The notes below the pieces were generated by a model. It searched no databases. It was not told the DNA's origin and saw only the letters and a program-made list of their open reading frames with translations. Shown in pieces: positions 1 to 64,000 of a DNA stretch of 64,000 bases. The stretch comes from an uncultured Eubacteriales bacterium. GTDB lineage: Bacteria; Actinomycetota; Coriobacteriia; Anaerosomatales; CAVRZR01. Every line of letters starts with the position of its first letter. The first letter of the stretch is position 1. Location of the stretch: contig CAYGYT010000001.1 of assembly GCA_964354215.1 (NCBI GenBank), forward strand, positions 75,199 through 139,198. Reading direction: 5' to 3'. Made by a program: the position numbers and the translations under genes.

Positions 1-8
1 TATCGCGG

Positions 9-383
9 TTGGGGCAAGGACCCGAGGGCAAGCACGATGCGCCGGGACCGGCGCCGGCAGCCGGCGCGGACGACGCGGGTGCCGTGCCCGCGGTCGAGGG
101 CACGCTCGATGACGAACGCGTGACGGCGATGCTTGCCGCGCTCGCTGCCGAGGAGCCCCCAGCAGCGCAGGCGTTCTGGAGGGCGAACATTGTCGTTGGT
201 GCGGGCATGGTCGTGGTCGGTGCAGTGTTCCTGATATGGGGCATGGCCGCGGCGGTGGGCGCACGCACGACCGGCGCGGTTGGGGTGTTCGGCGGATTGG
301 TGATGCTGCTGTTCGGTGGCGCGGTCGCGTCCGGCGGCGTGTACGTCGTGGTGAAGAACCTGCGACAGCGAGGAGTGCTGTAA
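9..383 (+). CDS. small hypothetical membrane protein (two predicted TM helices); the 5' end may lie beyond the window edge
   Basis: GC3-rich frame ending TAA at 381-383, directly abutting the gyrA GTG at 384. Hydrophobic stretches IVVGAGMVVVGAVFLIWGMAAAV and VGVFGGLVMLLFGGAVASGGVYVVV. No family recognised. Confidence 0.45.
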   Translation: MGQGPEGKHDAPGPAPAAGADDAGAVPAVEGTLDDERVTAMLAALAAEEPPAAQAFWRANIVVGAGMVVVGAVFLIWGMAAAVGARTTGAVGVFGGLVMLLFGGAVASGGVYVVVKNLRQRGVL

Positions 384-2963
384 GTGTCAGACGACGTGAT
401 GGACACCTCGAGCTCTGTACTGGCGGTCGACATCCAGCACGAGCTCAGGGAATCGTTCCTCGAGTACTCGATGAGCGTCATCGTTGCGCGCGCCCTCCCG
501 GACGTGCGTGATGGGCTCAAGCCGGTGCACCGCCGCATTCTCTACGCGATGAACGAGTCGGGGCTCACCCCGGGCCGCGCATACAAGAAGTCGGCGTGGA
601 CCGTCGGCGAGGTCATCGGCAAGTACCATCCGCACGGCGACCAGGCCGTCTACGACACGATGGTGCGCATGGCGCAACCGTTCGCGATGCGGGCCCCGCT
701 CATCGACGGGCACGGCAACTTCGGCTCTGTCGACGGCGACTCCGCCGCGGCGATGCGCTACACGGAGTCTCGCCTACATCGCCTCGCCATAGAGCTGCTG
801 CGCGATCTCGACAAGGAGACCGTCGATTTCGGCCCGAACTACGACGAGTCACTCTCCGAGCCCCTCGTTCTGCCGAGCCGGTTCCCGAACCTGCTGGTCA
901 ACGGCTCGGCGGGTATCGCTGTGGGTATGGCTACCAACATCCCGCCGCACAACCTGGGCGAGGTCATCGACGCGACGACGATGATCATCGACAACCCTGA
1001 AGCGACGGTCGAGGAACTGATGGCCGTCCTACCCGGGCCGGACTTCCCAACGGGCGGCACGATCATGGGTCGCGAGGGGATCGTCGACGCCTACACCACC
1101 GGGCGCGGATCGCTCAAGGTGCGCGGGAGAGCGCACATCGAGCAGACCTCGACCGGGCGCACGCGCATCATCATCACCGAGATTCCCTACCAAGTGAACA
1201 AGTCCAAGCTCGTCACGAAGATCGCCGATTTGGTGCGCGAGAGGAAGCTCACGGAGATCTCCGACCTGCGCGACGAGTCGGACCGCAAGGGCATGCGCGT
1301 GGTCATCGAGCTCAAGCAGGCATCAATCCCACAGGTGGTGTTGAACAAGCTCTACAAGCACACGCCGCTGCAGACCGGGTTCGGCGTGATCATGCTCGCG
1401 CTGCACGACGGCGTGCCACGCACGATGGCACTTCCCGAAATGCTCAAGGCCTACATCGAGCATCAGAAGGACGTTATCGTCCGGCGCACGCGCTACGAGC
1501 TTCGCAAGGCCGAGGAGCGCGCACACATCCTCGACGGCTACATCATCGCACTGGACAACATCGACGAGGTCATCAAGATCATCCGCGGGTCCGAGACGGA
1601 CGTCGAGGCGAAACAGCGCCTGATGAAGCGCTTCAGCCTCACCGAGATCCAGACCGACGCCATCCTCGAGATGCGCCTGCGCCGCCTTGTCGGCCTCGAG
1701 CGTCACAAGATCGAGGAGGAGCTCGCCGAGCTCCGTACGAGGATCGACTGGTACCAGCGTGTTCTCGGCGATATCAACCTCGTGCTTCAGATCATCAAGG
1801 ACGAGATGGGCGAGATTCGCACGAAGTTCGCCGACAAGCGCCGGACGCAGATCACTTCGGCGGCCAGGGACCTCGACGTCGAGGACCTCATCGCCGAGGA
1901 AGACATGGTCGTTACCATCACACGCGCGGGATACGTAAAGAGACTCCCGGTCGCCACGTACCGTCAGCAGAAGCGCGGCGGCAAGGGCCTGCAGGGCGTC
2001 AACCTGCGCGAGAACGACTTCGTGGAGCACCTGTTCATATCGAGCACCCACGACCACGTGCTCTTCTTCTCGACGAAGGGCAAGGTCTACCGCATGAAGG
2101 TGCACGAGCTCCCGGTGGGCTCGCGCCATGCCCGCGGCACTGCGGTCGTGAACCTGCTACCGTTCGCCGCCGACGAGCAGATCGCGGCGGTCATCACGAC
2201 GAAGGACTTCGGCGCCGAGGACTACCTGCTCTTCGCGACCAGGCTCGGCATGGTGAAGAAGACGGCGATGCAAGCGTACGCGCGGGTGCTTTCTAGCGGC
2301 ATCATCGCGATCAACCTGCGCGAGGGCGACGAGCTCATCGCGGTCAAGCGGGTGAAGACCGGTGAGAAGATCATGATGGTCTCGAGCTCGGGAAAGGCCA
2401 TCAAGTGGGACGAGTCCGAGGCACGCCCGATGGGCCGCGACACGATGGGCGTCAAGGGCATGAACGTCAAGCCCGGCGATCGCATGCTGGGCATGGAGGT
2501 CGCGCCGGAGGGCAGCGAGCTGTTCGTGGTGACCGAGCGCGGGTATGGCAAGCGCACGACGGTCGCCGAGTATCCCGAGCATCACCGCGGTGGGCAAGGC
2601 GTCAAGACGATCCAGGTCACGCCCAAGAAGGGCGAGCTCACCGGCATGAAGATCGTGCTCCCGCAGCACGAACTCATGCTCATCTCAGAAGAGGGTGTTG
2701 TCATACGCGTGCGCGCGAACGACATATCCCGACTCGGGCGCTCCACCCAGGGCGTCAAGGTGATGAACGTCTCAGAGACCGACCGCGTGTCGGCGATCGC
2801 ACGCGTCTCCGCCGGCAAGAAGGCGCGCCCGCCGCGAGCCGTGCCGGAGGGGCAGGAAAGCCTGCTTGAAGGCGAGAAGCCTCAAGAAGTGCTTGAGGCT
2901 GACGATCGGGAGGCCGAAGCCGAGGAACTTGTCGCCGAAGAGTTCGAGGACGCGGACGAGTAG
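384..2963 (+). CDS. gyrA: DNA gyrase subunit A
   Basis: 859 aa. N-terminal breakage-reunion domain with AAMRYTE (catalytic Tyr), the YHPHGD region, C-terminal beta-pinwheel repeats and an acidic tail. GTG start. Confidence 0.97.
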
Positions 2964-3381
2964 CGCCAAGCGCTACGGGGAAGAGAAATGTTGAGCCGAG
3001 ATTACGGGCATTAAGCAGGCATTGGGATTGGCGATTTGCGCTTGATATGAGCGACTTTGCGGTACCATGACCGTAAGGAGGGGCGTTCCCAGGCCGATAC
3101 ACGAGACAGCCAGCTGCCCAACTGGTTGTTTCACCTGCTGTTTATCGGTTGTTGCCCCTAGGGCCTTGTGGTACTTTGGCAGGCGTTGGTGTCGGAGAGG
3201 TATCCCCACCGAATAGCGGCGGGTGCCCTGAGGGAGGGATGACTAGAGGGGAAGTAGGCCGCATCTGAAGGTCGCCGGTCGACCCTACTCGGGTGCCGCG
3301 CCGGCATGGGACACAAGCAGACCATCTGCAGCACGTCCACATGATGGGGATATCAAATCGATGGAGAAATGAGGAGGTAGA
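2964..3381 (+). promoter_or_regulatory. long, lower-GC, ORF-poor leader/promoter region upstream of the large surface-protein gene, ending in a strong RBS (GAGGAGG about 7 nt before the ATG at 3382)
   Basis: About 420 nt without a credible ORF and visibly less GC-rich than flanking coding DNA. RBS read at 3370-3376. Promoter position not determined. Confidence 0.35.
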
Positions 3382-6300
3382 ATGAAAAGCCTAAGTAAGA
3401 AGAGCGGCTTCAGGTCAGCGACCAGCGTTGCGCTGTCGCTGGCTTTGCTGCTTTCGCTGGTCGCGATCCCTGCGTTCGGCGCCGATCCCGCGATACCCAC
3501 GACCTACGTCGCGGGTTCGCTGGTCGCTGGCAGCACGGGCATCGCCAGTGTCGTTGAGGCCACGTACCCTGAGGGCCTCGTCGGCACTGTCACAGTTGAA
3601 ACGTCGTGCACCCCGTACGTGCCGGCGGAGATCCTGCTTCAGCCGCTCGGCAACCCGACCTTGGGCGGCTCGACGGTCGCTAACGACCCCGCTGCGCTCA
3701 CGCTTCGCATTGCCGCGCAGGGTGTCGACGGCAGCGTCTTGACTACCGACGTTGTGTGCCAGGCCAGCGATACATTCGACGCGGTTCTCGCTCGGGTCAA
3801 CTCGCAGGTCGGCGCAGCCTCGTCCGTGCCGGACGATGTGAAGATCTTTGCCGGACGCAAGGGTGACTTCAATCAGCCGTACTTCAGGCTCCAGAAGGCC
3901 GGCGCGACCCCCAACCCGAGCTACCTGCAGATCTGGGACACTTACACCGCGGGCCCGCTCCTGAAGGGCGTCGCGGACCTGCTCGTCTTCGGCCCCGCCT
4001 CGATCACCGAGCAGCGTGACACCGGCCCGGCCCTCCCTGGCAACAGCGGCGACGGTAGCCGCGTCCAAGGTAACGGCGCCAATGGCACGGTGGAGCCCTT
4101 CCCGGCGAACGGCTGGTACTTCGATCCGCTACTCGGCTCCAGGTTCGCGACCGCGACCATCGAGTACGGTTCGTGGGCGGAAGGCGTTGTCGGCAGGGCC
4201 AACTGGCGGGCTCAGGTCGACACCATGACCGGGCAGTACACGGGTATTCGCATCATCGATACTGGTTCTAGCGTCGAACCAACGATAAGCGCGTACCTCG
4301 CCACCGCAAGTCGCAGTGCGAGCATCGGCACAGGCAAGCTGACGTTCAGACTGGGCAACGGCGAGCGGAAGCCGGCCGCCAACTACGGCGTGACGATCGC
4401 CCCGAACACGGGCAGCCCGTTCAAGACCGGCACCGTGGTTGCGGGCAAGACCGAGACGTTCACGGTCACTGCGCCGCTTCCGGCAGTACCCGCCGACTGG
4501 GCTGGACTCGAGGATGCCTACAACGGCATCCGGGTCCTGTACCCGAAAGAGTTCACGTTCTCGGGAACCGGGAACGCCACCGCATCGCCCGCGCCGGCCA
4601 GCCAGTCCGTAGTGACTAGCAACACGGCCTACGGCCCGATGGTCACGGTCACGGGCTTTGTCACGGCTGCGGGCGTGGTTCCCCCCATCACCGTCCAGTC
4701 CACTCTCGTAGCGACCCAGACCGCCGGTGTCTACAACACCGTCAAGGTCTGGATCCGCAACGTGGGTACGAATGGCGAGACGTGGGTACCGCTGTTCTGC
4801 CCGCCCAACTCCCCGATGAGCATCAGCGTCGCTCCTGACGTGGTCTCAAGGGTCGGGATGGAAGCGGAGCGGAACCGCGCAGGCGGCAAGACCCTCCTGA
4901 GGGCCATCGCCTACGACAAGTTCAACAACAAGATCCCGAATCCGGTCTTCCCGACGCCCACCATCTCTGGCACGAGCGACGGCGCCGCGATCGCTGCCGG
5001 CCCGACCTCGGATCAGTTCATCTGGACGCTCGCGAAGACGGCGGGCGCCAACACGGCGAACGTCTCCTACGCGAGCGTGGCCGGTTCGCTCACGGTCAAC
5101 ACGACCGGCATCGGCGAGCCCGCTACGATCAAGGTTGTCCCGGTGGACTCGGACGGCAAGCACTGGGGCACTCCGAAGACCACGTGGCTGAACGCCGAGA
5201 ATCCGGCGTTCTACCTCCAGCTGGTCGACGCCAACGGCAACCCGACGTCGTTCCTGAACGACTCGGCCGGCTTCGAGGATGACCTGTTCAGCTTCAGGTC
5301 AGTCTCGGTAGAGGGCGTCGATCATTCGAGGAACAACATCCACATCGAGCACCTGTGGTCGCGCTCGTCGTTCACGTTGAGTGGCCCGTACTCTGGCATT
5401 CCGGGCAACTTCGGCTTCGGTTCCGCCTTCGGTCCTGACACGTGGACGCTGCTCGCGACCGCGAACGGCGGCATAGTCGCGCCGGCTCCGTCCAGCACGA
5501 TCACCATCAGCGCCAAGGACCCGGCCAAGGTCGGCGTTCCCGCCAAGCTGAGGGTCTCGGCTGTGGCGACCGCGCCCGCCGAGTATGCGGTCAACGACTA
5601 CATCTACAACGACAAGAGTGACGACTTCGACGACAGTGCCTTCGGTTACGCGAAGGGCGACGGCACCGAGTCTGTAGCGCTCACCGCGCAGGTCGTCGAC
5701 GCGTACGGGACCCCCGTGACCGGTTCGACAGTCGCGAACGTCCCGCTCACGTTCACGCTCGACAAGTTCGCGGGTGCCAACGGCATCCTGCCGACCGGCT
5801 ACGTCTACGACACCAGGACGGACGCCTCCGGCGTCGCCACCGTCACCGTGAAGGCGTACCGCGGCACGTTCAAGACAGAGTACGTCCCGGACTTCGGCGA
5901 TAGCTCGTGGTTCACCCCGATCAGGGCGAGCATCGCGATCACGTCGACGACTGACTGGGCGAATCCGTGCTCGGCCGCTACCGCGTGGGAGGGCTACGGC
6001 TTCACGTACTTCCACGGCGGCCAGATGAGCGCTTCGCTCGAGCAGACTCCTGAGTGCGAAGACAAGGACGTCCTGCTCGCCGACGGCACCGACTCCGCGA
6101 AGTTCGAGGCCTGCGTGAAGGACCCTGCGTTCCTCACGCCGGTCGCGAACTGGGGCGTGAAGTTCACGACGAACTTCGGCTCGTTTGACGCTTCGGGCAC
6201 CAAGACCGTCGAGACGACGACCGGTGCCGACGGCAAGGCGAGCGTCACTATCAAGAGCAGCACCGCCAACGATGCGAAGACGCCGAAGGCTACCCTGTGG

Positions 6301-7752
6301 GCGATCGACCGCCAGCGGACGGCCGTGATGAAGGAAGTCACGTTCACCGACTGGAAGGCCGTCGCTCAGGTGCTCGAGCCCACCAAGCGCGCAGGCGACC
6401 GTGCCTACGCCAAGGTCCGCGTCTCGTACGAGAACTTCAAGACGGGCGCGAAGTTGATGTGGGACAAGTGCGACGGGGCCTTCAGTGCCGATAGCGCTCA
6501 TGTGTACGGTCCGCAGCTCGCGTGCCAGGCATCGGGTTGCCACGGGCCTTGTCTCCCTGACCCGTGCTCCGACATGGCCGCCACATGCGCCCTCCATACG
6601 AACCACACCAAGTGGGCCTCGAAGGCCGAAACGGACACGAACGGTGACGGCAAGTACGATTCCGTCGACATCCTCATCCCGGCGAAGGACGCGGAGGACG
6701 ACTCGCACACACTCGAGTCGGCTGGCAAGCGCTACGCGCTCGTCGGAGGCAGCGTGACAGGCAGAATGTGGAACGGCACGGTCTTCTACAACCAGAAGAG
6801 CATCGTTGCCGCCTACGCCCGTCCCGAGGTGAACTTCATCAAGGAGGCCACGCTCAACGCCGAGGGCACGCAGTTCAGCACTGGCATGAGCGTCACCGGC
6901 ACCAAGTTCACACCTGGCGAGGGTGCCCCTGACTACGTCGATGCCGTCGATATCTACCTCGGCGACATCACGACCGTGGACACCATGCAGCTGGCTGATT
7001 CGGGTCCGTTCCACGGCCAGGATCCGCACCTGCTGGGCAAGGCCTATGTGGGTCGCGACGGCAGCCTGCTGCCAGTGGTCGCTGCCAGCGCGAAGCTCGC
7101 TCAGATGGCGCCTGGTTCCTACGACATCACTGTTGACGGCTTGGTCTTCAAGAACGGCCTGACGATCAAGAACATGTTCGGCATGGCCTCGGTCGTCATC
7201 GGCAATGCGAAGAGGGCCAGCGGCGTGTACTTCGTCAACCCAAGGATGAAGTACCCCGTGAACGTGAACGCTTTCGGTGCGGACAAGGTCGAAGTGTGGG
7301 CTGGTGCTACCAAGCTCGCCTACTCCTCGTCGACCGGCATGTTCACGCTTCCTGCCAGCCGTATCCCAGCCGGCCTCAGCTACATCACGGCGAAGGCCAT
7401 GTGGAGCAACGGCTACACGACCGTTGTGAACGTCAAGGTCTACCGCCAGTCCCCGCTCAAGTTCACGACCCCGTCGCTCGCCGTGTCCGGCCGGACTCTC
7501 AGGGTCGCGGGCAAGGTCTCGGGCACTCCTGAGATCAACGGCAGCACGGCGTTCCTGATCCGCGTGAGCTTCCAGCGCAATATCAGCGGGCGCTGGGTCA
7601 CGCAGAGTGTGAAGTACGTCCGGGCTTCGAGGGGCGCCTACAGGGCAGCCGCTACGGCGAATGCCGCGGGTGTGTGGAGAGCTGTCGTGTTCCATTACGA
7701 CGCCGCTCACCCGACGTCCCAGAAGGCCTCCAACAGCAAGTCCGTGAGGTAG
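3382..7752 (+). CDS. large secreted cell-surface protein with multiple bacterial Ig-like (Big_1/invasin-type) domains; S-layer or adhesin candidate
   Basis: 1456 aa. Signal peptide MKSLSKKSGFRSATSVALSLALLLSLVAIPAFGADP. Repeated segments of the type VALTAQVVDAYGTPVTGSTV...DASGVATVTVKA typical of Big domains. Ala/Thr/Gly/Val-rich. Carries the C-terminal module shared with four neighbouring secreted proteins. Confidence 0.8.
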   Translation: MKSLSKKSGFRSATSVALSLALLLSLVAIPAFGADPAIPTTYVAGSLVAGSTGIASVVEATYPEGLVGTVTVETSCTPYVPAEILLQPLGNPTLGGSTVANDPAALTLRIAAQGVDGSVLTTDVVCQASDTFDAVLARVNSQVGAASSVPDDVKIFAGRKGDFNQPYFRLQKAGATPNPSYLQIWDTYTAGPLLKGVADLLVFGPASITEQRDTGPALPGNSGDGSRVQGNGANGTVEPFPANGWYFDPLLGSRFATATIEYGSWAEGVVGRANWRAQVDTMTGQYTGIRIIDTGSSVEPTISAYLATASRSASIGTGKLTFRLGNGERKPAANYGVTIAPNTGSPFKTGTVVAGKTETFTVTAPLPAVPADWAGLEDAYNGIRVLYPKEFTFSGTGNATASPAPASQSVVTSNTAYGPMVTVTGFVTAAGVVPPITVQSTLVATQTAGVYNTVKVWIRNVGTNGETWVPLFCPPNSPMSISVAPDVVSRVGMEAERNRAGGKTLLRAIAYDKFNNKIPNPVFPTPTISGTSDGAAIAAGPTSDQFIWTLAKTAGANTANVSYASVAGSLTVNTTGIGEPATIKVVPVDSDGKHWGTPKTTWLNAENPAFYLQLVDANGNPTSFLNDSAGFEDDLFSFRSVSVEGVDHSRNNIHIEHLWSRSSFTLSGPYSGIPGNFGFGSAFGPDTWTLLATANGGIVAPAPSSTITISAKDPAKVGVPAKLRVSAVATAPAEYAVNDYIYNDKSDDFDDSAFGYAKGDGTESVALTAQVVDAYGTPVTGSTVANVPLTFTLDKFAGANGILPTGYVYDTRTDASGVATVTVKAYRGTFKTEYVPDFGDSSWFTPIRASIAITSTTDWANPCSAATAWEGYGFTYFHGGQMSASLEQTPECEDKDVLLADGTDSAKFEACVKDPAFLTPVANWGVKFTTNFGSFDASGTKTVETTTGADGKASVTIKSSTANDAKTPKATLWAIDRQRTAVMKEVTFTDWKAVAQVLEPTKRAGDRAYAKVRVSYENFKTGAKLMWDKCDGAFSADSAHVYGPQLACQASGCHGPCLPDPCSDMAATCALHTNHTKWASKAETDTNGDGKYDSVDILIPAKDAEDDSHTLESAGKRYALVGGSVTGRMWNGTVFYNQKSIVAAYARPEVNFIKEATLNAEGTQFSTGMSVTGTKFTPGEGAPDYVDAVDIYLGDITTVDTMQLADSGPFHGQDPHLLGKAYVGRDGSLLPVVAASAKLAQMAPGSYDITVDGLVFKNGLTIKNMFGMASVVIGNAKRASGVYFVNPRMKYPVNVNAFGADKVEVWAGATKLAYSSSTGMFTLPASRIPAGLSYITAKAMWSNGYTTVVNVKVYRQSPLKFTTPSLAVSGRTLRVAGKVSGTPEINGSTAFLIRVSFQRNISGRWVTQSVKYVRASRGAYRAAATANAAGVWRAVVFHYDAAHPTSQKASNSKSVR

Positions 7753-7784
7753 TGCGGCAGGCTGGATAGCTCCAACGCATCACG

Positions 7785-7812
7785 GAGGCGGGGCCCGAAA
7801 GGGCCCCGCCTC
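7785..7812 (+). terminator. intrinsic terminator-like hairpin after the surface-protein gene
   Basis: GAGGCGGGGCCC-GAAA-GGGCCCCGCCTC: perfect 12-bp stem with a GNRA loop, 33 nt after the stop and followed by TGACTTTG. Confidence 0.7.
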
Positions 7813-7969
7813 TGACTTTGAGCAGCGGTCTGGCGAAACGACGCTGCGCGACAGAGGCGGCAGGGAATCTGCTCAACACGTCTTGAGAATGGATTAAGGG
7901 GCTCCCGAGTAGCACGTTGCGGAGAGCTGCCGAGCCTATGATTCTTACTGGGGCGCCTGCTGGCGCCCC

Positions 7970-10864
7970 GTGGTGCCCCATGGAGTTTGGATTCCCAACG
8001 TGCTCTCTTCTCGCAGACGATCCCTCCCGCCGTTGAACCGGGGCGCGGCCCTCGCGGTCGTGCTGCTGGGTGCCGCGCTGGTCTTGGCGCTGGCGCCTGG
8101 GGCGTACGCCGCGTCTCACGGCGCTGGCGTAGTCGTCGCGCTCGAGCGCTCGGCAACCTCAGAGCAGGTGGCGGCAGCGGTCAGAGCGGTTGGTGGCGAG
8201 GTCATCCACACTGTTCCGAGCACGCGCTCGCTTCTTGTGGCCACGGACGCGGGCGCACGGGCGACTCTCGTGGCCAAGAGAGTCTCAGCGATGCCGGGCG
8301 TGCGGTACGCCGAGCCCAATCGACGCGTCCACGCGCAGTTCGTTCCGAACGACCCGATGTACACGCTGCAATGGGGTTTGCCGGCGGTGAACGCGCCAAT
8401 CGCCTGGGACGGGGCGCGCGCGTCTTCGGCAGTGAAGGTGGCTGTGATCGACAGCGGCGCCTACTTCGGGCACCCGGACCTGACCGGCATCCTCGACAGC
8501 ATGCATGACTACGACTTCGTGAACATGGACAGCGATGCGAGCGACGACAACGGCCATGGCACGCACGTGACCGGGATTGTCGCCGCGATCGCCAACAACG
8601 GGCAGGGCGTCGCTAGCTTGGCGGGGCTCGGTGCGCAGGGTGCGACCGGCGGCGTACGCGTGATCCCCATCAAGGTCCTCGACGAGAACGGCGACGGGTG
8701 GGACGAGGACGTGGCGCTCGCCATCAGACACGCCGCGGATTCGGGTGCGCGAGTCATCAATCTGAGCATGGGCGGTCCTGGCTCGACGCCGTTGAGCGAA
8801 GCGGTAGCGTACGCGCGCGCCAAAGGCTGCGTGCTGGTGGCGGCCGCGGGCAATTCTGGACTCGACCGGATCCTCTACCCCGCTGGTGTACCCGGGGTGA
8901 TCGGCGTCGCGAGCCTGGACTCCGAGCTGCGGCAGGCGATGTTCTCGAACTCGGGAGCGCATGTCGACGTCAGTGCACCCGGTGAACAGGTCTTCTCTAC
9001 GTCGTGGCCCGGCGGTGCCGCAAGTACCGGCTCGCTCTATGGCTACATGTCGGGAACGTCGATGGCGACTCCGTTCGTGGCGGCTGAGGCAGCGCTGCTC
9101 TTCTCGACGATGCCAAATGCGACGAACGCTCAGGTGGAGAGCGCGATCATGTCCTCGGCACGCGACCTGGGGCCAGTGGGCCGTGACGATGACTACGGAC
9201 GAGGACTGATCGACGCGGCTGCCGCCCTGAGCCAGCTCACGGGCTACGACTACAGCCCGCCCGTCACCGCGGCAAGCGGCATCCCGTCCGGATGGAGCTC
9301 GCGAGATGTGACGGTGACGCTCAAGGCGACGGACGACCTGTCCGGTGTGGCGACGACCCAGGTGCGTGTTGGAGCCGAGGACGCGCGCGCGTACACAGCT
9401 CCTTTCGCGGTGACCGCCGAGGGTAGCACCAGGATCGCGTTCTGGTCGGTGGATCGGGCGGGCAACCACGAGGACCAGAAGACCGCCACGGCGCGCATCG
9501 ACAAGACGCCGCCCACGACCACGAGTGATGCGGTGGCGCGCTACGTAAGAAGCGCCACAATCAGGTTCTCGCCGGTCGATCGGCTGTCCGGTGTCGCGGC
9601 GACTCGTTGGAATCTCGACGGCGCCCAGGGGTCCGGCACGGTTGTCACGACCACGGTACGTGGGTTCCACACGCTCACCTTCACGTCCACCGACGGCGCG
9701 GGCAACGCGGAGCCCACGCGTGCCATCGCCTTCGGGGTCGTGAACTCGGCCGACGACGTGCTTCCCCTCACGACCGCGGCACTCGGCGTACCAGGTGCGT
9801 GGGTGAACACGCCCGCCACCATCACGCTCGTGTCCTCGGGCAGCGGGCTGTCCGGCGCGGGCACCTACTACTCACTCGACGAGGGTCCCGCGATCGCGTA
9901 TTCGAGCCCGTTCATGATTAGCCGCGAGGGGACGACCACGCTCGAGTTCTGGTCTTCTGCCGAGGGGGTCGCCGAACTGCACAAACTCGGCTACGTACGC
10001 GTCGACACCTCTCCGCCCAGCGTCGCACTCGACGCCCTGCCCTCCTACGAGGACGTCGCAATCGTGACCGCCACCGCGTCGGACACCGTTTCGGGCATCA
10101 CACCCCAGTCCCTGGGATGGTCGCTCGACGGCGTTGGGTGGGAGTCGGGGTCGACCGCCGTGCTCGATCGACCGGGGCGCTACGCTGTCGTGTTCAGGGC
10201 CTTTGACCTGGCGGGTAACGAGGCACAGGCGACCGCGCACGTGCTCGTGACGGGCGCCTCGGCAATCTCGCTTGCCAAGCCCGCCGTAGCGACTCCTGCG
10301 TGGGGAACAGCCTGCACGCTTGCGGGCGCAGTTTCACCGGCGCCGGCGAGTCCGGCGACGGTGACGATCCAAGCGCGCGTGCCCGGAACCACCACGTGGG
10401 CGCGCGTTGCCACGACCAGGACCGCAGGCGGCGCGTTTTCGGCGAGAGTCCTGCCGCGACGGCGCCTGGAGTACCGCGCTGTGTTCAGTGGCGATGATGT
10501 GCTCAGGGCGGCGGCGCCCAGCAATCGCGTCACGCTCGCGCCGAAGGTGTCGCTCACGCCTGTTTCCGGGCTGCCCGCATCGGTACGCAAAGGGGCGCTG
10601 CTCCAACTGAGTGGACGCGTTGTGCCGCAACACTCGGCCTCGGTCTACCTCATGATCGAGCGGCCCGTCGAGCGGCCCTCCGGCAGCACGTGGGTGAAGA
10701 GCCGCCGCATCCGCCTTGCATTGCATGCCGATGGGCGCGATGGCTCGACCTGGCGAGTTGCGCTCAGGCTGCCGCAGGGCCGATGGCGCGTGCGTGTGTA
10801 CCACGCCGCCGATACGCTGCACGCCAGCACCTACTCGACCGCTCGCTACGCACGTGTCCGTTAG
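7970..10864 (+). CDS. secreted S8 (subtilisin-family) serine peptidase with C-terminal Ig-like repeat modules
   Basis: 964 aa. Signal-like AALAVVLLGAALVLALAPGAYA and an N-terminal propeptide-like region. Catalytic motifs VAVIDSG (Asp), HGTHVTG (His) and SGTSMATP (Ser). These are followed by repeats of the form W..V.VTL.A.D..SGV....Y..DG....Y..P..V..EG.T...ID.T.P and the shared C-terminal module. Start uncertain (GTG 7970 or 8000). Confidence 0.9.
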   Translation: MVPHGVWIPNVLSSRRRSLPPLNRGAALAVVLLGAALVLALAPGAYAASHGAGVVVALERSATSEQVAAAVRAVGGEVIHTVPSTRSLLVATDAGARATLVAKRVSAMPGVRYAEPNRRVHAQFVPNDPMYTLQWGLPAVNAPIAWDGARASSAVKVAVIDSGAYFGHPDLTGILDSMHDYDFVNMDSDASDDNGHGTHVTGIVAAIANNGQGVASLAGLGAQGATGGVRVIPIKVLDENGDGWDEDVALAIRHAADSGARVINLSMGGPGSTPLSEAVAYARAKGCVLVAAAGNSGLDRILYPAGVPGVIGVASLDSELRQAMFSNSGAHVDVSAPGEQVFSTSWPGGAASTGSLYGYMSGTSMATPFVAAEAALLFSTMPNATNAQVESAIMSSARDLGPVGRDDDYGRGLIDAAAALSQLTGYDYSPPVTAASGIPSGWSSRDVTVTLKATDDLSGVATTQVRVGAEDARAYTAPFAVTAEGSTRIAFWSVDRAGNHEDQKTATARIDKTPPTTTSDAVARYVRSATIRFSPVDRLSGVAATRWNLDGAQGSGTVVTTTVRGFHTLTFTSTDGAGNAEPTRAIAFGVVNSADDVLPLTTAALGVPGAWVNTPATITLVSSGSGLSGAGTYYSLDEGPAIAYSSPFMISREGTTTLEFWSSAEGVAELHKLGYVRVDTSPPSVALDALPSYEDVAIVTATASDTVSGITPQSLGWSLDGVGWESGSTAVLDRPGRYAVVFRAFDLAGNEAQATAHVLVTGASAISLAKPAVATPAWGTACTLAGAVSPAPASPATVTIQARVPGTTTWARVATTRTAGGAFSARVLPRRRLEYRAVFSGDDVLRAAAPSNRVTLAPKVSLTPVSGLPASVRKGALLQLSGRVVPQHSASVYLMIERPVERPSGSTWVKSRRIRLALHADGRDGSTWRVALRLPQGRWRVRVYHAADTLHASTYSTARYARVR

Positions 10865-10871
10865 CACGCGC

Positions 10872-11534
10872 ATGCAGACGCCCGCATCACGCCTCGCCGC
10901 GCTTGAGGCCGTCCTCTTTGACCTGGACGGAACGCTCATCGACAGCGTCGGACTCATCTTGGCGTCGTTCAGGTACGCGACCGAAACCGTTCTTGGCGAA
11001 GCGCTGCCCGACGACGTGATGATGCGTGATGTAGGACTACCGCTGGCCCGCCAGATGCGCGACTTCTCGGCTGAGCACGCCGAGGAGCTCCTGCGCGTCT
11101 ACCGCGAGCACAACGCCCGCTGGCACGACGAGCTCGTTCGCGCGTATCCCGAGACGGCCGAGACGCTCGTCTGGCTTGCCGCACGCGGACTCAGGCTCGG
11201 CGTGGTGACGTCGAAACACCAAGCGATGGCCCGCCGAGGACTCGCCGCATTCGACCTCGCGCGCTTCTTCGACGTCGTGGTGGGCGCGGACGACGTCACG
11301 CACCACAAGCCCGACCCGCATCCGTTGCTGGTCGCTGCCGAGACGCTCGGCGTGCCGATCGAACGATGCGCGTACGTAGGCGACAGCCCGCACGACATGG
11401 CCGCGGCGCGCGCGGCCGGATGCGTGGCGATCGCGGCGACGTGGGGCATCGGCACGCGCGAGGCGCTGGTTGCGGCGGGCGCGGAGCTGATGCTCGATAG
11501 CATGGTAGAGGTGCGGGAGGCGTTCGACGCGTGA
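10872..11534 (+). CDS. HAD-superfamily hydrolase (phosphoglycolate phosphatase / PpaX-like)
   Basis: Trimmed to the ATG at 10872 because the upstream part of the track ORF overlaps the peptidase gene. Motif I FDLDGTLIDS, motif II VVTSK, motif III K...GDSPHD. Confidence 0.85.
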   Translation: MQTPASRLAALEAVLFDLDGTLIDSVGLILASFRYATETVLGEALPDDVMMRDVGLPLARQMRDFSAEHAEELLRVYREHNARWHDELVRAYPETAETLVWLAARGLRLGVVTSKHQAMARRGLAAFDLARFFDVVVGADDVTHHKPDPHPLLVAAETLGVPIERCAYVGDSPHDMAAARAAGCVAIAATWGIGTREALVAAGAELMLDSMVEVREAFDA

Positions 11535-11680
11535 GGCGGGTCGGGTGCATGTACTTGCTGGCACGGCAGGTGCAACCTGCGACCAGCGATGTAGTATTCA
11601 TAGTCGACTGCGCCTTGGGTGGCGTCTGAGATGGAGAACTGCTGAGGTCAGGCGCTGAGGACCTCAGGGAAGGGGCTCCC

Positions 11681-14600
11681 ATGAGACTCGGAGATTCGAC
11701 ACATTCGCTCACGGCCTCGAGTGCCAGGGTTCTCCTGGTGCTGACCGCAGCTGCCATTGCACTCGCGCTCAGCGGCTCCGCGCTTGGCGAGGCCTTCCCG
11801 CTCACCACGGCTACGGCGGACCAGAACCCGTGGAACGACGTGTGGCTCACCGCTTCGGTCGGCGTTTCGCTCGAGGCGACGGACGGGGCGGGCGGCGCTG
11901 GTCCCGGCATCGATCGCATCGAGTACTGGATCACGCCTGAGGGCGGTTCGCCGTCGTTCGAGTCGACGACAACGAATCCGGCCTCGATCACGGTCTCGAC
12001 GGAGGGCACCACGACCTTCCAGTTCCGAGCCGTGGACAGCGCCCTGCAGGAGGAAGCGACCCAGACCACTACCGTCAAGATCGACCTCACAGACCCTGAA
12101 GTGACCGCTACGCCGATCGGCGACAACACGCCGAACGTGTCGTTCGACCTCTCGGTGGCCGACGCCATCTCGGGGCCGGCCGTGTTCGAGTACCGTATCG
12201 ACGAGGGCACGACCCAGACCGTCTCGGGAGTGGCGACCACCACACCCGCCGTCACGAAGTACGGCGACCACACGCTCCACTACTACGCGAAAGACGTCGC
12301 GGGCAGGGAGAAGAGCGGCTCAGTCGGCTTCTTCGTCACCGACGTGACCGCGCCTGTCACGACCGCCTCGCCCCCCAAGGCTGGCTGGGACGACGTGTGG
12401 CTCACGGCGACGCACGGCGTCTCGCTCCTGGCGGTTGATGGTCCCGACGGCTCGGGCGTGAACAGGATCGAGTACTGGATCACGCCTGAGGGCGGTTCGC
12501 CGGCGTTCGAGTCGACGACAACGAATCCGGCCTCGATCGCGTTCTCGACGGAGGGTACGACCACGTTGCAGTTCCGAGCCGTGGACAGCGCCCTGCAGGA
12601 GGAAGCGACCCAGACCACTACCGTCAAGATCGACCGCTCGGGACCCGACGTCCTCGTCGACAAGGGTCCCGACGCGCCGAGTGTGACGGTCACGATCACT
12701 GCGACCGACCCCTACTCGGGCCTGAAGGAACTCCGGTATCGCGCCGACTCCGACCCCGCTACGATCACCGCTCCTGGTGGGCAGGCGGTCAGGACGGTCA
12801 CCGGCCCGCTCGGCGTCCACTCTGTCACGTATGAGGCAGAGGACTCGATCGGACACGTGACGCAGGGCGTGGTGTTCTTCACCATCACCGACGAGACGAA
12901 ACCTTCGGTGGTAGCTACGATCCTCGGCAACAACACGACGAGCGCCCGCGCGAGCCTCGTCGCGTCCGACGGCGTCGGGGGTTCGGGCGTGGATAGGATC
13001 GAATACCGCGTCGACAGAGGCAGTACCACCTTCATCACGACACAGACGGTCGTGGGCGAGACGACGACCACCCCCGCGATCACGAGCGCAGGGTCCTACA
13101 CGCTGTTCTACTCGGTGCGAGACGTGGCCGGCAACGAGACCACTGGTACTGTCGCGTTCACCGTCGGCTCGAGTGGTGGCGGCGGAGGCGGCGGCGGAGG
13201 CGGTGGAAGTGGCGGCGGAGGCGGCGAGCCTCCGGACACGACGCCGCCGACCGTTAGCGCAGCTGTCTCGCTCTCGGGATGGACGAACGCCGCGGCCGTG
13301 AAGGTGACAGTCACCGCGTCCGACGACTCAGGCAATGTGACAGTCACGTACACGGGTGCCGCTCAACCTCAGACGGGCGCCTCACCGCAGACCGCCGTCG
13401 TCAACGTGACTGCCGAGGGCGTGACCACGGTCCGCTTCTCGGCGAGCGACGCGACGGGCCTCAAGGCCGAAGGGAGCGCGGTCGTGCAAATCGATCGCAC
13501 GTCGCCTCCCGCGCCGGTCAAGCCCTCGTACGTGTTCCTCACCGCCGACTCGGTCGGGCTCGCGTGGCTGGGCGTCGAGGACGCGCTTTCGGGCATGCTG
13601 CGCTACGACGTCTACGACGGGTCGACCAAGGTCGGCTCCACTACCGGCACGTCGTTCTCGGCGGGGGGTTTGGCGGCTAGTTCTGCCCACAGCTACGCAG
13701 TCGTCGCGGTCGACAAGGCGGGCAACCAGTCGCCGAAGAGCGATGTCCTCGCGGTCACCGTCCCGGTGGGCGAGGGCTCGGTGAACGTGGCTCCCGGCGC
13801 GAACGTGGCCGCGAGCGTGAACGTCCCCGTGGCAGCCGGTGGCACCCTCCCCGTGAAGGCGGCGTTCTCCAGCGTCACGAAGGCAGGCAAGCTGAGGATC
13901 ACGAGAGCGCTCACCCCGCCTCACCCCGCTGACCCGGACTTCGAGTTCGTGAACCAGTACTTCGACATCTCCTTCGACGGTACGTTCGTCGGTGCCGTGA
14001 CCGTCACGCTTCCCTACGATGCGGCGATGTCGGATGCCCGTGCCCGCAACCTCAAGCTCAAGCACTGGAAGAACAACGGTTGGGAGGACGTGCCGATCAC
14101 CGTCGACCTCGTTCGGCATACGATCACGGCCTCCGTAGCGTCGCTCTCGCCGGTCGCCCTCGCCGAGCGGCCGGGAGTGAACACCACGACTCGGGTAGTC
14201 ACACCCTCGAAGCTGGCGCCTGGCTACGGGCGCGCAGCGGTCGTCGTCGCGCGACTCGTCGACGCGTCGGGAACGGCGCTGCCACACAAAGCCATCAAGG
14301 TCGAAGTGAGCCGAAACAGGATTGCGTGGAGTGCCTCGGCGACCATGACGCCCGTGCGCGGCAAAGCGGGAAGCTACTCGATCGGACTGGCGACGATCGG
14401 CGGCGGCAGGACCTACGTGCGCGTGAGATTCGCCGCTGACGACTTCAACCAGGCGTCGAGCGCTGTAGTCACCGTCTTGCCGCAAGTTGACCTCACTGCC
14501 GTGAACGTGGCCGCGTCCCTGACTCGGACGACGACGCTGTCGGGAAGCATCAGGCCGGCACACCGCGCCGCAGTCACCGTCGAGCTGCGGAGGCAGATCT

Positions 14601-14770
14601 CCCGCACCAAATGGAGCACGAAGCGTGTGAGCCTTAAGACGAATGCGGCCGGGAAGTGGAGCGCGCGCATGACGTTCACTCCCGGCACGTGGAAGCTGCG
14701 AGTGGTGGCGCCGACCGACGCGAGTCACTCGGCGAGCGCGAGCCAGTATCGGGTCCTGTACGTGCGGTAG
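11681..14770 (+). CDS. secreted surface protein with at least 6 Ig-like repeat modules (OmpL47/chitobiase-C-like pattern), one FN3 domain, a poly-Gly linker and the shared C-terminal module
   Basis: 1029 aa. Signal peptide ...LLVLTAAAIALALSGSALGEA. Repeats include IEYWITPEGGSP.FESTTTNPASI..STEGTTT.QFRAVD....E.TQTTTVKID. FN3-like PPAPVKPSYVFLTADSVGLAWLGVEDALSGMLRYDVY...YAVVAVDKAGNQS. Confidence 0.85.
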   Translation: MRLGDSTHSLTASSARVLLVLTAAAIALALSGSALGEAFPLTTATADQNPWNDVWLTASVGVSLEATDGAGGAGPGIDRIEYWITPEGGSPSFESTTTNPASITVSTEGTTTFQFRAVDSALQEEATQTTTVKIDLTDPEVTATPIGDNTPNVSFDLSVADAISGPAVFEYRIDEGTTQTVSGVATTTPAVTKYGDHTLHYYAKDVAGREKSGSVGFFVTDVTAPVTTASPPKAGWDDVWLTATHGVSLLAVDGPDGSGVNRIEYWITPEGGSPAFESTTTNPASIAFSTEGTTTLQFRAVDSALQEEATQTTTVKIDRSGPDVLVDKGPDAPSVTVTITATDPYSGLKELRYRADSDPATITAPGGQAVRTVTGPLGVHSVTYEAEDSIGHVTQGVVFFTITDETKPSVVATILGNNTTSARASLVASDGVGGSGVDRIEYRVDRGSTTFITTQTVVGETTTTPAITSAGSYTLFYSVRDVAGNETTGTVAFTVGSSGGGGGGGGGGGSGGGGGEPPDTTPPTVSAAVSLSGWTNAAAVKVTVTASDDSGNVTVTYTGAAQPQTGASPQTAVVNVTAEGVTTVRFSASDATGLKAEGSAVVQIDRTSPPAPVKPSYVFLTADSVGLAWLGVEDALSGMLRYDVYDGSTKVGSTTGTSFSAGGLAASSAHSYAVVAVDKAGNQSPKSDVLAVTVPVGEGSVNVAPGANVAASVNVPVAAGGTLPVKAAFSSVTKAGKLRITRALTPPHPADPDFEFVNQYFDISFDGTFVGAVTVTLPYDAAMSDARARNLKLKHWKNNGWEDVPITVDLVRHTITASVASLSPVALAERPGVNTTTRVVTPSKLAPGYGRAAVVVARLVDASGTALPHKAIKVEVSRNRIAWSASATMTPVRGKAGSYSIGLATIGGGRTYVRVRFAADDFNQASSAVVTVLPQVDLTAVNVAASLTRTTTLSGSIRPAHRAAVTVELRRQISRTKWSTKRVSLKTNAAGKWSARMTFTPGTWKLRVVAPTDASHSASASQYRVLYVR
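11918..12086 (+). repeat. intragenic direct repeat, copy 1 (169-nt high-identity core)
   Basis: Hand alignment to 12467..12635 shows about 8 mismatches in 169 nt. Lower-identity similarity extends from about 11831. Confidence 0.85.
12467..12635 (+). repeat. intragenic direct repeat, copy 2 (offset 549 nt = 183 codons)
   Basis: Same core sequence as 11918..12086, in frame. Encodes IEYWITPEGGSPAFESTTTNPASIAFSTEGTTTLQFRAVDSALQEEATQTTTVKID. Confidence 0.85.
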
Positions 14771-14963
14771 GCCTGCCCGCTCGGATTCAGCGACAGTGCC
14801 TTCCCCGTGGGGCGCTGCTGGCTGGCTTGTCGCTATGTTGTCACCTGCCGACTTGCGCTCAAGCCGTGCCGCGCCCCCGAGCGTGCGTTAGAGTGGACAC
14901 GTCACCTGCGGGACTGCCTGACCGGTGCGCCCTCGCGCTTCCGGACCGTGAGGAGGTTCGTCT

Positions 14964-16433
14964 GTGTCACGTCGTGGCAAGATCATCGCAGCGGTCGTTG
15001 TCGTACTCGTAGTGGCGGGCATCGCGGGGTTCTTCGTGCTTCGCTCGCAGGGAGCGGGTCCCGAGGTCGAAACCGCGACCGTCGAAGACCGGGAGCTCTC
15101 CGTTCTCGTGCAAGCCTCCGGAAAGGTCGAGACGGGCGTGAAGGCCGATCTCTTCCCGCCCACGGCAGGCACGCTCGAGTCGGTGTCCGTTGCGGACGGC
15201 CAGAGCGTGACGGCTGGCCAGGAGATCGCGGCTATGGACACCGCTCCACTCGAGCTGCAAGTGACACAGGCCGAGGCAGGAGTGAAGCAGGCCCAGGCCC
15301 AGGTCGATGCTGCCGACATCCAGGAACCCTCGAGCGCTGAACTCAACGCGGCGAGAGCCAACGTCACGGCGACTCGACAAGCGTACGATGCGGCGCGTGC
15401 CGCACTCGCCAGCGTAGACAGCCAGGCGCCGACCTCAGCGCAGATCCAGGCGGCGCAGGCGGGTACGAAGGCCGCGAAGACCTCGTATGACAACGCCTCA
15501 CGTGCGTATGACGCTGCCGTCGCGGCCTCTCCCAATCCATCCACGGACGCTACCGTCGCGGTCGCGGCGGCGCAGCGCGACCAGGCGTACGCGGGGTACC
15601 TGAGTGCGAAGGCGACCGAGGACCAACTGACCTCCACCAGTCTTGACGCGGCGACCGCGCAGGCTACCGCGGGCGTCGATCAGGCGTACGCGGCGTACCA
15701 AGGCGCCCAGGCGCAGCTCGACAAGCTCGAGCGCTCGAGCGGCAGCGGCTCGAAAGCGGCGGCGGAGGCCGGCCTCGCTCAGGCGCGGGAGGCGCTTTCG
15801 GTGGCCCAATCCAATCTCAAGAGGGCGACCTTCGTGGCGCCCATCGACGGCGTCGTGCTGTTCAACCCGCTCGGCACTCCCGGCGCCGACGGGCAGATTC
15901 CGAAGGCATCGGCAGGTGCAGCCGTCGGGCCGCAATCCCCGCCGTTCACGGTCGTCGACCTTGCCGGCGTCCGCTTCACGGCCGAGGTGGACGAAGCCGA
16001 CATCGACCGCGTCAAGACCGGCATGGAGGGCGAGATCAGGCTCGATGCCTTCCCAGCCGACACGTTCAAGAGCCGCGTCATCGAAGTCCGAACGGCGGCG
16101 CAGCAGACGGCCACCGGCGGCACTGTCTTTCCCGTAGACATGTCGCTCGAAGACACCGGCAGGAACGTGCTCATCGGCATGAAGGGCGATTCGAGCATCT
16201 CGGTGTCGTCCATCGGCAACGCCGTGGTGATCCCGGTCGAGGCGCTCTTCGATCAGAACGGCAAGAGCTACGTGTACGTCGTGAAGGACGGCCGCCTGGC
16301 GAGAGTCGACATCACCGCGGGTGCGGTGACCGACACGAACGTGCAGGTGCTGAGCGGCCTCGAACCCGGGCAGGTCGTCGCCCTCTCGGGTTCCGTCGAG
16401 TACACGGACGGCATGACCGTTCGCACCAAGTAG
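14964..16433 (+). CDS. efflux transporter periplasmic-adaptor (HlyD/MacA-like membrane fusion) protein
   Basis: 489 aa, GTG start. N-terminal TM IIAAVVVVLVVAGIAGFFVL, a long Ala/Gln-rich coiled-coil hairpin and a C-terminal beta-barrel region. Directly upstream of MacB-type ATPase and permease genes. Confidence 0.85.
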   Translation: MSRRGKIIAAVVVVLVVAGIAGFFVLRSQGAGPEVETATVEDRELSVLVQASGKVETGVKADLFPPTAGTLESVSVADGQSVTAGQEIAAMDTAPLELQVTQAEAGVKQAQAQVDAADIQEPSSAELNAARANVTATRQAYDAARAALASVDSQAPTSAQIQAAQAGTKAAKTSYDNASRAYDAAVAASPNPSTDATVAVAAAQRDQAYAGYLSAKATEDQLTSTSLDAATAQATAGVDQAYAAYQGAQAQLDKLERSSGSGSKAAAEAGLAQAREALSVAQSNLKRATFVAPIDGVVLFNPLGTPGADGQIPKASAGAAVGPQSPPFTVVDLAGVRFTAEVDEADIDRVKTGMEGEIRLDAFPADTFKSRVIEVRTAAQQTATGGTVFPVDMSLEDTGRNVLIGMKGDSSISVSSIGNAVVIPVEALFDQNGKSYVYVVKDGRLARVDITAGAVTDTNVQVLSGLEPGQVVALSGSVEYTDGMTVRTK

Positions 16434-16463
16434 TCCGGCCGATGGCAGCATCTTCGCTCTCCC

Positions 16464-17336
16464 GTGGTATCGATGGCTGACGGGCGAAACATGGACGGCG
16501 ACGAGTTCCTCGGCGGGCGCGAGGTCCACGGCTGCGACGAAGAGGATCGCGTCGTGATCGAGGCGCGCGACGTGACAAAGTGCTACCACCTCGAGGGCAT
16601 CGACGTTGAGGCGCTGCGCGGCGTGGATCTTCAGATTTGCGCCGGGGAGATGCTCGCCATCATGGGACCATCGGGATCCGGCAAGTCGACGCTGATGCAC
16701 ATCATCGGCCTGCTCGATCATCCGACCGAAGGTACCGTCACGGTCGAGGGCGAGGACGTCTCCGACATGGAACCGAACCAGCTTGCCGCGGTGAGGAACA
16801 AGCGGATCGGGTTCGTGTTCCAGTCGTTCAATCTGCTCCCGCGAACGTCGGCCACGGCGAACGTCGAGCTCCCGCTCATCTACTCTGGCTTTCCGGGCGC
16901 AAAGCGTACCCAGCTCGCGCGGGCAGCGCTCGAGCGGGTAGGTCTGGGCGACCGTCTCGGCCACTTCCCCAATCAGCTCTCGGGCGGCCAACAGCAGCGA
17001 GTCGCAATCGCGCGCGCATTGGTCACCGAGCCGAGCATCGTGCTCGCCGATGAGCCCACCGGAAACTTGGACTCGCGCTCAGGCGTCGAGGTCATGGCGA
17101 TCCTGCAGGAGCTCAACAATCTGGGGATCACCGTCGTGATCGTCACCCACGACGCCAACGTGGCGCGACATGCGAAGCGCGTCGTGCACACCCGGGACGG
17201 CCTGATCGTGCGAGAGGAAGCTGTCGACGACCGCGTGAACGCGATCGAGGAGCTCGCCGAGCTGAACGGCGGGGCCGACGCAGCGGCGGCCGGCCCTGTT
17301 CCTGAAAGGCCGACCGCACAGGAGTCCGCGACGTGA
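16464..17336 (+). CDS. ABC transporter ATP-binding protein (MacB/LolD-type)
   Basis: Walker A GPSGSGKST, signature LSGGQQQRVAIARAL, Walker B IVLADEPT. Start could instead be the ATG at 16491. Confidence 0.9.
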   Translation: MVSMADGRNMDGDEFLGGREVHGCDEEDRVVIEARDVTKCYHLEGIDVEALRGVDLQICAGEMLAIMGPSGSGKSTLMHIIGLLDHPTEGTVTVEGEDVSDMEPNQLAAVRNKRIGFVFQSFNLLPRTSATANVELPLIYSGFPGAKRTQLARAALERVGLGDRLGHFPNQLSGGQQQRVAIARALVTEPSIVLADEPTGNLDSRSGVEVMAILQELNNLGITVVIVTHDANVARHAKRVVHTRDGLIVREEAVDDRVNAIEELAELNGGADAAAAGPVPERPTAQESAT

Positions 17337-18535
17337 ACCTCTTCGAGAGCTTCCGCATCGCACTCAGGGCGCTCAATGCCAACAAGGTTCGAAGCGCGCT
17401 CACGATGCTCGGCGTCATCATCGGCGTGGCCGCGGTCATCCTGCTCGTGTCGATTGGGACCGGCGTCCAGGACCAGGTTACCGGGTCGATCGAGGGCCTC
17501 GGTTCGAACTTGCTGTTCGTGTTCCCGTACAACATGGAGGCGGCCCAGGAGGGCGGCGGGGGTGGTCCGGGAGGCATGTCATCGACGAAGCAGTTCACGA
17601 ACGCCGACGCCGACCTGCTCAGCCGCCGTCTCGGGAGCGCGGCCATTGTCGTACCGGTTGTGCAGGCCCCGGGGCAGCTCCGGGTCGGGAACCGGACGAT
17701 GCGTACGACCATCGCCGCGGGCACGGCCGAGGGCGACGAGGTCTTCACCGCCGAACTGGATGCCGGACGCCACTACACCCGTAGCGAGTGGGCCTCTGCA
17801 GCGCGCGTAGTCGCCATCGGCAGTTCGGTGCGCAACAAGCTCTTCCCATCTGAGAACCCGATCGGGAAGCAGCTGAACATCAACGGACAGCGCTTCGCGG
17901 TGATCGGCCACTACAAGGCCCAGGGTGGCGGGTTCGGCGGGGACCAGGACAACCAGATCTACATGCCCAATACCACGGCGCAGCGCCTCATTGGCGTCGA
18001 CGACCTGAGCCAGATCACCATCAAGGCCAACGACCCCGAGGACGTCGATCTCATCAAGGCGCAAGTCGAACGCGTGCTTCGCCCGCGCTTCGGTGAGGAT
18101 TTCACCGTGTTCACGCAGGAGCAGACGCTCGGCATTCTATCCCAGCTGCTCGGGACGCTCACCGCTATGCTTGCCGGCCTTGCGAGCATCTCGCTCCTGG
18201 TCGGCGGTATCGGCATCATGAACATCATGCTCGTGAGCGTGAGCGAGAGGACGCGCGAGATCGGCATCAGAAAGGCTGTCGGTGCTCGCACCTACGACAT
18301 CCTGTCCCAGTTCGTCATCGAGGCGGTGGTGCTCTCCGTGGTGGGAGGAGCGCTCGGTATCCTCATGGGCAGCGGCGGCGCATTCGCCCTGCAAACGTGG
18401 ATTCCGGCTGTCGTGACGCCGTGGGCCGTGGTTCTCGCTTTCTTCTTCTCGGCGGCGGTGGGCGTCTTCTTCGGCGTGTATCCCGCGTACCGTGCGTCGC
18501 GGCTCGATCCGATCGAGGCGCTGCGGTACGAGTAG
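17333..18535 (+). CDS. ABC transporter permease (MacB/FtsX family)
   Basis: 400 aa. 4-nt GTGA overlap with the ATPase gene. N-terminal TM, a large extracytoplasmic domain, and a C-terminal FtsX-type 3-TM bundle with the REIGIRKAVGA motif. Confidence 0.9.
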   Translation: MNLFESFRIALRALNANKVRSALTMLGVIIGVAAVILLVSIGTGVQDQVTGSIEGLGSNLLFVFPYNMEAAQEGGGGGPGGMSSTKQFTNADADLLSRRLGSAAIVVPVVQAPGQLRVGNRTMRTTIAAGTAEGDEVFTAELDAGRHYTRSEWASAARVVAIGSSVRNKLFPSENPIGKQLNINGQRFAVIGHYKAQGGGFGGDQDNQIYMPNTTAQRLIGVDDLSQITIKANDPEDVDLIKAQVERVLRPRFGEDFTVFTQEQTLGILSQLLGTLTAMLAGLASISLLVGGIGIMNIMLVSVSERTREIGIRKAVGARTYDILSQFVIEAVVLSVVGGALGILMGSGGAFALQTWIPAVVTPWAVVLAFFFSAAVGVFFGVYPAYRASRLDPIEALRYE

Positions 18536-18594
18536 GGACGCCGGACGGACGGCGGAGCTTGCCGAGGGTGTGCGGCGCAGGACGGGGCGAAGCG

Positions 18595-19086
18595 CTACGA
18601 GCTGAAGTCGCTCGGCTCGATGTTGTCGAGGAAGTCGCGGAACGCTTCGACCTCGGCCTCCTCATCGAAATCGGGCTCTGACTCGACCGCCGCCTCCTCG
18701 AGAACAGCCTCGGCGACGAACAGTGGCGCGCCTGCTCTAATCGCGAGTGCGATCGAATCGGACGGACGCGCATCGAGGGCGTACGTGCGCTCCTCGCCCT
18801 GGAGGATGAGGGCAGCGTAGAAGGTCCCCTCTTCCAGTCGCGTGATCTCCACACGCTGCACGAGGTAGCCGAGGGTCTCGACCATATCCTGCATGAGGTC
18901 GTGCGTCATCGGGCGGGGCGGCTCGGCGCCCTGCAGCGCGAGCAGGATAGACGTCGCCTCGGGTGTGCCGATCCAGATGGGCAGCACGCGGTTGTGACCG
19001 GCCTCCTCGGCAAGCGGGCGCAGGATGATGACCGGGGAGTTCGAACGAGAGTCGACACCCAGGCTCGCAATCCTCACTTCGATCAT
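18595..19086 (-). CDS. bifunctional nuclease family protein (DUF151/BFN)
   Basis: Trimmed to the ATG at 19086 (MIEVRIASLGVD...). Family pattern ...PVIILRP...RVLPIWIG..EA.SI...L.G...PRPMTHDL, with an acidic C-terminal tail. Confidence 0.8.
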   Translation of the reverse strand: MIEVRIASLGVDSRSNSPVIILRPLAEEAGHNRVLPIWIGTPEATSILLALQGAEPPRPMTHDLMQDMVETLGYLVQRVEITRLEEGTFYAALILQGEERTYALDARPSDSIALAIRAGAPLFVAEAVLEEAAVESEPDFDEEAEVEAFRDFLDNIEPSDFSS

Positions 19087-19210
19087 CCTGACCAGCTCCC
19101 TGTCATGTGCCCCTACGCTGCTCGGCTGCCATTTCGTGCACGATGGGAGCCTGCGAAGGGTACGAGTATCTCTGTACCCGTGTTCGCACATTCTAGGCCA
19201 GGGAGGCGTC

Positions 19211-19609
19211 ATGCGACTCGACGTTCACACGCGCGAGCGCCAGGAGTTCGTCGACGTGACCCGCGAGGTTGCCCGAGCGGTCGAAGAGAGCGGCAAGAAG
19301 GATGGGGTCGTGGTCGTGTTCTGCCCGCATACAACGGCCGGCGTGACGATCAACGAGCACGCGGATCCCGATGTGGCCGAGGACATCTTGGGGTGGCTCG
19401 GCAGGACGTGTCCGCGTGGCGGCGACTGGCGTCACTGTGAGGGGAACTCGGACGGTCACGTGAAAGCGACGCTCGTCGGATCCAGCGTGACGGTACCCGT
19501 GAGCAGCGGGCGAATGCAGCTGGGAACCTGGCAAGGCATCTTCTTCTGCGAGTTCGACGGGCCGAGGAGTCGGAAGCTCGAGGTCAGAGTACTCCCAGAG
19601 CGCGACTGA
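19211..19609 (+). CDS. YjbQ/UPF0047 family protein (secondary thiamine-phosphate synthase-like)
   Basis: Trimmed to the ATG at 19211 with GGGAGG 4 nt upstream. Motifs HTTAGVTINE and EGNSDGHVKATL. Confidence 0.85.
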   Translation: MRLDVHTRERQEFVDVTREVARAVEESGKKDGVVVVFCPHTTAGVTINEHADPDVAEDILGWLGRTCPRGGDWRHCEGNSDGHVKATLVGSSVTVPVSSGRMQLGTWQGIFFCEFDGPRSRKLEVRVLPERD

Positions 19610-19753
19610 TACCGCCGCCCGTACAGAGCGGCTGGTCGGAACGTGCTGAGCAGGGCCCTGCATGGAGCACCCGAACTGGGTATACATTCCTGTGATTGTT
19701 CTGCACGCCGCAAGTGCTGGCACCTGCGGGACACAAGGGGGAGGGGAGCTGTC

Positions 19754-21058
19754 ATGAAGATCGAGGTCCGAGTCGTCTCGTGGCGAAGGGCTACCGTTGC
19801 CATTCTCGTGCTCTGTCTGCTCACGGGAGTCGCGTGGGTCTCGCTTCCGGCGCACGCTCAGTCTGGCTCGAGGCAGGTGTCTGCTGCGCTCTCACCCTAT
19901 GTCTGGGACGAAGCGTGGTTCGGCGACCGCTACATCAACTACCTCCACACCCCCAAGGGCGTCGCTGTCGATAGTGCGGGCAGAGTCTACGGCTCCAGCG
20001 TAGGGAACAACCGGATCGTGCGGTACGGCGTCGATGGAAGCCGTGAGCTCAGCTGGGGGCAGCGCGGTTCGGCGCTCGGGCAACTCCTGTACCCGCGCGA
20101 CGTTGCGGTCGATGGCGAGGGGAACGTCTACGTCGCCGATACCGCCAACGACCGCGTACAGAAGTACAGCCCCACAGGGAAGCCCATTCTCGTATTCGGC
20201 GCGACCGGCCGCGGTCTCGGAGAGCTCTTGGGGCCTCAGGGTGTTGCCATCGGGCTTCTCGGCGCGGTGTACGTCTCGGACTGGAGCAACGATCGCATCC
20301 AGGTTTACTCGGCGAGCGGCGCGTACGGGTTTCCCATCGGCGGGACCGGAAGCGCGCCGGGTCAGCTCGACGGGCCGAGCGGGCTTGGAACGGACTCTGC
20401 CGGCAACGTGTACGTGGCCGACTACTTCAACCACCGCGTCCAGGTCTTCGCGCCCGGCGGAGAACTCGTGAGGGTGATCGGCAAGAAGGGCACCGCGCTG
20501 GGCGAATTCAACGGCCCGGTGGACGTCGCTGTGGGTCTGGACGGCAGCATGTTCGTGGCCGATAGCGGGAACCGAAGGGTGCAGCGGCTTACCATTCAGG
20601 GGGTCTGGTCCGAGTTCGGACCACAGACAAGCCCCGCGGGCTACGACGACACCAACGTCGCCAGCGTCGCCGTGGATCGTGCGGGCAACGTCTACGTGGC
20701 CAACACGAACGACGACCGGATCGACCGGTTCACGCCGCGGGGCGCCAAGGTGGTCCTGACGAAACCCGTCCTGCTGACGAAGTACCCCCGTGCGGGACGC
20801 TCGTTCGAGGTGAGCGCATCGTCTCGGCCGGTGCACCACTCGATGCGCGATCGTGTCTACTGGGAGTTGAGAAAGACGGGCTCGACGCGCGTCACCATCG
20901 TCAAGCCGACCCGGAACTACCCCGGACGCCGCTGGGTCTACTACAAGAAGTCGTTCAAGCTCCCTGCGGGTTCATACTCGATACGCGCGGTGTCCCCCGC
21001 GGACAGCGAGCACGCGAAGACGACGAGCGCGTATCTCTACTTCACTCTGCGACGCTAG
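19754..21058 (+). CDS. secreted NHL-repeat (six-bladed beta-propeller) protein carrying the shared C-terminal module
   Basis: Trimmed to the ATG at 19754 (RBS GGGGGAGGGGA). Signal peptide ...VAILVLCLLTGVAWVSLPAHAQ. Repeated P.GVAVD..GNVYVAD..N.RV.. units. Confidence 0.85.
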   Translation: MKIEVRVVSWRRATVAILVLCLLTGVAWVSLPAHAQSGSRQVSAALSPYVWDEAWFGDRYINYLHTPKGVAVDSAGRVYGSSVGNNRIVRYGVDGSRELSWGQRGSALGQLLYPRDVAVDGEGNVYVADTANDRVQKYSPTGKPILVFGATGRGLGELLGPQGVAIGLLGAVYVSDWSNDRIQVYSASGAYGFPIGGTGSAPGQLDGPSGLGTDSAGNVYVADYFNHRVQVFAPGGELVRVIGKKGTALGEFNGPVDVAVGLDGSMFVADSGNRRVQRLTIQGVWSEFGPQTSPAGYDDTNVASVAVDRAGNVYVANTNDDRIDRFTPRGAKVVLTKPVLLTKYPRAGRSFEVSASSRPVHHSMRDRVYWELRKTGSTRVTIVKPTRNYPGRRWVYYKKSFKLPAGSYSIRAVSPADSEHAKTTSAYLYFTLRR

Positions 21059-21082
21059 CAGACAGTGGGTCGCAGAGGGACC

Positions 21083-21122
21083 GCGTGCAGGGGGGCGCGT
21101 CTCCCTTGACCCCCCTGCGCGC
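21083..21122 (+). terminator. terminator-like GC hairpin after the NHL gene
   Basis: GCGTGCAGGGGGG ... CCCCCCTGCGCGC: 13-nt arms with one non-Watson-Crick position and a 14-nt loop. No clear U-tract. Confidence 0.4.
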
Positions 21123-21154
21123 CTTCGCTACGGTATTGCGGCTGTTCGTTAGGC

Positions 21155-21231
21155 GGGCCCGTAGCTCAGTTGGTTAGAGCGCACGGCTGATAACCGTGAG
21201 GTCGATGGTTCGAATCCATCCGGGCCCACCA
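21155..21231 (+). tRNA. tRNA-Ile (anticodon GAT), CCA encoded
   Basis: Cloverleaf read by eye. Acceptor GGGCCCG/CGGGCCC, D-arm GTAGCTCAGTTGGTTAGAGC, anticodon loop CT-GAT-AA, T-arm GGTTCGAATCC, 3' ACCA. Confidence 0.95.
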
Positions 21232-21489
21232 TGAATCTGCGCGACTCTCGCCTCGGCCTTCAGCCGGGGCGTCGGTCTTGGTGGGTGTAGAACACGTGTG
21301 GTTTGCTCAGCGGTATGGCACGTGCGAGCGGTTTTGGTGTATGAGGGTTGGCGGAAGATCGCGAGCTACCGGCCGGAACTGAAGCTGCCATTGGGTTTGC
21401 GTTGAATCGATTGATTCTGGTTGGTGGACGTTTGGAGTTGCGCGTAGACTCGTTCGTGCAGTCGTCAGCTCAAAGGAGGTCGGTCGCCG

Positions 21490-23613
21490 ATGCGCACCGA
21501 ATCAGGACTTAGGCTACATCCGGGCCGCAGGCGGGTCGCGTGGCTCACAATCGTCGCCCTCGTGGCGTCGCTCGTAACTCCGACGGTCTCTCTTGCGGCG
21601 CCAGCGGTATCCGGGGGAGACACAACGTACTCGGCCACGGGGCGCGTGAGTGCCGCGGCAGTCGCCACGATCACGACAGAGGTGACGGTCACGCCGACCG
21701 GCGCGTTCTCAGGCTGGGTGAACGCGGCGAACGTCGCAATCACGCTCACCACGACGGACGTGGCCCCACCGACTCTACCCACGGACCAGCAGGTGTCCTA
21801 CCGGACGTACAAGGCCGGCGACGCGCCTGGTAGCATGACCACCGGGCCGTCACCCGCTACTGTCACCCCTGCTGTCTCCGCCGAGGGAACGACGGTCGTG
21901 GAGTTCTACTCTTCGAACACCGCCTCAGCGACGCAAGAGCCGACGCAGACACGCACCGTGCGTATCGATCGGACCGCGCCGGAGCTCGGCACATCGCTCG
22001 GGGCGTCTCTGAACGGTACTGCCACGATCTCGGTATCGACGACCGACACGATGTCGGGAGTCGCGTCCGTGAGCTACTCGATTGATGGTGCGGCCGCTGT
22101 CACGACCACCACGGCCAAGCCGACGATCATACTCGGCGGAGCAGGCGCTCACACTGTCGGAGTCTCGGCCAAGGACGCGGTGGGCAATCAGTCCTCAACC
22201 TCGACGGTCGGTCCGTTCACCATCACCGACGGAGTCGCGCCCACGACCTCGATCAGCGGCGTGCCCGCTGGCTGGTCGTCGACAAACGTCACCTTCACGC
22301 TCGGCGCAGTGGACAACCCCGGTGGTACCGGCGTGGCGTCGACGATCTATCGGCTGAACCAGACCGGGAGCTTCGTTCCGTACACGGGGGCAGTCGCCGT
22401 CAGTGCCGAGGGCACGACAGTCGTCGAGTTCGCGTCGATCGACAGGGCGACGCCCACTGCCAACCAGGAAGCCACCAAACAGGCGATCATTCGCATCGAC
22501 AAAGGGGCGCCGACGTCCTCTATCAGCGGTGCTGACATCGCCTGGAGGTCTTCGAACGCCACATTCACCCTGTCGGCCACCGATACGCCCAACTACTCGA
22601 TGGTGGCTGGCATCCGCTATCGGCTGGGTGCCAGCGCTCTGGCGACGTACACAGCCCCGGTCGTCATCTCCGCCGAGGGCACGACAGACATCGAGTACTT
22701 CGCCGTCGACTACGCGGGCAACCGCGAGACGACGCGCAGCGCTTCCGTACGAATCGACAGGACTAACCCGACGGTCTCGGTTGTGGCGTCAACGACCTAC
22801 GAGCAGAGCGGCGTCGTCACAATCACGGGTGCGGATGCGCTCTCAGGCGGCGTGATGGTCTACACCAGCCTCGACGGGGGCGCGTTTGCAGCGACCCCGG
22901 GCAGCGCCCAGGTGATCACGACGGGAGCTGGGAGCCACACGGTCAACTACTACGCGACCGACGCGGCCGGCAACCGCACCACGACCGCACTGGTGACGTT
23001 CCAGGTCACGCGGCAAACCGCGGTCCAGCTGACGTCGAAGACCTCCACGCTGAGGAACACCACGATCCCCGCCCGGACCACGGTGAAGGGCAAGCTCACC
23101 GACGCCGGTGCTGGCGTTGCCGGCAAGCGGGTCGTGCTCGACTACTCGTCGTACAGCACCTTCGTCGGCATGCGCTCCGTGGCGGGAACGACCGCCGCCG
23201 ACGGCTCCTTCAGCTTCAACGTGAGCCTGTCTTCCCGCACGTTCTATCGAGTGCGCTTCGCTGGCGATACTGACTACAAAGCCGCCTCGAGCGGCACGAT
23301 CGCATACAAGCCAAAGGTCGCGCTCTCCCTGAAAGTTGCGAGTAAGGCCAAGCCCCTGCGTCGCTTCTACGCCAGTGGCGTGATCAAGCCGGTGCACTCG
23401 CGGGGCAGACGCGTCTACATCGAGTGGTCCACGAGGCCCGGGGGCAGGCGTTCGGGGTACGTGTGGGCGACGGTTACGCCCAGGGGCAGCTATTCCTCGT
23501 ACCTCGCGCCCCTCACCCTGAGGAAGGGCACGTGGTACGTGCGTGCAGTCGCACCGGATGATGGGGCGCACGCCACGACGGCGACCGCGGCGAAGCGAGT
23601 GATCGTTCGCTAG
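21490..23613 (+). CDS. secreted surface protein with about 5 Ig-like repeat modules plus the tandem C-terminal beta-sandwich-like modules
   Basis: 707 aa, RBS AAAGGAGG. Signal ...VAWLTIVALVASLVTPTVSLAAPA. Repeats such as GWSSTNVTFTLGAVDNPGGTGVASTIYRLN...YTGAVAVSAEGTTVVEFASID...IRIDKGAPT. Confidence 0.85.
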   Translation: MRTESGLRLHPGRRRVAWLTIVALVASLVTPTVSLAAPAVSGGDTTYSATGRVSAAAVATITTEVTVTPTGAFSGWVNAANVAITLTTTDVAPPTLPTDQQVSYRTYKAGDAPGSMTTGPSPATVTPAVSAEGTTVVEFYSSNTASATQEPTQTRTVRIDRTAPELGTSLGASLNGTATISVSTTDTMSGVASVSYSIDGAAAVTTTTAKPTIILGGAGAHTVGVSAKDAVGNQSSTSTVGPFTITDGVAPTTSISGVPAGWSSTNVTFTLGAVDNPGGTGVASTIYRLNQTGSFVPYTGAVAVSAEGTTVVEFASIDRATPTANQEATKQAIIRIDKGAPTSSISGADIAWRSSNATFTLSATDTPNYSMVAGIRYRLGASALATYTAPVVISAEGTTDIEYFAVDYAGNRETTRSASVRIDRTNPTVSVVASTTYEQSGVVTITGADALSGGVMVYTSLDGGAFAATPGSAQVITTGAGSHTVNYYATDAAGNRTTTALVTFQVTRQTAVQLTSKTSTLRNTTIPARTTVKGKLTDAGAGVAGKRVVLDYSSYSTFVGMRSVAGTTAADGSFSFNVSLSSRTFYRVRFAGDTDYKAASSGTIAYKPKVALSLKVASKAKPLRRFYASGVIKPVHSRGRRVYIEWSTRPGGRRSGYVWATVTPRGSYSSYLAPLTLRKGTWYVRAVAPDDGAHATTATAAKRVIVR

Positions 23614-23657
23614 CCACTAGCGTGTCCCGCCGGAAGGCAGGCACCGCGACAAGAACA

Positions 23658-23684
23658 AGAGCGGCCGGTCATTGACCGGCCGCT
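23658..23684. terminator. hairpin between convergent genes (likely bidirectional terminator)
   Basis: GAGCGGCCGGTC-ATT-GACCGGCCGCTC: perfect 12-bp stem followed by TTCTGTT on the plus strand. Confidence 0.6.
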
Positions 23685-23742
23685 CTTCTGTTCGCTCGTG
23701 GGTCGACAGCGTGGTGCGCCCCGCTGGCGCGTGGTTCTGGTC

Positions 23743-24981
23743 CTACCGCCTCCGGCCTGCGCGCCCGCGCCCGCCGCCTCGGCGGCTCATGACGCCGCCG
23801 CTGTAGACGGTGCGCACGGCTCGCTTGGCCTCGCGCTCCGGATTGGGAACGAGACGGTCGTGCGCGTAGTCGAAGCCGGCGAGGTCGGTGCAGGCGAGCA
23901 CCGAGCCGATCTTCGTCTCGATATCGCGGAGCGTCTCGTGCTCCTCGGGTGCGAGCAGGGAGACCGCGATCCCGGTCCGGCCGGCACGCGCGGTGCGGCC
24001 GATACGGTGGACGTAGTCTTCGGGGCTGTTCGGCATGTCGAAGTTCACGACATGGCTGATGCCGTCGATATCGATGCCGCGCGAGACGACATCGGTGGCG
24101 ACGAGCACCTTGTACTGCCCCTGCTTGAAGCCGTCGAGCGCCTTCTGGCGCTGGGCCTGGGTGCGGTTGCCGTGGATAGCGGCGCCGCGGATTCCGCTCT
24201 TCTCGAGCTGGCGCGCCACACGGTCGGCGCGGTGCTTCGTGCGCGTGAAGACGAGCACCCGCTCGAGTTTGTGCTCCTTGATGAGCTGCACGAGCAGATC
24301 GAGCTTCTGCTGTCCGCCCACGGGGTACACACGCTGGTCGACTTCTTCGACCGGGGTGCCGGCATGGGCGACGTTGACCTGCTCCGGGTTGTCGAGCGTC
24401 GAGCCGATGACGCGAAGCACGTCGGGGGACATCGTCGCCGAAAAGAGCAGGTTCTGACGCTTCGCAGGCAGGAAGCTCACGATGCGCCGCACCTGCGGCC
24501 AGAAGCCCATGTCAAGCATGCGGTCCGCCTCGTCGAGGACGAGGATCTCGATTGCGGAGAGGTCGAGCTCGCCCTTTTCCTGCAAGTCGAGCAGGCGGCC
24601 GGGTGTCCCGACGACCACGTCGACGCCGCGGCGAAGGGCCTTGAGCTGCGGCTCGTAGCCGACCCCACCGTAGACCACGGCCACGCGGTGGCGCGTGAAC
24701 TTAGAAGTCTGGTTCGCGACTGCTTCGATCTGCAGCGCGAGCTCGCGGGTGGGCGTGACGACGAGCGCTCGCGCCGCGCCGGGGCTCGGGACGATGCGCT
24801 GCATCACCGGCAGCATGAAGGCGACGGTCTTGCCGGTGCCGGTCTGAGCACAGCCGACGACGTCGCGTCCAGCAAGAGCGAACGGGATCGCGTCAAGCTG
24901 GATGGGGGTGGGCACGGTGTAGCCCATTGCGCCCACGGCCTGAAGCAGGCGTGGTTCTAGACCTAGGTTGTTGAAACTCAA
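23743..24981 (-). CDS. DEAD-box ATP-dependent RNA helicase (RhlE-like)
   Basis: Q-motif TPIQ, AQTGTGKT, PTRELA, DEAD (VLDEADRM), SAT, HRIGRTARAG and an Arg/Gly-rich tail. Start moved to the TTG at 24981, which is preceded by GGAAGGAG. The track ATG at 25038 is the alternative. Confidence 0.9.
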   Translation of the reverse strand: MSFNNLGLEPRLLQAVGAMGYTVPTPIQLDAIPFALAGRDVVGCAQTGTGKTVAFMLPVMQRIVPSPGAARALVVTPTRELALQIEAVANQTSKFTRHRVAVVYGGVGYEPQLKALRRGVDVVVGTPGRLLDLQEKGELDLSAIEILVLDEADRMLDMGFWPQVRRIVSFLPAKRQNLLFSATMSPDVLRVIGSTLDNPEQVNVAHAGTPVEEVDQRVYPVGGQQKLDLLVQLIKEHKLERVLVFTRTKHRADRVARQLEKSGIRGAAIHGNRTQAQRQKALDGFKQGQYKVLVATDVVSRGIDIDGISHVVNFDMPNSPEDYVHRIGRTARAGRTGIAVSLLAPEEHETLRDIETKIGSVLACTDLAGFDYAHDRLVPNPEREAKRAVRTVYSGGVMSRRGGGRGRAGRRR

Positions 24982-25179
24982 GAAAGAGCTCCTTCCTCGT
25001 GCGCCATATCGGTCGCACTGCGTGGCAGACGCAGTCATCCGACGGTCACGAGGGGAGCGAGGGAGAACCGAGTCTTGGGGAGAAGCGCCGGTAGCGGCGC
25101 GTTGTCAGAACCTCACTATACCTGCTGACGTGCGAAAACGCGAATCGAGGTGTGACGGGCAGCCGCAGCAGTCACGCCG

Positions 25180-26373
25180 TCACGTCTCGAGCCGGACCTG
25201 CATGACGTCGATCGCGCCCGCCGAGAAGCCCGCCCGACAGTACGCGAGGTAGTAGCGCCACATCCGGATGAAGCGCTCGTCGAATCCCAGCGCGCGGACC
25301 TGCGGGAGCACTGTCTCGAACCGCTCCGCCCAGTCCTTCAGCGTCTGTGCGTAGTCGGTGCCGAGGAAGCGCGGTTCGCCGAGGACGAGACCGGAGGCTG
25401 CGGCCTCTGCCGCGAACCGCTCCGGACTCGGCAGCATGCCGCCGGGGAAGATGTAGCGCTGGATGAAGTCCGGTCTGGCTCGGTAGGTCTCGAAGCGGTC
25501 GTTCGCGATCGTGATTGTCTGGAGCGCGGCTGCCCCACCCCGTTCGAGCAGGTCGCGCAGCTTGCCGAAGAACACGGGCCACCAGCGCTCGCCCACCGCC
25601 TCGAACATCTCGATCGAGGCGACCGCCGAGAACGTCCCTGAGATCTCACGGTAGTCCTGGATCCGGATGTCGACCTTTCCCTCGAGTCCTTCCTCGGCGA
25701 CACGCTCGCGTGCGCGCGCCGCCTGCTCCTCCGACAGCGTGATTCCGGTGACCCGGCAGCCCGCGGCCTTGGCGGCATGGATCGCGAACCCTCCCCACCC
25801 GCAGCCGATCTCGAGCACGTGATCGCCGGGCGAGGGTTGGATGAGTTCGAGGAGACGGTCCCACTTGCGCTGCTGCGCGCACTCCAGGGGTTCATCAGGC
25901 GCATCGAACGCAGCGCACGAGTACGTCATGGAATCGTCGAGCCACAGCTCGTAGAAGTCATTGCCGAGGTCGTAGTGATAGGCGACGTTGCGCCTGGAAC
26001 CGGTGGGCGTGTTGTCTCTGAGCCGGTGCCAGGCCCGCTGGAGGGGCTGGAGGGGTGCGTCGAGGATCGGCTTGCGCAGTGCGTTTGCGAGGCCCAGATC
26101 GAGGACTGCGTCGAGGTCGCGCGTATCCCAATCGCCGTTCATGTACCCCTCAGCGAAGCCGAGGCTTCCCTGCGCGAGAATGCGTCGAGCGGCGCGTGGA
26201 TCGTGGACCTCGACCTGCGCGCTCGGTCCCGGCTCGCCGGTCGCGAAGACGTGCCGAGAGCCACGAGAGTCGGTGAGCTCGAGTTCCCCGACCCGCATCC
26301 GAGCGAGCACGCGCAACGCGAGTGTTTCGCTCGGAGAGAATCCTATGGGAGTCTTTGCGCGTGCGGTGCTCAC
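25180..26373 (-). CDS. cfa: cyclopropane-fatty-acyl-phospholipid synthase family SAM-dependent methyltransferase
   Basis: SAM motif VLEIGCGWGG and family motifs HYDLGNDFY and FIQRYIFPGG. Start set to the GTG at 26373, one nt after the upstream gene's TGA. Confidence 0.88.
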   Translation of the reverse strand: MSTARAKTPIGFSPSETLALRVLARMRVGELELTDSRGSRHVFATGEPGPSAQVEVHDPRAARRILAQGSLGFAEGYMNGDWDTRDLDAVLDLGLANALRKPILDAPLQPLQRAWHRLRDNTPTGSRRNVAYHYDLGNDFYELWLDDSMTYSCAAFDAPDEPLECAQQRKWDRLLELIQPSPGDHVLEIGCGWGGFAIHAAKAAGCRVTGITLSEEQAARARERVAEEGLEGKVDIRIQDYREISGTFSAVASIEMFEAVGERWWPVFFGKLRDLLERGGAAALQTITIANDRFETYRARPDFIQRYIFPGGMLPSPERFAAEAAASGLVLGEPRFLGTDYAQTLKDWAERFETVLPQVRALGFDERFIRMWRYYLAYCRAGFSAGAIDVMQVRLET

Positions 26374-26374
26374 G

Positions 26375-27133
26375 TCAGGTCGTCTCCTTGTCGGGCGGTT
26401 TCGGGTGAGGCACGTACCGGATCCGCTTTGCCACAATGCGCAACGCTTGGAAATGTATGAGCAGCCAAGCTCGTGCCGACATGGGACCGTACCGCACGAC
26501 GGCACGGGCGAGCGTCCCATCCGTGAGCTCTCGCGCTTCGAGCGCCACCGCCGCGACGAGCAGAAGCGGCCCCTTCACATAGTCGTAGATACCCACGGAG
26601 AGCTTCTCGGCAGGCTCGGAGAAGCGGAATTCGTAGCGCGCATCCATCTCGATGAAGGGTGAGACGTGGAAGACCTTGACCTTCTCCGTCTTGCAACCGA
26701 AGTCGAACGGCTCGCCGCCGTTGTGAAGCAGGTAGTTGTGGTGCTCGCCGAAGGTGTTCTGCACCTCGGCGAGAATCGCGCGCGGGAGACCATCTGAACT
26801 GAAGCAGTACCAGAACGACGCCGGGTAGAACTTGAAACCGAGCACGCGGGGGAAGCAGAGCAGGCGCACGGACCCATCCGGGATGTCGATGCCCGCTTCC
26901 GCCAGCCGAGCGTCGATCCATGGCCGTAGCGGCGAGCCATCGCGAGGCCCGTGGTCGCGATCCTGCAGCGATACGAGCGCGGCGTGGTTGTGGCCGAACA
27001 GCTTGAGCTGGGTGTCGAGCTCGTCGAGTTCCGCCAGGTCGGCGTAGAGGAAGTAGAGACCGTAGCGGAACGCGTTGCGCCGAGGTATGCGCCGCTCGTG
27101 AGAGACCACGCCGGTGTAGAGGCGGCTGTTCAT
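26375..27133 (-). CDS. DUF1365 family protein
   Basis: 252 aa. N-terminus MNSRLYTGVVSHERRIPRRNAFRYGLYFLYADLAELD is typical of DUF1365. Lies between the FAD oxidoreductase and cfa genes, a widely conserved order. Confidence 0.85.
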   Translation of the reverse strand: MNSRLYTGVVSHERRIPRRNAFRYGLYFLYADLAELDELDTQLKLFGHNHAALVSLQDRDHGPRDGSPLRPWIDARLAEAGIDIPDGSVRLLCFPRVLGFKFYPASFWYCFSSDGLPRAILAEVQNTFGEHHNYLLHNGGEPFDFGCKTEKVKVFHVSPFIEMDARYEFRFSEPAEKLSVGIYDYVKGPLLLVAAVALEARELTDGTLARAVVRYGPMSARAWLLIHFQALRIVAKRIRYVPHPKPPDKETT

Positions 27134-28458
27134 GCCTTGGGCTCGGAGGCCGCTTCCGGGGGGCGTTCGCGGGTGCGTGACTCGTCGAGCTCCTCACCCC
27201 ACGGCAAATCGGCCCCGAGTCTCTCGGCGACGCGTACCGCCGAGAGCATACCGTCCTCGTGAAAGCCGTATCGCGTCCACGCGCCGGCGTACCACACGCC
27301 ACCGGCCCCCTGGAGCGATGGCAGCCGCTTCTGCGCCGCGATCGCGTCGGCGGAGTACATCGGGTGATCGAACACCATGCGCGCAAGCACGCTCGCGGGT
27401 GCTGGCGGATGGTGCTCGTTCAGCGTTTCAAGCACCGGAGGCGCCTCCGGCGGGAGCTGTTGGAGCCGGTTGATGAAGTAGGTGAGCGACAGACGGTCCT
27501 TCGTCATCTCGCCGCTCTCGGAGTACCAGTTCCACGCTGCCCACGCGCGCTCGCTCTTGGGCAAGTACGAGGTGTCCGTCGAGAGCAGTACCTCGTTCGG
27601 CCAGAAGTGGAAGGCTTCCAGCACCTCGCGCTCGTCATGCGTCGCGCCGTCGCCGAGGATCTCGCTCGTCTGCGGCGGATGAGTGGCGAGGACGACCGCG
27701 TCATACGTCTCCACGCGACGCGGAGTGTGGACGCGCACCCCAGTTCCCGTTCGCTCGACGAGCTCGGCCGGCTCGGCGAGATGTGCCTCGCCCGAGAGCG
27801 AACGGCTGGCCGCGGCCACGTAGGTGCGGCTTCCACCCACTACGCTGCGCCATTTCGGCTTGCCGCTGATGTGGAGGAGTCCGTGGTTGTCGCAGAACCT
27901 GAGGAACGTCGCGGCGGGGTAGCCGAGGAGCTCGCCCGGCGGGGTCGACCAGATAGCACCCCCCATCGGGATCAGATACCAGTCTGTGAAGCTCCCGGAG
28001 TAGCCTTCGCGCGCGAGCATCTCGCCAAGCGTGAGCGACTCGAGCGATTCGTCAGCGAGTAGCCGATCCGCGTCCCGCGAGAACCGAACGATGTCGGCGA
28101 GCATCTTCAAGAAGCGCGGATTCGCGACGTTGCCACGCTGGGCGAACACGGTGTTGAGGTTCGAGCCGGCCCACTCGATGCCCTCTGAGGCGATCTGGAC
28201 CGAGAAGGACATGTCGGTCTCCTGCCAGCGCACCCCCAGGCGGTCGAAGAACCTGATCAGATTCGGATATGTGCGTCGGTTGAAGACCATGAACCCTGCG
28301 TCGACTGGGAAGGTGCGGCCGCCGACGGTCACGTCGACCGTACGAGCGTGACCACCGAGATAGTCCTCGCCCTCGTAGACGTCAACGGCGTTCTCGGGCG
28401 AGAGGAGCCATCCGGCGCCGATTCCGGCGACGCCAGCCCCGATGATTGCGATTCGCAC
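27130..28458 (-). CDS. NAD(P)/FAD-dependent oxidoreductase (flavin amine-oxidase-like)
   Basis: Dinucleotide-binding N-terminus MRIAIIGAGVAGIGAGWLL. 442 aa. 4-nt overlap with the DUF1365 gene. Confidence 0.85.
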   Translation of the reverse strand: MRIAIIGAGVAGIGAGWLLSPENAVDVYEGEDYLGGHARTVDVTVGGRTFPVDAGFMVFNRRTYPNLIRFFDRLGVRWQETDMSFSVQIASEGIEWAGSNLNTVFAQRGNVANPRFLKMLADIVRFSRDADRLLADESLESLTLGEMLAREGYSGSFTDWYLIPMGGAIWSTPPGELLGYPAATFLRFCDNHGLLHISGKPKWRSVVGGSRTYVAAASRSLSGEAHLAEPAELVERTGTGVRVHTPRRVETYDAVVLATHPPQTSEILGDGATHDEREVLEAFHFWPNEVLLSTDTSYLPKSERAWAAWNWYSESGEMTKDRLSLTYFINRLQQLPPEAPPVLETLNEHHPPAPASVLARMVFDHPMYSADAIAAQKRLPSLQGAGGVWYAGAWTRYGFHEDGMLSAVRVAERLGADLPWGEELDESRTRERPPEAASEPKA

Positions 28459-28597
28459 GCGGTTCTCCTCGTAGCCGGTCCTCGTCGGTGTGTTTCCGAT
28501 TCTAGGGAATCATTCCCTTGAGCATCCATTCTGTCCTGAGACGGTAGTGCGGCAGCCGGGTCGCACAGCGAGCGACCCTCGACCATCGGAGTCTCTC

Positions 28598-29428
28598 ATG
28601 CCGACCATACTCGTGACCGGCACATCCTCAGGCATAGGAGAAGCACTCGTGCGTCGCTACGTGGCAGAGGGGTGGACCGTCATCGGGACGGTGCGAGACA
28701 CCGCCCGGGCGTCGTCGACATCGCCCCCCGGTGCGGGCACGCTGCGCATGGAGTCACTCGACCTCGCGCAGCCGGGTGCGGCGGCGGCGCTCGCTGCTCG
28801 CGTGCTCGAGCGCTACGGCTGCCCCGACGTCATCGTGAACAACGCCGGCACGCTCCAATGGGGCCCCATCGAGATGGCGTCGGCCGACGAGGTCGAGGCG
28901 CTGTTCCGCGTGAACGTGTTCAGCCAGGTCGAGCTCGTTCGCGGCTTCGTGCCTGCGATGCGCGATCGCGGGAGTGGCGTGATCGTGAACGTGACCTCGC
29001 TCGGCGGGCGCATGGTCTTCCCCTTCTTCGCCATCTACAACTCGAGCAAACACGCCCTCGAGGGCTTCTCCGAGGGGCTCTGGCACGAACTCAAGCCGTT
29101 CGGCATACGAGTCAAGGTGATCGAGCCAGGCTTCGTCGAGACGGCGATATGGGGCAAGACGATGCGTGACGGTTCCGGCGCGGTGCTCGAAGGGCCGGCG
29201 CCGTACACGGGCTTCATGGCGTCGATGGCGGGCTTCGAGCGGTCGATCACGAAGCGCACGTCTCCCGACGCCACTGCCGAGGAGATCTTCGCAGCCATCG
29301 CCGACGGCTCGGACCGGTTGCGCTACCCGGTCGCGGCGTACGCGAAGACGCTGCTCGGGGCGCGGAGGCTTCTCGGCGATCGCTTCATGATGCGCTTCTT
29401 CCACAAGCGCTGGATGGGCAGCGACTAG
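28598..29428 (+). CDS. short-chain dehydrogenase/reductase (SDR) family oxidoreductase
   Basis: Trimmed to the ATG at 28598. TGTSSGIG cofactor motif, NNAG, and catalytic Y-x3-K (YNSSKHA). Confidence 0.9.
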   Translation: MPTILVTGTSSGIGEALVRRYVAEGWTVIGTVRDTARASSTSPPGAGTLRMESLDLAQPGAAAALAARVLERYGCPDVIVNNAGTLQWGPIEMASADEVEALFRVNVFSQVELVRGFVPAMRDRGSGVIVNVTSLGGRMVFPFFAIYNSSKHALEGFSEGLWHELKPFGIRVKVIEPGFVETAIWGKTMRDGSGAVLEGPAPYTGFMASMAGFERSITKRTSPDATAEEIFAAIADGSDRLRYPVAAYAKTLLGARRLLGDRFMMRFFHKRWMGSD

Positions 29429-29476
29429 GGCGGTTCTCGCGCCGTCAAACCGCGCCCGGTCGCCAGCTCCAGCTCC

Positions 29477-32400
29477 CTACCCGCCGAGCAGAGTCACGAT
29501 AACCTGGTGCGCGCCGGGTTCCTCGGAGAGCGGTACTACGGGTTCGGCCAGCACCACCCCGTCGAGTTCGACCCGGGCGACGCCGCGGTTCACCCCGCGC
29601 GGGTTCTCGACACGTATGTGATAGCGAGTCGCGCCCGAGCGGTACGTGATCTCGTAGGCGGGCCAGTCCTTCGGGATGCATGGGTCCATGACGAGGAACC
29701 GCGTTCCGTCCCGAGCCTCGATCCTCAGGCCGTACAGGTGGTTCAGGGCGACGCGGTAGAACCACGCGGCCGAGCCGGTGTACCAGGTCCAGCCACCTCG
29801 GCCGACGTGAGGCTCGGCAGCATAGACGTCCGCCGCGATCACGTAGGGCTCGACGACGTAGCGGGCAGCTGCTTCGGCGGTGAGCGCGTGCGAGATGGGG
29901 TTCACGAGGTCGAACAGCGAGACCGCTTCGTCTCCGTCACCCTTGAGCAGGTACGCGAGGATCAGCCACACGGCGGCGTGCGTGTACTGGCCGCCGTTCT
30001 CGCGAACGCCCGGGACGTAGCCCTTGATGTAGCCGGGGTCGTGCGACATGCGGTCGAACGGGGGCGTGAGCAGCGCGACCAGGCCAGCCTCTCGGCGGAC
30101 GAGCTTCTCTTCAACGGCATCTATCGCCGCGCGGGTCCGCTCTGGGTTGCCGAAGCCCGAGATGACCGCCCAGCTCTGCGCGATGGCGTCGATGCGGCAC
30201 TCTTCGCTCGTGTGCGAGCCGAGCGGCGTGCCGTCGTCGAAGTAGGCGCGGCGATACCATCCGCCGTCCCAGCCCTCCAGCTCGACTGCCTGGGCGAGTC
30301 CGGCAGACCAAGCCCGGTAGTGCTGGGCACGAGCCGTCTCGCCGATGAGGTCGCACACCGATGCGAATCGCGAAGCCACGTAGGCGAGGAACCAGCCGAG
30401 CCAGACACTCTCGCCGCGACCCTCGTGGCCGACGCGGTTCATGCCGTCGTTCCAGTCACCGCCCTCCATGAGCGGGAGCCCGTGCGATCCAATGCCGAAG
30501 CGGCCGAGCGCTACCATGCAGTGCTCGAACACGGTGGCGGCCTGCTCGCTCACCGCAGGCTGCAGGTAGAGGTCCTCCTGTTCGGGCGGTAGCTCCGGCC
30601 CTTCGATGTAGGCGGTCCGCTCGTCCAAGACACTGGTGTCCCCGGTGGCCGTCACGTATTCGGCCACTACGAGTGGCAGCCAGTGGCGGTCGTCGGAGAT
30701 GTGCGTGCGCACGCCACGCCCCGAGTGCGGCTGCCACCAGTGCAGCACGTCGCCCGCTTCGAACTGGTGTCGCGACGCCTCCACGATCTGCTCGCGCACG
30801 AGGTCGGGCCGCACGAGCAGTAGCGCGAGCACGTCTTGAAGCTGGTCTCGAAAGCCGAACGCTCCGCTCGACTGGTACGTCCCCGTGCGGCCCCAGATAC
30901 GGCACGCGAGCGCCTGGTAGAGTGCGTTGCCGTTCACCATGATGTCGAGTGCGGCGTCCGGCGATTGCACCTGCACGCTGCCGAGAAGGTCGGTCCAGAA
31001 GGCCCGCGCGTCGGCTAGTGCCTTGTCGATCGCACCGTGTTGTCGGAGGCGCGCCACCGCGTCACGGGATTCCTCGAGCGTCGCTGTCTGGCCGAGGAGG
31101 AACGACACTTCGGCGGACTCGCCGGGCGCGATATCGACCTTGGTCATGAGCGCGCCGCAGTTGTCGAGGAAGCGACCGCTCTGGGCACCCAGGCCTTTCC
31201 GGTACATAGCAGCGGGATCGCCGGGGCGGCCGTTGCGGCCAACGAACTCGGTGCGGCTCGCGGTATAGGAGTGCAGCTCGGCATCGCACGCGAGAAACGC
31301 GCTTCGACCGGGGAAGTCCAGGTTGAAGTGGTTGTGCGCGGTCAGGATGGTGCTTTCGGCGTCGAACCAGGTGACGACGAGCTGCTGGGCGCGGCTTCGC
31401 GAATCCCCGAGCACCCACTCGACGAACTGCGTGACCGAGAGATGACGCTCCCTGGCACCGGTGTTGGTGAGGCGGAGTCGGACGATGCGCACCGGTGCAT
31501 CTACGGCGACGAACCAGTCGATCTCCTGCGAAAGCCCGTGGCTCGCATGTTCGAAGCGCGTGACACCCTTGCCGTGTCGGATGACGTACGGCTCTTCGTC
31601 TCTGACGGGCAGCGGCGTGGGGCTCCAGAACTCGCCGGTCTCCTCGTCGCGGATGTAGAGCGCTTCGCCGCTGCCGTCGCTCACGGCGTCGTTGTTCCAC
31701 GTGGTGATGCGGTTCTCGTGGCTGTTGAGCGCCCAGGTGCAGCCGACTCCGGCCTCGGAGACGAGGCACCCGAACTCCGCTGTCGCCATCACATTGACCC
31801 AGGGAGCGGGTGTGGTTTCGTCACCCTCGAGGACGATGACGTAGTCGCCGGTTGCGGTGTCGAACCCGCCGAATCCGTTGTCGAGGGTGAGCGCCGGGCG
31901 CTGGAACGGACTGGTCGGCCACGGTTCCGCCGATCTCGTCGGAACGAGCTCTCCGGGAACCGCGGGACGCGCCGCCCGACGGCTGAGCTGCAGCTCGATG
32001 CTCCCGCCGTCGCCGTCGAGCGTTGCCCGGGCGACCGAGAGAAGCAGGTTCAGCACGTCGGGATGCATCTGATCCGCGCGCCTGAGGTAGATGCCGCCCG
32101 GCTTGTCCACCAGTTGCAGCGCGTGGCCGGTGCGCACGAGGAGGCGCAGGCGGTCGTCGAGCTCGTCGGCGTACCCGGTGGGACGCGTGTTGAGGATGAC
32201 GAGGTCGGAGACGAGCCCCTTGTGGCGCCAGTACTGGTGAGCGAGGATCGCCTGCCGCACAAGTGGCGCGTGTTCGAGCTCCTCGACGCGCACGAGCAGG
32301 ATCGGATTGTCGCCTGAGATCCCGATGGACCACAGTCCGGACATCTGCAGCCCGTTTTCCACAGGTGTCTTCACCTTGAGTCGTGAGTTGGGGTCGGTCA

Positions 32401-35400
32401 GCAGAAGGCGGGACGCGAGGCGCTCGAGCGTCACGGCTTCGTCGGGCGTGATGCCGAGGTCCCTGAGCTCGAGCTGGGTTGCCGTCCACGCGAGGTCGAT
32501 CGCCCGCTGCGCGCTGCGCGCATCGCGGTACTTCTCGACGAGCTGCGTCGCCGTCTCGCGGTCCTCGGCGGCGCCGGTCGTGAACACGAGTCGAGCGCTC
32601 TCGCCCGGGCCCACCTTCACGGTACGCCGCAAGCTGCACGACGGATCGAGGACAGCACCTACGCCACGCCCCAGCTCACCTCCACGGCTGACCGCAAGCG
32701 GATCGGCCACGCCACGAAGCCGTCCGAGGAACGACGCACGGTCGGTCTCGAACGACCACTCGCAGAGCTCGTTCTCGCAGGCGAGTGCGTGGAGGCCCCA
32801 CAGCCGCGCCTCGGATGACGAGCGTGGGCGGCGAGTGAACAAGAGCGCGTTCAAGTCGTCGAGGACCTCGGTTTCGACGAACAGGTTGGAGAACGACTTG
32901 TGCGCCTGATCGGATGCCTGCGAGGTGAACGCGATCTCGAGGTAGGACGTGACCTCGAGGGTACGGCCCTCACGGCCGTGGTTCGTGATGGTCAGGCGGC
33001 GCACCTCGACGTCGTCTTCGGGAGAGACCGCGACCTCCACGCGCGTCTCGAGATTGCCATCGGTGCGCCGGTACTCGGCCTTGTCCGGCGCGAACGTGAC
33101 GAAGTAGTTGTCCGCAGGCGTGGGGCAGGGCTGGTGCGTTGCCGAGAACACGTGGCCGCTCTCGGTGTCTCGGATGTAGAAGAACGTGCCCCAGCAGTCG
33201 CGCGTGACGTCCTCGCGGTAGCGAGTGATCGCCACGTTCTCGAAGCGGCTGTATCCGCCGCCACCGTTGGTGACCATGACCGAGTAGCGGCCGTTTGAGA
33301 GGAAGTGCGTCGAAGGCACCGGTGTGTCCGCGGTCGGGTACGAGCGGGCGACCGGGGGCGGCAGCTCGCGGAGCGAGCGTACGAAGCGAACCTCCTCGAC
33401 GTGCGGGCTCGTGAGCTGCACGTGCCGGGGGACGCGCTCCTGGAGCAGGAGCTCCGCTGAGACCACGAGCGGGTCAGCCCGGAAGCGGTGTCGCATCTTC
33501 TCGCCGGTGAGCTCGTTTCCGAGTGCCACGAAGCTCATGCCCTGGTGGTGGGCAAAGTACGCCTTCACGACGGCACGCGTCTCTCCGGCCGGGATTCGGC
33601 CCGGCGTGTAGTCGATGGCCTCGTAGAAACCCCACCGGCCCTCGCCGCCCTGACGCGTGATGGCCCCCAGGTTGTCGAGCACGGACTGCGCGTCGACGGG
33701 AAGGGCGAGGAGCGACGCGTACGGGGCAACTACCACGTCTTCGGAGAGCCCTCGCTTGAGGCCAAGCCCTGGAACGCCGAAGGCTTGGTACTGGTAGGTG
33801 AGGTCTGCGTCTTTCGCGTTGAAGGCCGACTCGGAGACTCCCCAGGGAACACCGCGGTCCTTGCCGTACTGGATCTGCCGGCGAACCACGGTGCCGTACG
33901 TCTCGTCGAGCAGGGTCCCGTCCCACGAGCGCATCACCAAGAGAGGCATAAGGTACTCGAACATCGACGCGCTCCACGACACGAGCGCGCGGCCGGTTCC
34001 CGTCTGCGTGATCAGGCGCCCAAGCCGGAACCAGTGTTCCTGCGGGGCGTCGCCCTTCGCGATCGCGAGGAAACTCGCAAGCCGGCACTCGCTCGCGAGC
34101 ATGTCGTAGTACGAGCCGTCGAGGTGACCCTCGGCGGTGTTGAATCCGATGCTGAAGAGCGAGCGGTGCTCGTCGAAGAGCACGGTGAAGTCGGTGTGCT
34201 CCCACATCTGGCGCGCGATGTCGGTGTCGATCCTCAGCCGCGAGAGCAGCTCGACGCACTGCGGCCTCGCTGAGCGAATCCCTGCCGCGACGGCGTCGGC
34301 CCATTCCCGCGCGGCTTGCGTGTCCGCATCCTCGGCGCTCCACGACTCGTGCGCTATGAGCTCGAGCGCCTCCAGCACCTCTCCGAGGCCCTCGGCGATA
34401 CCTACGAGGCTCGGCACGAAGCGCGTGAGCGGTTCGAGCGCTGCCAGTCGCGGGTGAGCGGACAGTGCGGGCGGCATCTCGGAAAGCAGGCCCGCCCACG
34501 GTGTGAGGGCATCTATCACCCCGCGGATCGAACCCACATCGTCGATGACGGTCCTGACTGAGGAGACCACCCGTGCTCGAGCGGTGGAGGGGAGGTCGAG
34601 ATCGACAGTGTCATCCGGCGCGTAGACCGACTGGTGGAACGGCCTCTCGGCAGAGGTAGCCGAGAACCCGAGTTCCACGGGCTCGACGGCATGCGCAAGG
34701 CGGTCCGCCATGCCCGAAAGCCGAAGGAGCAGGCCGTTCCACTCACCGAGGGTCTGCGGAGGCTCCTGAAGCTCGAGCTCCCGCTCGAGATCGTCCAAGA
34801 CGTCCATCAGCGGCTGTTGCGGAAGCGAGTTGAGTGAGGCGCGCTCCACCACGACGTCCTCAAGCGCGAGTCTGACGGCATCACGGAGACCCGCCACGAG
34901 CTGCCGGTCGAGGAGCGGGGCCTCCGAGGCCTCGAGCAGGCCCACGCGCAGCACGAGAAGGTGTCCCGCGAGGTTGCCGCTGTCCACAGTCGATATGTAG
35001 TTGGGGCGCAGCGGCTCGAGGCTCTGGATGTCGTACCAGTTGTAGAAGTGGCCATGGAAGCGCTCGAGGCCGGCCATCGAGCTCAGCGTCGACGAGACCC
35101 GCTCGACGAGCCCGTCGATGGTCACGTAGCCCAGATCGTAGGCGTTCAGGTAGGCGAGCAACTGCAGTCCGACGTTCGTGGGCGATGTTCTCCACGCGAC
35201 CTCGCCCTGGGGGTCCTCCTGGAAGTTGTCGGGGACCAGGTAGTGGCCTTCGTCGGTGACGAATGTGTCGAAGTAGCGCCACGTCTTGCGGGCGATCCGC
35301 CGAAGGAGCTGGTGTTGCGGCCCCGTGAGTGGCACGGGCTCGCGCACCTTTATGGGCTGGGAGATTCGCCAGGCGATGAGCGGCGCCAGCGCCCACGCGA

Positions 35401-38374
35401 GTGCGAGAGGAGCGGCGATCAACGCACGAACGGGAATTGGGATTGTCGCGACGGCGAGTAGGGCGACAGACGCGAGCGACGAAGGCCACATCCGATGCAC
35501 GAAACCGGCGCGTGTCGAACCCAGTCGCCGCGCCGCATCATCGGCGGTTTCCCACTCGAGCAGGTGTTTGCGCGAGACGAACGTGCGCCACATTGCGCGT
35601 GCGATCGCGTCCGCCGCTACCCACGAGCGGTAGGGCAGCACACTCAGCTCGAACAGCGAACGTGAGAGGTCTCGGCCGGTATCGCGCGCTATCGCGCGTA
35701 CCGACGAGCCGAGGTGGACCGAGCGCGGGCGCATGAGGATCGCGTCCACGAAGCCGAACACGACTGGGAAGAGCACGAAGAGCGTGGCGAAGAGTGGCCA
35801 CACGAGCGCGGGCGACCCGAGCGCGAGCCAGCCGAGGGTTGCCAGCAGCACGCTTGTCGGCGCGACGAGGCTCCGGCGTAGATTGTCGATGATCTTCCAG
35901 CGGTGCAGAGACGTAAGCGGGTTCGCCGTGAGCCGCCCCTGCGCGTCGCGTGCGCTCAGGAACAGCCACGGGACGGTCTGCCAGTCACCGCGTATCCAGC
36001 GGTGCACGCGCGAGAGATCGGCCGCGAAGCTCGCCGGGTAGTCGTCGAGCACCTCCACGTCCGTTGCGAGCGCAGTCCTCAGAAACGAGCCCTCGATCAA
36101 GTCGTGGGAGAGCATCGAGTCTTCAGGGAATCGCTCTTCGAGCACGCCGAGGAAGACGGCGAGTTCGAAGATGCCCTTCCCCGTGAAACTGCCCTCCCCG
36201 AACACGTCCTGGTAGGTATCAGAAGCAGCGCCGACGTACGGGTCCAAGCCAGTGGCTCCCGAGTACATCCAGGCGAAGCGGCTCTTGCGCGAGCCGGGCA
36301 GCGTCATGCTCACGCGCGGCTGGACGAGCCCGTAGCCGCCCTCCACGCGCAGCTCCCCGTGACGCCACTGAGCCCGGTTCATGGGGTGTGCGATCGTCGA
36401 GACGAGCTTGCGAGCGGCATCTCTCGGCAACTGCGTGTCTGCATCCAGCGTGACCACGAACGTGACGTCTCGCCGAAAACCGATCTCGCCCATCTTGTGC
36501 GTGAACGCGGAGCCGTCCTCGCCGTGAAGTGCTCGCGCAAGCTCGAGGAGCGCGCCTCGTTTGCGTTCCCAGCCCATCCAGAGGCCCTCGGACTCGTTGT
36601 AGGTGCGACCCCGGATGAACAGGTGGAACGGCCGTACGCCGTGCTCGACCTCGTAGCGGTCGTTGAGCTGGCTCACAGCGCGCACGGCCGCCTCGACGAT
36701 TTCGCCGTCGTCGGGACGCTCTGGCTCCGGCGCCCCCCGCAAGTCGCCGAGGAGCGCGTACGCGATGTTGGGATCGCGGTTGGCGAGGTATGAGATCTCA
36801 AGGTTGTCGACGACCGCCTGCGTCGAGGGCACCGAGGACAGCAGCGCCGGAACGACCACAAGCGTGCGGTTCGACTCCGCGACCGGGTGTGTGAAGTCCA
36901 GCTTGAGGAGCGAACGGGGCGGGTAGATGCCGGCGAGCGTACGGTTCGTGACCGTGAGCGCTACCTCGGAAAGCGGGAAGATCGCCAGAAGTGCGACGAT
37001 CGTCGTACCGAGAGCGGGGCCTCCCGTGAGCGCGACCCACCAGGTAGCGAGTCCGACGAGGAGTGCCGTCAGGCCGCCGAGCAGCGTCCCGTAGATCAGG
37101 CCGCGGTGGCGCAGAGGCCCGCGGTATGCCCATTCGCGCCGGGTGCGGCGATAACCGACGGTAGGCTCGAGCTCGTAGCGACCCGCGCTCACCAGGTAGT
37201 ACGCAACGTGTCCTCGGACGAGATCGCTCGGGTCACGTGCGAGTGCATCGCTCGCGAATCCGAGGACCGCCTCGACGAGTTCGGTCTCAGTGAATGAGCA
37301 GCGCCTCGCCATCTGCTCGATCGCGTGCCGGCATCGGTCCCGGCTCGCGAAGTCCATCCGCGGGTACACGCCGGCGGGATCCTCGCAAAGCGCCTGCTCG
37401 ACCACGCTCACCGTCTCGAAGAACGCCTTCCACTCGAAGGCGTCGAAGAACCGGATGGTCGTGATCGAGTTGGCGATTGACACCTGGTTGGCGGCTTGTT
37501 CCTGTTGCTGAGCGTGTACGTGTTCCTCGAGCACGATGCCGAGCGAGGATACCCTGCCTTGCAGCCAGGCATTTACGGGCTCGCCGCCGGCTTCCATGCC
37601 TCCGAGGCGCTGGGACAGGCGTCCGAAGAACGGTGGGGTCTGATCGACGGACGCCGTCTCGAGCTCCTGTATCAGGCCTGGCAGCTCCTCCGGAGCGTTC
37701 TGAACGGTAAGTAGGACGCGCTCTGCCCACTCGTCCGCGGAAAGCTCGGCCTCGTGCGACAGGACTACGCGGCGCGACAGCCGCCGCAGGTTCTCGACGA
37801 CCGCGATCCTGAGCATGATCGGGACGGCCCATAACTCGCCGATGGAGAGAGGAGAGACATCCTGGTACGCCTCGACGAAGCGCAGGAGGTAGGGCTCGTC
37901 GACGCGCGCGTCGGTGTGGACAAGCAGCTCAACCGCAGCCTCGAACACCCGTGGGTACCCTGCGTAGGGGCCGCTTGTCAGCCGGGGCAACTCGATTCCG
38001 TAGCGCGCCGGCAGATCTTCGCGCACGGCGAGGAGCTGCTCCTCGATCAGGTAGTAGTTGTCGAGCAGCCACTCGCTTGCCGGTGAGAGCGAGAGCTGCG
38101 CGCGTGTAGCCGCCGAGAGAACGATGTTGTCGTGTGCAAGACCCGCAGCGGCAGCGTCAGCGAGTGCGATGAGCGGTGTGGTGCGGATAGGTGGCTGCGT
38201 GACCGGTTCTTGGAGCGAGGCGAGCGCGCGCGCCTCGTCCGCCAGCCGGTCTGCGTTGAGCAGGTCGCCGCGGAAGGGAGCGTCATCTGTCATGACCTGG
38301 GGCGGCTCGACGGTCGCTCGCGGTCTGCGCTGCTCGGTTTCCCCCACCCGTTCCTCCAGTCGCGCACCGGGCAT
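29477..38374 (-). CDS. cyclic beta-1,2-glucan synthase-like giant multidomain protein (GT84 glycosyltransferase + (alpha/alpha)6 glucan-processing/cyclization-like region + GH94 phosphorylase-like C-terminus)
   Basis: Single uninterrupted frame. N-terminal ...FRGDLLNADRLADEARALA as in NdvB/ChvB-type proteins. TM segments. GT84-type motifs MGWERKRG and VTLDADTQLPRDAA. Central motifs SPTNVGLQLLA, STVDSGNLAGHL, WSASMFEYLMP and YQAFGVPGLGLKRG. GH94-type motifs RDQLQD, HWWQPHSGRGVRT, EGGDWNDGMN and GGQYTHAAVW. Start uncertain: ATG at 38374 or 38293. The track's extension to 38854 runs into the divergent gene and lower-GC DNA. Confidence 0.88.
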   Translation of the reverse strand: MPGARLEERVGETEQRRPRATVEPPQVMTDDAPFRGDLLNADRLADEARALASLQEPVTQPPIRTTPLIALADAAAAGLAHDNIVLSAATRAQLSLSPASEWLLDNYYLIEEQLLAVREDLPARYGIELPRLTSGPYAGYPRVFEAAVELLVHTDARVDEPYLLRFVEAYQDVSPLSIGELWAVPIMLRIAVVENLRRLSRRVVLSHEAELSADEWAERVLLTVQNAPEELPGLIQELETASVDQTPPFFGRLSQRLGGMEAGGEPVNAWLQGRVSSLGIVLEEHVHAQQQEQAANQVSIANSITTIRFFDAFEWKAFFETVSVVEQALCEDPAGVYPRMDFASRDRCRHAIEQMARRCSFTETELVEAVLGFASDALARDPSDLVRGHVAYYLVSAGRYELEPTVGYRRTRREWAYRGPLRHRGLIYGTLLGGLTALLVGLATWWVALTGGPALGTTIVALLAIFPLSEVALTVTNRTLAGIYPPRSLLKLDFTHPVAESNRTLVVVPALLSSVPSTQAVVDNLEISYLANRDPNIAYALLGDLRGAPEPERPDDGEIVEAAVRAVSQLNDRYEVEHGVRPFHLFIRGRTYNESEGLWMGWERKRGALLELARALHGEDGSAFTHKMGEIGFRRDVTFVVTLDADTQLPRDAARKLVSTIAHPMNRAQWRHGELRVEGGYGLVQPRVSMTLPGSRKSRFAWMYSGATGLDPYVGAASDTYQDVFGEGSFTGKGIFELAVFLGVLEERFPEDSMLSHDLIEGSFLRTALATDVEVLDDYPASFAADLSRVHRWIRGDWQTVPWLFLSARDAQGRLTANPLTSLHRWKIIDNLRRSLVAPTSVLLATLGWLALGSPALVWPLFATLFVLFPVVFGFVDAILMRPRSVHLGSSVRAIARDTGRDLSRSLFELSVLPYRSWVAADAIARAMWRTFVSRKHLLEWETADDAARRLGSTRAGFVHRMWPSSLASVALLAVATIPIPVRALIAAPLALAWALAPLIAWRISQPIKVREPVPLTGPQHQLLRRIARKTWRYFDTFVTDEGHYLVPDNFQEDPQGEVAWRTSPTNVGLQLLAYLNAYDLGYVTIDGLVERVSSTLSSMAGLERFHGHFYNWYDIQSLEPLRPNYISTVDSGNLAGHLLVLRVGLLEASEAPLLDRQLVAGLRDAVRLALEDVVVERASLNSLPQQPLMDVLDDLERELELQEPPQTLGEWNGLLLRLSGMADRLAHAVEPVELGFSATSAERPFHQSVYAPDDTVDLDLPSTARARVVSSVRTVIDDVGSIRGVIDALTPWAGLLSEMPPALSAHPRLAALEPLTRFVPSLVGIAEGLGEVLEALELIAHESWSAEDADTQAAREWADAVAAGIRSARPQCVELLSRLRIDTDIARQMWEHTDFTVLFDEHRSLFSIGFNTAEGHLDGSYYDMLASECRLASFLAIAKGDAPQEHWFRLGRLITQTGTGRALVSWSASMFEYLMPLLVMRSWDGTLLDETYGTVVRRQIQYGKDRGVPWGVSESAFNAKDADLTYQYQAFGVPGLGLKRGLSEDVVVAPYASLLALPVDAQSVLDNLGAITRQGGEGRWGFYEAIDYTPGRIPAGETRAVVKAYFAHHQGMSFVALGNELTGEKMRHRFRADPLVVSAELLLQERVPRHVQLTSPHVEEVRFVRSLRELPPPVARSYPTADTPVPSTHFLSNGRYSVMVTNGGGGYSRFENVAITRYREDVTRDCWGTFFYIRDTESGHVFSATHQPCPTPADNYFVTFAPDKAEYRRTDGNLETRVEVAVSPEDDVEVRRLTITNHGREGRTLEVTSYLEIAFTSQASDQAHKSFSNLFVETEVLDDLNALLFTRRPRSSSEARLWGLHALACENELCEWSFETDRASFLGRLRGVADPLAVSRGGELGRGVGAVLDPSCSLRRTVKVGPGESARLVFTTGAAEDRETATQLVEKYRDARSAQRAIDLAWTATQLELRDLGITPDEAVTLERLASRLLLTDPNSRLKVKTPVENGLQMSGLWSIGISGDNPILLVRVEELEHAPLVRQAILAHQYWRHKGLVSDLVILNTRPTGYADELDDRLRLLVRTGHALQLVDKPGGIYLRRADQMHPDVLNLLLSVARATLDGDGGSIELQLSRRAARPAVPGELVPTRSAEPWPTSPFQRPALTLDNGFGGFDTATGDYVIVLEGDETTPAPWVNVMATAEFGCLVSEAGVGCTWALNSHENRITTWNNDAVSDGSGEALYIRDEETGEFWSPTPLPVRDEEPYVIRHGKGVTRFEHASHGLSQEIDWFVAVDAPVRIVRLRLTNTGARERHLSVTQFVEWVLGDSRSRAQQLVVTWFDAESTILTAHNHFNLDFPGRSAFLACDAELHSYTASRTEFVGRNGRPGDPAAMYRKGLGAQSGRFLDNCGALMTKVDIAPGESAEVSFLLGQTATLEESRDAVARLRQHGAIDKALADARAFWTDLLGSVQVQSPDAALDIMVNGNALYQALACRIWGRTGTYQSSGAFGFRDQLQDVLALLLVRPDLVREQIVEASRHQFEAGDVLHWWQPHSGRGVRTHISDDRHWLPLVVAEYVTATGDTSVLDERTAYIEGPELPPEQEDLYLQPAVSEQAATVFEHCMVALGRFGIGSHGLPLMEGGDWNDGMNRVGHEGRGESVWLGWFLAYVASRFASVCDLIGETARAQHYRAWSAGLAQAVELEGWDGGWYRRAYFDDGTPLGSHTSEECRIDAIAQSWAVISGFGNPERTRAAIDAVEEKLVRREAGLVALLTPPFDRMSHDPGYIKGYVPGVRENGGQYTHAAVWLILAYLLKGDGDEAVSLFDLVNPISHALTAEAAARYVVEPYVIAADVYAAEPHVGRGGWTWYTGSAAWFYRVALNHLYGLRIEARDGTRFLVMDPCIPKDWPAYEITYRSGATRYHIRVENPRGVNRGVARVELDGVVLAEPVVPLSEEPGAHQVIVTLLGG

Positions 38375-38615
38375 GTCTCCGGCGCGTGCTCTCGCGGCTG
38401 CGTCGTGCGCGTTGGTTGGCGCCTTGCTACTTCCAAGGACAGGCACCGGTAGCGCATCTATAGTATCCCCCGAGCGTGCGTCGGCAGGAGAGCGAGTTTG
38501 CACGAGAAATACCCATGGGGGTATCATCGCGTAGGTGCACACGCGTTGTCGCACGCATGCGGCGTACATCGAGTACCTCGGACCGAGATCGCTTTGGCCC
38601 CGTGAGGAGTGTTTG

Positions 38616-39332
38616 ATGAAGAGCAAATGGATCGTGTGGGTGGCCGTGGCGGCCGTTCTCGTGGGCGTCGCGTATCTCGCGCTGAAACCCGCCTCGGTAG
38701 CCCAGGGCGTCGTGGACGTCGACAGCGGCAAGCTCGAAGAGCTGCTCGCGGCGTCCCCCTCGCCGAGGATCGTTGACGTCCGTACTCCCGGGGAGTTCCA
38801 GGCGGGGCACCTCAAGGACGCCGAGAACGTACCCGTCGACCAGGTCGAGTCCATTGCGCAGTCGTGGGACCGGTCTCAGCCGCTCGTCGTCTACTGCGCC
38901 ACTGGTGCACGGTCGGCGACGGCGGTTCAACAGTTGCAGAGCATGGGGTTCAAGACCATCTACCACTTCTCGCAGGGCCTCGTCGCCTGGCAGGGTGCGC
39001 TCGATACGGGTGATGAGGGGCCGGTCGCGCAGGCACCCGCCGTCAAGACCAACAGCAAGCCGGTGATGTATGAGTTCTTCACCGACTGGTGACCAAGCTG
39101 CAAGGAGATGAAGCCTGTGGTCGACAGGCTAGAGAAGGCGTACGAGGGCAAGGTGGAGTTCCGGCGGATCAACGTCGACACCGACAAGCAGGGCGCCGCA
39201 CTGATGCAGCAGTTCAATGCGCAGTACGTGCCGACGTTCGTGTTCATCAACGCCGACGGGTCGACGGCTGACCTAAAGGTGGGAGCGCTCAAGAAGGATC
39301 AGCTCGTGGCAGCGCTCGACAGACTCAAGTAG
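38616..39332 (+). CDS. membrane-anchored or secreted rhodanese-thioredoxin fusion, predicted selenoprotein (in-frame TGA at 39090-39092 read as Sec, giving W-U-P-S-C)
   Basis: ATG at 38616 with GAGGAG 7 nt upstream. N-terminal TM WIVWVAVAAVLVGVAYLAL. Rhodanese domain with active-site loop CATGARS. ORFs 38535..39092 and 39108..39332 are in the same frame. The read-through product aligns with the thioredoxin fold on both sides of the TGA (cis-Pro YVPTFVF, KVGALKKDQL). Confidence 0.7.
39112..39130 (+). promoter_or_regulatory. candidate bacterial SECIS hairpin for the TGA at 39090
   Basis: AGCCUGU-GGUCG-ACAGGCU: 7-bp stem and 5-nt G/U-containing loop. The loop starts 26 nt after the UGA. Confidence 0.5.
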
Positions 39333-39870
39333 GTGTCTGCAGCAGGTAAGCCGAGGTTGTCGTTTTGCAAAGATTGTTGGCGCGTTTCGCCCTCGGATGG
39401 GGTATACCTGTGATAGGTCGCCCGAACGTTGGGCGAGAAGTCCATCGGCCGCAAAGGAGTGGATGGGTACAGGTGAGAGACACCGACATAACCCAGACTC
39501 GACCGGGATGGCAGATGAAGGCCTTCGGCAGGCGGTACGGGTAACGGAAAACGGTTCGTACGTCACTGGTTCGTCGGTTCGAGAAGTTCGGACGAGGTGC
39601 CTGAAGGGGCACCTGCAACGGCAAGGATCGTAGAGCCGCCGAAGAGCTGGGCATAAGCCCTTGGAGCACTGGGGATGCGGACGGGAGCGGGAAGCTCGCC
39701 GGACAAGAGTCCCCAAGGATAGCCTTTTGGAGGGGTGCCTCGGGCGGTGCGAAGGCCATCCCGGTGTTCTTCTCTCAGATGCTGCGATAACCAGCAGCGT
39801 GAGAATGTCGAGTCGCACGGGCAGCAACGGAAGGGCGGACCCGAGAGGGCCCGCCCTTCTTGCTTCTCTT
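39333..39870 (+). ncRNA. candidate large structured RNA or structured 3' UTR, class unknown
   Basis: About 540 nt with no credible ORF on either strand and lower GC than neighbouring DNA. Many local hairpins, including AGGUGCC-UGAAGG-GGCACCU, UCGCCC-GAACGUU-GGGCGA and GGUG-AGAGA-CACC. An 11-bp perfect long-range complement joins 39502..39512 (ACCGGGAUGGC) and 39755..39765 (GCCAUCCCGGU). Ends in a plus-strand terminator. Strand assignment is tentative. Confidence 0.35.
39830..39870 (+). terminator. intrinsic terminator (may also serve glnK on the minus strand)
   Basis: GAAGGGCGGACCC-GAGA-GGGCCCGCCCTTC: 12 of 13 positions paired, GNRA loop, followed on the plus strand by TTGCTTCTCTT. Confidence 0.6.
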
Positions 39871-39888
39871 GGATCGACGCGGCAGCGG

Positions 39889-40227
39889 CTACAACGCGTC
39901 CGGGCCAGTCTCTCCCGTTCGAATTCGAACCACTTCCTCGACGGGTGTGACGAAGATCTTGCCGTCGCCGATGCGATTGGTTCTGGCGGCGGCCACTACG
40001 GCGTCGATTACGTCTTTGACCTGGTGGTCATGTACGACTGCGGTGATCGAGATCTTCGGCAGCAGATCGATGACGTACTCCTCGCCGCGCCATTGCTGCG
40101 TGATGCCCTTCTGGATGCCATGTCCTTTGACCTCGCAGACAGTAAGGCCGTGGTGACCAAGCCCGACGAGCGCGTCCTTGACCGACTCGAGGCGCTCGGG
40201 GCGGACAATCGATTCGATTCGCTTCAT
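39889..40227 (-). CDS. glnK: P-II nitrogen regulatory protein
   Basis: 112 aa, MKRIESIVRPERLESVKDAL...GDGKIFV. The T-loop region is present. Its start abuts the amtB stop (TAGATG). Confidence 0.95.
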   Translation of the reverse strand: MKRIESIVRPERLESVKDALVGLGHHGLTVCEVKGHGIQKGITQQWRGEEYVIDLLPKISITAVVHDHQVKDVIDAVVAAARTNRIGDGKIFVTPVEEVVRIRTGETGPDAL

Positions 40228-41901
40228 CTAGGTCTCACTCCCCGCAGGCTTCGGATGCCGATGTGAAGGTCCCATGGGGACCTCGTCAAGCGAACCCTCG
40301 CCGAGCGGGCCCGAGCCGGCCATGTCGGGGTACGCGAGCACGCCCATCTCGCCGGCGTCGAGGCCGGCGATCTCGTCCTCGGCTGAGGAACGCAGACCCA
40401 TGACGGCGCTCTGCACTCGGAAGAACGCGTAGTGCATGCCGAACGCCCACGCGAAGACGACGACGACCGCGACGCCCTGCGCGATGAGCTGGCTCGCATC
40501 GCCGTAGAAGAGGCCGCGCACGCCACCCTCGACGCCGTTCCAGCCGGCGCCGTAGCTGCCGTCGGCGAACAGGCCGAGCGCGATCATGCCCCACGCCCCG
40601 TTCACGCCGTGTACCGACGACGCACCGACGGGGTCATCGACCTTGAGCACACGCTCGATGAAGACGACGGATCCTACGACCAGGAAGCCGGCGATGGAGC
40701 CGATCAGGACCGCCGCCCACGGCGTGACGAAGGCGCAGGGGGCGGTGACGGCCACAAGGCCCGCGAGCATGCCGTTCACGGCCATGGAGGGGTCGGGGTG
40801 ACCCCACAGACGCCAGACCAGGAACATGGCCGCCATACAGCCGGCGGACGCCGCAAGCAGCGTGTTGCCGATGATCATCGAGAACCGGAGGTCCGTCGCC
40901 GAGAGTGTCGACATGCCGTTGAAGCCGAACCAGCCGAAGACAAGGATGATCGTGCCGAGGATCGCCATCGGGATGTTGTGGCCCGGGATGGCGACCGGCG
41001 TGCCATCCGCCTTGAACTTCCCAATGCGTGGCCCTAAGACGACTGCGCCGGCGAGTGCCGCGAATCCTCCGACTGCGTGTACGACCGAAGAGCCCGCGAA
41101 GTCGACAGCGCCGTGGCCGAGCCCGAAGTTGGCGCCGAGCGTAGCCAGCCAGCCGCCGCCCCAGACCCACATGCCGTAGATCGGGTAGACGATCGCGCCC
41201 ATGAACACACCGAACGGGATGAACGCGCTGAACTTCCAGCGCTCGGCCATCGCGCCGGTCACGATCGTCGCCGCCGTGTCCATGAACACGAGCTGGAACA
41301 GGAAGAACGCGAACACGCCGGGGTCGTACGTGCCGTCAGCCAGCGAGCCCACAAAGAAGCCCTTCGTACCGGCGAGCGCCTGGCCGGCCACCTTGATGGC
41401 CGGAGCCGTGAGGATGCCTTCGGCGCCGGGTGCCCAGTAGAACGCGCCCAGCGAACCGAATTGCAGTCCGAAGCCGAACGCCCAGTAGGCGAGCGCGCCC
41501 ACTGCGAAGATGACGAAGTTAGTCATTGCGACGTGCGCGGCGTTCTTCGCCCGGCAGAAGCCCGTCTCCACGAGCATGAAGCCCGCCTGCATGAAGAAGA
41601 TGAGCGCCATGCCGACGGTGATGAAGAAGATGTTGAGAGCCACTTTGGTGTTGCCTAGGTCGGCAGCGGCCTCCGCGAGGGTCGGAGCGCCCGCATTGGC
41701 TGAAGTCACCGCCGCGGCGCCACCGTAGTTGGAGCCCACCGGATCAGCGCCTGCGAACGCGACCATGACGGTCATGATCACGAGCGCGGCGAGCGCCAGC
41801 ACGCCGGTGCGTACCGCCGCCCTTCTGAGAATGCTCGGCATCTGCCCGCGCGCTGCGGCGATGTCGAAGTCGGCGAAACCTTTGACGAATCGAGTAAGCA
41901 T
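40228..41901 (-). CDS. amtB: ammonium transporter
   Basis: Amt family, multi-TM, with FGFNGMS-like and VHGVNGAWG motifs. Start moved to the ATG at 41901, which is preceded by AAGGAGGTGGAGG. Acidic C-terminal extension of about 60 aa. Confidence 0.92.
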   Translation of the reverse strand: MLTRFVKGFADFDIAAARGQMPSILRRAAVRTGVLALAALVIMTVMVAFAGADPVGSNYGGAAAVTSANAGAPTLAEAAADLGNTKVALNIFFITVGMALIFFMQAGFMLVETGFCRAKNAAHVAMTNFVIFAVGALAYWAFGFGLQFGSLGAFYWAPGAEGILTAPAIKVAGQALAGTKGFFVGSLADGTYDPGVFAFFLFQLVFMDTAATIVTGAMAERWKFSAFIPFGVFMGAIVYPIYGMWVWGGGWLATLGANFGLGHGAVDFAGSSVVHAVGGFAALAGAVVLGPRIGKFKADGTPVAIPGHNIPMAILGTIILVFGWFGFNGMSTLSATDLRFSMIIGNTLLAASAGCMAAMFLVWRLWGHPDPSMAVNGMLAGLVAVTAPCAFVTPWAAVLIGSIAGFLVVGSVVFIERVLKVDDPVGASSVHGVNGAWGMIALGLFADGSYGAGWNGVEGGVRGLFYGDASQLIAQGVAVVVVFAWAFGMHYAFFRVQSAVMGLRSSAEDEIAGLDAGEMGVLAYPDMAGSGPLGEGSLDEVPMGPSHRHPKPAGSET

Positions 41902-42136
41902 TCGCCTCCACCTCCTTGTCGGATAGTGGTCCGAGTGAACGGACCGTTTCAGGGACATGAGGTGCCGTACGTCTTTGGACGGCGGGGCTCCGGGGTGCGC
42001 TCGCCCGGGGCGGGCTTGTGAGGTTCAGCCTGCTCAAAGGGTCGGGGGTCTATGTTGCGAAGTGGTTTCGGCGCTCGAACGCTCTCGTGAAACCTGCGTT
42101 GCAGTCCCGTCGGGGCACCCCGACTGGAGCGGTGCC

Positions 42137-43891
42137 TCAGCCTCGCTGCTCGAGCAGTTCGCACATGGCGTGAAGAGCGCTGCCCATGCCGAGCGGGGCC
42201 CACTCGGCAAACGACGCTGAGCGCTCGAGGACCTGTTCGGCCGTTGCCGACATGCCGGACGCTCTCACACCGTGCGCCGCGAGACTCAACGCAGCGAGGG
42301 CGGCAAGATGCGGGCCGCTGGGGGTTGGGCCGTCGTGCCGCTCCCGCGGCCTGAGAGGAAGCTCGGTGGATGCTGGTGTCATGAACCACACCCCGTCAGA
42401 GGCGAAGGTCGCCTCTGCGGCGGCCAGGATGCGCTCTGCTGCACCGAGGAACTCTCGCTCGTCAGCTGTCTCGAACGCGCGGACTGCCGCGAGGGCCAAG
42501 GCAGCCGCGTCGTCGAGAACCTGCGGGGCCGGTTGATGCGTGTCGCCCACGATCCGCCGCACCTGGCCGTCGGCGCCCGCCGCCTCAGCCAGAAGGAACC
42601 GCACGAGCTCTACGCCCCGCTTTGTGATTGCGTCATCGCCGACGGCGGCGCCGGCGTCCATCAGGCCGATGGCGGCAAGCGCGTTCCAGGACACGATCAC
42701 CTTGCCGTCGCGGTCGGGCTGGGGCCGCCGCTGCCGCCGTGAGAAGAGCCGGGACAACAGCGCGTTCACGCGTGGGTCGTCGTCCAGATTCTCTCGCGTC
42801 AGGATGACGCTCCCCTCCCAGTTGCCTTCGCGCGATACGCCGAGATGCTCGCGAGCGAGGGCGAGTTCCTCGGCATCGAGCAGCGACTCGAGCTCCTCCC
42901 AGCCCCAGACGTAGGTCGCGCCCTCTTCCCCTTGCGTGTCGGCCGAGAGCGACGAGGCGTAGCCGCCGGATGGCATGAGCAGATCGCGCTCGAGGAATGC
43001 CGCGGTGTCGCCCATGGCGCGTCGCCACGCATCACGCGGTCGTCGGATGTGCAGCCCTGCGAGGGTCGAGAGCAGCTGCGCGTTGTCGTAGAGCATCTTC
43101 TCGAAGTGCGGCACGAGCCACCGGTCGTCGACGGAGTAGCGCGCGATGCCGCCGCCCGCCTGGTCGTAGATGCCACCGCCGACGATGCCGACTGCCTCCG
43201 CCTCGACCAGCGCGAGAGCCCGTTCGTCGCCGGTGATTCGGTGGTACGCGAGCAGGAACTGGGCGACCGTCGGTTGCGGGAACTTGGGCGCACTGCCGAA
43301 GCCGCCGTTGACCGGGTCTGCCTCGTCCAGCACCGCCGAGAAGGCCAGATCCACAACTCCACGTGTGGCGGCCCCGGGTTTCGGTGGGGCGAACATCACT
43401 CGGAGGTAGTCCATGGCGTCTTCGGCAGAACGCGCGACCACGTCGGGCTGGAGCGAGAACGAGGTGCTGATGCGCTCGAGGATGCTTTGAAACGACGGCA
43501 CTCCAGGGTGCGATTCGGGCGGGAAGTACGTGCCGCCGAAGACCGGTCGAAGCTCGGGGGTAAGAATGACGCTCATCGGCCAGCCTCCGTGTCCGGTGGC
43601 CGCGACTACGTACGCCAGGTAGAGCTCGTCGACGTCGGGCCGCACCTCGCGGTCGACCTTCACCGAAACGTAGCGGTCGTTGAGAAGGCCCGCGGTCGCC
43701 GGATCGCGGAACGACTCGCGCTGCATGACATGGCACCAGTGGCACGACGCGTAGCCGACGGAGAGGAAGATCGGGCGCTCGGTCTCGCGCGCGTGCGCGA
43801 AGGCCTCTTCGCCCCACGGATACCAATCGACCGGATCGTCCGCGTGCTGGCGGAGATACGGAGAGGATGCACGTGCGAGGCGATTCGGCAT
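42137..43891 (-). CDS. thioredoxin-domain (DUF255, YyaL-like) protein with C-terminal (alpha/alpha)6-barrel-like region
   Basis: Trimmed to the ATG at 43891 (MPNRLARASSPYLRQHADDPVDWYPWGEEAF...). Motif VGYASCHWCHVM is typical of DUF255. Confidence 0.85.
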   Translation of the reverse strand: MPNRLARASSPYLRQHADDPVDWYPWGEEAFAHARETERPIFLSVGYASCHWCHVMQRESFRDPATAGLLNDRYVSVKVDREVRPDVDELYLAYVVAATGHGGWPMSVILTPELRPVFGGTYFPPESHPGVPSFQSILERISTSFSLQPDVVARSAEDAMDYLRVMFAPPKPGAATRGVVDLAFSAVLDEADPVNGGFGSAPKFPQPTVAQFLLAYHRITGDERALALVEAEAVGIVGGGIYDQAGGGIARYSVDDRWLVPHFEKMLYDNAQLLSTLAGLHIRRPRDAWRRAMGDTAAFLERDLLMPSGGYASSLSADTQGEEGATYVWGWEELESLLDAEELALAREHLGVSREGNWEGSVILTRENLDDDPRVNALLSRLFSRRQRRPQPDRDGKVIVSWNALAAIGLMDAGAAVGDDAITKRGVELVRFLLAEAAGADGQVRRIVGDTHQPAPQVLDDAAALALAAVRAFETADEREFLGAAERILAAAEATFASDGVWFMTPASTELPLRPRERHDGPTPSGPHLAALAALSLAAHGVRASGMSATAEQVLERSASFAEWAPLGMGSALHAMCELLEQRG

Positions 43892-44054
43892 GGTGGCTCC
43901 TGCCTGGGTGGTCGCGCCAACAGGGCGTTTGCCTGGTTCTTTCCCCGCAGGCAGGCGGTTGTGGCGCCCGGGAGACTGCGTCCGCGGGCAGGTCGTCACC
44001 TCGCTCGCGGACTCGCCGAGAACGGCACGACGGATGCTATACTCTCCCGCGCAC

Positions 44055-44130
44055 GGGGACGTAGCTCAGTTGGGAGAGCGCGGGCTTTGCAAGCCTGAGG
44101 TCGAGGGTTCGAGCCCCTTCGTCTCCACCA
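44055..44130 (+). tRNA. tRNA-Ala (anticodon TGC), CCA encoded
   Basis: Acceptor GGGGACG/CGTCTCC with the G3:U70 Ala identity pair, anticodon loop TT-TGC-AA, T-arm GGTTCGAGCCC, 3' ACCA. Confidence 0.95.
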
Positions 44131-44180
44131 GAACACACACGCGAGGCAGGCATGCGCCCGCGTCGCGCTATGCTTGGCCC

Positions 44181-44726
44181 ATGGACGTCCTCAGTGGCAT
44201 AGCGCTCGCGGCGCCCGCGGGACTGAACGCCTACATCCCTCTGCTCGGTGTTGCGCTCGCTGAGCGATTCGGGTGGCTCGTCTTGCGCGAGCCCTTCGAC
44301 ATCCTCGGCGAGTGGTGGATGATCGCGCTCATCGCCGCGCTGCTGGCGATCGAGATCGTCGCCGACAAGATCCCTGCGGTTGACCACGCGAACGATGCCG
44401 TACAGACGATCGTGCGCCCGGCGGCTGGTGGTCTCTTGGCTGTGTCGGCGTCGGGGGCGGGAACGATGAGCACGGTGGCGCTCGTCGTGGTCGGTGTGCT
44501 GCTCGCGGGTGGCGTCCACTCGGCGAAGGCGGCCGCACGGCCGGTGATCAACGCGACTACGGGCGGGGTTGGAGCGCCGATCGCTTCGACAACGGAAGAC
44601 GTCGGCGCAGCCGGCCTGACCGTCCTTGCCATCGCCGCCCCCCTGCTCGCGCTTCTTGTTGTGGCAGCCCTGTTGACCTGGGTGGCTTGGGCAGTACGAC
44701 GACGACTCCGCGGGCGCAGCGGCTGA
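44181..44726 (+). CDS. DUF4126 domain-containing membrane protein
   Basis: Trimmed to the ATG at 44181 because the track ORF's upstream part runs across the tRNA-Ala gene. MDVLSGIALAAPAGLNAYIPLLGVALAERFGW...EIVADKIP. Confidence 0.7.
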   Translation: MDVLSGIALAAPAGLNAYIPLLGVALAERFGWLVLREPFDILGEWWMIALIAALLAIEIVADKIPAVDHANDAVQTIVRPAAGGLLAVSASGAGTMSTVALVVVGVLLAGGVHSAKAAARPVINATTGGVGAPIASTTEDVGAAGLTVLAIAAPLLALLVVAALLTWVAWAVRRRLRGRSG

Positions 44727-44730
44727 GCGG

Positions 44731-46065
44731 TCACGCGGCGCGGAGGCTTGGCCGAGTCCAGCCCCATGCGGCAGCGGCCACCACCATAGCCCCGACGGCG
44801 AGGATCACGACCGGCATGCTCACGCTGTTCACCGCGACGCCGGCGAGCACGAGGCTCGCGGCGCTCGCGAGCCGGGTGATCGTCTGGCGTGCGGCAAGCA
44901 CGCGGCCCCGGAGCTCCTCTCGGCTCACCTGCTGGACCAACGTGATGCTCGGGATGAGGAACCACATGTTGGCGATCCCGCTCGCCAGCAGGAGCGGGGC
45001 GGCGAGCCAGATGGAGTTCGCGGCGGCCACGGCTGCGAAGATGAGGCCGAACGCCGTCAGCCCGCCGAGCACCTTCAAGCCGGGGGAGTCGGTGCCGCTG
45101 CGGCCCACCGTGATCGTCCCGATGAGAAGCCCCACCGTGATCGCCCCGTCGAGCAGGGCAAGGCCAAAGGCCCCCGCGTGGTAGCGCTCGAGAGCGAGGC
45201 CGTATCCGAGTGTGAGCGATGCGCCCAGCCCGACAGCGGCGAAGGCCCACAGTGCCAGCAGGTCACGCAGGAGTCGGGTGCTCCAGATGTATCGCGCACC
45301 CTCGGCCACGTCGGCGAAGATGCCGGCGGAAGGGTCCGTCTCGGCAGGCGGATCGAGTTCGACCTCGGCTGCCGAGAGAAGTGCGGCAGGCATCGCGTCG
45401 TCGCGGGTGAACGACGACGTCTCCAGCAGCGGGAGATCCGCGCCCTCGAGTTCGGCACGAATCGCCCCCGCACTCGCACGGGGCGCGGCGCGGTGGGCGA
45501 TGAGCGCGATCATGCCCGCCGAGAACAGGTACGAGACCGCGTCGAGGGTGAACGCGCGCGCGTAGCCGAGCACGCCGACGACCACGCCCGCGAAGGCAAG
45601 CCCCGCGAGTTCTGAGATTGCCGATGACGCATTGTCCAGCGAGTTCGCCGCGAGCAGTTCGTCGTCGGGCACGAGCTGGGGGATAAGTGAGAGCTTCGCG
45701 GGCTCGAAGAACAGCGCGATCGTCGCGACCGAGAACGCGAGCAGGTACGCCGAGACCACGCCGCCATTCGCCATCGCCCAAGGGATGAGCAGCACCAGGC
45801 CTGCCCGGAGCACGTCGGCGCCGATCATCGTGCGCCGACGATCCCAGCGGTCCACGTACGCGCCGGCTAGGAGGCCGAACAGCGCAGAAGGCAGTACGGT
45901 GACCCCGAGCATGACGCCCATCTGGAGCATCGACCCGGTGATCTTGTAGACCATGATGCCCATGGCGATCTGGTTGAGCTTGTCGCCCACGACCGACACC
46001 ATCTGGCCGATCCACAGCTTGCGGTAGTCGGCAACTCTGAGTGGTGCAAGGACTCCGACGCTCAC
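44731..46065 (-). CDS. MFS transporter
   Basis: About 12 hydrophobic segments. N-terminal ...YRKLWIGQMVSVVGDKLNQIA. Start placed at the GTG at 46065 (GGAGGG upstream). The ATG at 46152 is the alternative. Confidence 0.8.
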   Translation of the reverse strand: MSVGVLAPLRVADYRKLWIGQMVSVVGDKLNQIAMGIMVYKITGSMLQMGVMLGVTVLPSALFGLLAGAYVDRWDRRRTMIGADVLRAGLVLLIPWAMANGGVVSAYLLAFSVATIALFFEPAKLSLIPQLVPDDELLAANSLDNASSAISELAGLAFAGVVVGVLGYARAFTLDAVSYLFSAGMIALIAHRAAPRASAGAIRAELEGADLPLLETSSFTRDDAMPAALLSAAEVELDPPAETDPSAGIFADVAEGARYIWSTRLLRDLLALWAFAAVGLGASLTLGYGLALERYHAGAFGLALLDGAITVGLLIGTITVGRSGTDSPGLKVLGGLTAFGLIFAAVAAANSIWLAAPLLLASGIANMWFLIPSITLVQQVSREELRGRVLAARQTITRLASAASLVLAGVAVNSVSMPVVILAVGAMVVAAAAWGWTRPSLRAA

Positions 46066-46261
46066 GCGCCCTCCAGTCTGAGCCGAGCGTGACGCAATTG
46101 TAGCGTTCGCGCTCGCACACGGGCGGGCGGCCTCGTACGCCGCTCGAGTCACTGGCTCGAACGGATTGCGGGCGCGCGCTCGGGCGAATAATCTGCAACG
46201 ATGGACGGGGGGACGCGCCGTCTACGGCCTCGCCTGGACGCATCGATGGACGAAGGATGCC

Positions 46262-48151
46262 ATGACTCGCCCACTCAAGCAGGTGCTGCTCGGCAATCCG
46301 CTCGACACGCGTGAGGCGGCACACCAGCGCCTGACCAACCCCATCGCCCTCGCCGTCTTCTCGAGCGACGCACTGTCCTCCGTCGCGTACGCCACCGAAG
46401 AGATCCTCATCATGCTCTTGCTCGCGGGCTCCCTCGCTCTTCGGCTGGCCATGCCCATCGCCATCGCTATCGCCATCCTGCTCGTGGTGGTCGTCATCTC
46501 GTACCGGCAGACCATCAAGGCCTACCCCTCGGGTGGCGGTGCCTACATCGTCGCCAAGGAGAACCTGGGCACCGTGCCGGGACTCGTAGCGGGAGCATCC
46601 CTGCTCGTGGACTACATCCTTACTGTCGCCGTGTCCGTCTCGGCTGGCACGGCAGCCATTACCTCGGCGATCACCGCGCTCGCGCCGTTCCGCGTCTACA
46701 TCGCGGTCGTGCTCGTGATGCTGCTCGCGGCGGCGAACCTCCGCGGCGTTCGAGAGTCGGGTGCGGTGTTCGCGGGGCCGACGTACTTCTTCGTGGCGAT
46801 GCTCGGTCTGCTCATCGTGGTCGGGCTGTTCAAGTACGCGACTGGGGGCACCATCGAGGTCTCGAGCGAGGTTGTCCCCGGCGTGAGCGATCTGACGCTC
46901 TTCATCATCCTGAAGGCGTTCGCGTCCGGGTGCACGGCCATGACGGGCGTCGAGGCGATCGCCAACGGCGTTCAGGCGTTCAAGGAACCCGCCGCCAAGA
47001 ACGCACGCGAGACGCTCGTCTGGATGGGCGGCATTCTCCTCGTTCTGTTCCTCGGCACGACCGCCCTCGCGCAGCTCAGCCACGTCGTGCCGTCGGAGAG
47101 CGAGACCGTGGTAAGCCAGCTCGCGCGCGGCGTCTTCGGCACCGGCATCCTCTACTACCTCCTGCAAGCGGCCACGGCCGCCATCCTCGTCATCGCCGCC
47201 AACACCTCGTACGCCGACTTCCCGAGGCTCGGCTCGTTCATGGCCGGTGACGGATTCCTGCCCAAGCAGTTGCGGGACCGTGGCTCCCGGCTCGTGCACA
47301 CGAACGGCATCCTCCTGCTCACGGGCGTTGCGATACTACTCATCGTTGTCTTCCAGGGCAGCACGACGCGCCTCATCCCGCTCTACGCCGTGGGTGTCTT
47401 CACGTCATTCACGTTGTCGCAGGCGGGCATGGTCGTGCACTGGCTGCGGTGCAGGGAAGAGGGCTGGCACTGGAGCATCGCGGTCAATGGCGCTGGCGCC
47501 GTCACGACCGGTGTGGTCACCGTGGTGATTGCCGCCGCCAAGTTCACCCTCGGCGCCTGGATCGTCCTCGTCGTGATCCCGATCCTTGTTCTGAACTTCT
47601 TGTGGATCAAGCGTCAGTACGACGGTGTGGCCGATCGGCTTCGCATGCCTCGCGACGCTCAACTCAAGCTCAACTGGCAGTCGGCGAAACGCCTGCACAA
47701 CCACGTGGTTGTGCTCGTCGCCTCGATCGACCGGCGTATCGTGCGAGCGCTTCAGTACGCGCGGTCGCTCAAGGCCGACTCGATAGAAGCGATCTTCGTC
47801 GACGTGACGAGCGACAAGGCCGAGGAAATGCGTCGAATGTGGGACGAGTGCGATTTCGGCGTTCGTCTCACGGTGATCGATTCGCCGTATCGCGAGATCA
47901 TCGAGCCGATCCGCAAGTACATTCACGATCTCCCGCGACCCACGGAAGACCACGTGGTCACGGTCATCCTGCCCGAGTTCGTCCCCGAGGACCTCGTGGA
48001 CAACATCCTTCACGACCAGACGTCGTTCTGGATCAAGCGCGTGCTCTTCTTCGAGCCGGGCGTCATCGTCACCGACGTCCCGTACCACTTGGCACGCGAT
48101 GAAGGAGGGTCCACTCGGCCGAAGGGCCCTGAGCCCCAGGCCCCGAGCTAG
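46262..48151 (+). CDS. APC-superfamily permease with cytoplasmic C-terminal domain (Rv2690c-like)
   Basis: Trimmed to the ATG at 46262. N-terminal LGNPLDTREAAHQRLTNPIALAVFSSDALSSVAYATEEIL and about 12 TMs. Adjacent to two TrkA-type genes, as in the mycobacterial ceoB/ceoC locus. Confidence 0.8.
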   Translation: MTRPLKQVLLGNPLDTREAAHQRLTNPIALAVFSSDALSSVAYATEEILIMLLLAGSLALRLAMPIAIAIAILLVVVVISYRQTIKAYPSGGGAYIVAKENLGTVPGLVAGASLLVDYILTVAVSVSAGTAAITSAITALAPFRVYIAVVLVMLLAAANLRGVRESGAVFAGPTYFFVAMLGLLIVVGLFKYATGGTIEVSSEVVPGVSDLTLFIILKAFASGCTAMTGVEAIANGVQAFKEPAAKNARETLVWMGGILLVLFLGTTALAQLSHVVPSESETVVSQLARGVFGTGILYYLLQAATAAILVIAANTSYADFPRLGSFMAGDGFLPKQLRDRGSRLVHTNGILLLTGVAILLIVVFQGSTTRLIPLYAVGVFTSFTLSQAGMVVHWLRCREEGWHWSIAVNGAGAVTTGVVTVVIAAAKFTLGAWIVLVVIPILVLNFLWIKRQYDGVADRLRMPRDAQLKLNWQSAKRLHNHVVVLVASIDRRIVRALQYARSLKADSIEAIFVDVTSDKAEEMRRMWDECDFGVRLTVIDSPYREIIEPIRKYIHDLPRPTEDHVVTVILPEFVPEDLVDNILHDQTSFWIKRVLFFEPGVIVTDVPYHLARDEGGSTRPKGPEPQAPS

Positions 48152-48816
48152 GCTCCGCCGATGCCGAGCGCGCGGAGCACCCCGCTGCGCTGTTCGCACG
48201 TCGAAAGCAGTACGAGCTCATCGCCCTCTCCGAGCACAGTATCCCCGTGCGGGATGACGACGCCCACGCCCGGCGAGATGATCGCGGCTATCTGGGTCTC
48301 TTCGGGCATGCGGATGTCGGCGAGGCGCTGACCGATCGATTGCGCGCCGCTCGGCAGGGTGACCTCCTCGATGGTAACGCCCTCGGCCTGCAGGCTCATG
48401 AGCGTTATGAGATCGCCGATACCGACCTCCTTCTCCACCAGGTTGTGGAGGATGGACGCCGAGGACACCGCGATGTCGACACCCCACTCCTTGGTGAAGA
48501 GCCACTCGTTCTCGGGGTGGTTCACGCGCGCGAAGACCGACTTGGCGCCGAAATGCTTCGAGAGAGTGGCCACGACAAGGTTGTCCTCGTCGTCGCCCGT
48601 GACCGCGACGACGAGGTCGGTCTGGTCCGAGACGGCCATGCTGAGCACGGTGGGCTCGGCGGCATCCCCGCGAATCACGCGCACGGACGGGAGGCGAGTC
48701 CTCACACGCTCGGCCCTCTCGGGGCGCTGGTCGATCACGGTCACCTCATGCGACCGCCACAGCTTGTCGGCGAGGAACGCCCCCGACTTGCCCGCTCCCA
48801 CGATGGTGATCAGCAT
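48148..48816 (-). CDS. TrkA-family K+ transport regulatory protein (RCK N+C domains)
   Basis: MLITIVGAGKSGAFLADKL Rossmann motif, with a C-terminal TrkA_C-like region. Confidence 0.85.
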   Translation of the reverse strand: MLITIVGAGKSGAFLADKLWRSHEVTVIDQRPERAERVRTRLPSVRVIRGDAAEPTVLSMAVSDQTDLVVAVTGDDEDNLVVATLSKHFGAKSVFARVNHPENEWLFTKEWGVDIAVSSASILHNLVEKEVGIGDLITLMSLQAEGVTIEEVTLPSGAQSIGQRLADIRMPEETQIAAIISPGVGVVIPHGDTVLGEGDELVLLSTCEQRSGVLRALGIGGA

Positions 48817-48827
48817 AGTGCGGCTCC

Positions 48828-49487
48828 CTACGTCGTACAGATGAGTTCGTCGAGGCGAGTCTGCCCGGCCTCGCTCACGTTCACGAACAGCCGGTCTCCC
48901 AGCCCTACTTCGTAGCCCGGTGGCGGGAGTAGGGCTTTCCCGTCCTGCACGATGGCAGCGATGCGCAGGTCGTTCGGCACCTCGATCTCGCTGAGCCTCC
49001 GGCCGACGAACGCCGCGGGTGCGTCGATCTCCATCATCCGTACGCTCCCGTCGCCGAACCGGTACTCACTGCGCGCCTCGGGGTGAGTGATCATGCCGAG
49101 GATCTGCTCGCAGGTCCAGTCCACGCTCGATATCGTGCGTATGCCGAGTCCCCGGTAGATGATCGCGCGGGTGGGGTCGTAGATGCGCGCCACCACGTTC
49201 GGCACGTGGTAGTGGTCGCGTGCGATGCGGGCACTCACCACGTTGCTGTTGTCTCCGCTCGTGACAGCGGCAAACACGTGCGCCGTCTCGATGCCGGCGA
49301 GCTCGAGGACTTCCCTGTCGAACACCTCGCCTGTGAACTTCAACCCGCGGATGTCGTCCTCGATCTCCTCGAGCACGGTCTCGTCACGGTCTACGACGGA
49401 GACCGTGTGGCCCTCGGCTTCAAGGACGTGCGCGAGGTAGCGACCAACGCGTCCGTACCCTCCGATCACGACATGCAGCTCGCTCAT
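48828..49487 (-). CDS. TrkA-family K+ transport regulatory protein (RCK N+C domains)
   Basis: Trimmed to the ATG at 49487 (MSELHVVIGGYGRVGRYLAHVL). RBS GGGAGAAG. Confidence 0.85.
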   Translation of the reverse strand: MSELHVVIGGYGRVGRYLAHVLEAEGHTVSVVDRDETVLEEIEDDIRGLKFTGEVFDREVLELAGIETAHVFAAVTSGDNSNVVSARIARDHYHVPNVVARIYDPTRAIIYRGLGIRTISSVDWTCEQILGMITHPEARSEYRFGDGSVRMMEIDAPAAFVGRRLSEIEVPNDLRIAAIVQDGKALLPPPGYEVGLGDRLFVNVSEAGQTRLDELICTT

Positions 49488-49701
49488 CCGGCTTCTCCCT
49501 GCAACGTGCGACGGCGCCCCCGACTGCGTCGTCGGCCTCACCTGTGGATGCGTCAATCACTATACCCGCCTCTTCACGATGCCCAACGCCATGTCGTCGA
49601 CACGGGGTGTCAAGCGGGTTCACGCCGCGGTGGCTGGGAGCAGGCGTGTACGGCACGCGCGCCTGTGTGGGTAGGAACAACCGTGGTAGAGGGAGTCGCC
49701 C

Positions 49702-50409
49702 ATGCGCATCCACGGAATCCAGCACGTCCCGTTCGAGGATATGGCGCTCATCGCCGACTGGGCGCGGGAGCGCGGTCACGAGGTCGCGACCACGCTGGCG
49801 CGCACGGAGCAGTTCCCTGTTGTGGACACGTTCGATTGGCTCGTTATCATCGGCGGTCCGATGGCCGCCGATGATGAGACCGGCAATCCCTGGCTGCCAG
49901 GCGAGAAGGCGTTCGTGGCATCTGCCATCGAGGCCGGCCGCATGGTGCTGGGCGTGTGTCTCGGCGCGCAGATCGTCGCCGAGGTCATCGGCGGCGTTGT
50001 TCGTCGCAATCCCGAGAAGGAGATCGGCTGGTGGCCCGTGCAGGTTGGCGCGGCAGGCTGCATGTCGCCTGTCTTCAGCGTTCTCCCGCCCGAGTTCGTG
50101 GCCTGCCACTGGCATTCGGACACGTTCCTGTTGCCGGAGGGGTTGAGCACGGCGATGTGGAGCGAGGCATGCGCGAATCAGGCGTTCGAGTACTCGGATC
50201 GAGTCTGGGGCCTGCAGTTCCACCTGGAGTGGGACGAGCCGGCCGTGCGCGCACTCGTCGAACGTTGCGGCGACGAACTGGCAGGAGGACGATACGTCCA
50301 GCGAGCCGAGCAGCTTCTCGGCGACCTGGCGCGCTTCGCTGAGAGCCGGCAGCTCCTGTGGCTCATGCTTGACGCGATGGAACACGTAGGGCCAGGGACG
50401 TGCCCGTAG
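49702..50409 (+). CDS. class I glutamine amidotransferase-like protein
   Basis: Nucleophile elbow LGVCLGAQ and a downstream QFHLE His/Glu pair. 235 aa. Confidence 0.8.
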   Translation: MRIHGIQHVPFEDMALIADWARERGHEVATTLARTEQFPVVDTFDWLVIIGGPMAADDETGNPWLPGEKAFVASAIEAGRMVLGVCLGAQIVAEVIGGVVRRNPEKEIGWWPVQVGAAGCMSPVFSVLPPEFVACHWHSDTFLLPEGLSTAMWSEACANQAFEYSDRVWGLQFHLEWDEPAVRALVERCGDELAGGRYVQRAEQLLGDLARFAESRQLLWLMLDAMEHVGPGTCP

Positions 50410-50538
50410 AACGCGTCGGGGAGCGGGACGCCAGGGTGCCCTTCTTGTGGATGACGATCCCCTCTGCATCGACAAACCTGCAACATCGGGGTATGCACAC
50501 AGAGTCACGTACTCTCGCCTCGCGTTGGGGGGAACACG

Positions 50539-51492
50539 GTGAGCGACACAGGTAATGGACTCGTGCTCGACTGCCGGGACCTGCGCAAGACCTTCGGCGA
50601 CCTCGTTGCCGTGGACGGCGTGGGGTTCTCCATCGCCGAGGGCGAGACGTACGGACTTCTGGGGCCCAACGGTGCCGGCAAGACCACGTCGATCTCGATG
50701 ATCTGCGGTCTTCTTGAGCGCGACGCCGGCGAGGTCATCATCGACGGGGAACCGCTCACGACCAGGAGCGTGGGAGTGAAGCGCGCCGTCGGGTACGTAC
50801 CGCAGGACATCGCGATCTACCCGGATCTCACTGCACGCGAGAACCTCATGTTCTTCGGGCGTCTCTACGGGCTGCCCGGTAGCGAGATCAAGGGCCGCGT
50901 AGACGAGGTGCTCGAGACCATCGGCCTGGCGGACAGGGCCAAGGAGAAATCGGACAACTTCTCAGGCGGCATGAAGCGCCGCTTGAACATCGGCATAGGG
51001 CTGCTACACAAGCCGCACCTCCTCGTACTGGACGAGCCGACCGTGGGCGTGGACCCGCAGAGCAGAAACGCGATCCTGGAAAGCGTCGAGATGCTCTCGA
51101 ATCAGGGGATGGGCGTCCTCTACACCACTCACTACATGGAGGAAGCCGAGCGGCTCTGCGATCGCGTGGGCATCATCGATCACGGCAAGATCGTCGCCGA
51201 AGGCACCCGCCGCGAGCTCGTCGAGCTGGTAGGTCAGCACGACCGCATCAACCTCAAGGCGAGCGGCCATCTCGAGGCGGCCGCCGAAGCCACGAGGGGT
51301 GCGGACGGCGTGCTCGAGGTGGGCGTGCTAGATGACGGCCTGGACGTGATCGCCGATTGCGCGGCCGACGCGCTCACCGGGATACTCGCCAAGGTCGCGG
51401 GTGCGGGCGCGGCGGTGAGCAGCGTCGATGTCGAAGAACCCAACCTTGAGGCCGTGTTCCTGCATCTGACCGGCCGGGCCTTGCGAGACTGA
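50539..51492 (+). CDS. ABC transporter ATP-binding protein (ABC-2/DrrA-like)
   Basis: GTG start. Walker A GPNGAGKTT, signature FSGGMKRRL, Walker B LLVLDEPT. Confidence 0.9.
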   Translation: MSDTGNGLVLDCRDLRKTFGDLVAVDGVGFSIAEGETYGLLGPNGAGKTTSISMICGLLERDAGEVIIDGEPLTTRSVGVKRAVGYVPQDIAIYPDLTARENLMFFGRLYGLPGSEIKGRVDEVLETIGLADRAKEKSDNFSGGMKRRLNIGIGLLHKPHLLVLDEPTVGVDPQSRNAILESVEMLSNQGMGVLYTTHYMEEAERLCDRVGIIDHGKIVAEGTRRELVELVGQHDRINLKASGHLEAAAEATRGADGVLEVGVLDDGLDVIADCAADALTGILAKVAGAGAAVSSVDVEEPNLEAVFLHLTGRALRD

Positions 51493-51493
51493 C

Positions 51494-52702
51494 GTGAGAG
51501 CCGCACTCCTCATCTTGGGTAAAGACCTGCGCATGCGGCTGCGCGACAAGTCGGCGTTCATCTACGGCATCGTCGCTCCACTTGGGCTCGCGTTCGTCTT
51601 CAGCTTCATCCTGAACCCCATCCAGAGCTCGACCTTCAGCGCGGAGTACGTCGTCGTCGACCAGGACGGCGGGCAGATAGCGCAGGCCTTCGGCGGGGTG
51701 CTGAAGGGCCTGGAGAAGGAGGACATCGCGAAAGTCCGGACGGTGAGCACCGTCGCCGAGGCCAGGAAGCAAGTCGAGGCGGGCTCAGACGCGTTCGCGA
51801 GCGGTGCCGAAGGCCCCAAGGCCGACGCCGCGTTCGTGATCCCTGCGGGGTTGTCAGAAAGCGTGCAGTCTGGTCGGGGTGGCGAGATCACGGTGATCGG
51901 AGCGGCCGGTTCCGACCTCGCGGCCCAGGTCGCCTACTCGGTAGCACAGGGCTTCGCGGCCGAACTCGGAGCGGTCGAGGTCGCCGTGAGAACGGCGATG
52001 CCCGCTGGCGGTCCGCCCGACCCCGCGGCGATAGGCAAGCTTTCCGCAGCCGCCGCGCAGACCAAGAATCCCATCGTGGTCAAGGACGTCAGCGCCGCGA
52101 CCAAGCAGCTCGATCAGACGACCTACATGGCCGCGGGCATGGCCATCTTCTTCCTATTCTTCACGGTCTCGTTCGGCGTGAGCGGCTTGCTGGAGGAGCG
52201 GCGCATCGGGACCATGGACAGGCTGCTCGCCGCGCCGATAGGGCCGACCGCGATTATCGTCGGCAAGATGCTCACCTCGTTCGTGCTCGGCATCGTCAGC
52301 ATGACCGTGCTAGTCGTAGCTTCGACCCTGCTGATGGGCGCGGATTGGGGCAATCCCGTGGGCGTGGGGATGCTGATCGTGGCGGCCGTCATCTCTGCGA
52401 TGGGCATCCTGGCTGTGGTAGGCGCCGCGGCGAAGACACAGGACCAGGCGGGGAGCTTCCAAGCGATCATCTCGCTCGTACTGGCCTTCCTGGGCGGCAC
52501 CTTCTTCTCGATCTCGCAGGCAGGAGGCTTCATCGCAAGCCTGAGTCTGTTCACGCCCCACGCGTGGTTCCTACGCGGACTCGGCGACCTGCAGGGGGGC
52601 GATGTGAGTTCGGTGCTGCCCGCGGTGCTCGTGCTGCTCGCGTTCGGGTTCGTCACTGGTGCGATAGCGTGGCCGTTCCTTCGAAGGGCGGTCCAGCGAT
52701 GA
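51494..52702 (+). CDS. ABC-2 type transporter permease
   Basis: 402 aa. N-terminal TM, an extracytoplasmic loop, and a C-terminal 5-TM ABC-2 membrane domain. Follows the ATPase gene with a 1-nt gap. Confidence 0.8.
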   Translation: MRAALLILGKDLRMRLRDKSAFIYGIVAPLGLAFVFSFILNPIQSSTFSAEYVVVDQDGGQIAQAFGGVLKGLEKEDIAKVRTVSTVAEARKQVEAGSDAFASGAEGPKADAAFVIPAGLSESVQSGRGGEITVIGAAGSDLAAQVAYSVAQGFAAELGAVEVAVRTAMPAGGPPDPAAIGKLSAAAAQTKNPIVVKDVSAATKQLDQTTYMAAGMAIFFLFFTVSFGVSGLLEERRIGTMDRLLAAPIGPTAIIVGKMLTSFVLGIVSMTVLVVASTLLMGADWGNPVGVGMLIVAAVISAMGILAVVGAAAKTQDQAGSFQAIISLVLAFLGGTFFSISQAGGFIASLSLFTPHAWFLRGLGDLQGGDVSSVLPAVLVLLAFGFVTGAIAWPFLRRAVQR

Positions 52703-53868
52703 AGATCCTGGTCATAGCGGGAACGAGCATCCGTCGACTGCTGCGCGACCGCAGCAACATCTTCTTCGTCTTCCTGATGCCGCTGCTCTTGATACTCATC
52801 TTGGGGGCAGCTTTCGGCGGTAGTGGCGATTCGCGTATTGGTTTCGTAGCGGTCGGCGGCGGAGAGCTGGCGAAGGACCTGAGGGGGCGCATCGCGGCCG
52901 CCGAGGGCGTCGCCGTACGGGACTTCGACGACCCCGATGCCGTCATCCTCGCCGTGGAGCGTGGGCAGCTTGAAGCGGCCGTCATCCTCCCCGACGGCTA
53001 CGACACGTCGCTGCGCGGCGGCGAAGGCGTGACAGTGAAGTTCGTGGCGTCGCCCGACGCGTCGGCTCAAGCGCTCAAGAACACGGTGCAGTCCGCCGTG
53101 ACCGAGCAGGGAGCCGTCCTCAGGGCGGCGGCGTTCGCGACGACACAGGGTGCTGTCGACTTCTCGGGCGCCCTGGCCAACGCCGAGAAGAACACCAAGA
53201 CGGTCGTCGGTCTCAAGATCGAGCAGTCGACGGTGGGCGAGCCGTTCGCGTTCAGTCAGTTGGGCCGCTTCGAGCTCGGTGCGTACTCGCAGTTGCTGCT
53301 GTTCGTGTTCCTTACGTCCATGACCGGCTCGACCGCGTTGATCCAATCGCGCCAGCTGGGCGTATCCAGGCGGATGCTTTCGACTCCGACTCCGGTGCGG
53401 ACGATTCTCCTCGGAGAGGCACTCGGCCGGCTCGGCGTGGCCCTGGTGCAGGGCCTGCTCATCATCGTGGGGACCGCTATCTTCTTCGGAGTGGACTGGG
53501 GCGACCCGCTCGGGGCTTCCGCTACCTTCCTTCTATTCTCGCTTGGCGCCGCGGGGGTCGGCATGCTGATGGGCGCCGTCTTTGCGAACGACCAGCAGGC
53601 AGGCGGTCTTGGCGTGATGCTCGGCATCGGGCTGGGCGCGCTCGGCGGATGCATGATTCCGCTGGCCATCATGAAGATCTTCTCGCCCACGCTGTGGCAG
53701 GTGGCCCACATCACTCCGCACGCCTGGGGGATCGAGGCCTTCGAGGAGCTCATCCTACGAAACGGGACGATTGCCGACATCACGCTGGAGCTCGCCATCC
53801 TCGCGGCGTTTGCTGCGGTCGTGTTCGCGCTTGGAGCGTGGCGGTTGCGAGCGTCGCTCACGCGATAG
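52699..53868 (+). CDS. ABC-2 type transporter permease (second subunit)
   Basis: Trimmed to the ATG at 52699 (ATGA overlap with the previous stop). MKILVIAGTSIRRLLRDRSNIFFVFLMPLLLILILG..., same architecture as its neighbour. Confidence 0.8.
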   Translation: MKILVIAGTSIRRLLRDRSNIFFVFLMPLLLILILGAAFGGSGDSRIGFVAVGGGELAKDLRGRIAAAEGVAVRDFDDPDAVILAVERGQLEAAVILPDGYDTSLRGGEGVTVKFVASPDASAQALKNTVQSAVTEQGAVLRAAAFATTQGAVDFSGALANAEKNTKTVVGLKIEQSTVGEPFAFSQLGRFELGAYSQLLLFVFLTSMTGSTALIQSRQLGVSRRMLSTPTPVRTILLGEALGRLGVALVQGLLIIVGTAIFFGVDWGDPLGASATFLLFSLGAAGVGMLMGAVFANDQQAGGLGVMLGIGLGALGGCMIPLAIMKIFSPTLWQVAHITPHAWGIEAFEELILRNGTIADITLELAILAAFAAVVFALGAWRLRASLTR

Positions 53869-53951
53869 AGCAGCGGGGTCGTCCGCCGCGTGCTGCAGAC
53901 AGCATGCGTCGGTGTAGGATGCTGGAAGCGCCGCCGATCGAGCGGCGCGCT

Positions 53952-54551
53952 ATGGGAGGAGGCCGGGTGTACTACAACGACAACTACGACCCGAGTACCA
54001 TCTGGGCCGCGCTGGGCACCTACTTCGCGTGCGTGCTCATCTTCGCGGTCGTCATCTTCGCGCTCATGGTGGTGGCCTACTGGAAGATCCTTCAGAAGGC
54101 AGGCTACAACGGAGCCTGGGCTCTTCTCGTGCTGGTCCCGGGTATCAACGGCATCGCCAGCCTCGCCATCCTGCTCTTCCTGGCCTTCTCCGACTGGCCT
54201 GCGCTCCGGGCGCCCGCTCGCGGTGCAGTCTACATTCCGCCGCCGGCCTATCCGGCGTCGCCTCCACCGCCGGGCCCCGGCTACACTCCTCCGGGATATG
54301 CCCCGCCCCCGCCGCCGATGGCTCAGGCGCCCGCCCCCGCCGCCGCGCCACCAATGGCGCCGCCGCCCGTGGCAGCCGAACCTGCGCCTGCGGCAGCCGA
54401 GCCGGCGCCCGCCGCTCCGTCCGTGGCAGCCGAGCCGCCGCCCGTGGCAGCCGAGCCGGCGTCCGCCGCCGAGTCCGCACCCCCGGTTTCGGAGCCCCCG
54501 GCCGAACCTCCGCTGGAGCCACCTGCGCCGCCTTCAGAGCCCACTGCATAG
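53952..54551 (+). CDS. small membrane protein (DUF5684-like N-terminal 2-3 TM domain) with a Pro/Ala-rich repetitive tail
   Basis: Trimmed to the ATG at 53952. YWKILQKAGYNGAWALLVLVPGIN pattern. The C-terminal half is PPPAYPASPPPPGPGYTPPGYAPPPPP followed by (V)AAEPxP repeats. Confidence 0.6.
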   Translation: MGGGRVYYNDNYDPSTIWAALGTYFACVLIFAVVIFALMVVAYWKILQKAGYNGAWALLVLVPGINGIASLAILLFLAFSDWPALRAPARGAVYIPPPAYPASPPPPGPGYTPPGYAPPPPPMAQAPAPAAAPPMAPPPVAAEPAPAAAEPAPAAPSVAAEPPPVAAEPASAAESAPPVSEPPAEPPLEPPAPPSEPTA

Positions 54552-54557
54552 GAAAGG

Positions 54558-55436
54558 ATGGACTGGCGCAGGCAGCCACGCGTTTGGTTCTCAATAGCCG
54601 TCGCCCTGCTCCTCTGGGCGGCGGCTTTTGCCGGAATCCGCGCTGGCCTCAAGAGCTACGGTCCAGGTCAGGTTGCGCTGCTGCGCTTCGGTACCGCATC
54701 CGTCGCGCTCGCCATCTACGCGCTCCTTACACGCATGCGCCCTCCCGATCGCAGGGACTTGGCGGTAGTGGCTCTCGCGGGGTTCCTCGGCATCACCGTG
54801 TACCACGTGGCGCTCAACTACGGCGAGCAGACTGTTCAGGCCGGAGCGGCCGCGCTGCTCATCTCCACGAGCCCGGTCTTCACGGCCATGTTCTCTACTC
54901 GATTCCTGGGGGAGCGGCTCACGACGTGGGGCTGGGCCGGCATTCTCGTCGCCTTCGCCGGGGCGGTTGTCATCGCGTTCGCGCAGGGCGTCGGCGTCTC
55001 GTTCAATGCCGATGCGCTGCTGATACTGGTCGCGGCTGTCGCGACGTCGCTTTACTTCATCGTCTCGAAGCCGCCGCTGAGGAGGTACACGGCCCTCGAA
55101 TTCACGACATACGCGATCTGGGCGGGCACGATCCCTCTGCTCGTCTTTCTGCCGGGGCTGGTGGAGCAGATACCCGAGGCGCTGCCTTCGTCGACGATCG
55201 CGGTGCTCTTCCTCGGCATCTTCCCCGGGGCCATCTCGTACGTCCTGTGGTCGTACGCGCTCTCGAAGATGCCTGCGACCGTGCTATCGACGTTCCTCTA
55301 CTTCCAGCCGGTGAACGCTGCCGTGATCGCGTGGCTGTGGCTTGGCGAGATACCCACGCTGCTCACGTTTGTCGGCGGCGCCGTGTCGCTCACGGGCGTC
55401 GCTATCGTCAACAGAAAGGGGTCCGTGCGTGAGTGA
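54558..55436 (+). CDS. DMT-superfamily (EamA-like) transporter
   Basis: 292 aa, 10 hydrophobic segments in two EamA-like halves. Confidence 0.85.
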   Translation: MDWRRQPRVWFSIAVALLLWAAAFAGIRAGLKSYGPGQVALLRFGTASVALAIYALLTRMRPPDRRDLAVVALAGFLGITVYHVALNYGEQTVQAGAAALLISTSPVFTAMFSTRFLGERLTTWGWAGILVAFAGAVVIAFAQGVGVSFNADALLILVAAVATSLYFIVSKPPLRRYTALEFTTYAIWAGTIPLLVFLPGLVEQIPEALPSSTIAVLFLGIFPGAISYVLWSYALSKMPATVLSTFLYFQPVNAAVIAWLWLGEIPTLLTFVGGAVSLTGVAIVNRKGSVRE

Positions 55437-55929
55437 ATGGCGAATTCAGCACGTCACCGACGAGACTCCCGACTTGATCGAGGCAGTTCGGGAGCTCTTC
55501 CGCGAGTACCACACGTGGCTCGGCGAGGTCGTGTGTTCCGTGCGCCTCGCCGAGGAGATCGAGTCGCTTCCTGGTCCGTACTCGCCGCCGGAAGGCCGCC
55601 TGCTCCTCGCGATCACGCCTGCCGAGGAACCCGCAGGTGTCGTGGGAGTCCGCCCGTTCGACGGGACTCAGTGCGAGATCAAGCGGCTGTACGTGCGGCC
55701 CGGATTCCGGGGCAGCGGTCTTGGCCGGCGCCTCGCCGAGGCAGCGATAGCCTCGGCCGCCGAACTCGGATACGCCCAAGCGCTCCTGACGACCTTGCCG
55801 GGGACGATGGCGCCAGCTCTCGCCCTCTACCGTCGCTTGGGCTTCGCCGAGACTGACCCGTTCATAGACCACAGCCACGTGGAGGAAGGCGCCGAGATGC
55901 TCTATATGCGCCGGCCACTCGGCGTTTAG
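55429..55929 (+). CDS. GNAT family N-acetyltransferase
   Basis: GTG start at 55429, overlapping the EamA stop by 8 nt. Acetyl-CoA motif RLYVRPGFRGSGLGRRLAE. Confidence 0.85.
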   Translation: MSEWRIQHVTDETPDLIEAVRELFREYHTWLGEVVCSVRLAEEIESLPGPYSPPEGRLLLAITPAEEPAGVVGVRPFDGTQCEIKRLYVRPGFRGSGLGRRLAEAAIASAAELGYAQALLTTLPGTMAPALALYRRLGFAETDPFIDHSHVEEGAEMLYMRRPLGV

Positions 55930-55943
55930 TCTCGCGCGGGGGA

Positions 55944-56222
55944 TCAGGACCGCGCGCCGAATCCCGGGAGGCCCTCAGGTTCCTCGTCGGTCACCTCAAC
56001 CGATGTGACGATCGCCCGATCGGGCCCTCGGCGAGTCCATGCAACTGCGGCATCGACCGCGCTCTCAGGCCCTTCGAACACCGCCTCGACGCGGCCGTCC
56101 GGCAGGTTCCGCACCCAGCCGGCCAGTCCAAGGGCGGCCGCTTCGCGCTGCGTGCTCGCTCGGTAGAAGACCCCCTGCACCACGCCGTCGACGACCACTC
56201 GTTTGCGGACGATATCGCGCAT
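55944..56222 (-). CDS. acyP: acylphosphatase
   Basis: Trimmed to the ATG at 56222 (RBS GGAGGTGGG). VDGVVQGVFYRASTQREA..LGLAGWVRNLPDGRVE is the classic acylphosphatase signature. Confidence 0.9.
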   Translation of the reverse strand: MRDIVRKRVVVDGVVQGVFYRASTQREAAALGLAGWVRNLPDGRVEAVFEGPESAVDAAVAWTRRGPDRAIVTSVEVTDEEPEGLPGFGARS

Positions 56223-56393
56223 CCCACCTCCACGGCAGCAGCCCTGGTCCTTGCCCCCGTCCGAGTCTAGCATCCGGCAGTCTGAGGACGCGGCTATCCC
56301 GAGCATCACGGTAGGTCTGACGTGCTACGATACCGTCCGGCGCCGTCCAGTGGGAAGGCAGCGGGCGGCGGCACACCGCACACGGGAGAGGCC

Positions 56394-57077
56394 ATGGAGA
56401 CGACCGCCAACCGCAGAGCGATGAAGCCGAAGCGCGTCGTGCACGAGTACTCGGTCGGCGAGGAAGTCGCGAACAGCATCATCCACGGCATCGGCGTGCT
56501 GCTCAGCATAGTTGGGCTCACGATCCTGGTTGTCTTCGGCTCCATGTCGCATGATGGCTGGAAACTCGCGAGTGGTATCGTCTACGGCGTTTCGCTCGTG
56601 CTCGAGTACACCGCGTCGACGCTCTACCACAGCCTGCCGTGGGAGAAGGCGAAACACGTCTTCAAGATCTTCGACCACTGCGGCATCTACCTGCTGATCG
56701 CCGGCACCTACACGCCGTTCACCCTCGTCACACTGCGTGATCAGGGTGGCTGGAAGCTCTTCGTGCTCGTGTGGCTGATCGCCGTCGTCGGCATCTCGGT
56801 CGAGTCGTTCTGGGTGTATCGACCGCGCTGGGTGTCCGCGCTCACCTACCTCGCCATGGGCTGGCTCGTCGTGCTCGCAATCAAGCCGCTCACCGCCGCG
56901 CTTCCGGCGGCGGGTCTGTGGCTGCTCGTCGCAGGTGGTCTGGCGTACACGCTCGGCACGATCTTCTACGTGCTCAAGACGGTGCCGTACATGCATGCGG
57001 TGTGGCACCTGTTCGTACTCGCAGGAAGCGTGTGCCACTTCCTCGCGGTCGTGTTGTTCGTCATGCTGCCCGTCTAG
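56394..57077 (+). CDS. hemolysin III / PAQR family membrane protein
   Basis: Trimmed to the ATG at 56394. 7 TMs, with motifs EEVANSIIHGIG, YHS, DHCGIYLLIAGTYTPF and HLFVLAGS. Confidence 0.9.
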   Translation: METTANRRAMKPKRVVHEYSVGEEVANSIIHGIGVLLSIVGLTILVVFGSMSHDGWKLASGIVYGVSLVLEYTASTLYHSLPWEKAKHVFKIFDHCGIYLLIAGTYTPFTLVTLRDQGGWKLFVLVWLIAVVGISVESFWVYRPRWVSALTYLAMGWLVVLAIKPLTAALPAAGLWLLVAGGLAYTLGTIFYVLKTVPYMHAVWHLFVLAGSVCHFLAVVLFVMLPV

Positions 57078-57096
57078 GCCCTTGGGAGGACCACCG

Positions 57097-57276
57097 ATGA
57101 GAAGCGTGTTCACGGCCGTGGTGCTCGTCGTCGTGGTGGTGGCACTCGTCTGGGGGGGTCTGCACGTGTTCATACGGGGAATCAATCCGGAGCAGCAGAC
57201 GCCCGAGGGTCATTTCGAAAGCGCGTGTTGGGCGTGTCACTTCGTCAGCGCGAACGCGAAGATCGTCGAGGAGTAG
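57097..57276 (+). CDS. 59-aa membrane-anchored protein with a single CXXCH motif (possible mini c-type cytochrome)
   Basis: ATG at 57097 with GGGAGGA 6 nt upstream. TM AVVLVVVVVALVWGGLHVF followed by ...GHFESACWACHFVSANAKIVEE. Confidence 0.5.
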   Translation: MRSVFTAVVLVVVVVALVWGGLHVFIRGINPEQQTPEGHFESACWACHFVSANAKIVEE

Positions 57277-57289
57277 AACGGGTACTGGG

Positions 57290-58048
57290 CTAGTCGGTGG
57301 ACGGCTTGTCGAGTTCGCCGCTGTTGCTGTAGCCGCGTTGCTCCCAGTACCCCTTGAACGACGTGTCGTTCGACACCTCGATCTCCTTGACCCACTTGAT
57401 CCACTTGTAGCCCCAGCGGTCTTCGGCGACGAGCTGGAAGGGGTAGCCGCGCTCGGGAGGCAGAACGACGCCGTTCATCTTCGACGCGAGGAGGATGTCC
57501 TGTGCGCGCACGTACGCCAGAGGGAGGGACGTCGAGTACCCGTCTACCGCGCGGAAGATGACGACCTTCGCGTCCGCGGCTGCGCCCGCCTGTTCGAGCA
57601 GGTCGACCACGCGCACGCCTTGCCACCAGATGTCGACGCTCCAGCCCTCGACGCAGTTCAATCGCACGACCTTGTCGTAGTTCTGGCGGGCCAGCACTTG
57701 GTCGTAGGTGAGTTTCAGCGGCGTCTGCACGCGCCCGCTGACCTCGAGCCGGTAGGCCTTCGGGTCCACTGACTGCGGCCCCTTGATCGAGTTCTCGGAG
57801 AAGTCCTCTATCGACGAAAGCTTGGCGCCCTGATACTGCCGGACCTCACTCGGATAGAGTCGCTTCGACGGGGTTTGGTCTCTCGGCCCCGTGCCGGTGT
57901 CGTCTACTGCGGAGCAGGCCGCGAGTGCTGCCAGCCCGACCGCGAGCGCGATCGCGCACAGCAGCCGGAGAGCCGTCCGAGTCCGGTCGACCACGGAGTG
58001 CTGCGCGGCCTCGTCACGCTCAAACTGGGGCTGCGGCATCGTTGGCAT
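57290..58048 (-). CDS. molybdopterin-dependent oxidoreductase (sulfite-oxidase/YedY-MsrP fold), predicted lipoprotein
   Basis: Trimmed to the ATG at 58048 (TGATG overlap with the upstream gene). Lipobox LAALAAC. Motifs RLNCVEGWS, ...LASKMNGVVLPPERGYPFQLV...WGYKWIKWVKEIEV. Confidence 0.85.
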   Translation of the reverse strand: MPTMPQPQFERDEAAQHSVVDRTRTALRLLCAIALAVGLAALAACSAVDDTGTGPRDQTPSKRLYPSEVRQYQGAKLSSIEDFSENSIKGPQSVDPKAYRLEVSGRVQTPLKLTYDQVLARQNYDKVVRLNCVEGWSVDIWWQGVRVVDLLEQAGAAADAKVVIFRAVDGYSTSLPLAYVRAQDILLASKMNGVVLPPERGYPFQLVAEDRWGYKWIKWVKEIEVSNDTSFKGYWEQRGYSNSGELDKPSTD

Positions 58049-59472
58049 CAGCGCTCCTCGATCTCGATTGGTGCCAGCGAGCCGTCGACGCCCACTCGCA
58101 CGATGCGATGGTTCCCCGTATCGGCGATGACCAGACCGCCTGATGTCGAAGCCGACACTCCTCCCGGCTCGCGAAGCTCGCCGTCGCGCCCCGCCGCCCC
58201 AGGCCACGGCTCGCACGTGCGCGTGGCCGGGTCGATGCGCTTGATGCGGTCGTTGTACGTGTCGGCGACGGCGAGGAAACCGTCGTGCCAGGCAACGTCC
58301 TGGCAGTGCTGGAGCAGGACCTGGTCGGCAACGCCATCGCGATCGCCGAAGTCGAAGAGCCCGGTGCCGACGATGGTGCGCAACGCGTCGTCCGCGTCGA
58401 CGCGGCGAACCGCTGAGGACTCGCAGTCCGTGAAGACGACGCCTCCCGCCGACGCGCACAGGCCGGTCGGCTGCGCGAGCGCGGCTCCGCGGGCGGGCCC
58501 GTCGAGGACCGCTTCGCCACCGGAACCGGCCACGAGTTCCAGAACGCCCGTGTCAAGCGAGATCGAGAAGAGCTGGTGGGAGCCGGCCATAGAGAGCAGG
58601 AGCCGCGTCCCGTCGAGCAGCAGGCCCCACGGGGATCGGATCGGCGTGGCCGCAGCGAGTGAGCCCGGACGGATGGAGTCGTGCGCAATGGCTCCGGTCC
58701 CCGCGACACGCTCTCGCGCGCCGGAAGCCGTGTCGAGACGCCATACCGCGTGACCCGCGCGGTCCGCGACCCAGACGGCGCCTCCCGTCGAGTCGACCGC
58801 AACGCCCTGCGGCTCCAGGAATCCCGTCCACTCGCGCCGCACCCGACCGGACAGCCCGCTCTCACCGAGCTCGATCTCGACGAGTCGCCCGTGACCGGCG
58901 TCCGCGACGTACAGCCGCCCCTCGGATTCGATGACACGCGAGGGATACCTCAGAAGCCCGCCCTCGGGCTTCTCGACGCGAAGGAACGGCTCGTCTCCCC
59001 TCACGAGCGTGCCGCGCCTCTCGGCTTCGGCAGTGACGCGCTCGATAATCTCCGCCACGGCCTCGGTGTCGAACTCGCCCGACTGGATCCCGATGAGATA
59101 GCCTTCCGGGTCGATCAGCGCGATCGTCGGCCACGCCTCGACGGCGTAGCTCTTCCAGATCCGGAACTGCCGGTCGTTCACGATCGCGTGGGTGACGCCC
59201 AGCCGGTCGGCCGCCGAGGCGATCCGCTCGGTTCGGCGTTCGGTCGAGAACTTCCCGGCGTGCACTCCAACAACGCTGAGCACGTCTGAGAACCGTTCGT
59301 GCAGCTCCCGGACACGCGGGAGCACGTGCATGCAGTTGATTCAACCGTACGTCCAGAAGTCGAGCAGGGTCACGCGTCCGCCGAGGGCACGCATGTCGAG
59401 CGGGGCGGCTGTGTTGACCCAGTCGAGGCCGGGCGGGAAGTCGGGCGCATGGACGTTTCGCATCGATTCCAT
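58048..59472 (-). CDS. thioredoxin-like (redoxin) domain + NHL-repeat protein, predicted selenoprotein (in-frame TGA at 59343-59341 read as Sec, giving G-U-I-N-C)
   Basis: The tail of minus ORF 59341..60351 (MESMRNVHAPDFPPGLDWVNTAAPLDMRALGGRVTLLDFWTYG) is in frame with ORF 58048..59331 (INC-MHVLPRVRELHERF...AWPTIALIDPEG...). Together they rebuild one redoxin fold with TGA at the first CxxC position. ATG at 59472 with GGAG 8 nt upstream. NHL repeats fill the C-terminal two-thirds. Confidence 0.7.
59304..59323 (-). promoter_or_regulatory. candidate bacterial SECIS hairpin for the TGA at 59343-59341
   Basis: GCUCCCG-CGUGUC-CGGGAGC: perfect 7-bp stem with a 6-nt G/U-containing loop. The loop starts 24 nt after the UGA. 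Confidence 0.5.
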
Positions 59473-59553
59473 GTGGCGCACTCCGCTTCGCGGAGACGGC
59501 CGGCACGTCTCGGGGTATGTTCCCCAGCGACGGCATGTACGAGAGGACCGAGT

Positions 59554-60255
59554 ATGAGCACGCGCTACGAAGTCGAGTTCGTCACGCAGGGCGGCTGCGG
59601 GACCGACGTAGCCTGGTTCCGCTTCGGCAAGCCGGACGGCTACACGTTCACGCCGGGCCAGTACCTCACGCTTACGCTCGCCACTGCCGAAGGGGAGCAG
59701 ACCAAGCCGTTCACGCACTCCGAGGCGCCCCGCGACCCCTACTTGGAGATCACAACCCGTCTGTCCGGCTCGGCCTTCAAGAACGCGCTCGGTGCGCTCG
59801 AGTCCGGGGAGCGTGTGCACGTGGCAGGACCGGCCGGTCGCCTCCGGCTGCCGGCAGGCGCCGAGCGGATCGCCTTTCTTGTCGGCGGAGTGGGGATCAC
59901 TCCCGCCCGCAGCATGTTGCGCGATGCGTGGCAGCGAGGCTTCGTCTGGAGCGACGCCGTCGTGTTCTACGGCAATCGCGACCCGTCGTGCATGCCGTAC
60001 GCCGATGAACTCGCCGAGATGGCTTCTTCCGAGGTGAGGGTGGTGAACGTGGTCGAGCGCGCCGATGAATCCTGGACCGGGTACCGCGGATTCGTGACCG
60101 CCGACATTGTGCGAGAGAACGTGGACCCCCATGACGGCAGGGTCTTCTGTGTATCGGGTCCCCCGGTCATGGTGGAGGCCATGGAGCGCGTGCTGGACGA
60201 GCTTGGCGTGGAGTCTGACAGGCGGCTCGTCGAGCGCTTCGGCGCGGCACCCTAG
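59554..60255 (+). CDS. ferredoxin-NADP reductase-like FAD/NAD(P)-binding oxidoreductase
   Basis: Trimmed to the ATG at 59554 (RBS GAGAGGA). FAD-binding FR-type region (PGQYLTLTL, KPFTHSE), NAD-binding FLVGGVGITP, C-terminal CVSGPPVMV. Confidence 0.85.
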   Translation: MSTRYEVEFVTQGGCGTDVAWFRFGKPDGYTFTPGQYLTLTLATAEGEQTKPFTHSEAPRDPYLEITTRLSGSAFKNALGALESGERVHVAGPAGRLRLPAGAERIAFLVGGVGITPARSMLRDAWQRGFVWSDAVVFYGNRDPSCMPYADELAEMASSEVRVVNVVERADESWTGYRGFVTADIVRENVDPHDGRVFCVSGPPVMVEAMERVLDELGVESDRRLVERFGAAP

Positions 60256-60434
60256 CGGCAGTTCGCACCACCACTCGTCGTATCGGCGGACCGTTCGACC
60301 GCGCGAGAGGCCCGCTCGATTCCCCCCGCAGACGGCATGCCGCTGTGGCACATCACTTGCGTGCGCTAGAATCTTCGTGACGGTTCAGCGGCCAACGGCC
60401 GAGCTTCAACGGCCGAGGGTCAGCGGCCGCTGAT

Positions 60435-60863
60435 GTGTCGCTCCGCAGGGGTGTTCCTGGTTTCCTGGACGCGTACTTCGACGTGAGGAATGGTCTGCGA
60501 GTGTACGAGCTGGACGGGGTCCTTGGCCCCGACGTCACGCAGTTCGTCGAGCGTCACGTGCGCTCCCTGCTGACGTGGGACATCCTCGTCTTCTTCGAGC
60601 GAAACCGCGGCGCCGTTATCGACGTGCAGGGCCTCGCCTCCCGGCTCGGCCGACGTCCCGAGGAGATCCAGCCTGAGATCGATCCACTCTGCCAGGAGCA
60701 TATCCTCGACTGCTCCGGCGGCCTGATTCGCTACAGACCCTCGCCCGAGATGCAGCGGATGGTCACGTCGTTCGTGGATTCGTGTCAGGACAAGGGTCGT
60801 CGGCTCGCCCTCATCGCCCTCGTGCTGCACAACCTCAACCCTCACGTGGACGGCTCTCGGTAG
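60435..60863 (+). CDS. hypothetical protein (possible winged-helix-like fold)
   Basis: GC3-rich frame with protein-like composition and no recognised family. Start uncertain: GTG at 60435, or GTG at 60501 preceded by GAGGAA. Confidence 0.5.
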   Translation: MSLRRGVPGFLDAYFDVRNGLRVYELDGVLGPDVTQFVERHVRSLLTWDILVFFERNRGAVIDVQGLASRLGRRPEEIQPEIDPLCQEHILDCSGGLIRYRPSPEMQRMVTSFVDSCQDKGRRLALIALVLHNLNPHVDGSR

Positions 60864-60923
60864 CTCACCGAGAGGCGCGGGGTCCCGGGCGCGGCCGAGA
60901 CGCCGTGCTGGTACCCTTGAGGC

Positions 60924-62255
60924 ATGGGTGGTCAGCTCACAGAGGTACTGTTCATCTTCGGCCTCGTGCTGCTCAACGGCTACTTCGCCGCCTCCGAGAT
61001 CGCACTCATCTCGGCACGGCGCGCATCGCTCAAGCAGGCCGCTGAAGCGGGCTCCAAGGGCGCGAAGGCCGCGCTCCGACTCACCGAGGACCCATCGCGC
61101 CTGCTAGCCGCCGTGCAGATCGGCATCACGCTGGTGGGATTCATGGCGTCCGCCACGGCCGCCGTGACGCTCGCACAACCCCTCGAGGCGTGGCTCCGCG
61201 GCTTGGGTATCGGCTGGATCTCTCGTTTCGCGTCCGGTCTCGCGTTGCTGATCGTCACGCTCGCGATCTCATATGTGACACTCGTCATAGGCGAACTCGC
61301 GCCCAAACGCCTGGGCTTGCAGCGCGCCGAGAGCGTCGCCAAGGCGGTCGCGCGTCCGGTAGCGCTTCTCGCCACCGCGACGGCTCCGCTTGTCTGGCTC
61401 CTTGCGAAGTCGGCCGATCTCGTCGGCATGCTGCTCGGTGTGAAGCCAGGACAGGGCCGGCCGGGCGTGACCGAGGAGGAGATCAAGCTGCTCGTCACCG
61501 AGCAAGGCACGCTGCTCGACGAAGAGAAGCGCATGATCCACGAGATCTTCGAACTCGGCGACACAGTCGCACGCGAGATCATGGTGCCACGCGTCGACAT
61601 GGTGCTCGCCGAGGACACAGACGCGCTGCACGAGGCGTTCACCAAACTTCGCGACAGCGGCTACTCTCGCATGCCGGTGTTTCACGAGGATCACGACGAG
61701 ATCGTCGGCGTGCTACTGCTCAAAGACGTCGTGGGTCCGATCACCGCCGGCATGGGATCCGCCCCGGTCCGCGACCACATGCGCCCGCCGGTGTTCGTGC
61801 CTGAAACGAAGCCCATCTTGCCGCTGCTCTCCGAGATGCAGGCGCTCCGGAGCCATCTCGTCATGGTGGCAGACGAGCACGGGGGGACCGCGGGCCTCGT
61901 GACCATCGAGGACATCGTCGAGGAGATCATCGGCGAGATTGCCGATGAGTTCGATCGCGACCGTCTCCTCATCACTCAGATAGCCGAGGGCGAGTGGGTC
62001 ATTGAGGGGCGCTTGCCCATCGAGGATGCTCTCGGCATGGGCCTGCCCGTCGAGGAATCCGATGAGTACGAGACGCTTGCAGGATGGGTTCTCTCGCAGC
62101 TTGGGCATATACCTTCTCCGGGCGAGAGCTTCGAGGTGAGCGGGTACCGATTCCGTGTCCAAGCGATGCGCCGTCGACGTATCGCTCGAGTCGGGGCCAC
62201 GCGTCTCCCTCCCGCCGCTACGTCTACTGCCCGGGAGGAGCCGGATGGAACGTAA
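60924..62255 (+). CDS. CNNM/hemolysin-family protein (DUF21 + CBS pair + CorC_HlyC)
   Basis: 443 aa. N-terminal 4-TM DUF21 ([17 protein letters not shown]), CBS-pair region (REIMVPR...) and a C-terminal CorC/HlyC transporter-associated domain. Confidence 0.9.
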
Positions 62256-62745
62256 GCTGTACCGCAGCCGCCGGGAGCGCATGATCTCGGGCGTGTGCGG
62301 GGGCATCGCCGAGTACTTCGATGTCGATCCAACGCTCGTACGACTGGTCGCGGTCGTCGTGACCCTCGTGAGTGTGGGCACGGCTGCGATTGCCTACCTG
62401 GTGATGACGATTGTCGTTCCCGAAGAGCCTCTCGGGAGCGGTGAAGGGAGAGGACCTGCCGTGGTTCCACCACCGGTTCCGCCCTCGGGTACGCAGTCGT
62501 TCGCCCAAGGAGCCCCGCCGCCGGCAGCGCCTCCGCCCCCCGGATACCCGCCGATGACCGGCCCACCACCCACACCTCCCCGCCGTCCCACGCGGGGCGG
62601 TATTACGTTCGGCGTCGTGTTGGTTCTCGTCGGGCTCGCCTTGCTGGTAGGCCAGTTCGTGCCCGGACTCGAGTTCTGGCGCCTGTGGCCGCTCATCATC
62701 GTCGCCATCGGGATTCGCACCATGTTCCGAGGGAGTGACGACTAG
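62245..62745 (+). CDS. PspC domain-containing membrane protein
   Basis: Trimmed to the ATG at 62245 (RBS GGGAGGAG). [32 protein letters not shown] is the PspC signature. Pro-rich linker and a C-terminal TM pair. Confidence 0.8.
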
Positions 62746-63692
62746 TGCGAACGCTCAATCGATTCCTCGAGGGCCTGACGCTCGTCGCCATCGGCTTGAT
62801 ACTGCTCGGCAGCACGCTCGAGTACCTGCCATGGTCGGTGAGCACGACCTTCCTGTCGCTCATCTCGCTTTGGCCGGTCTTACTGGTGACCGCGGGTCTC
62901 GACATCATCGGCCGGGGGCTGAACGCGCCGTGGCTGCGGCTTCTCTCGAGCGCGATCGTTCTTGTGGCGGTTCTCTACGGGGGGCTCGTGCTCCCGGCGA
63001 GCGATGCTCGGCCGCACTTCTTCGGCATCGTCGGCATCGACACCGGCGATTCCACGCCGTTCTCCTTCTCTGAGCGGGTGGGGTGGGTGGACGATGCGAC
63101 CGTGGTGCTCAAGGCCGGGGCAGGCGAGATTACGCTCGGAGCGGGATCACGAGGCACCCTCGTTCGGATGAGCGGCGAATCGCCCTTCGACAATCCAGTA
63201 TTGAGCGTGGACCGTGCAGGAAGCACCGCTGATGTACTCGCCTCCCTCGGCTCGGGGGCGTCGGTATGGCCGCTTACAGGCACGTCGCGGATGAACGTCA
63301 CGCTCTCTCCCGCGGTGCTGTGGGACGTGCAACTCCAGACCGGTGCGTCGACGTTGAAGGCGAATTTGCGCTACGTGCCCACGAGGGCGCTCCTCCTCAA
63401 GACGGGCGCGTCCGATTCCGACGTGACCCTCGGCAGCGTGCCGTCGGGCACGGGAGATGCGCCGATTCGAATCGAATCCGGAGTTGCAGCGGTGACCTTG
63501 AGGATTCCCGAGGCCGCGGAGGCGCGGGTCGAAGCACAGACCGGCCTTTCGACGCTCGACGTCCCGTCGGACTTTGTCCGGCTGGAAGGCGACGGACGCA
63601 CGTACGAGTCTGCGGGATTCGAAAGCGCGAGCAACCGGTACGTGATACGCGTCCAGACGGGTATCGGATCCGTCGCCATCAGGCGCTACTAG
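62745..63692 (+). CDS. membrane protein with C-terminal LiaF-like / toastrack-type beta-rich domain
   Basis: GTG start overlapping the previous TAG by 1 nt. Four N-terminal TMs, then repetitive beta-strand segments (...ADVLASLGSGASVW..., ...SDSDVTLGSVP..., ...VAAVTLRIPEAAEARVEAQTGLSTLDVP...). Confidence 0.6.
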   Translation: MRTLNRFLEGLTLVAIGLILLGSTLEYLPWSVSTTFLSLISLWPVLLVTAGLDIIGRGLNAPWLRLLSSAIVLVAVLYGGLVLPASDARPHFFGIVGIDTGDSTPFSFSERVGWVDDATVVLKAGAGEITLGAGSRGTLVRMSGESPFDNPVLSVDRAGSTADVLASLGSGASVWPLTGTSRMNVTLSPAVLWDVQLQTGASTLKANLRYVPTRALLLKTGASDSDVTLGSVPSGTGDAPIRIESGVAAVTLRIPEAAEARVEAQTGLSTLDVPSDFVRLEGDGRTYESAGFESASNRYVIRVQTGIGSVAIRRY

Positions 63693-63704
63693 GAGGGCAG
63701 GACC

Positions 63705-64000
63705 GTGAGCGATCAGACGCCCGTTCAACCGCCGAGGAAGGACGACGCCGGCCGCGTCATCGTCATCGTGGTCGGCATCGGTCTTGTACTCTTGGGGCTC
63801 AGCCTGCTCGGGCGGCAGTTCTTCTGGCCGTACCTCCCCCTGACGCGCATTTGGAGCATCATCCGAGGCGCTGGCTGGGGCCTCGGCCTTGTCATCATCG
63901 GCATCATCTCGATCATCTGGACGCAACGGCCCGGTTTCAAGGCGCCTGCAAAGGGCTCGCGTCTGTACCGGTCGCGCGCGAACAGGATGCTTGGTGGAGT
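63705..64000 (+). CDS. membrane protein with PspC domain, 3'-truncated by the window edge
   Basis: Not in the ORF track because no stop falls inside the window. GTG at 63705 after AGGAGGG. My translation is VSDQTPVQPPRKDDAGRVIVIVVGIGLVLLGLSLLGRQFFWPYLPL...GSRLYRSRANRMLGG, and the last part is the start of a PspC domain. Confidence 0.6.
   Translation, partial: MSDQTPVQPPRKDDAGRVIVIVVGIGLVLLGLSLLGRQFFWPYLPLTRIWSIIRGAGWGLGLVIIGIISIIWTQRPGFKAPAKGSRLYRSRANRMLGG

Follow-up and report, generated by a model that had tools for sequence, protein, structure and literature searches.

A predicted selenocysteine-containing thioredoxin-NHL protein related to NHLRC2 and SOQ1 in an uncultured member of the Coriobacteriia

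The described proteins closest to the one considered here are human NHLRC2 and the lumenal domains of plant SOQ1 (Arabidopsis), in which a thioredoxin-like domain carrying the motif CC(I/V)NC precedes an NHL-repeat propeller. No activity was seen for human NHLRC2 in the classical insulin reduction assay, and most bacterial NHLRC2 homologues are without its C-terminal domain (PMC6107167). For SOQ1, a methionine sulfoxide reductase (Msr) activity has been assigned to the C-terminal domain. If the thioredoxin-like domain is taken alone, its closest solved stand-alone relative is the C-terminal thioredoxin domain of DipZ from Mycobacterium tuberculosis (2hyx), a membrane-anchored, extracytoplasmic, DsbD-like reductant carrier that has the cysteine motif SCINC and no propeller. 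Selenocysteine (Sec) is also known in bacterial thioredoxin folds: a 2026 inventory counts 119 bacterial selenoprotein families and subfamilies, and the thioredoxin-fold proteins with a UxxC motif listed there are thioredoxin, a Prx-like thiol:disulfide oxidoreductase, the thiol:disulfide interchange protein, thiol-disulfide isomerase-like cd02966 proteins and the redoxin family PF08534 (PMC13188914). The same source defines a bacterial SECIS (bSECIS) element by a loop of 3-9 nt, an upper stem of 4-16 bp, a distance of 16-37 nt between UGA and loop, a minimum free energy (MFE) of -7.5 kcal/mol or lower, and a G within the first two loop positions, followed by U or by G (PMC13188914).

In this study, we have analysed a stretch of 64,000 nucleotides (the 64-kb window) from an uncultured bacterium of the Coriobacteriia, and we describe a gene on its minus strand that would unite these two themes. 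Based on our results, we infer with a probability of roughly 0.9 that positions 58048..59472 form a single gene of 474 codons, in which the in-frame UGA at codon 44 is decoded as selenocysteine by the standard mechanism and a hairpin directly downstream serves as the SECIS element. The product would be a thioredoxin-like plus NHL-propeller protein with a G-U-I-N-C centre, that is, a bacterial homologue of NHLRC2 and SOQ1 without their C-terminal domain. A preliminary description of this DNA had already proposed one gene, selenocysteine at the first CxxC position and a SECIS hairpin, and our comparison of the sequence with its relatives supports that core.

The frame runs on the minus strand from the ATG at 59472-59470 to the gene's own TGA stop at 58050-58048, and it is broken solely by the TGA at 59343-59341, which lies within the thioredoxin-like domain (...GRVTLLDFWTYG-TGA-INCMHVLPRVRELHERF... 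around codon 44). The continuous frame and all coordinates given for it in the preliminary description were borne out to the base. A GGAG at 59484-59481 precedes the start with a spacer of 8 nt (59470..59484), and the closest relative, L003, starts at the equivalent site (MQQMRGIHAPDF). Two open reading frames of the kind that gene callers annotate share this region. One, of 427 amino acids, begins at the ATG at 59331, four codons past the TGA as had been reported. The other, of 336 amino acids (59341..60351), had been said to make sense in its last 43 codons alone, and we agree: these codons, from the ATG at 59472, are the true N-terminus, and the remainder (59473..60351, minus strand), which we considered and rejected as a gene, is a non-coding shadow frame antisense to a plus-strand flavoprotein gene at 59554..60255.

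When the frame is translated across the TGA, the product has the predicted order of domains, with a thioredoxin-like domain (Thioredoxin_8 / TlpA-DipZ-like in Pfam) at residues 32-125 (59098..59379), which spans codon 44, and an NHL-repeat beta-propeller at about residues 175-462 (58087..58950; NHL E 2e-23; propeller match to 6g7w at 176-462). The similarity to SOQ1 (7djj, E 2.1e-69, residues 9-459) and to human NHLRC2 (6gc1, E 1.8e-60, residues 6-461) is full-length, and both alignments begin at residues 6-9, upstream of the TGA. Codon 44 is aligned with the SOQ1 segment ...FWTYCCINCMHVLP..., with Sec at the second Cys of CCINC, which is C90 in human NHLRC2 numbering (PMC6107167). The surroundings of the centre are common to all three proteins (...LDFWTY-x-[C/U]-INC-MHVLP...), and the difference lies in the centre itself, where Sec stands for the second Cys and Gly for the first. 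The protein ends about 10 residues past the propeller; it is thus without the beta-stranded, Cys-pair-bearing C-terminal domain of the mammalian and plant proteins, to which the SOQ1 Msr activity was assigned, and it has neither a HAD domain nor a membrane anchor. DipZ is matched at residues 9-150 (E 1.8e-23) and shares the x-C-I-N-C type of motif, whereas the present protein has a propeller and a predicted Sec. No signal peptide is visible in it. None of the NCBIfam models reaches its cut-off; ResA scores best, with 42.9 bits where 170 would be needed. A look-up of protein clusters returned neither a name nor an accession for the protein.

The strongest support for a sense codon comes from comparison with relatives. 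Homologues occur in 417 GTDB species, and we compared the 80 nearest species-representative genomes. TGA stands at exactly the codon 44 position (FWTYG-TGA-INC) in 72 of the 80 loci and a cysteine codon, TGC or TGT, in the other 8, while TGC codon 47 (59332..59334), the resolving Cys of U-x-x-C, is invariant (80/80). The TGA forms are found in three phyla (Coriobacteriia and other Actinomycetota, Gemmatimonadota, and Chloroflexota) and include two complete chromosomes, OY969565.1 (L014) and OY969691.1 (L022). Codon 44 alternates with Cys codons and with nothing else, FWTYG-U-INC being set against FWTYG-C-INC or FWTYC-C-INC, so that in these alignments it is a conserved sense position. In the cysteine homologues, the counterpart of the TGA is the first Cys of CxxC, as the preliminary description had placed it (UxxC); the motif given there for these homologues, DFWTY-C-x-x-C, was right as to the aligned position and inexact in its wording, the actual sequences being DFWTY-G-C-I-N-C or DFWTY-C-C-I-N-C. 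Gly directly precedes Sec in 72/72 TGA forms and precedes Cys in many Cys forms as well (Cys cluster representatives: GCINC 13, GCVNC 3, CCINC 35), and by sequence the TGA forms belong to a G-[U/C]-INC subfamily.

The 43 codons upstream of the TGA, which had been taken as coding, behave as such. The N-terminal 43 amino acids are kept in frame in the TGA-form loci, and variation is concentrated at third codon positions on both sides: the entropy at positions 1/2/3 is 0.46/0.17/1.09 bits over the 14 codons before the TGA and 0.59/0.28/1.00 bits over the 14 after it.

The second line of evidence is the hairpin at 59323..59304 on the minus strand, which we found as it had been reported: GCUCCCG (59323-59317), loop CGUGUC (59316-59311) and CGGGAGC (59310-59304), with the stem 17 nt and the loop 24 nt past the UGA. 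It agrees with the bSECIS model in every respect (7-bp stem, 6-nt loop, GU at loop positions 2-3, 24 nt, -13.4 kcal/mol). Folded by itself, the hairpin has z = -4.0; single-sequence folds of 60-67 nt give z values of -0.5 to -1.3, below significance, a 67-nt stretch has a different MFE fold (z = -0.5), and a competing fold wins when more 3' sequence is included. Because these longer folds lack significance, the case for more than chance rests on comparative evidence. In 62 TGA sequences, 85.3% of the cells in helix columns 21-28/33-40 are paired, and slid controls do not exceed 58.7%; five of the eight helix pairs show compensatory changes, which 0/500 shuffles match; columns 24-37, for example, pair as CG 41 times, UA 12, UG 5 and GC 3. 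RNAalifold recovers the same helix independently. In the Chloroflexia the hairpin is offset by 3 nt (87.5% paired). The 8 Cys forms, on the other hand, are 39% paired at the helix, equal to slid controls, and one of them, L036, has this unpaired type at 74% protein identity to Sec forms. The pattern across these alignments is that of a hairpin kept by selection in the TGA forms and dispensable in the Cys forms. Compared with the consensus for bacterial SECIS elements (the bSECISearch model, of the E. coli fdhF type), the peculiarity here is the existence of three clade-specific versions: the loop reads CGUGUN in the Coriobacteriia, Gemmatimonadota and Anaerolineae have AGUU, and the shifted hairpin of the Chloroflexia has GUC or GUG. 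With Rfam at gathering thresholds, the window returned two tRNAs and nothing else, and a permissive scan of 59200-59480 gave no match to a SECIS family. Elsewhere in the window, another candidate gene combines a W-U-P-S-C motif with a hairpin whose loop lies 26 nt after the UGA.

Three other explanations have to be weighed. The TGA could be a true stop, leaving a 43-residue peptide and a separate 427-residue protein that begins at Met48 (MHVLP...). Gene callers give exactly such a product in the window, where an ATG does lie four codons past the TGA, and among the 120 top database homologues, of which 89 are cut at or just past the motif (60 of these start with MHVLP) and the other 31 carry FW[TS]xG-C-INC and are full length; a broader representative search gave 28 motif-truncated clusters and 58 full-length Cys clusters and was dominated by giant NHL-repeat proteins. 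The preliminary description had regarded homologues starting at MHVLP as speaking against a selenoprotein. Database entries do start there, yet the codon corresponding to the ATG at 59331 is ATG in 31 and GTG in 2 of the 72 TGA loci and is no start codon in the other 39, and since the upstream DNA is also conserved in frame with coding-type substitutions, we consider these starts an annotation artefact. Moreover, the TGA falls inside the Pfam domain and inside the alignments to SOQ1 and NHLRC2, a 427-residue protein would be without the first thioredoxin strands and the U/CxxC centre, which no other feature of the family surpasses in conservation, and a stop gives no role to a covarying hairpin restricted to TGA forms. 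We regard termination at codon 44 as highly improbable. What speaks for a pseudogene, or for a sequencing or assembly error in a TGC or TGT codon, is that one base change is enough to give TGA and that the sequence was assembled from a metagenome. But two read sets, assembled independently, gave the identical protein-coding sequence, TGA occupies this codon in 72 species genomes that were each assembled independently, there are no further disruptions, and the coding signature holds before and after the TGA. The earlier judgement that error or decay is unlikely therefore stands, and we would put the chance as close to negligible.

The remaining alternative, that the UGA is translated as Trp, Cys or Gly through near-cognate or suppressor reading, or that the codon is reassigned in this lineage, draws on the outcome of the search for the selenocysteine machinery. 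selA, selB, selD and tRNA-Sec were not found in the 64-kb window by ARAGORN, crude motif regexes and Pfam scans, the last of which covered essentially all plausible genes of the window, nor did ARAGORN find tRNA-Sec in the DNA flanking the 80 loci. It is also true that the comparison shows the UGA as a sense position and cannot chemically identify the residue inserted. Against this, 13 of the 32 Pfam-supported genes of the window end in TGA, the selenoprotein gene among them, which implies that the codon is not reassigned. An exchange with Cys codons alone at a redox CxxC is the signature of a Sec/Cys pair, the hairpin that fits the bSECIS model occurs solely with TGA, and the same pattern recurs in three phyla. 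Insertion of an amino acid other than selenocysteine thus appears very unlikely, and we prefer a single selenoprotein gene.

The genes next to this one offer a possible context. Downstream on the same strand lies a gene (57290..58048) for a 252-amino-acid protein with a sulfite-oxidase-family molybdenum-binding domain (PF00174, E 5.5e-36) and the lipoprotein signal LAALAAC, so that an exported lipoprotein is predicted. Its ATG overlaps the selenoprotein stop (TGATG), and a promoter/terminator scan of 57000-59800, otherwise uninformative, found no terminator between the two genes. From its sequence, the Mo-binding domain is the secure part of its assignment; its scores lie far below the NCBIfam equivalog cut-offs for SorA (78.6 bits/600, 3.8e-22) and MsrP (68.4/207, 6.2e-19) and do not place it in the MsrP/YedY or SorA families. 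The Mo gene follows the selenoprotein gene in eight loci (L003, L008, L011, L012, L017, L019, L020 and L022), always with a lipobox, and the overlap is present in 6 of these 8. The preliminary description had called the selenoprotein coupled to a Mo-oxidoreductase. Gene order and stop/start overlap agree with that in one actinobacterial subclade; direct redox coupling is unsupported, since the Mo lipoprotein is predicted to be exported and no signal peptide is visible in the Trx-NHL protein. On the other side, the divergent plus-strand gene at 59554..60255 encodes a 233-amino-acid FAD/NAD(P)-binding flavoprotein of the ferredoxin-reductase type (NAD_binding_1, FAD_binding_6), whose best matches are reductase subunits, every one below cut-off; it is conserved, in the same divergent arrangement, in L003, L008, L011, L012, L020-L023 and L025. 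Clustering of neighbour genes over all loci gave clade-specific synteny only, with no partner conserved across phyla. In the actinobacterial clade, the neighbourhood is compatible with a shared theme of oxidative damage or sulfur oxyanions.

Taken with the established bacterial mechanism, these observations suggest how the protein could be made and work. SelB-GTP-Sec-tRNA(Sec) would bind the apical part of the hairpin (loop CGUGUC) while the ribosome reaches the UGA, and selenocysteine would be inserted there to give the G-U-I-N-C centre. If the structures of NHLRC2 and SOQ1 are a guide, Sec44 and Cys47 would be placed at the N-terminal end of helix alpha-1, facing the cleft with the propeller, and may cycle between selenol/thiol and selenenylsulfide while reducing a substrate held by the propeller, possibly a protein disulfide, a sulfenate or methionine sulfoxide. 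In the actinobacterial clade, the gene may be translationally coupled to that of an exported MsrP/SorA-like molybdoenzyme, next to a flavin-reductase-like gene.

The protein resembles the known bacterial thioredoxin-fold UxxC selenoproteins in having Sec at the N-terminal CxxC position, many Cys homologues, and a bSECIS directly downstream of the UGA, inside the coding sequence. It is set apart from the listed families, going by the family descriptions, through its NHL propeller and its kinship to NHLRC2: none of the 119 is described as NHL-bearing or NHLRC2-like, the 'redoxin family' (HEU0032618.1) and 'thiol-disulfide isomerase-like' (MGB1650493.1) entries being compared by description only (PMC13188914). 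Sec forms are not mentioned in the NHLRC2 (PMC6107167) or SOQ1 papers, and in the literature that we searched, no pertinent paper brings NHL, NHLRC2 or SOQ1 together with selenoproteins or selenocysteine. The Trx-NHL selenoprotein is apparently a family not yet described. Whether all parts hold together, namely undescribed and mis-truncated Sec orthologues of NHLRC2/SOQ1, repeated Sec/Cys exchange, and a Mo/flavoprotein module, we judge somewhat better than an even chance.

There are practical consequences for annotation. This protein would be cut at its active site in at least 72 species-representative genomes, as it would be in 89 of the 120 database proteins nearest to it. The cut entries go under the names 'hypothetical', 'alkyl hydroperoxide reductase', 'YvrE' or 'YncE' and would be corrected by a family model that carries a Sec flag. 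For lineages from soil and groundwater (Gemmatimonadota, Chloroflexia, uncultured Coriobacteriia), the finding would also add to what is known of their use of selenium; the two reviews that we searched for these lineages mention none of them. Furthermore, with its three versions over a single conserved helix of the protein, the hairpin would represent a natural series in which to follow the co-evolution of SECIS and SelB.

If the joint reading is true, NHLRC2, a human disease gene, and SOQ1 of plants have Sec orthologues that are widely distributed among Gemmatimonadota, Chloroflexota and Coriobacteriia-like Actinomycetota and that public annotation truncates systematically. The Mo lipoprotein and flavoprotein module, through its conservation in one actinobacterial clade, would hint at a role in the chemistry of methionine sulfoxide or of sulfur oxyanions, which fits the Msr activity reported for SOQ1. 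Natural exchange of Sec and Cys is an accepted sign of a catalytic redox cysteine. The presence of Sec at the equivalent of C90 therefore argues for redox catalysis by that residue of NHLRC2, and repeated exchange at the second Cys of CCINC would mark it as the catalytic redox nucleophile, giving a candidate nucleophile to a family, that of NHLRC2 and SOQ1, whose biochemical activity has been disputed.

The gene studied runs on the minus strand as a single frame of 474 codons, from the ATG at 59472-59470 to the TGA at 58050-58048, with a GGAG (59484-59481) 8 nt upstream of the ATG. Its sole interruption is the TGA at 59343-59341 (codon 44; ...GRVTLLDFWTYG-TGA-INCMHVLPRVRELHERF...). A mechanical ORF list divides the gene between a 427-aa ORF (ATG 59331) and part of a 336-aa ORF (59341..60351), of which the last 43 codons alone belong to the gene, the remainder being an antisense shadow of a plus-strand flavoprotein gene (59554..60255). 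In the read-through protein, the Pfam domain Thioredoxin_8 covers residues 32-125, spanning codon 44, and is followed by NHL repeats. The preliminary description had read the same frame, interrupting TGA, split ORFs and domain order, with only the last 43 codons of the 336-aa ORF making sense, and we confirmed each of these points from the sequence, the ORF list and Pfam.

The proposal that TGA occupies the first redox position of a UxxC motif also holds in the relatives. Among the 80 best family loci from species-representative genomes, this very codon is TGA in 72 (FWTYG-TGA-[I/V]NC) and TGC or TGT in 8 (Cys forms). The hosts of the TGA forms are Coriobacteriia and other Actinomycetota, Gemmatimonadota and Chloroflexota (Chloroflexia, Anaerolineae, Dehalococcoidia), and a conserved in-frame N-terminal piece precedes the TGA in the 72 loci (...APEFxxGLDWINT...LRGKVVLLDFWTYG). 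At the protein level, 31 of the 120 best database matches are full length with FW[TS]xG-C-INC; the remaining 89 are truncated at the motif or just past it, and 60 of them start with MHVLP. The putative internal start (equivalent to ATG 59331) is not a start codon in 39 of the 72 TGA loci, the remainder having ATG (31) or GTG (2). Entropy at codon positions 1, 2 and 3 is 0.46, 0.17 and 1.09 bits over the 14 codons before the TGA, and 0.59, 0.28 and 1.00 bits over the 14 after it; judged by these values, the coding-type variability upstream of the TGA matches that downstream. Reassignment of UGA is ruled out, as TGA terminates 13 of the 32 Pfam-supported genes in the window, including the gene studied.

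A perfect hairpin with its loop 24 nt past the UGA had also been described, and it is present (GCUCCCG-CGUGUC-CGGGAGC, 59323-59304, minus strand). The bacterial SECIS model has an apical loop of 3-9 nt, an upper stem of 4-16 bp, a G at loop position 1 or 2, mostly followed by G or U, a UGA-to-loop distance of 16-37 nt and an MFE of <= -7.5 kcal/mol (PMC13188914); the window hairpin agrees with it in every respect (loop C-G-U-G-U-C of 6 nt, 7 bp, 24 nt, -13.4 kcal/mol). Folded alone it gives a z of -4.0, and single-sequence folding of longer stretches gave no significance, with a competing fold in one context, so that the case is decided by comparing relatives. When 62 TGA sequences are aligned without gaps (column 1 being the U of UGA), helix columns 21-28/33-40 are 85.3% paired, as against 36.5-58.7% with the partners slid, and none of 500 shuffles matched the observed helix values. 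Compensatory double changes occur in 5 of the 8 helix pairs (columns 24-37: CG 41, UA 12, UG 5, GC 3), and several combine an amino-acid change on one arm with a matching change on the other, as in ...CUU CCG...CGG AAG (Leu/Lys) versus ...CUC CCG...CGG GAG (Leu/Glu), or AUC...GAU (Ile/Asp), also read from the alignment. RNAalifold, given no hint, returned the same helix as the sole consensus structure. In Chloroflexia the hairpin is displaced by 3 nt (GCCGGUG-GUC-CACCGGC); its pairing reaches 87.5%, the slid controls do not exceed 44.6%, and one UA/CG compensation is seen. The loop varies with clade (CGUGUN, AGUU, GUC/GUG) and contains G-U in all. In the 8 Cys forms, the helix is 39% paired, equal to the slid controls, and was matched by 213 of 500 shuffles. 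Like all the evidence presented here, these comparisons are computational; they show that UGA-44 is translated and selectively maintained, and that it goes together with a hairpin under structural constraint.

Two TGA forms among the window's closest relatives, loci L003 (6130-6189) and L020 (6121-6180), show natural variation in the hairpin: the outer stem pairs are kept, one base is bulged on the 3' arm (a C in L003, an A in L020) and the loop is a 5-nt CGUGU. The region between the UGA and the stem also contains sequence complementary to the apical part of the hairpin. In the Gemmatimonadota type, columns 6-12 pair with 27-33 (alignment A2; GCAGUUG-CAACUGC, the I-N-C codons), and in the Coriobacteriia type columns 14-21 pair with 26-33, that is, window 59330-59323 with 59318-59311 (CGCGUGUN with UGCACGUG, G-U pairs included). 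These competing pairings, whose register differs by clade, could reflect chance or an alternative conformation.

A search of solved structures with the read-through protein matched three entries, the SOQ1 lumenal domains (7djj; residues 9-459, E 2.1e-69), human NHLRC2 (6gc1; residues 6-461, E 1.8e-60) and the DipZ thioredoxin domain (2hyx; residues 9-150, E 1.8e-23). The segment ...LDFWTYG-U-INCMHVLP... aligns with ...LDFWTYC-C-INCMHVLP... of SOQ1, which puts Sec in place of the second Cys of CCINC, the N-terminal Cys of CxxC; at the first motif position Gly stands where SOQ1 and NHLRC2 have Cys. In human NHLRC2, which was inactive in an insulin assay, CCINC is residues 89-93 and in the crystal structure sits where helix alpha-1 begins, in a cleft toward the propeller (PMC6107167). 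Unlike NHLRC2 and SOQ1, the window protein has no C-terminal domain, a domain absent from most bacterial homologues (PMC6107167). For the SOQ1 lumenal domains, electron transfer from the thioredoxin-like to the C-terminal domain and methionine sulfoxide reduction in LCNP have been reported (bioRxiv 10.1101/2024.11.01.621559).

A 2026 inventory holds 119 prokaryotic selenoprotein families or subfamilies, many of them thioredoxin-fold UxxC proteins, and none is described as NHL-repeat or NHLRC2-like; the family may already be listed under another name, for instance within the generic 'redoxin family' or 'thiol-disulfide isomerase-like' entries. NHL is unmentioned in the Sargasso Sea, GOS, ISME 2016, deep-Sep and BSepDB papers, and we found no paper in the searchable literature that links selenocysteine to NHLRC2 or SOQ1. 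The Trx-NHL family is not covered by any NCBIfam model, and the truncated proteins carry generic public names.

The stop codon of the gene overlaps the ATG (TGATG) of a 252-aa Mo-binding protein (58048..57290, minus strand; PF00174, E 5.5e-36), whose MsrP-like and SorA-like scores lie far below the cut-offs. A Mo gene likewise follows in L003, L008, L011, L012, L017, L019 (a Cys form), L020 and L022, overlapping the upstream stop in 6 of these 8 loci as in the window (ATGA, GTGA or TGATG). The divergent 233-aa ferredoxin-reductase-type flavoprotein (59554..60255, plus strand) has the same placement in nine actinobacterial loci. Neither gene adjoins the family gene in the Gemmatimonadota and Chloroflexota loci, and the synteny is clade-specific only. 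The suggested coupling to a Mo-oxidoreductase is thus real in terms of operon organisation, within one clade. Direct electron transfer is unsupported, since every Mo-protein copy has an N-terminal lipobox (e.g. LAALAAC, MLGGCS; several with RR) and is predicted to be an exported lipoprotein, whereas the Trx-NHL protein lacks a signal peptide. Convergent with the Mo gene lies a 59-aa predicted membrane-anchored peptide (57097-57276, plus strand) with C-W-A-C-H (CxxCH, haem-c-type). L003, the closest relative, has it at the same position with 71% identity, and L025 has a weakly similar peptide; it may serve the Mo enzyme as a small cytochrome partner.

Elsewhere in the window, on the plus strand, are gyrA at the start (384-2963), a HAD-family hydrolase (10698-11534; plant SOQ1 carries this domain as a fusion, here it lies 48 kb away), another NHL-repeat protein, lacking a Trx domain (19610-21058), and a 707-aa ORF with no Pfam match (21490-23613). 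The minus strand has a 3132-codon open frame of coding-type composition (29477-38875) and a DUF255/Thioredox_DsbH protein (42137-44065). tRNA-Ile(GAU) and tRNA-Ala(UGC) (21155-21231 and 44055-44130) lie 23 kb apart, outside any rRNA operon.

The 64-kb window contains no sel genes or tRNA-Sec, and no tRNA-Sec was found in the flanks of the 80 best loci. A second candidate selenoprotein, a rhodanese (PF00581) fused to thioredoxin (38616-39332, plus strand) and presumably the first candidate of the preliminary description, has an in-frame TGA at 39090-39092 (...EFFTDW-U-PSC...; W-U-P-S-C) and a hairpin at 39112-39130 (AGCCUGU-GGUCG-ACAGGCU) whose loop, GGUCG, lies 26 nt beyond its UGA. Its presence in the same window lends indirect support to Sec decoding by this organism. 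By the established bacterial pathway, SelB-GTP-Sec-tRNA(Sec) on the hairpin would deliver Sec at the UGA, and this decoding mechanism is entirely standard. From the fold and the motif, Sec44 and Cys47 would form a selenenylsulfide/selenol-thiol couple acting on a propeller-presented substrate.

The Cys forms are interspersed with Sec forms, so that several Sec/Cys exchanges have taken place: L036, from Chloroflexia, is 74% identical to Sec forms, L019 has Sec forms as its nearest neighbours, and a small clade consists of three Longimicrobiales-type Cys forms. Among the nearest family members, clustering at 50% identity gave 58 full-length Cys clusters (CCINC 35, GCINC 13, others) and 28 motif-truncated ones, so that Sec forms are a sizeable minority in the family as a whole and make up most of the members close to the gene studied.
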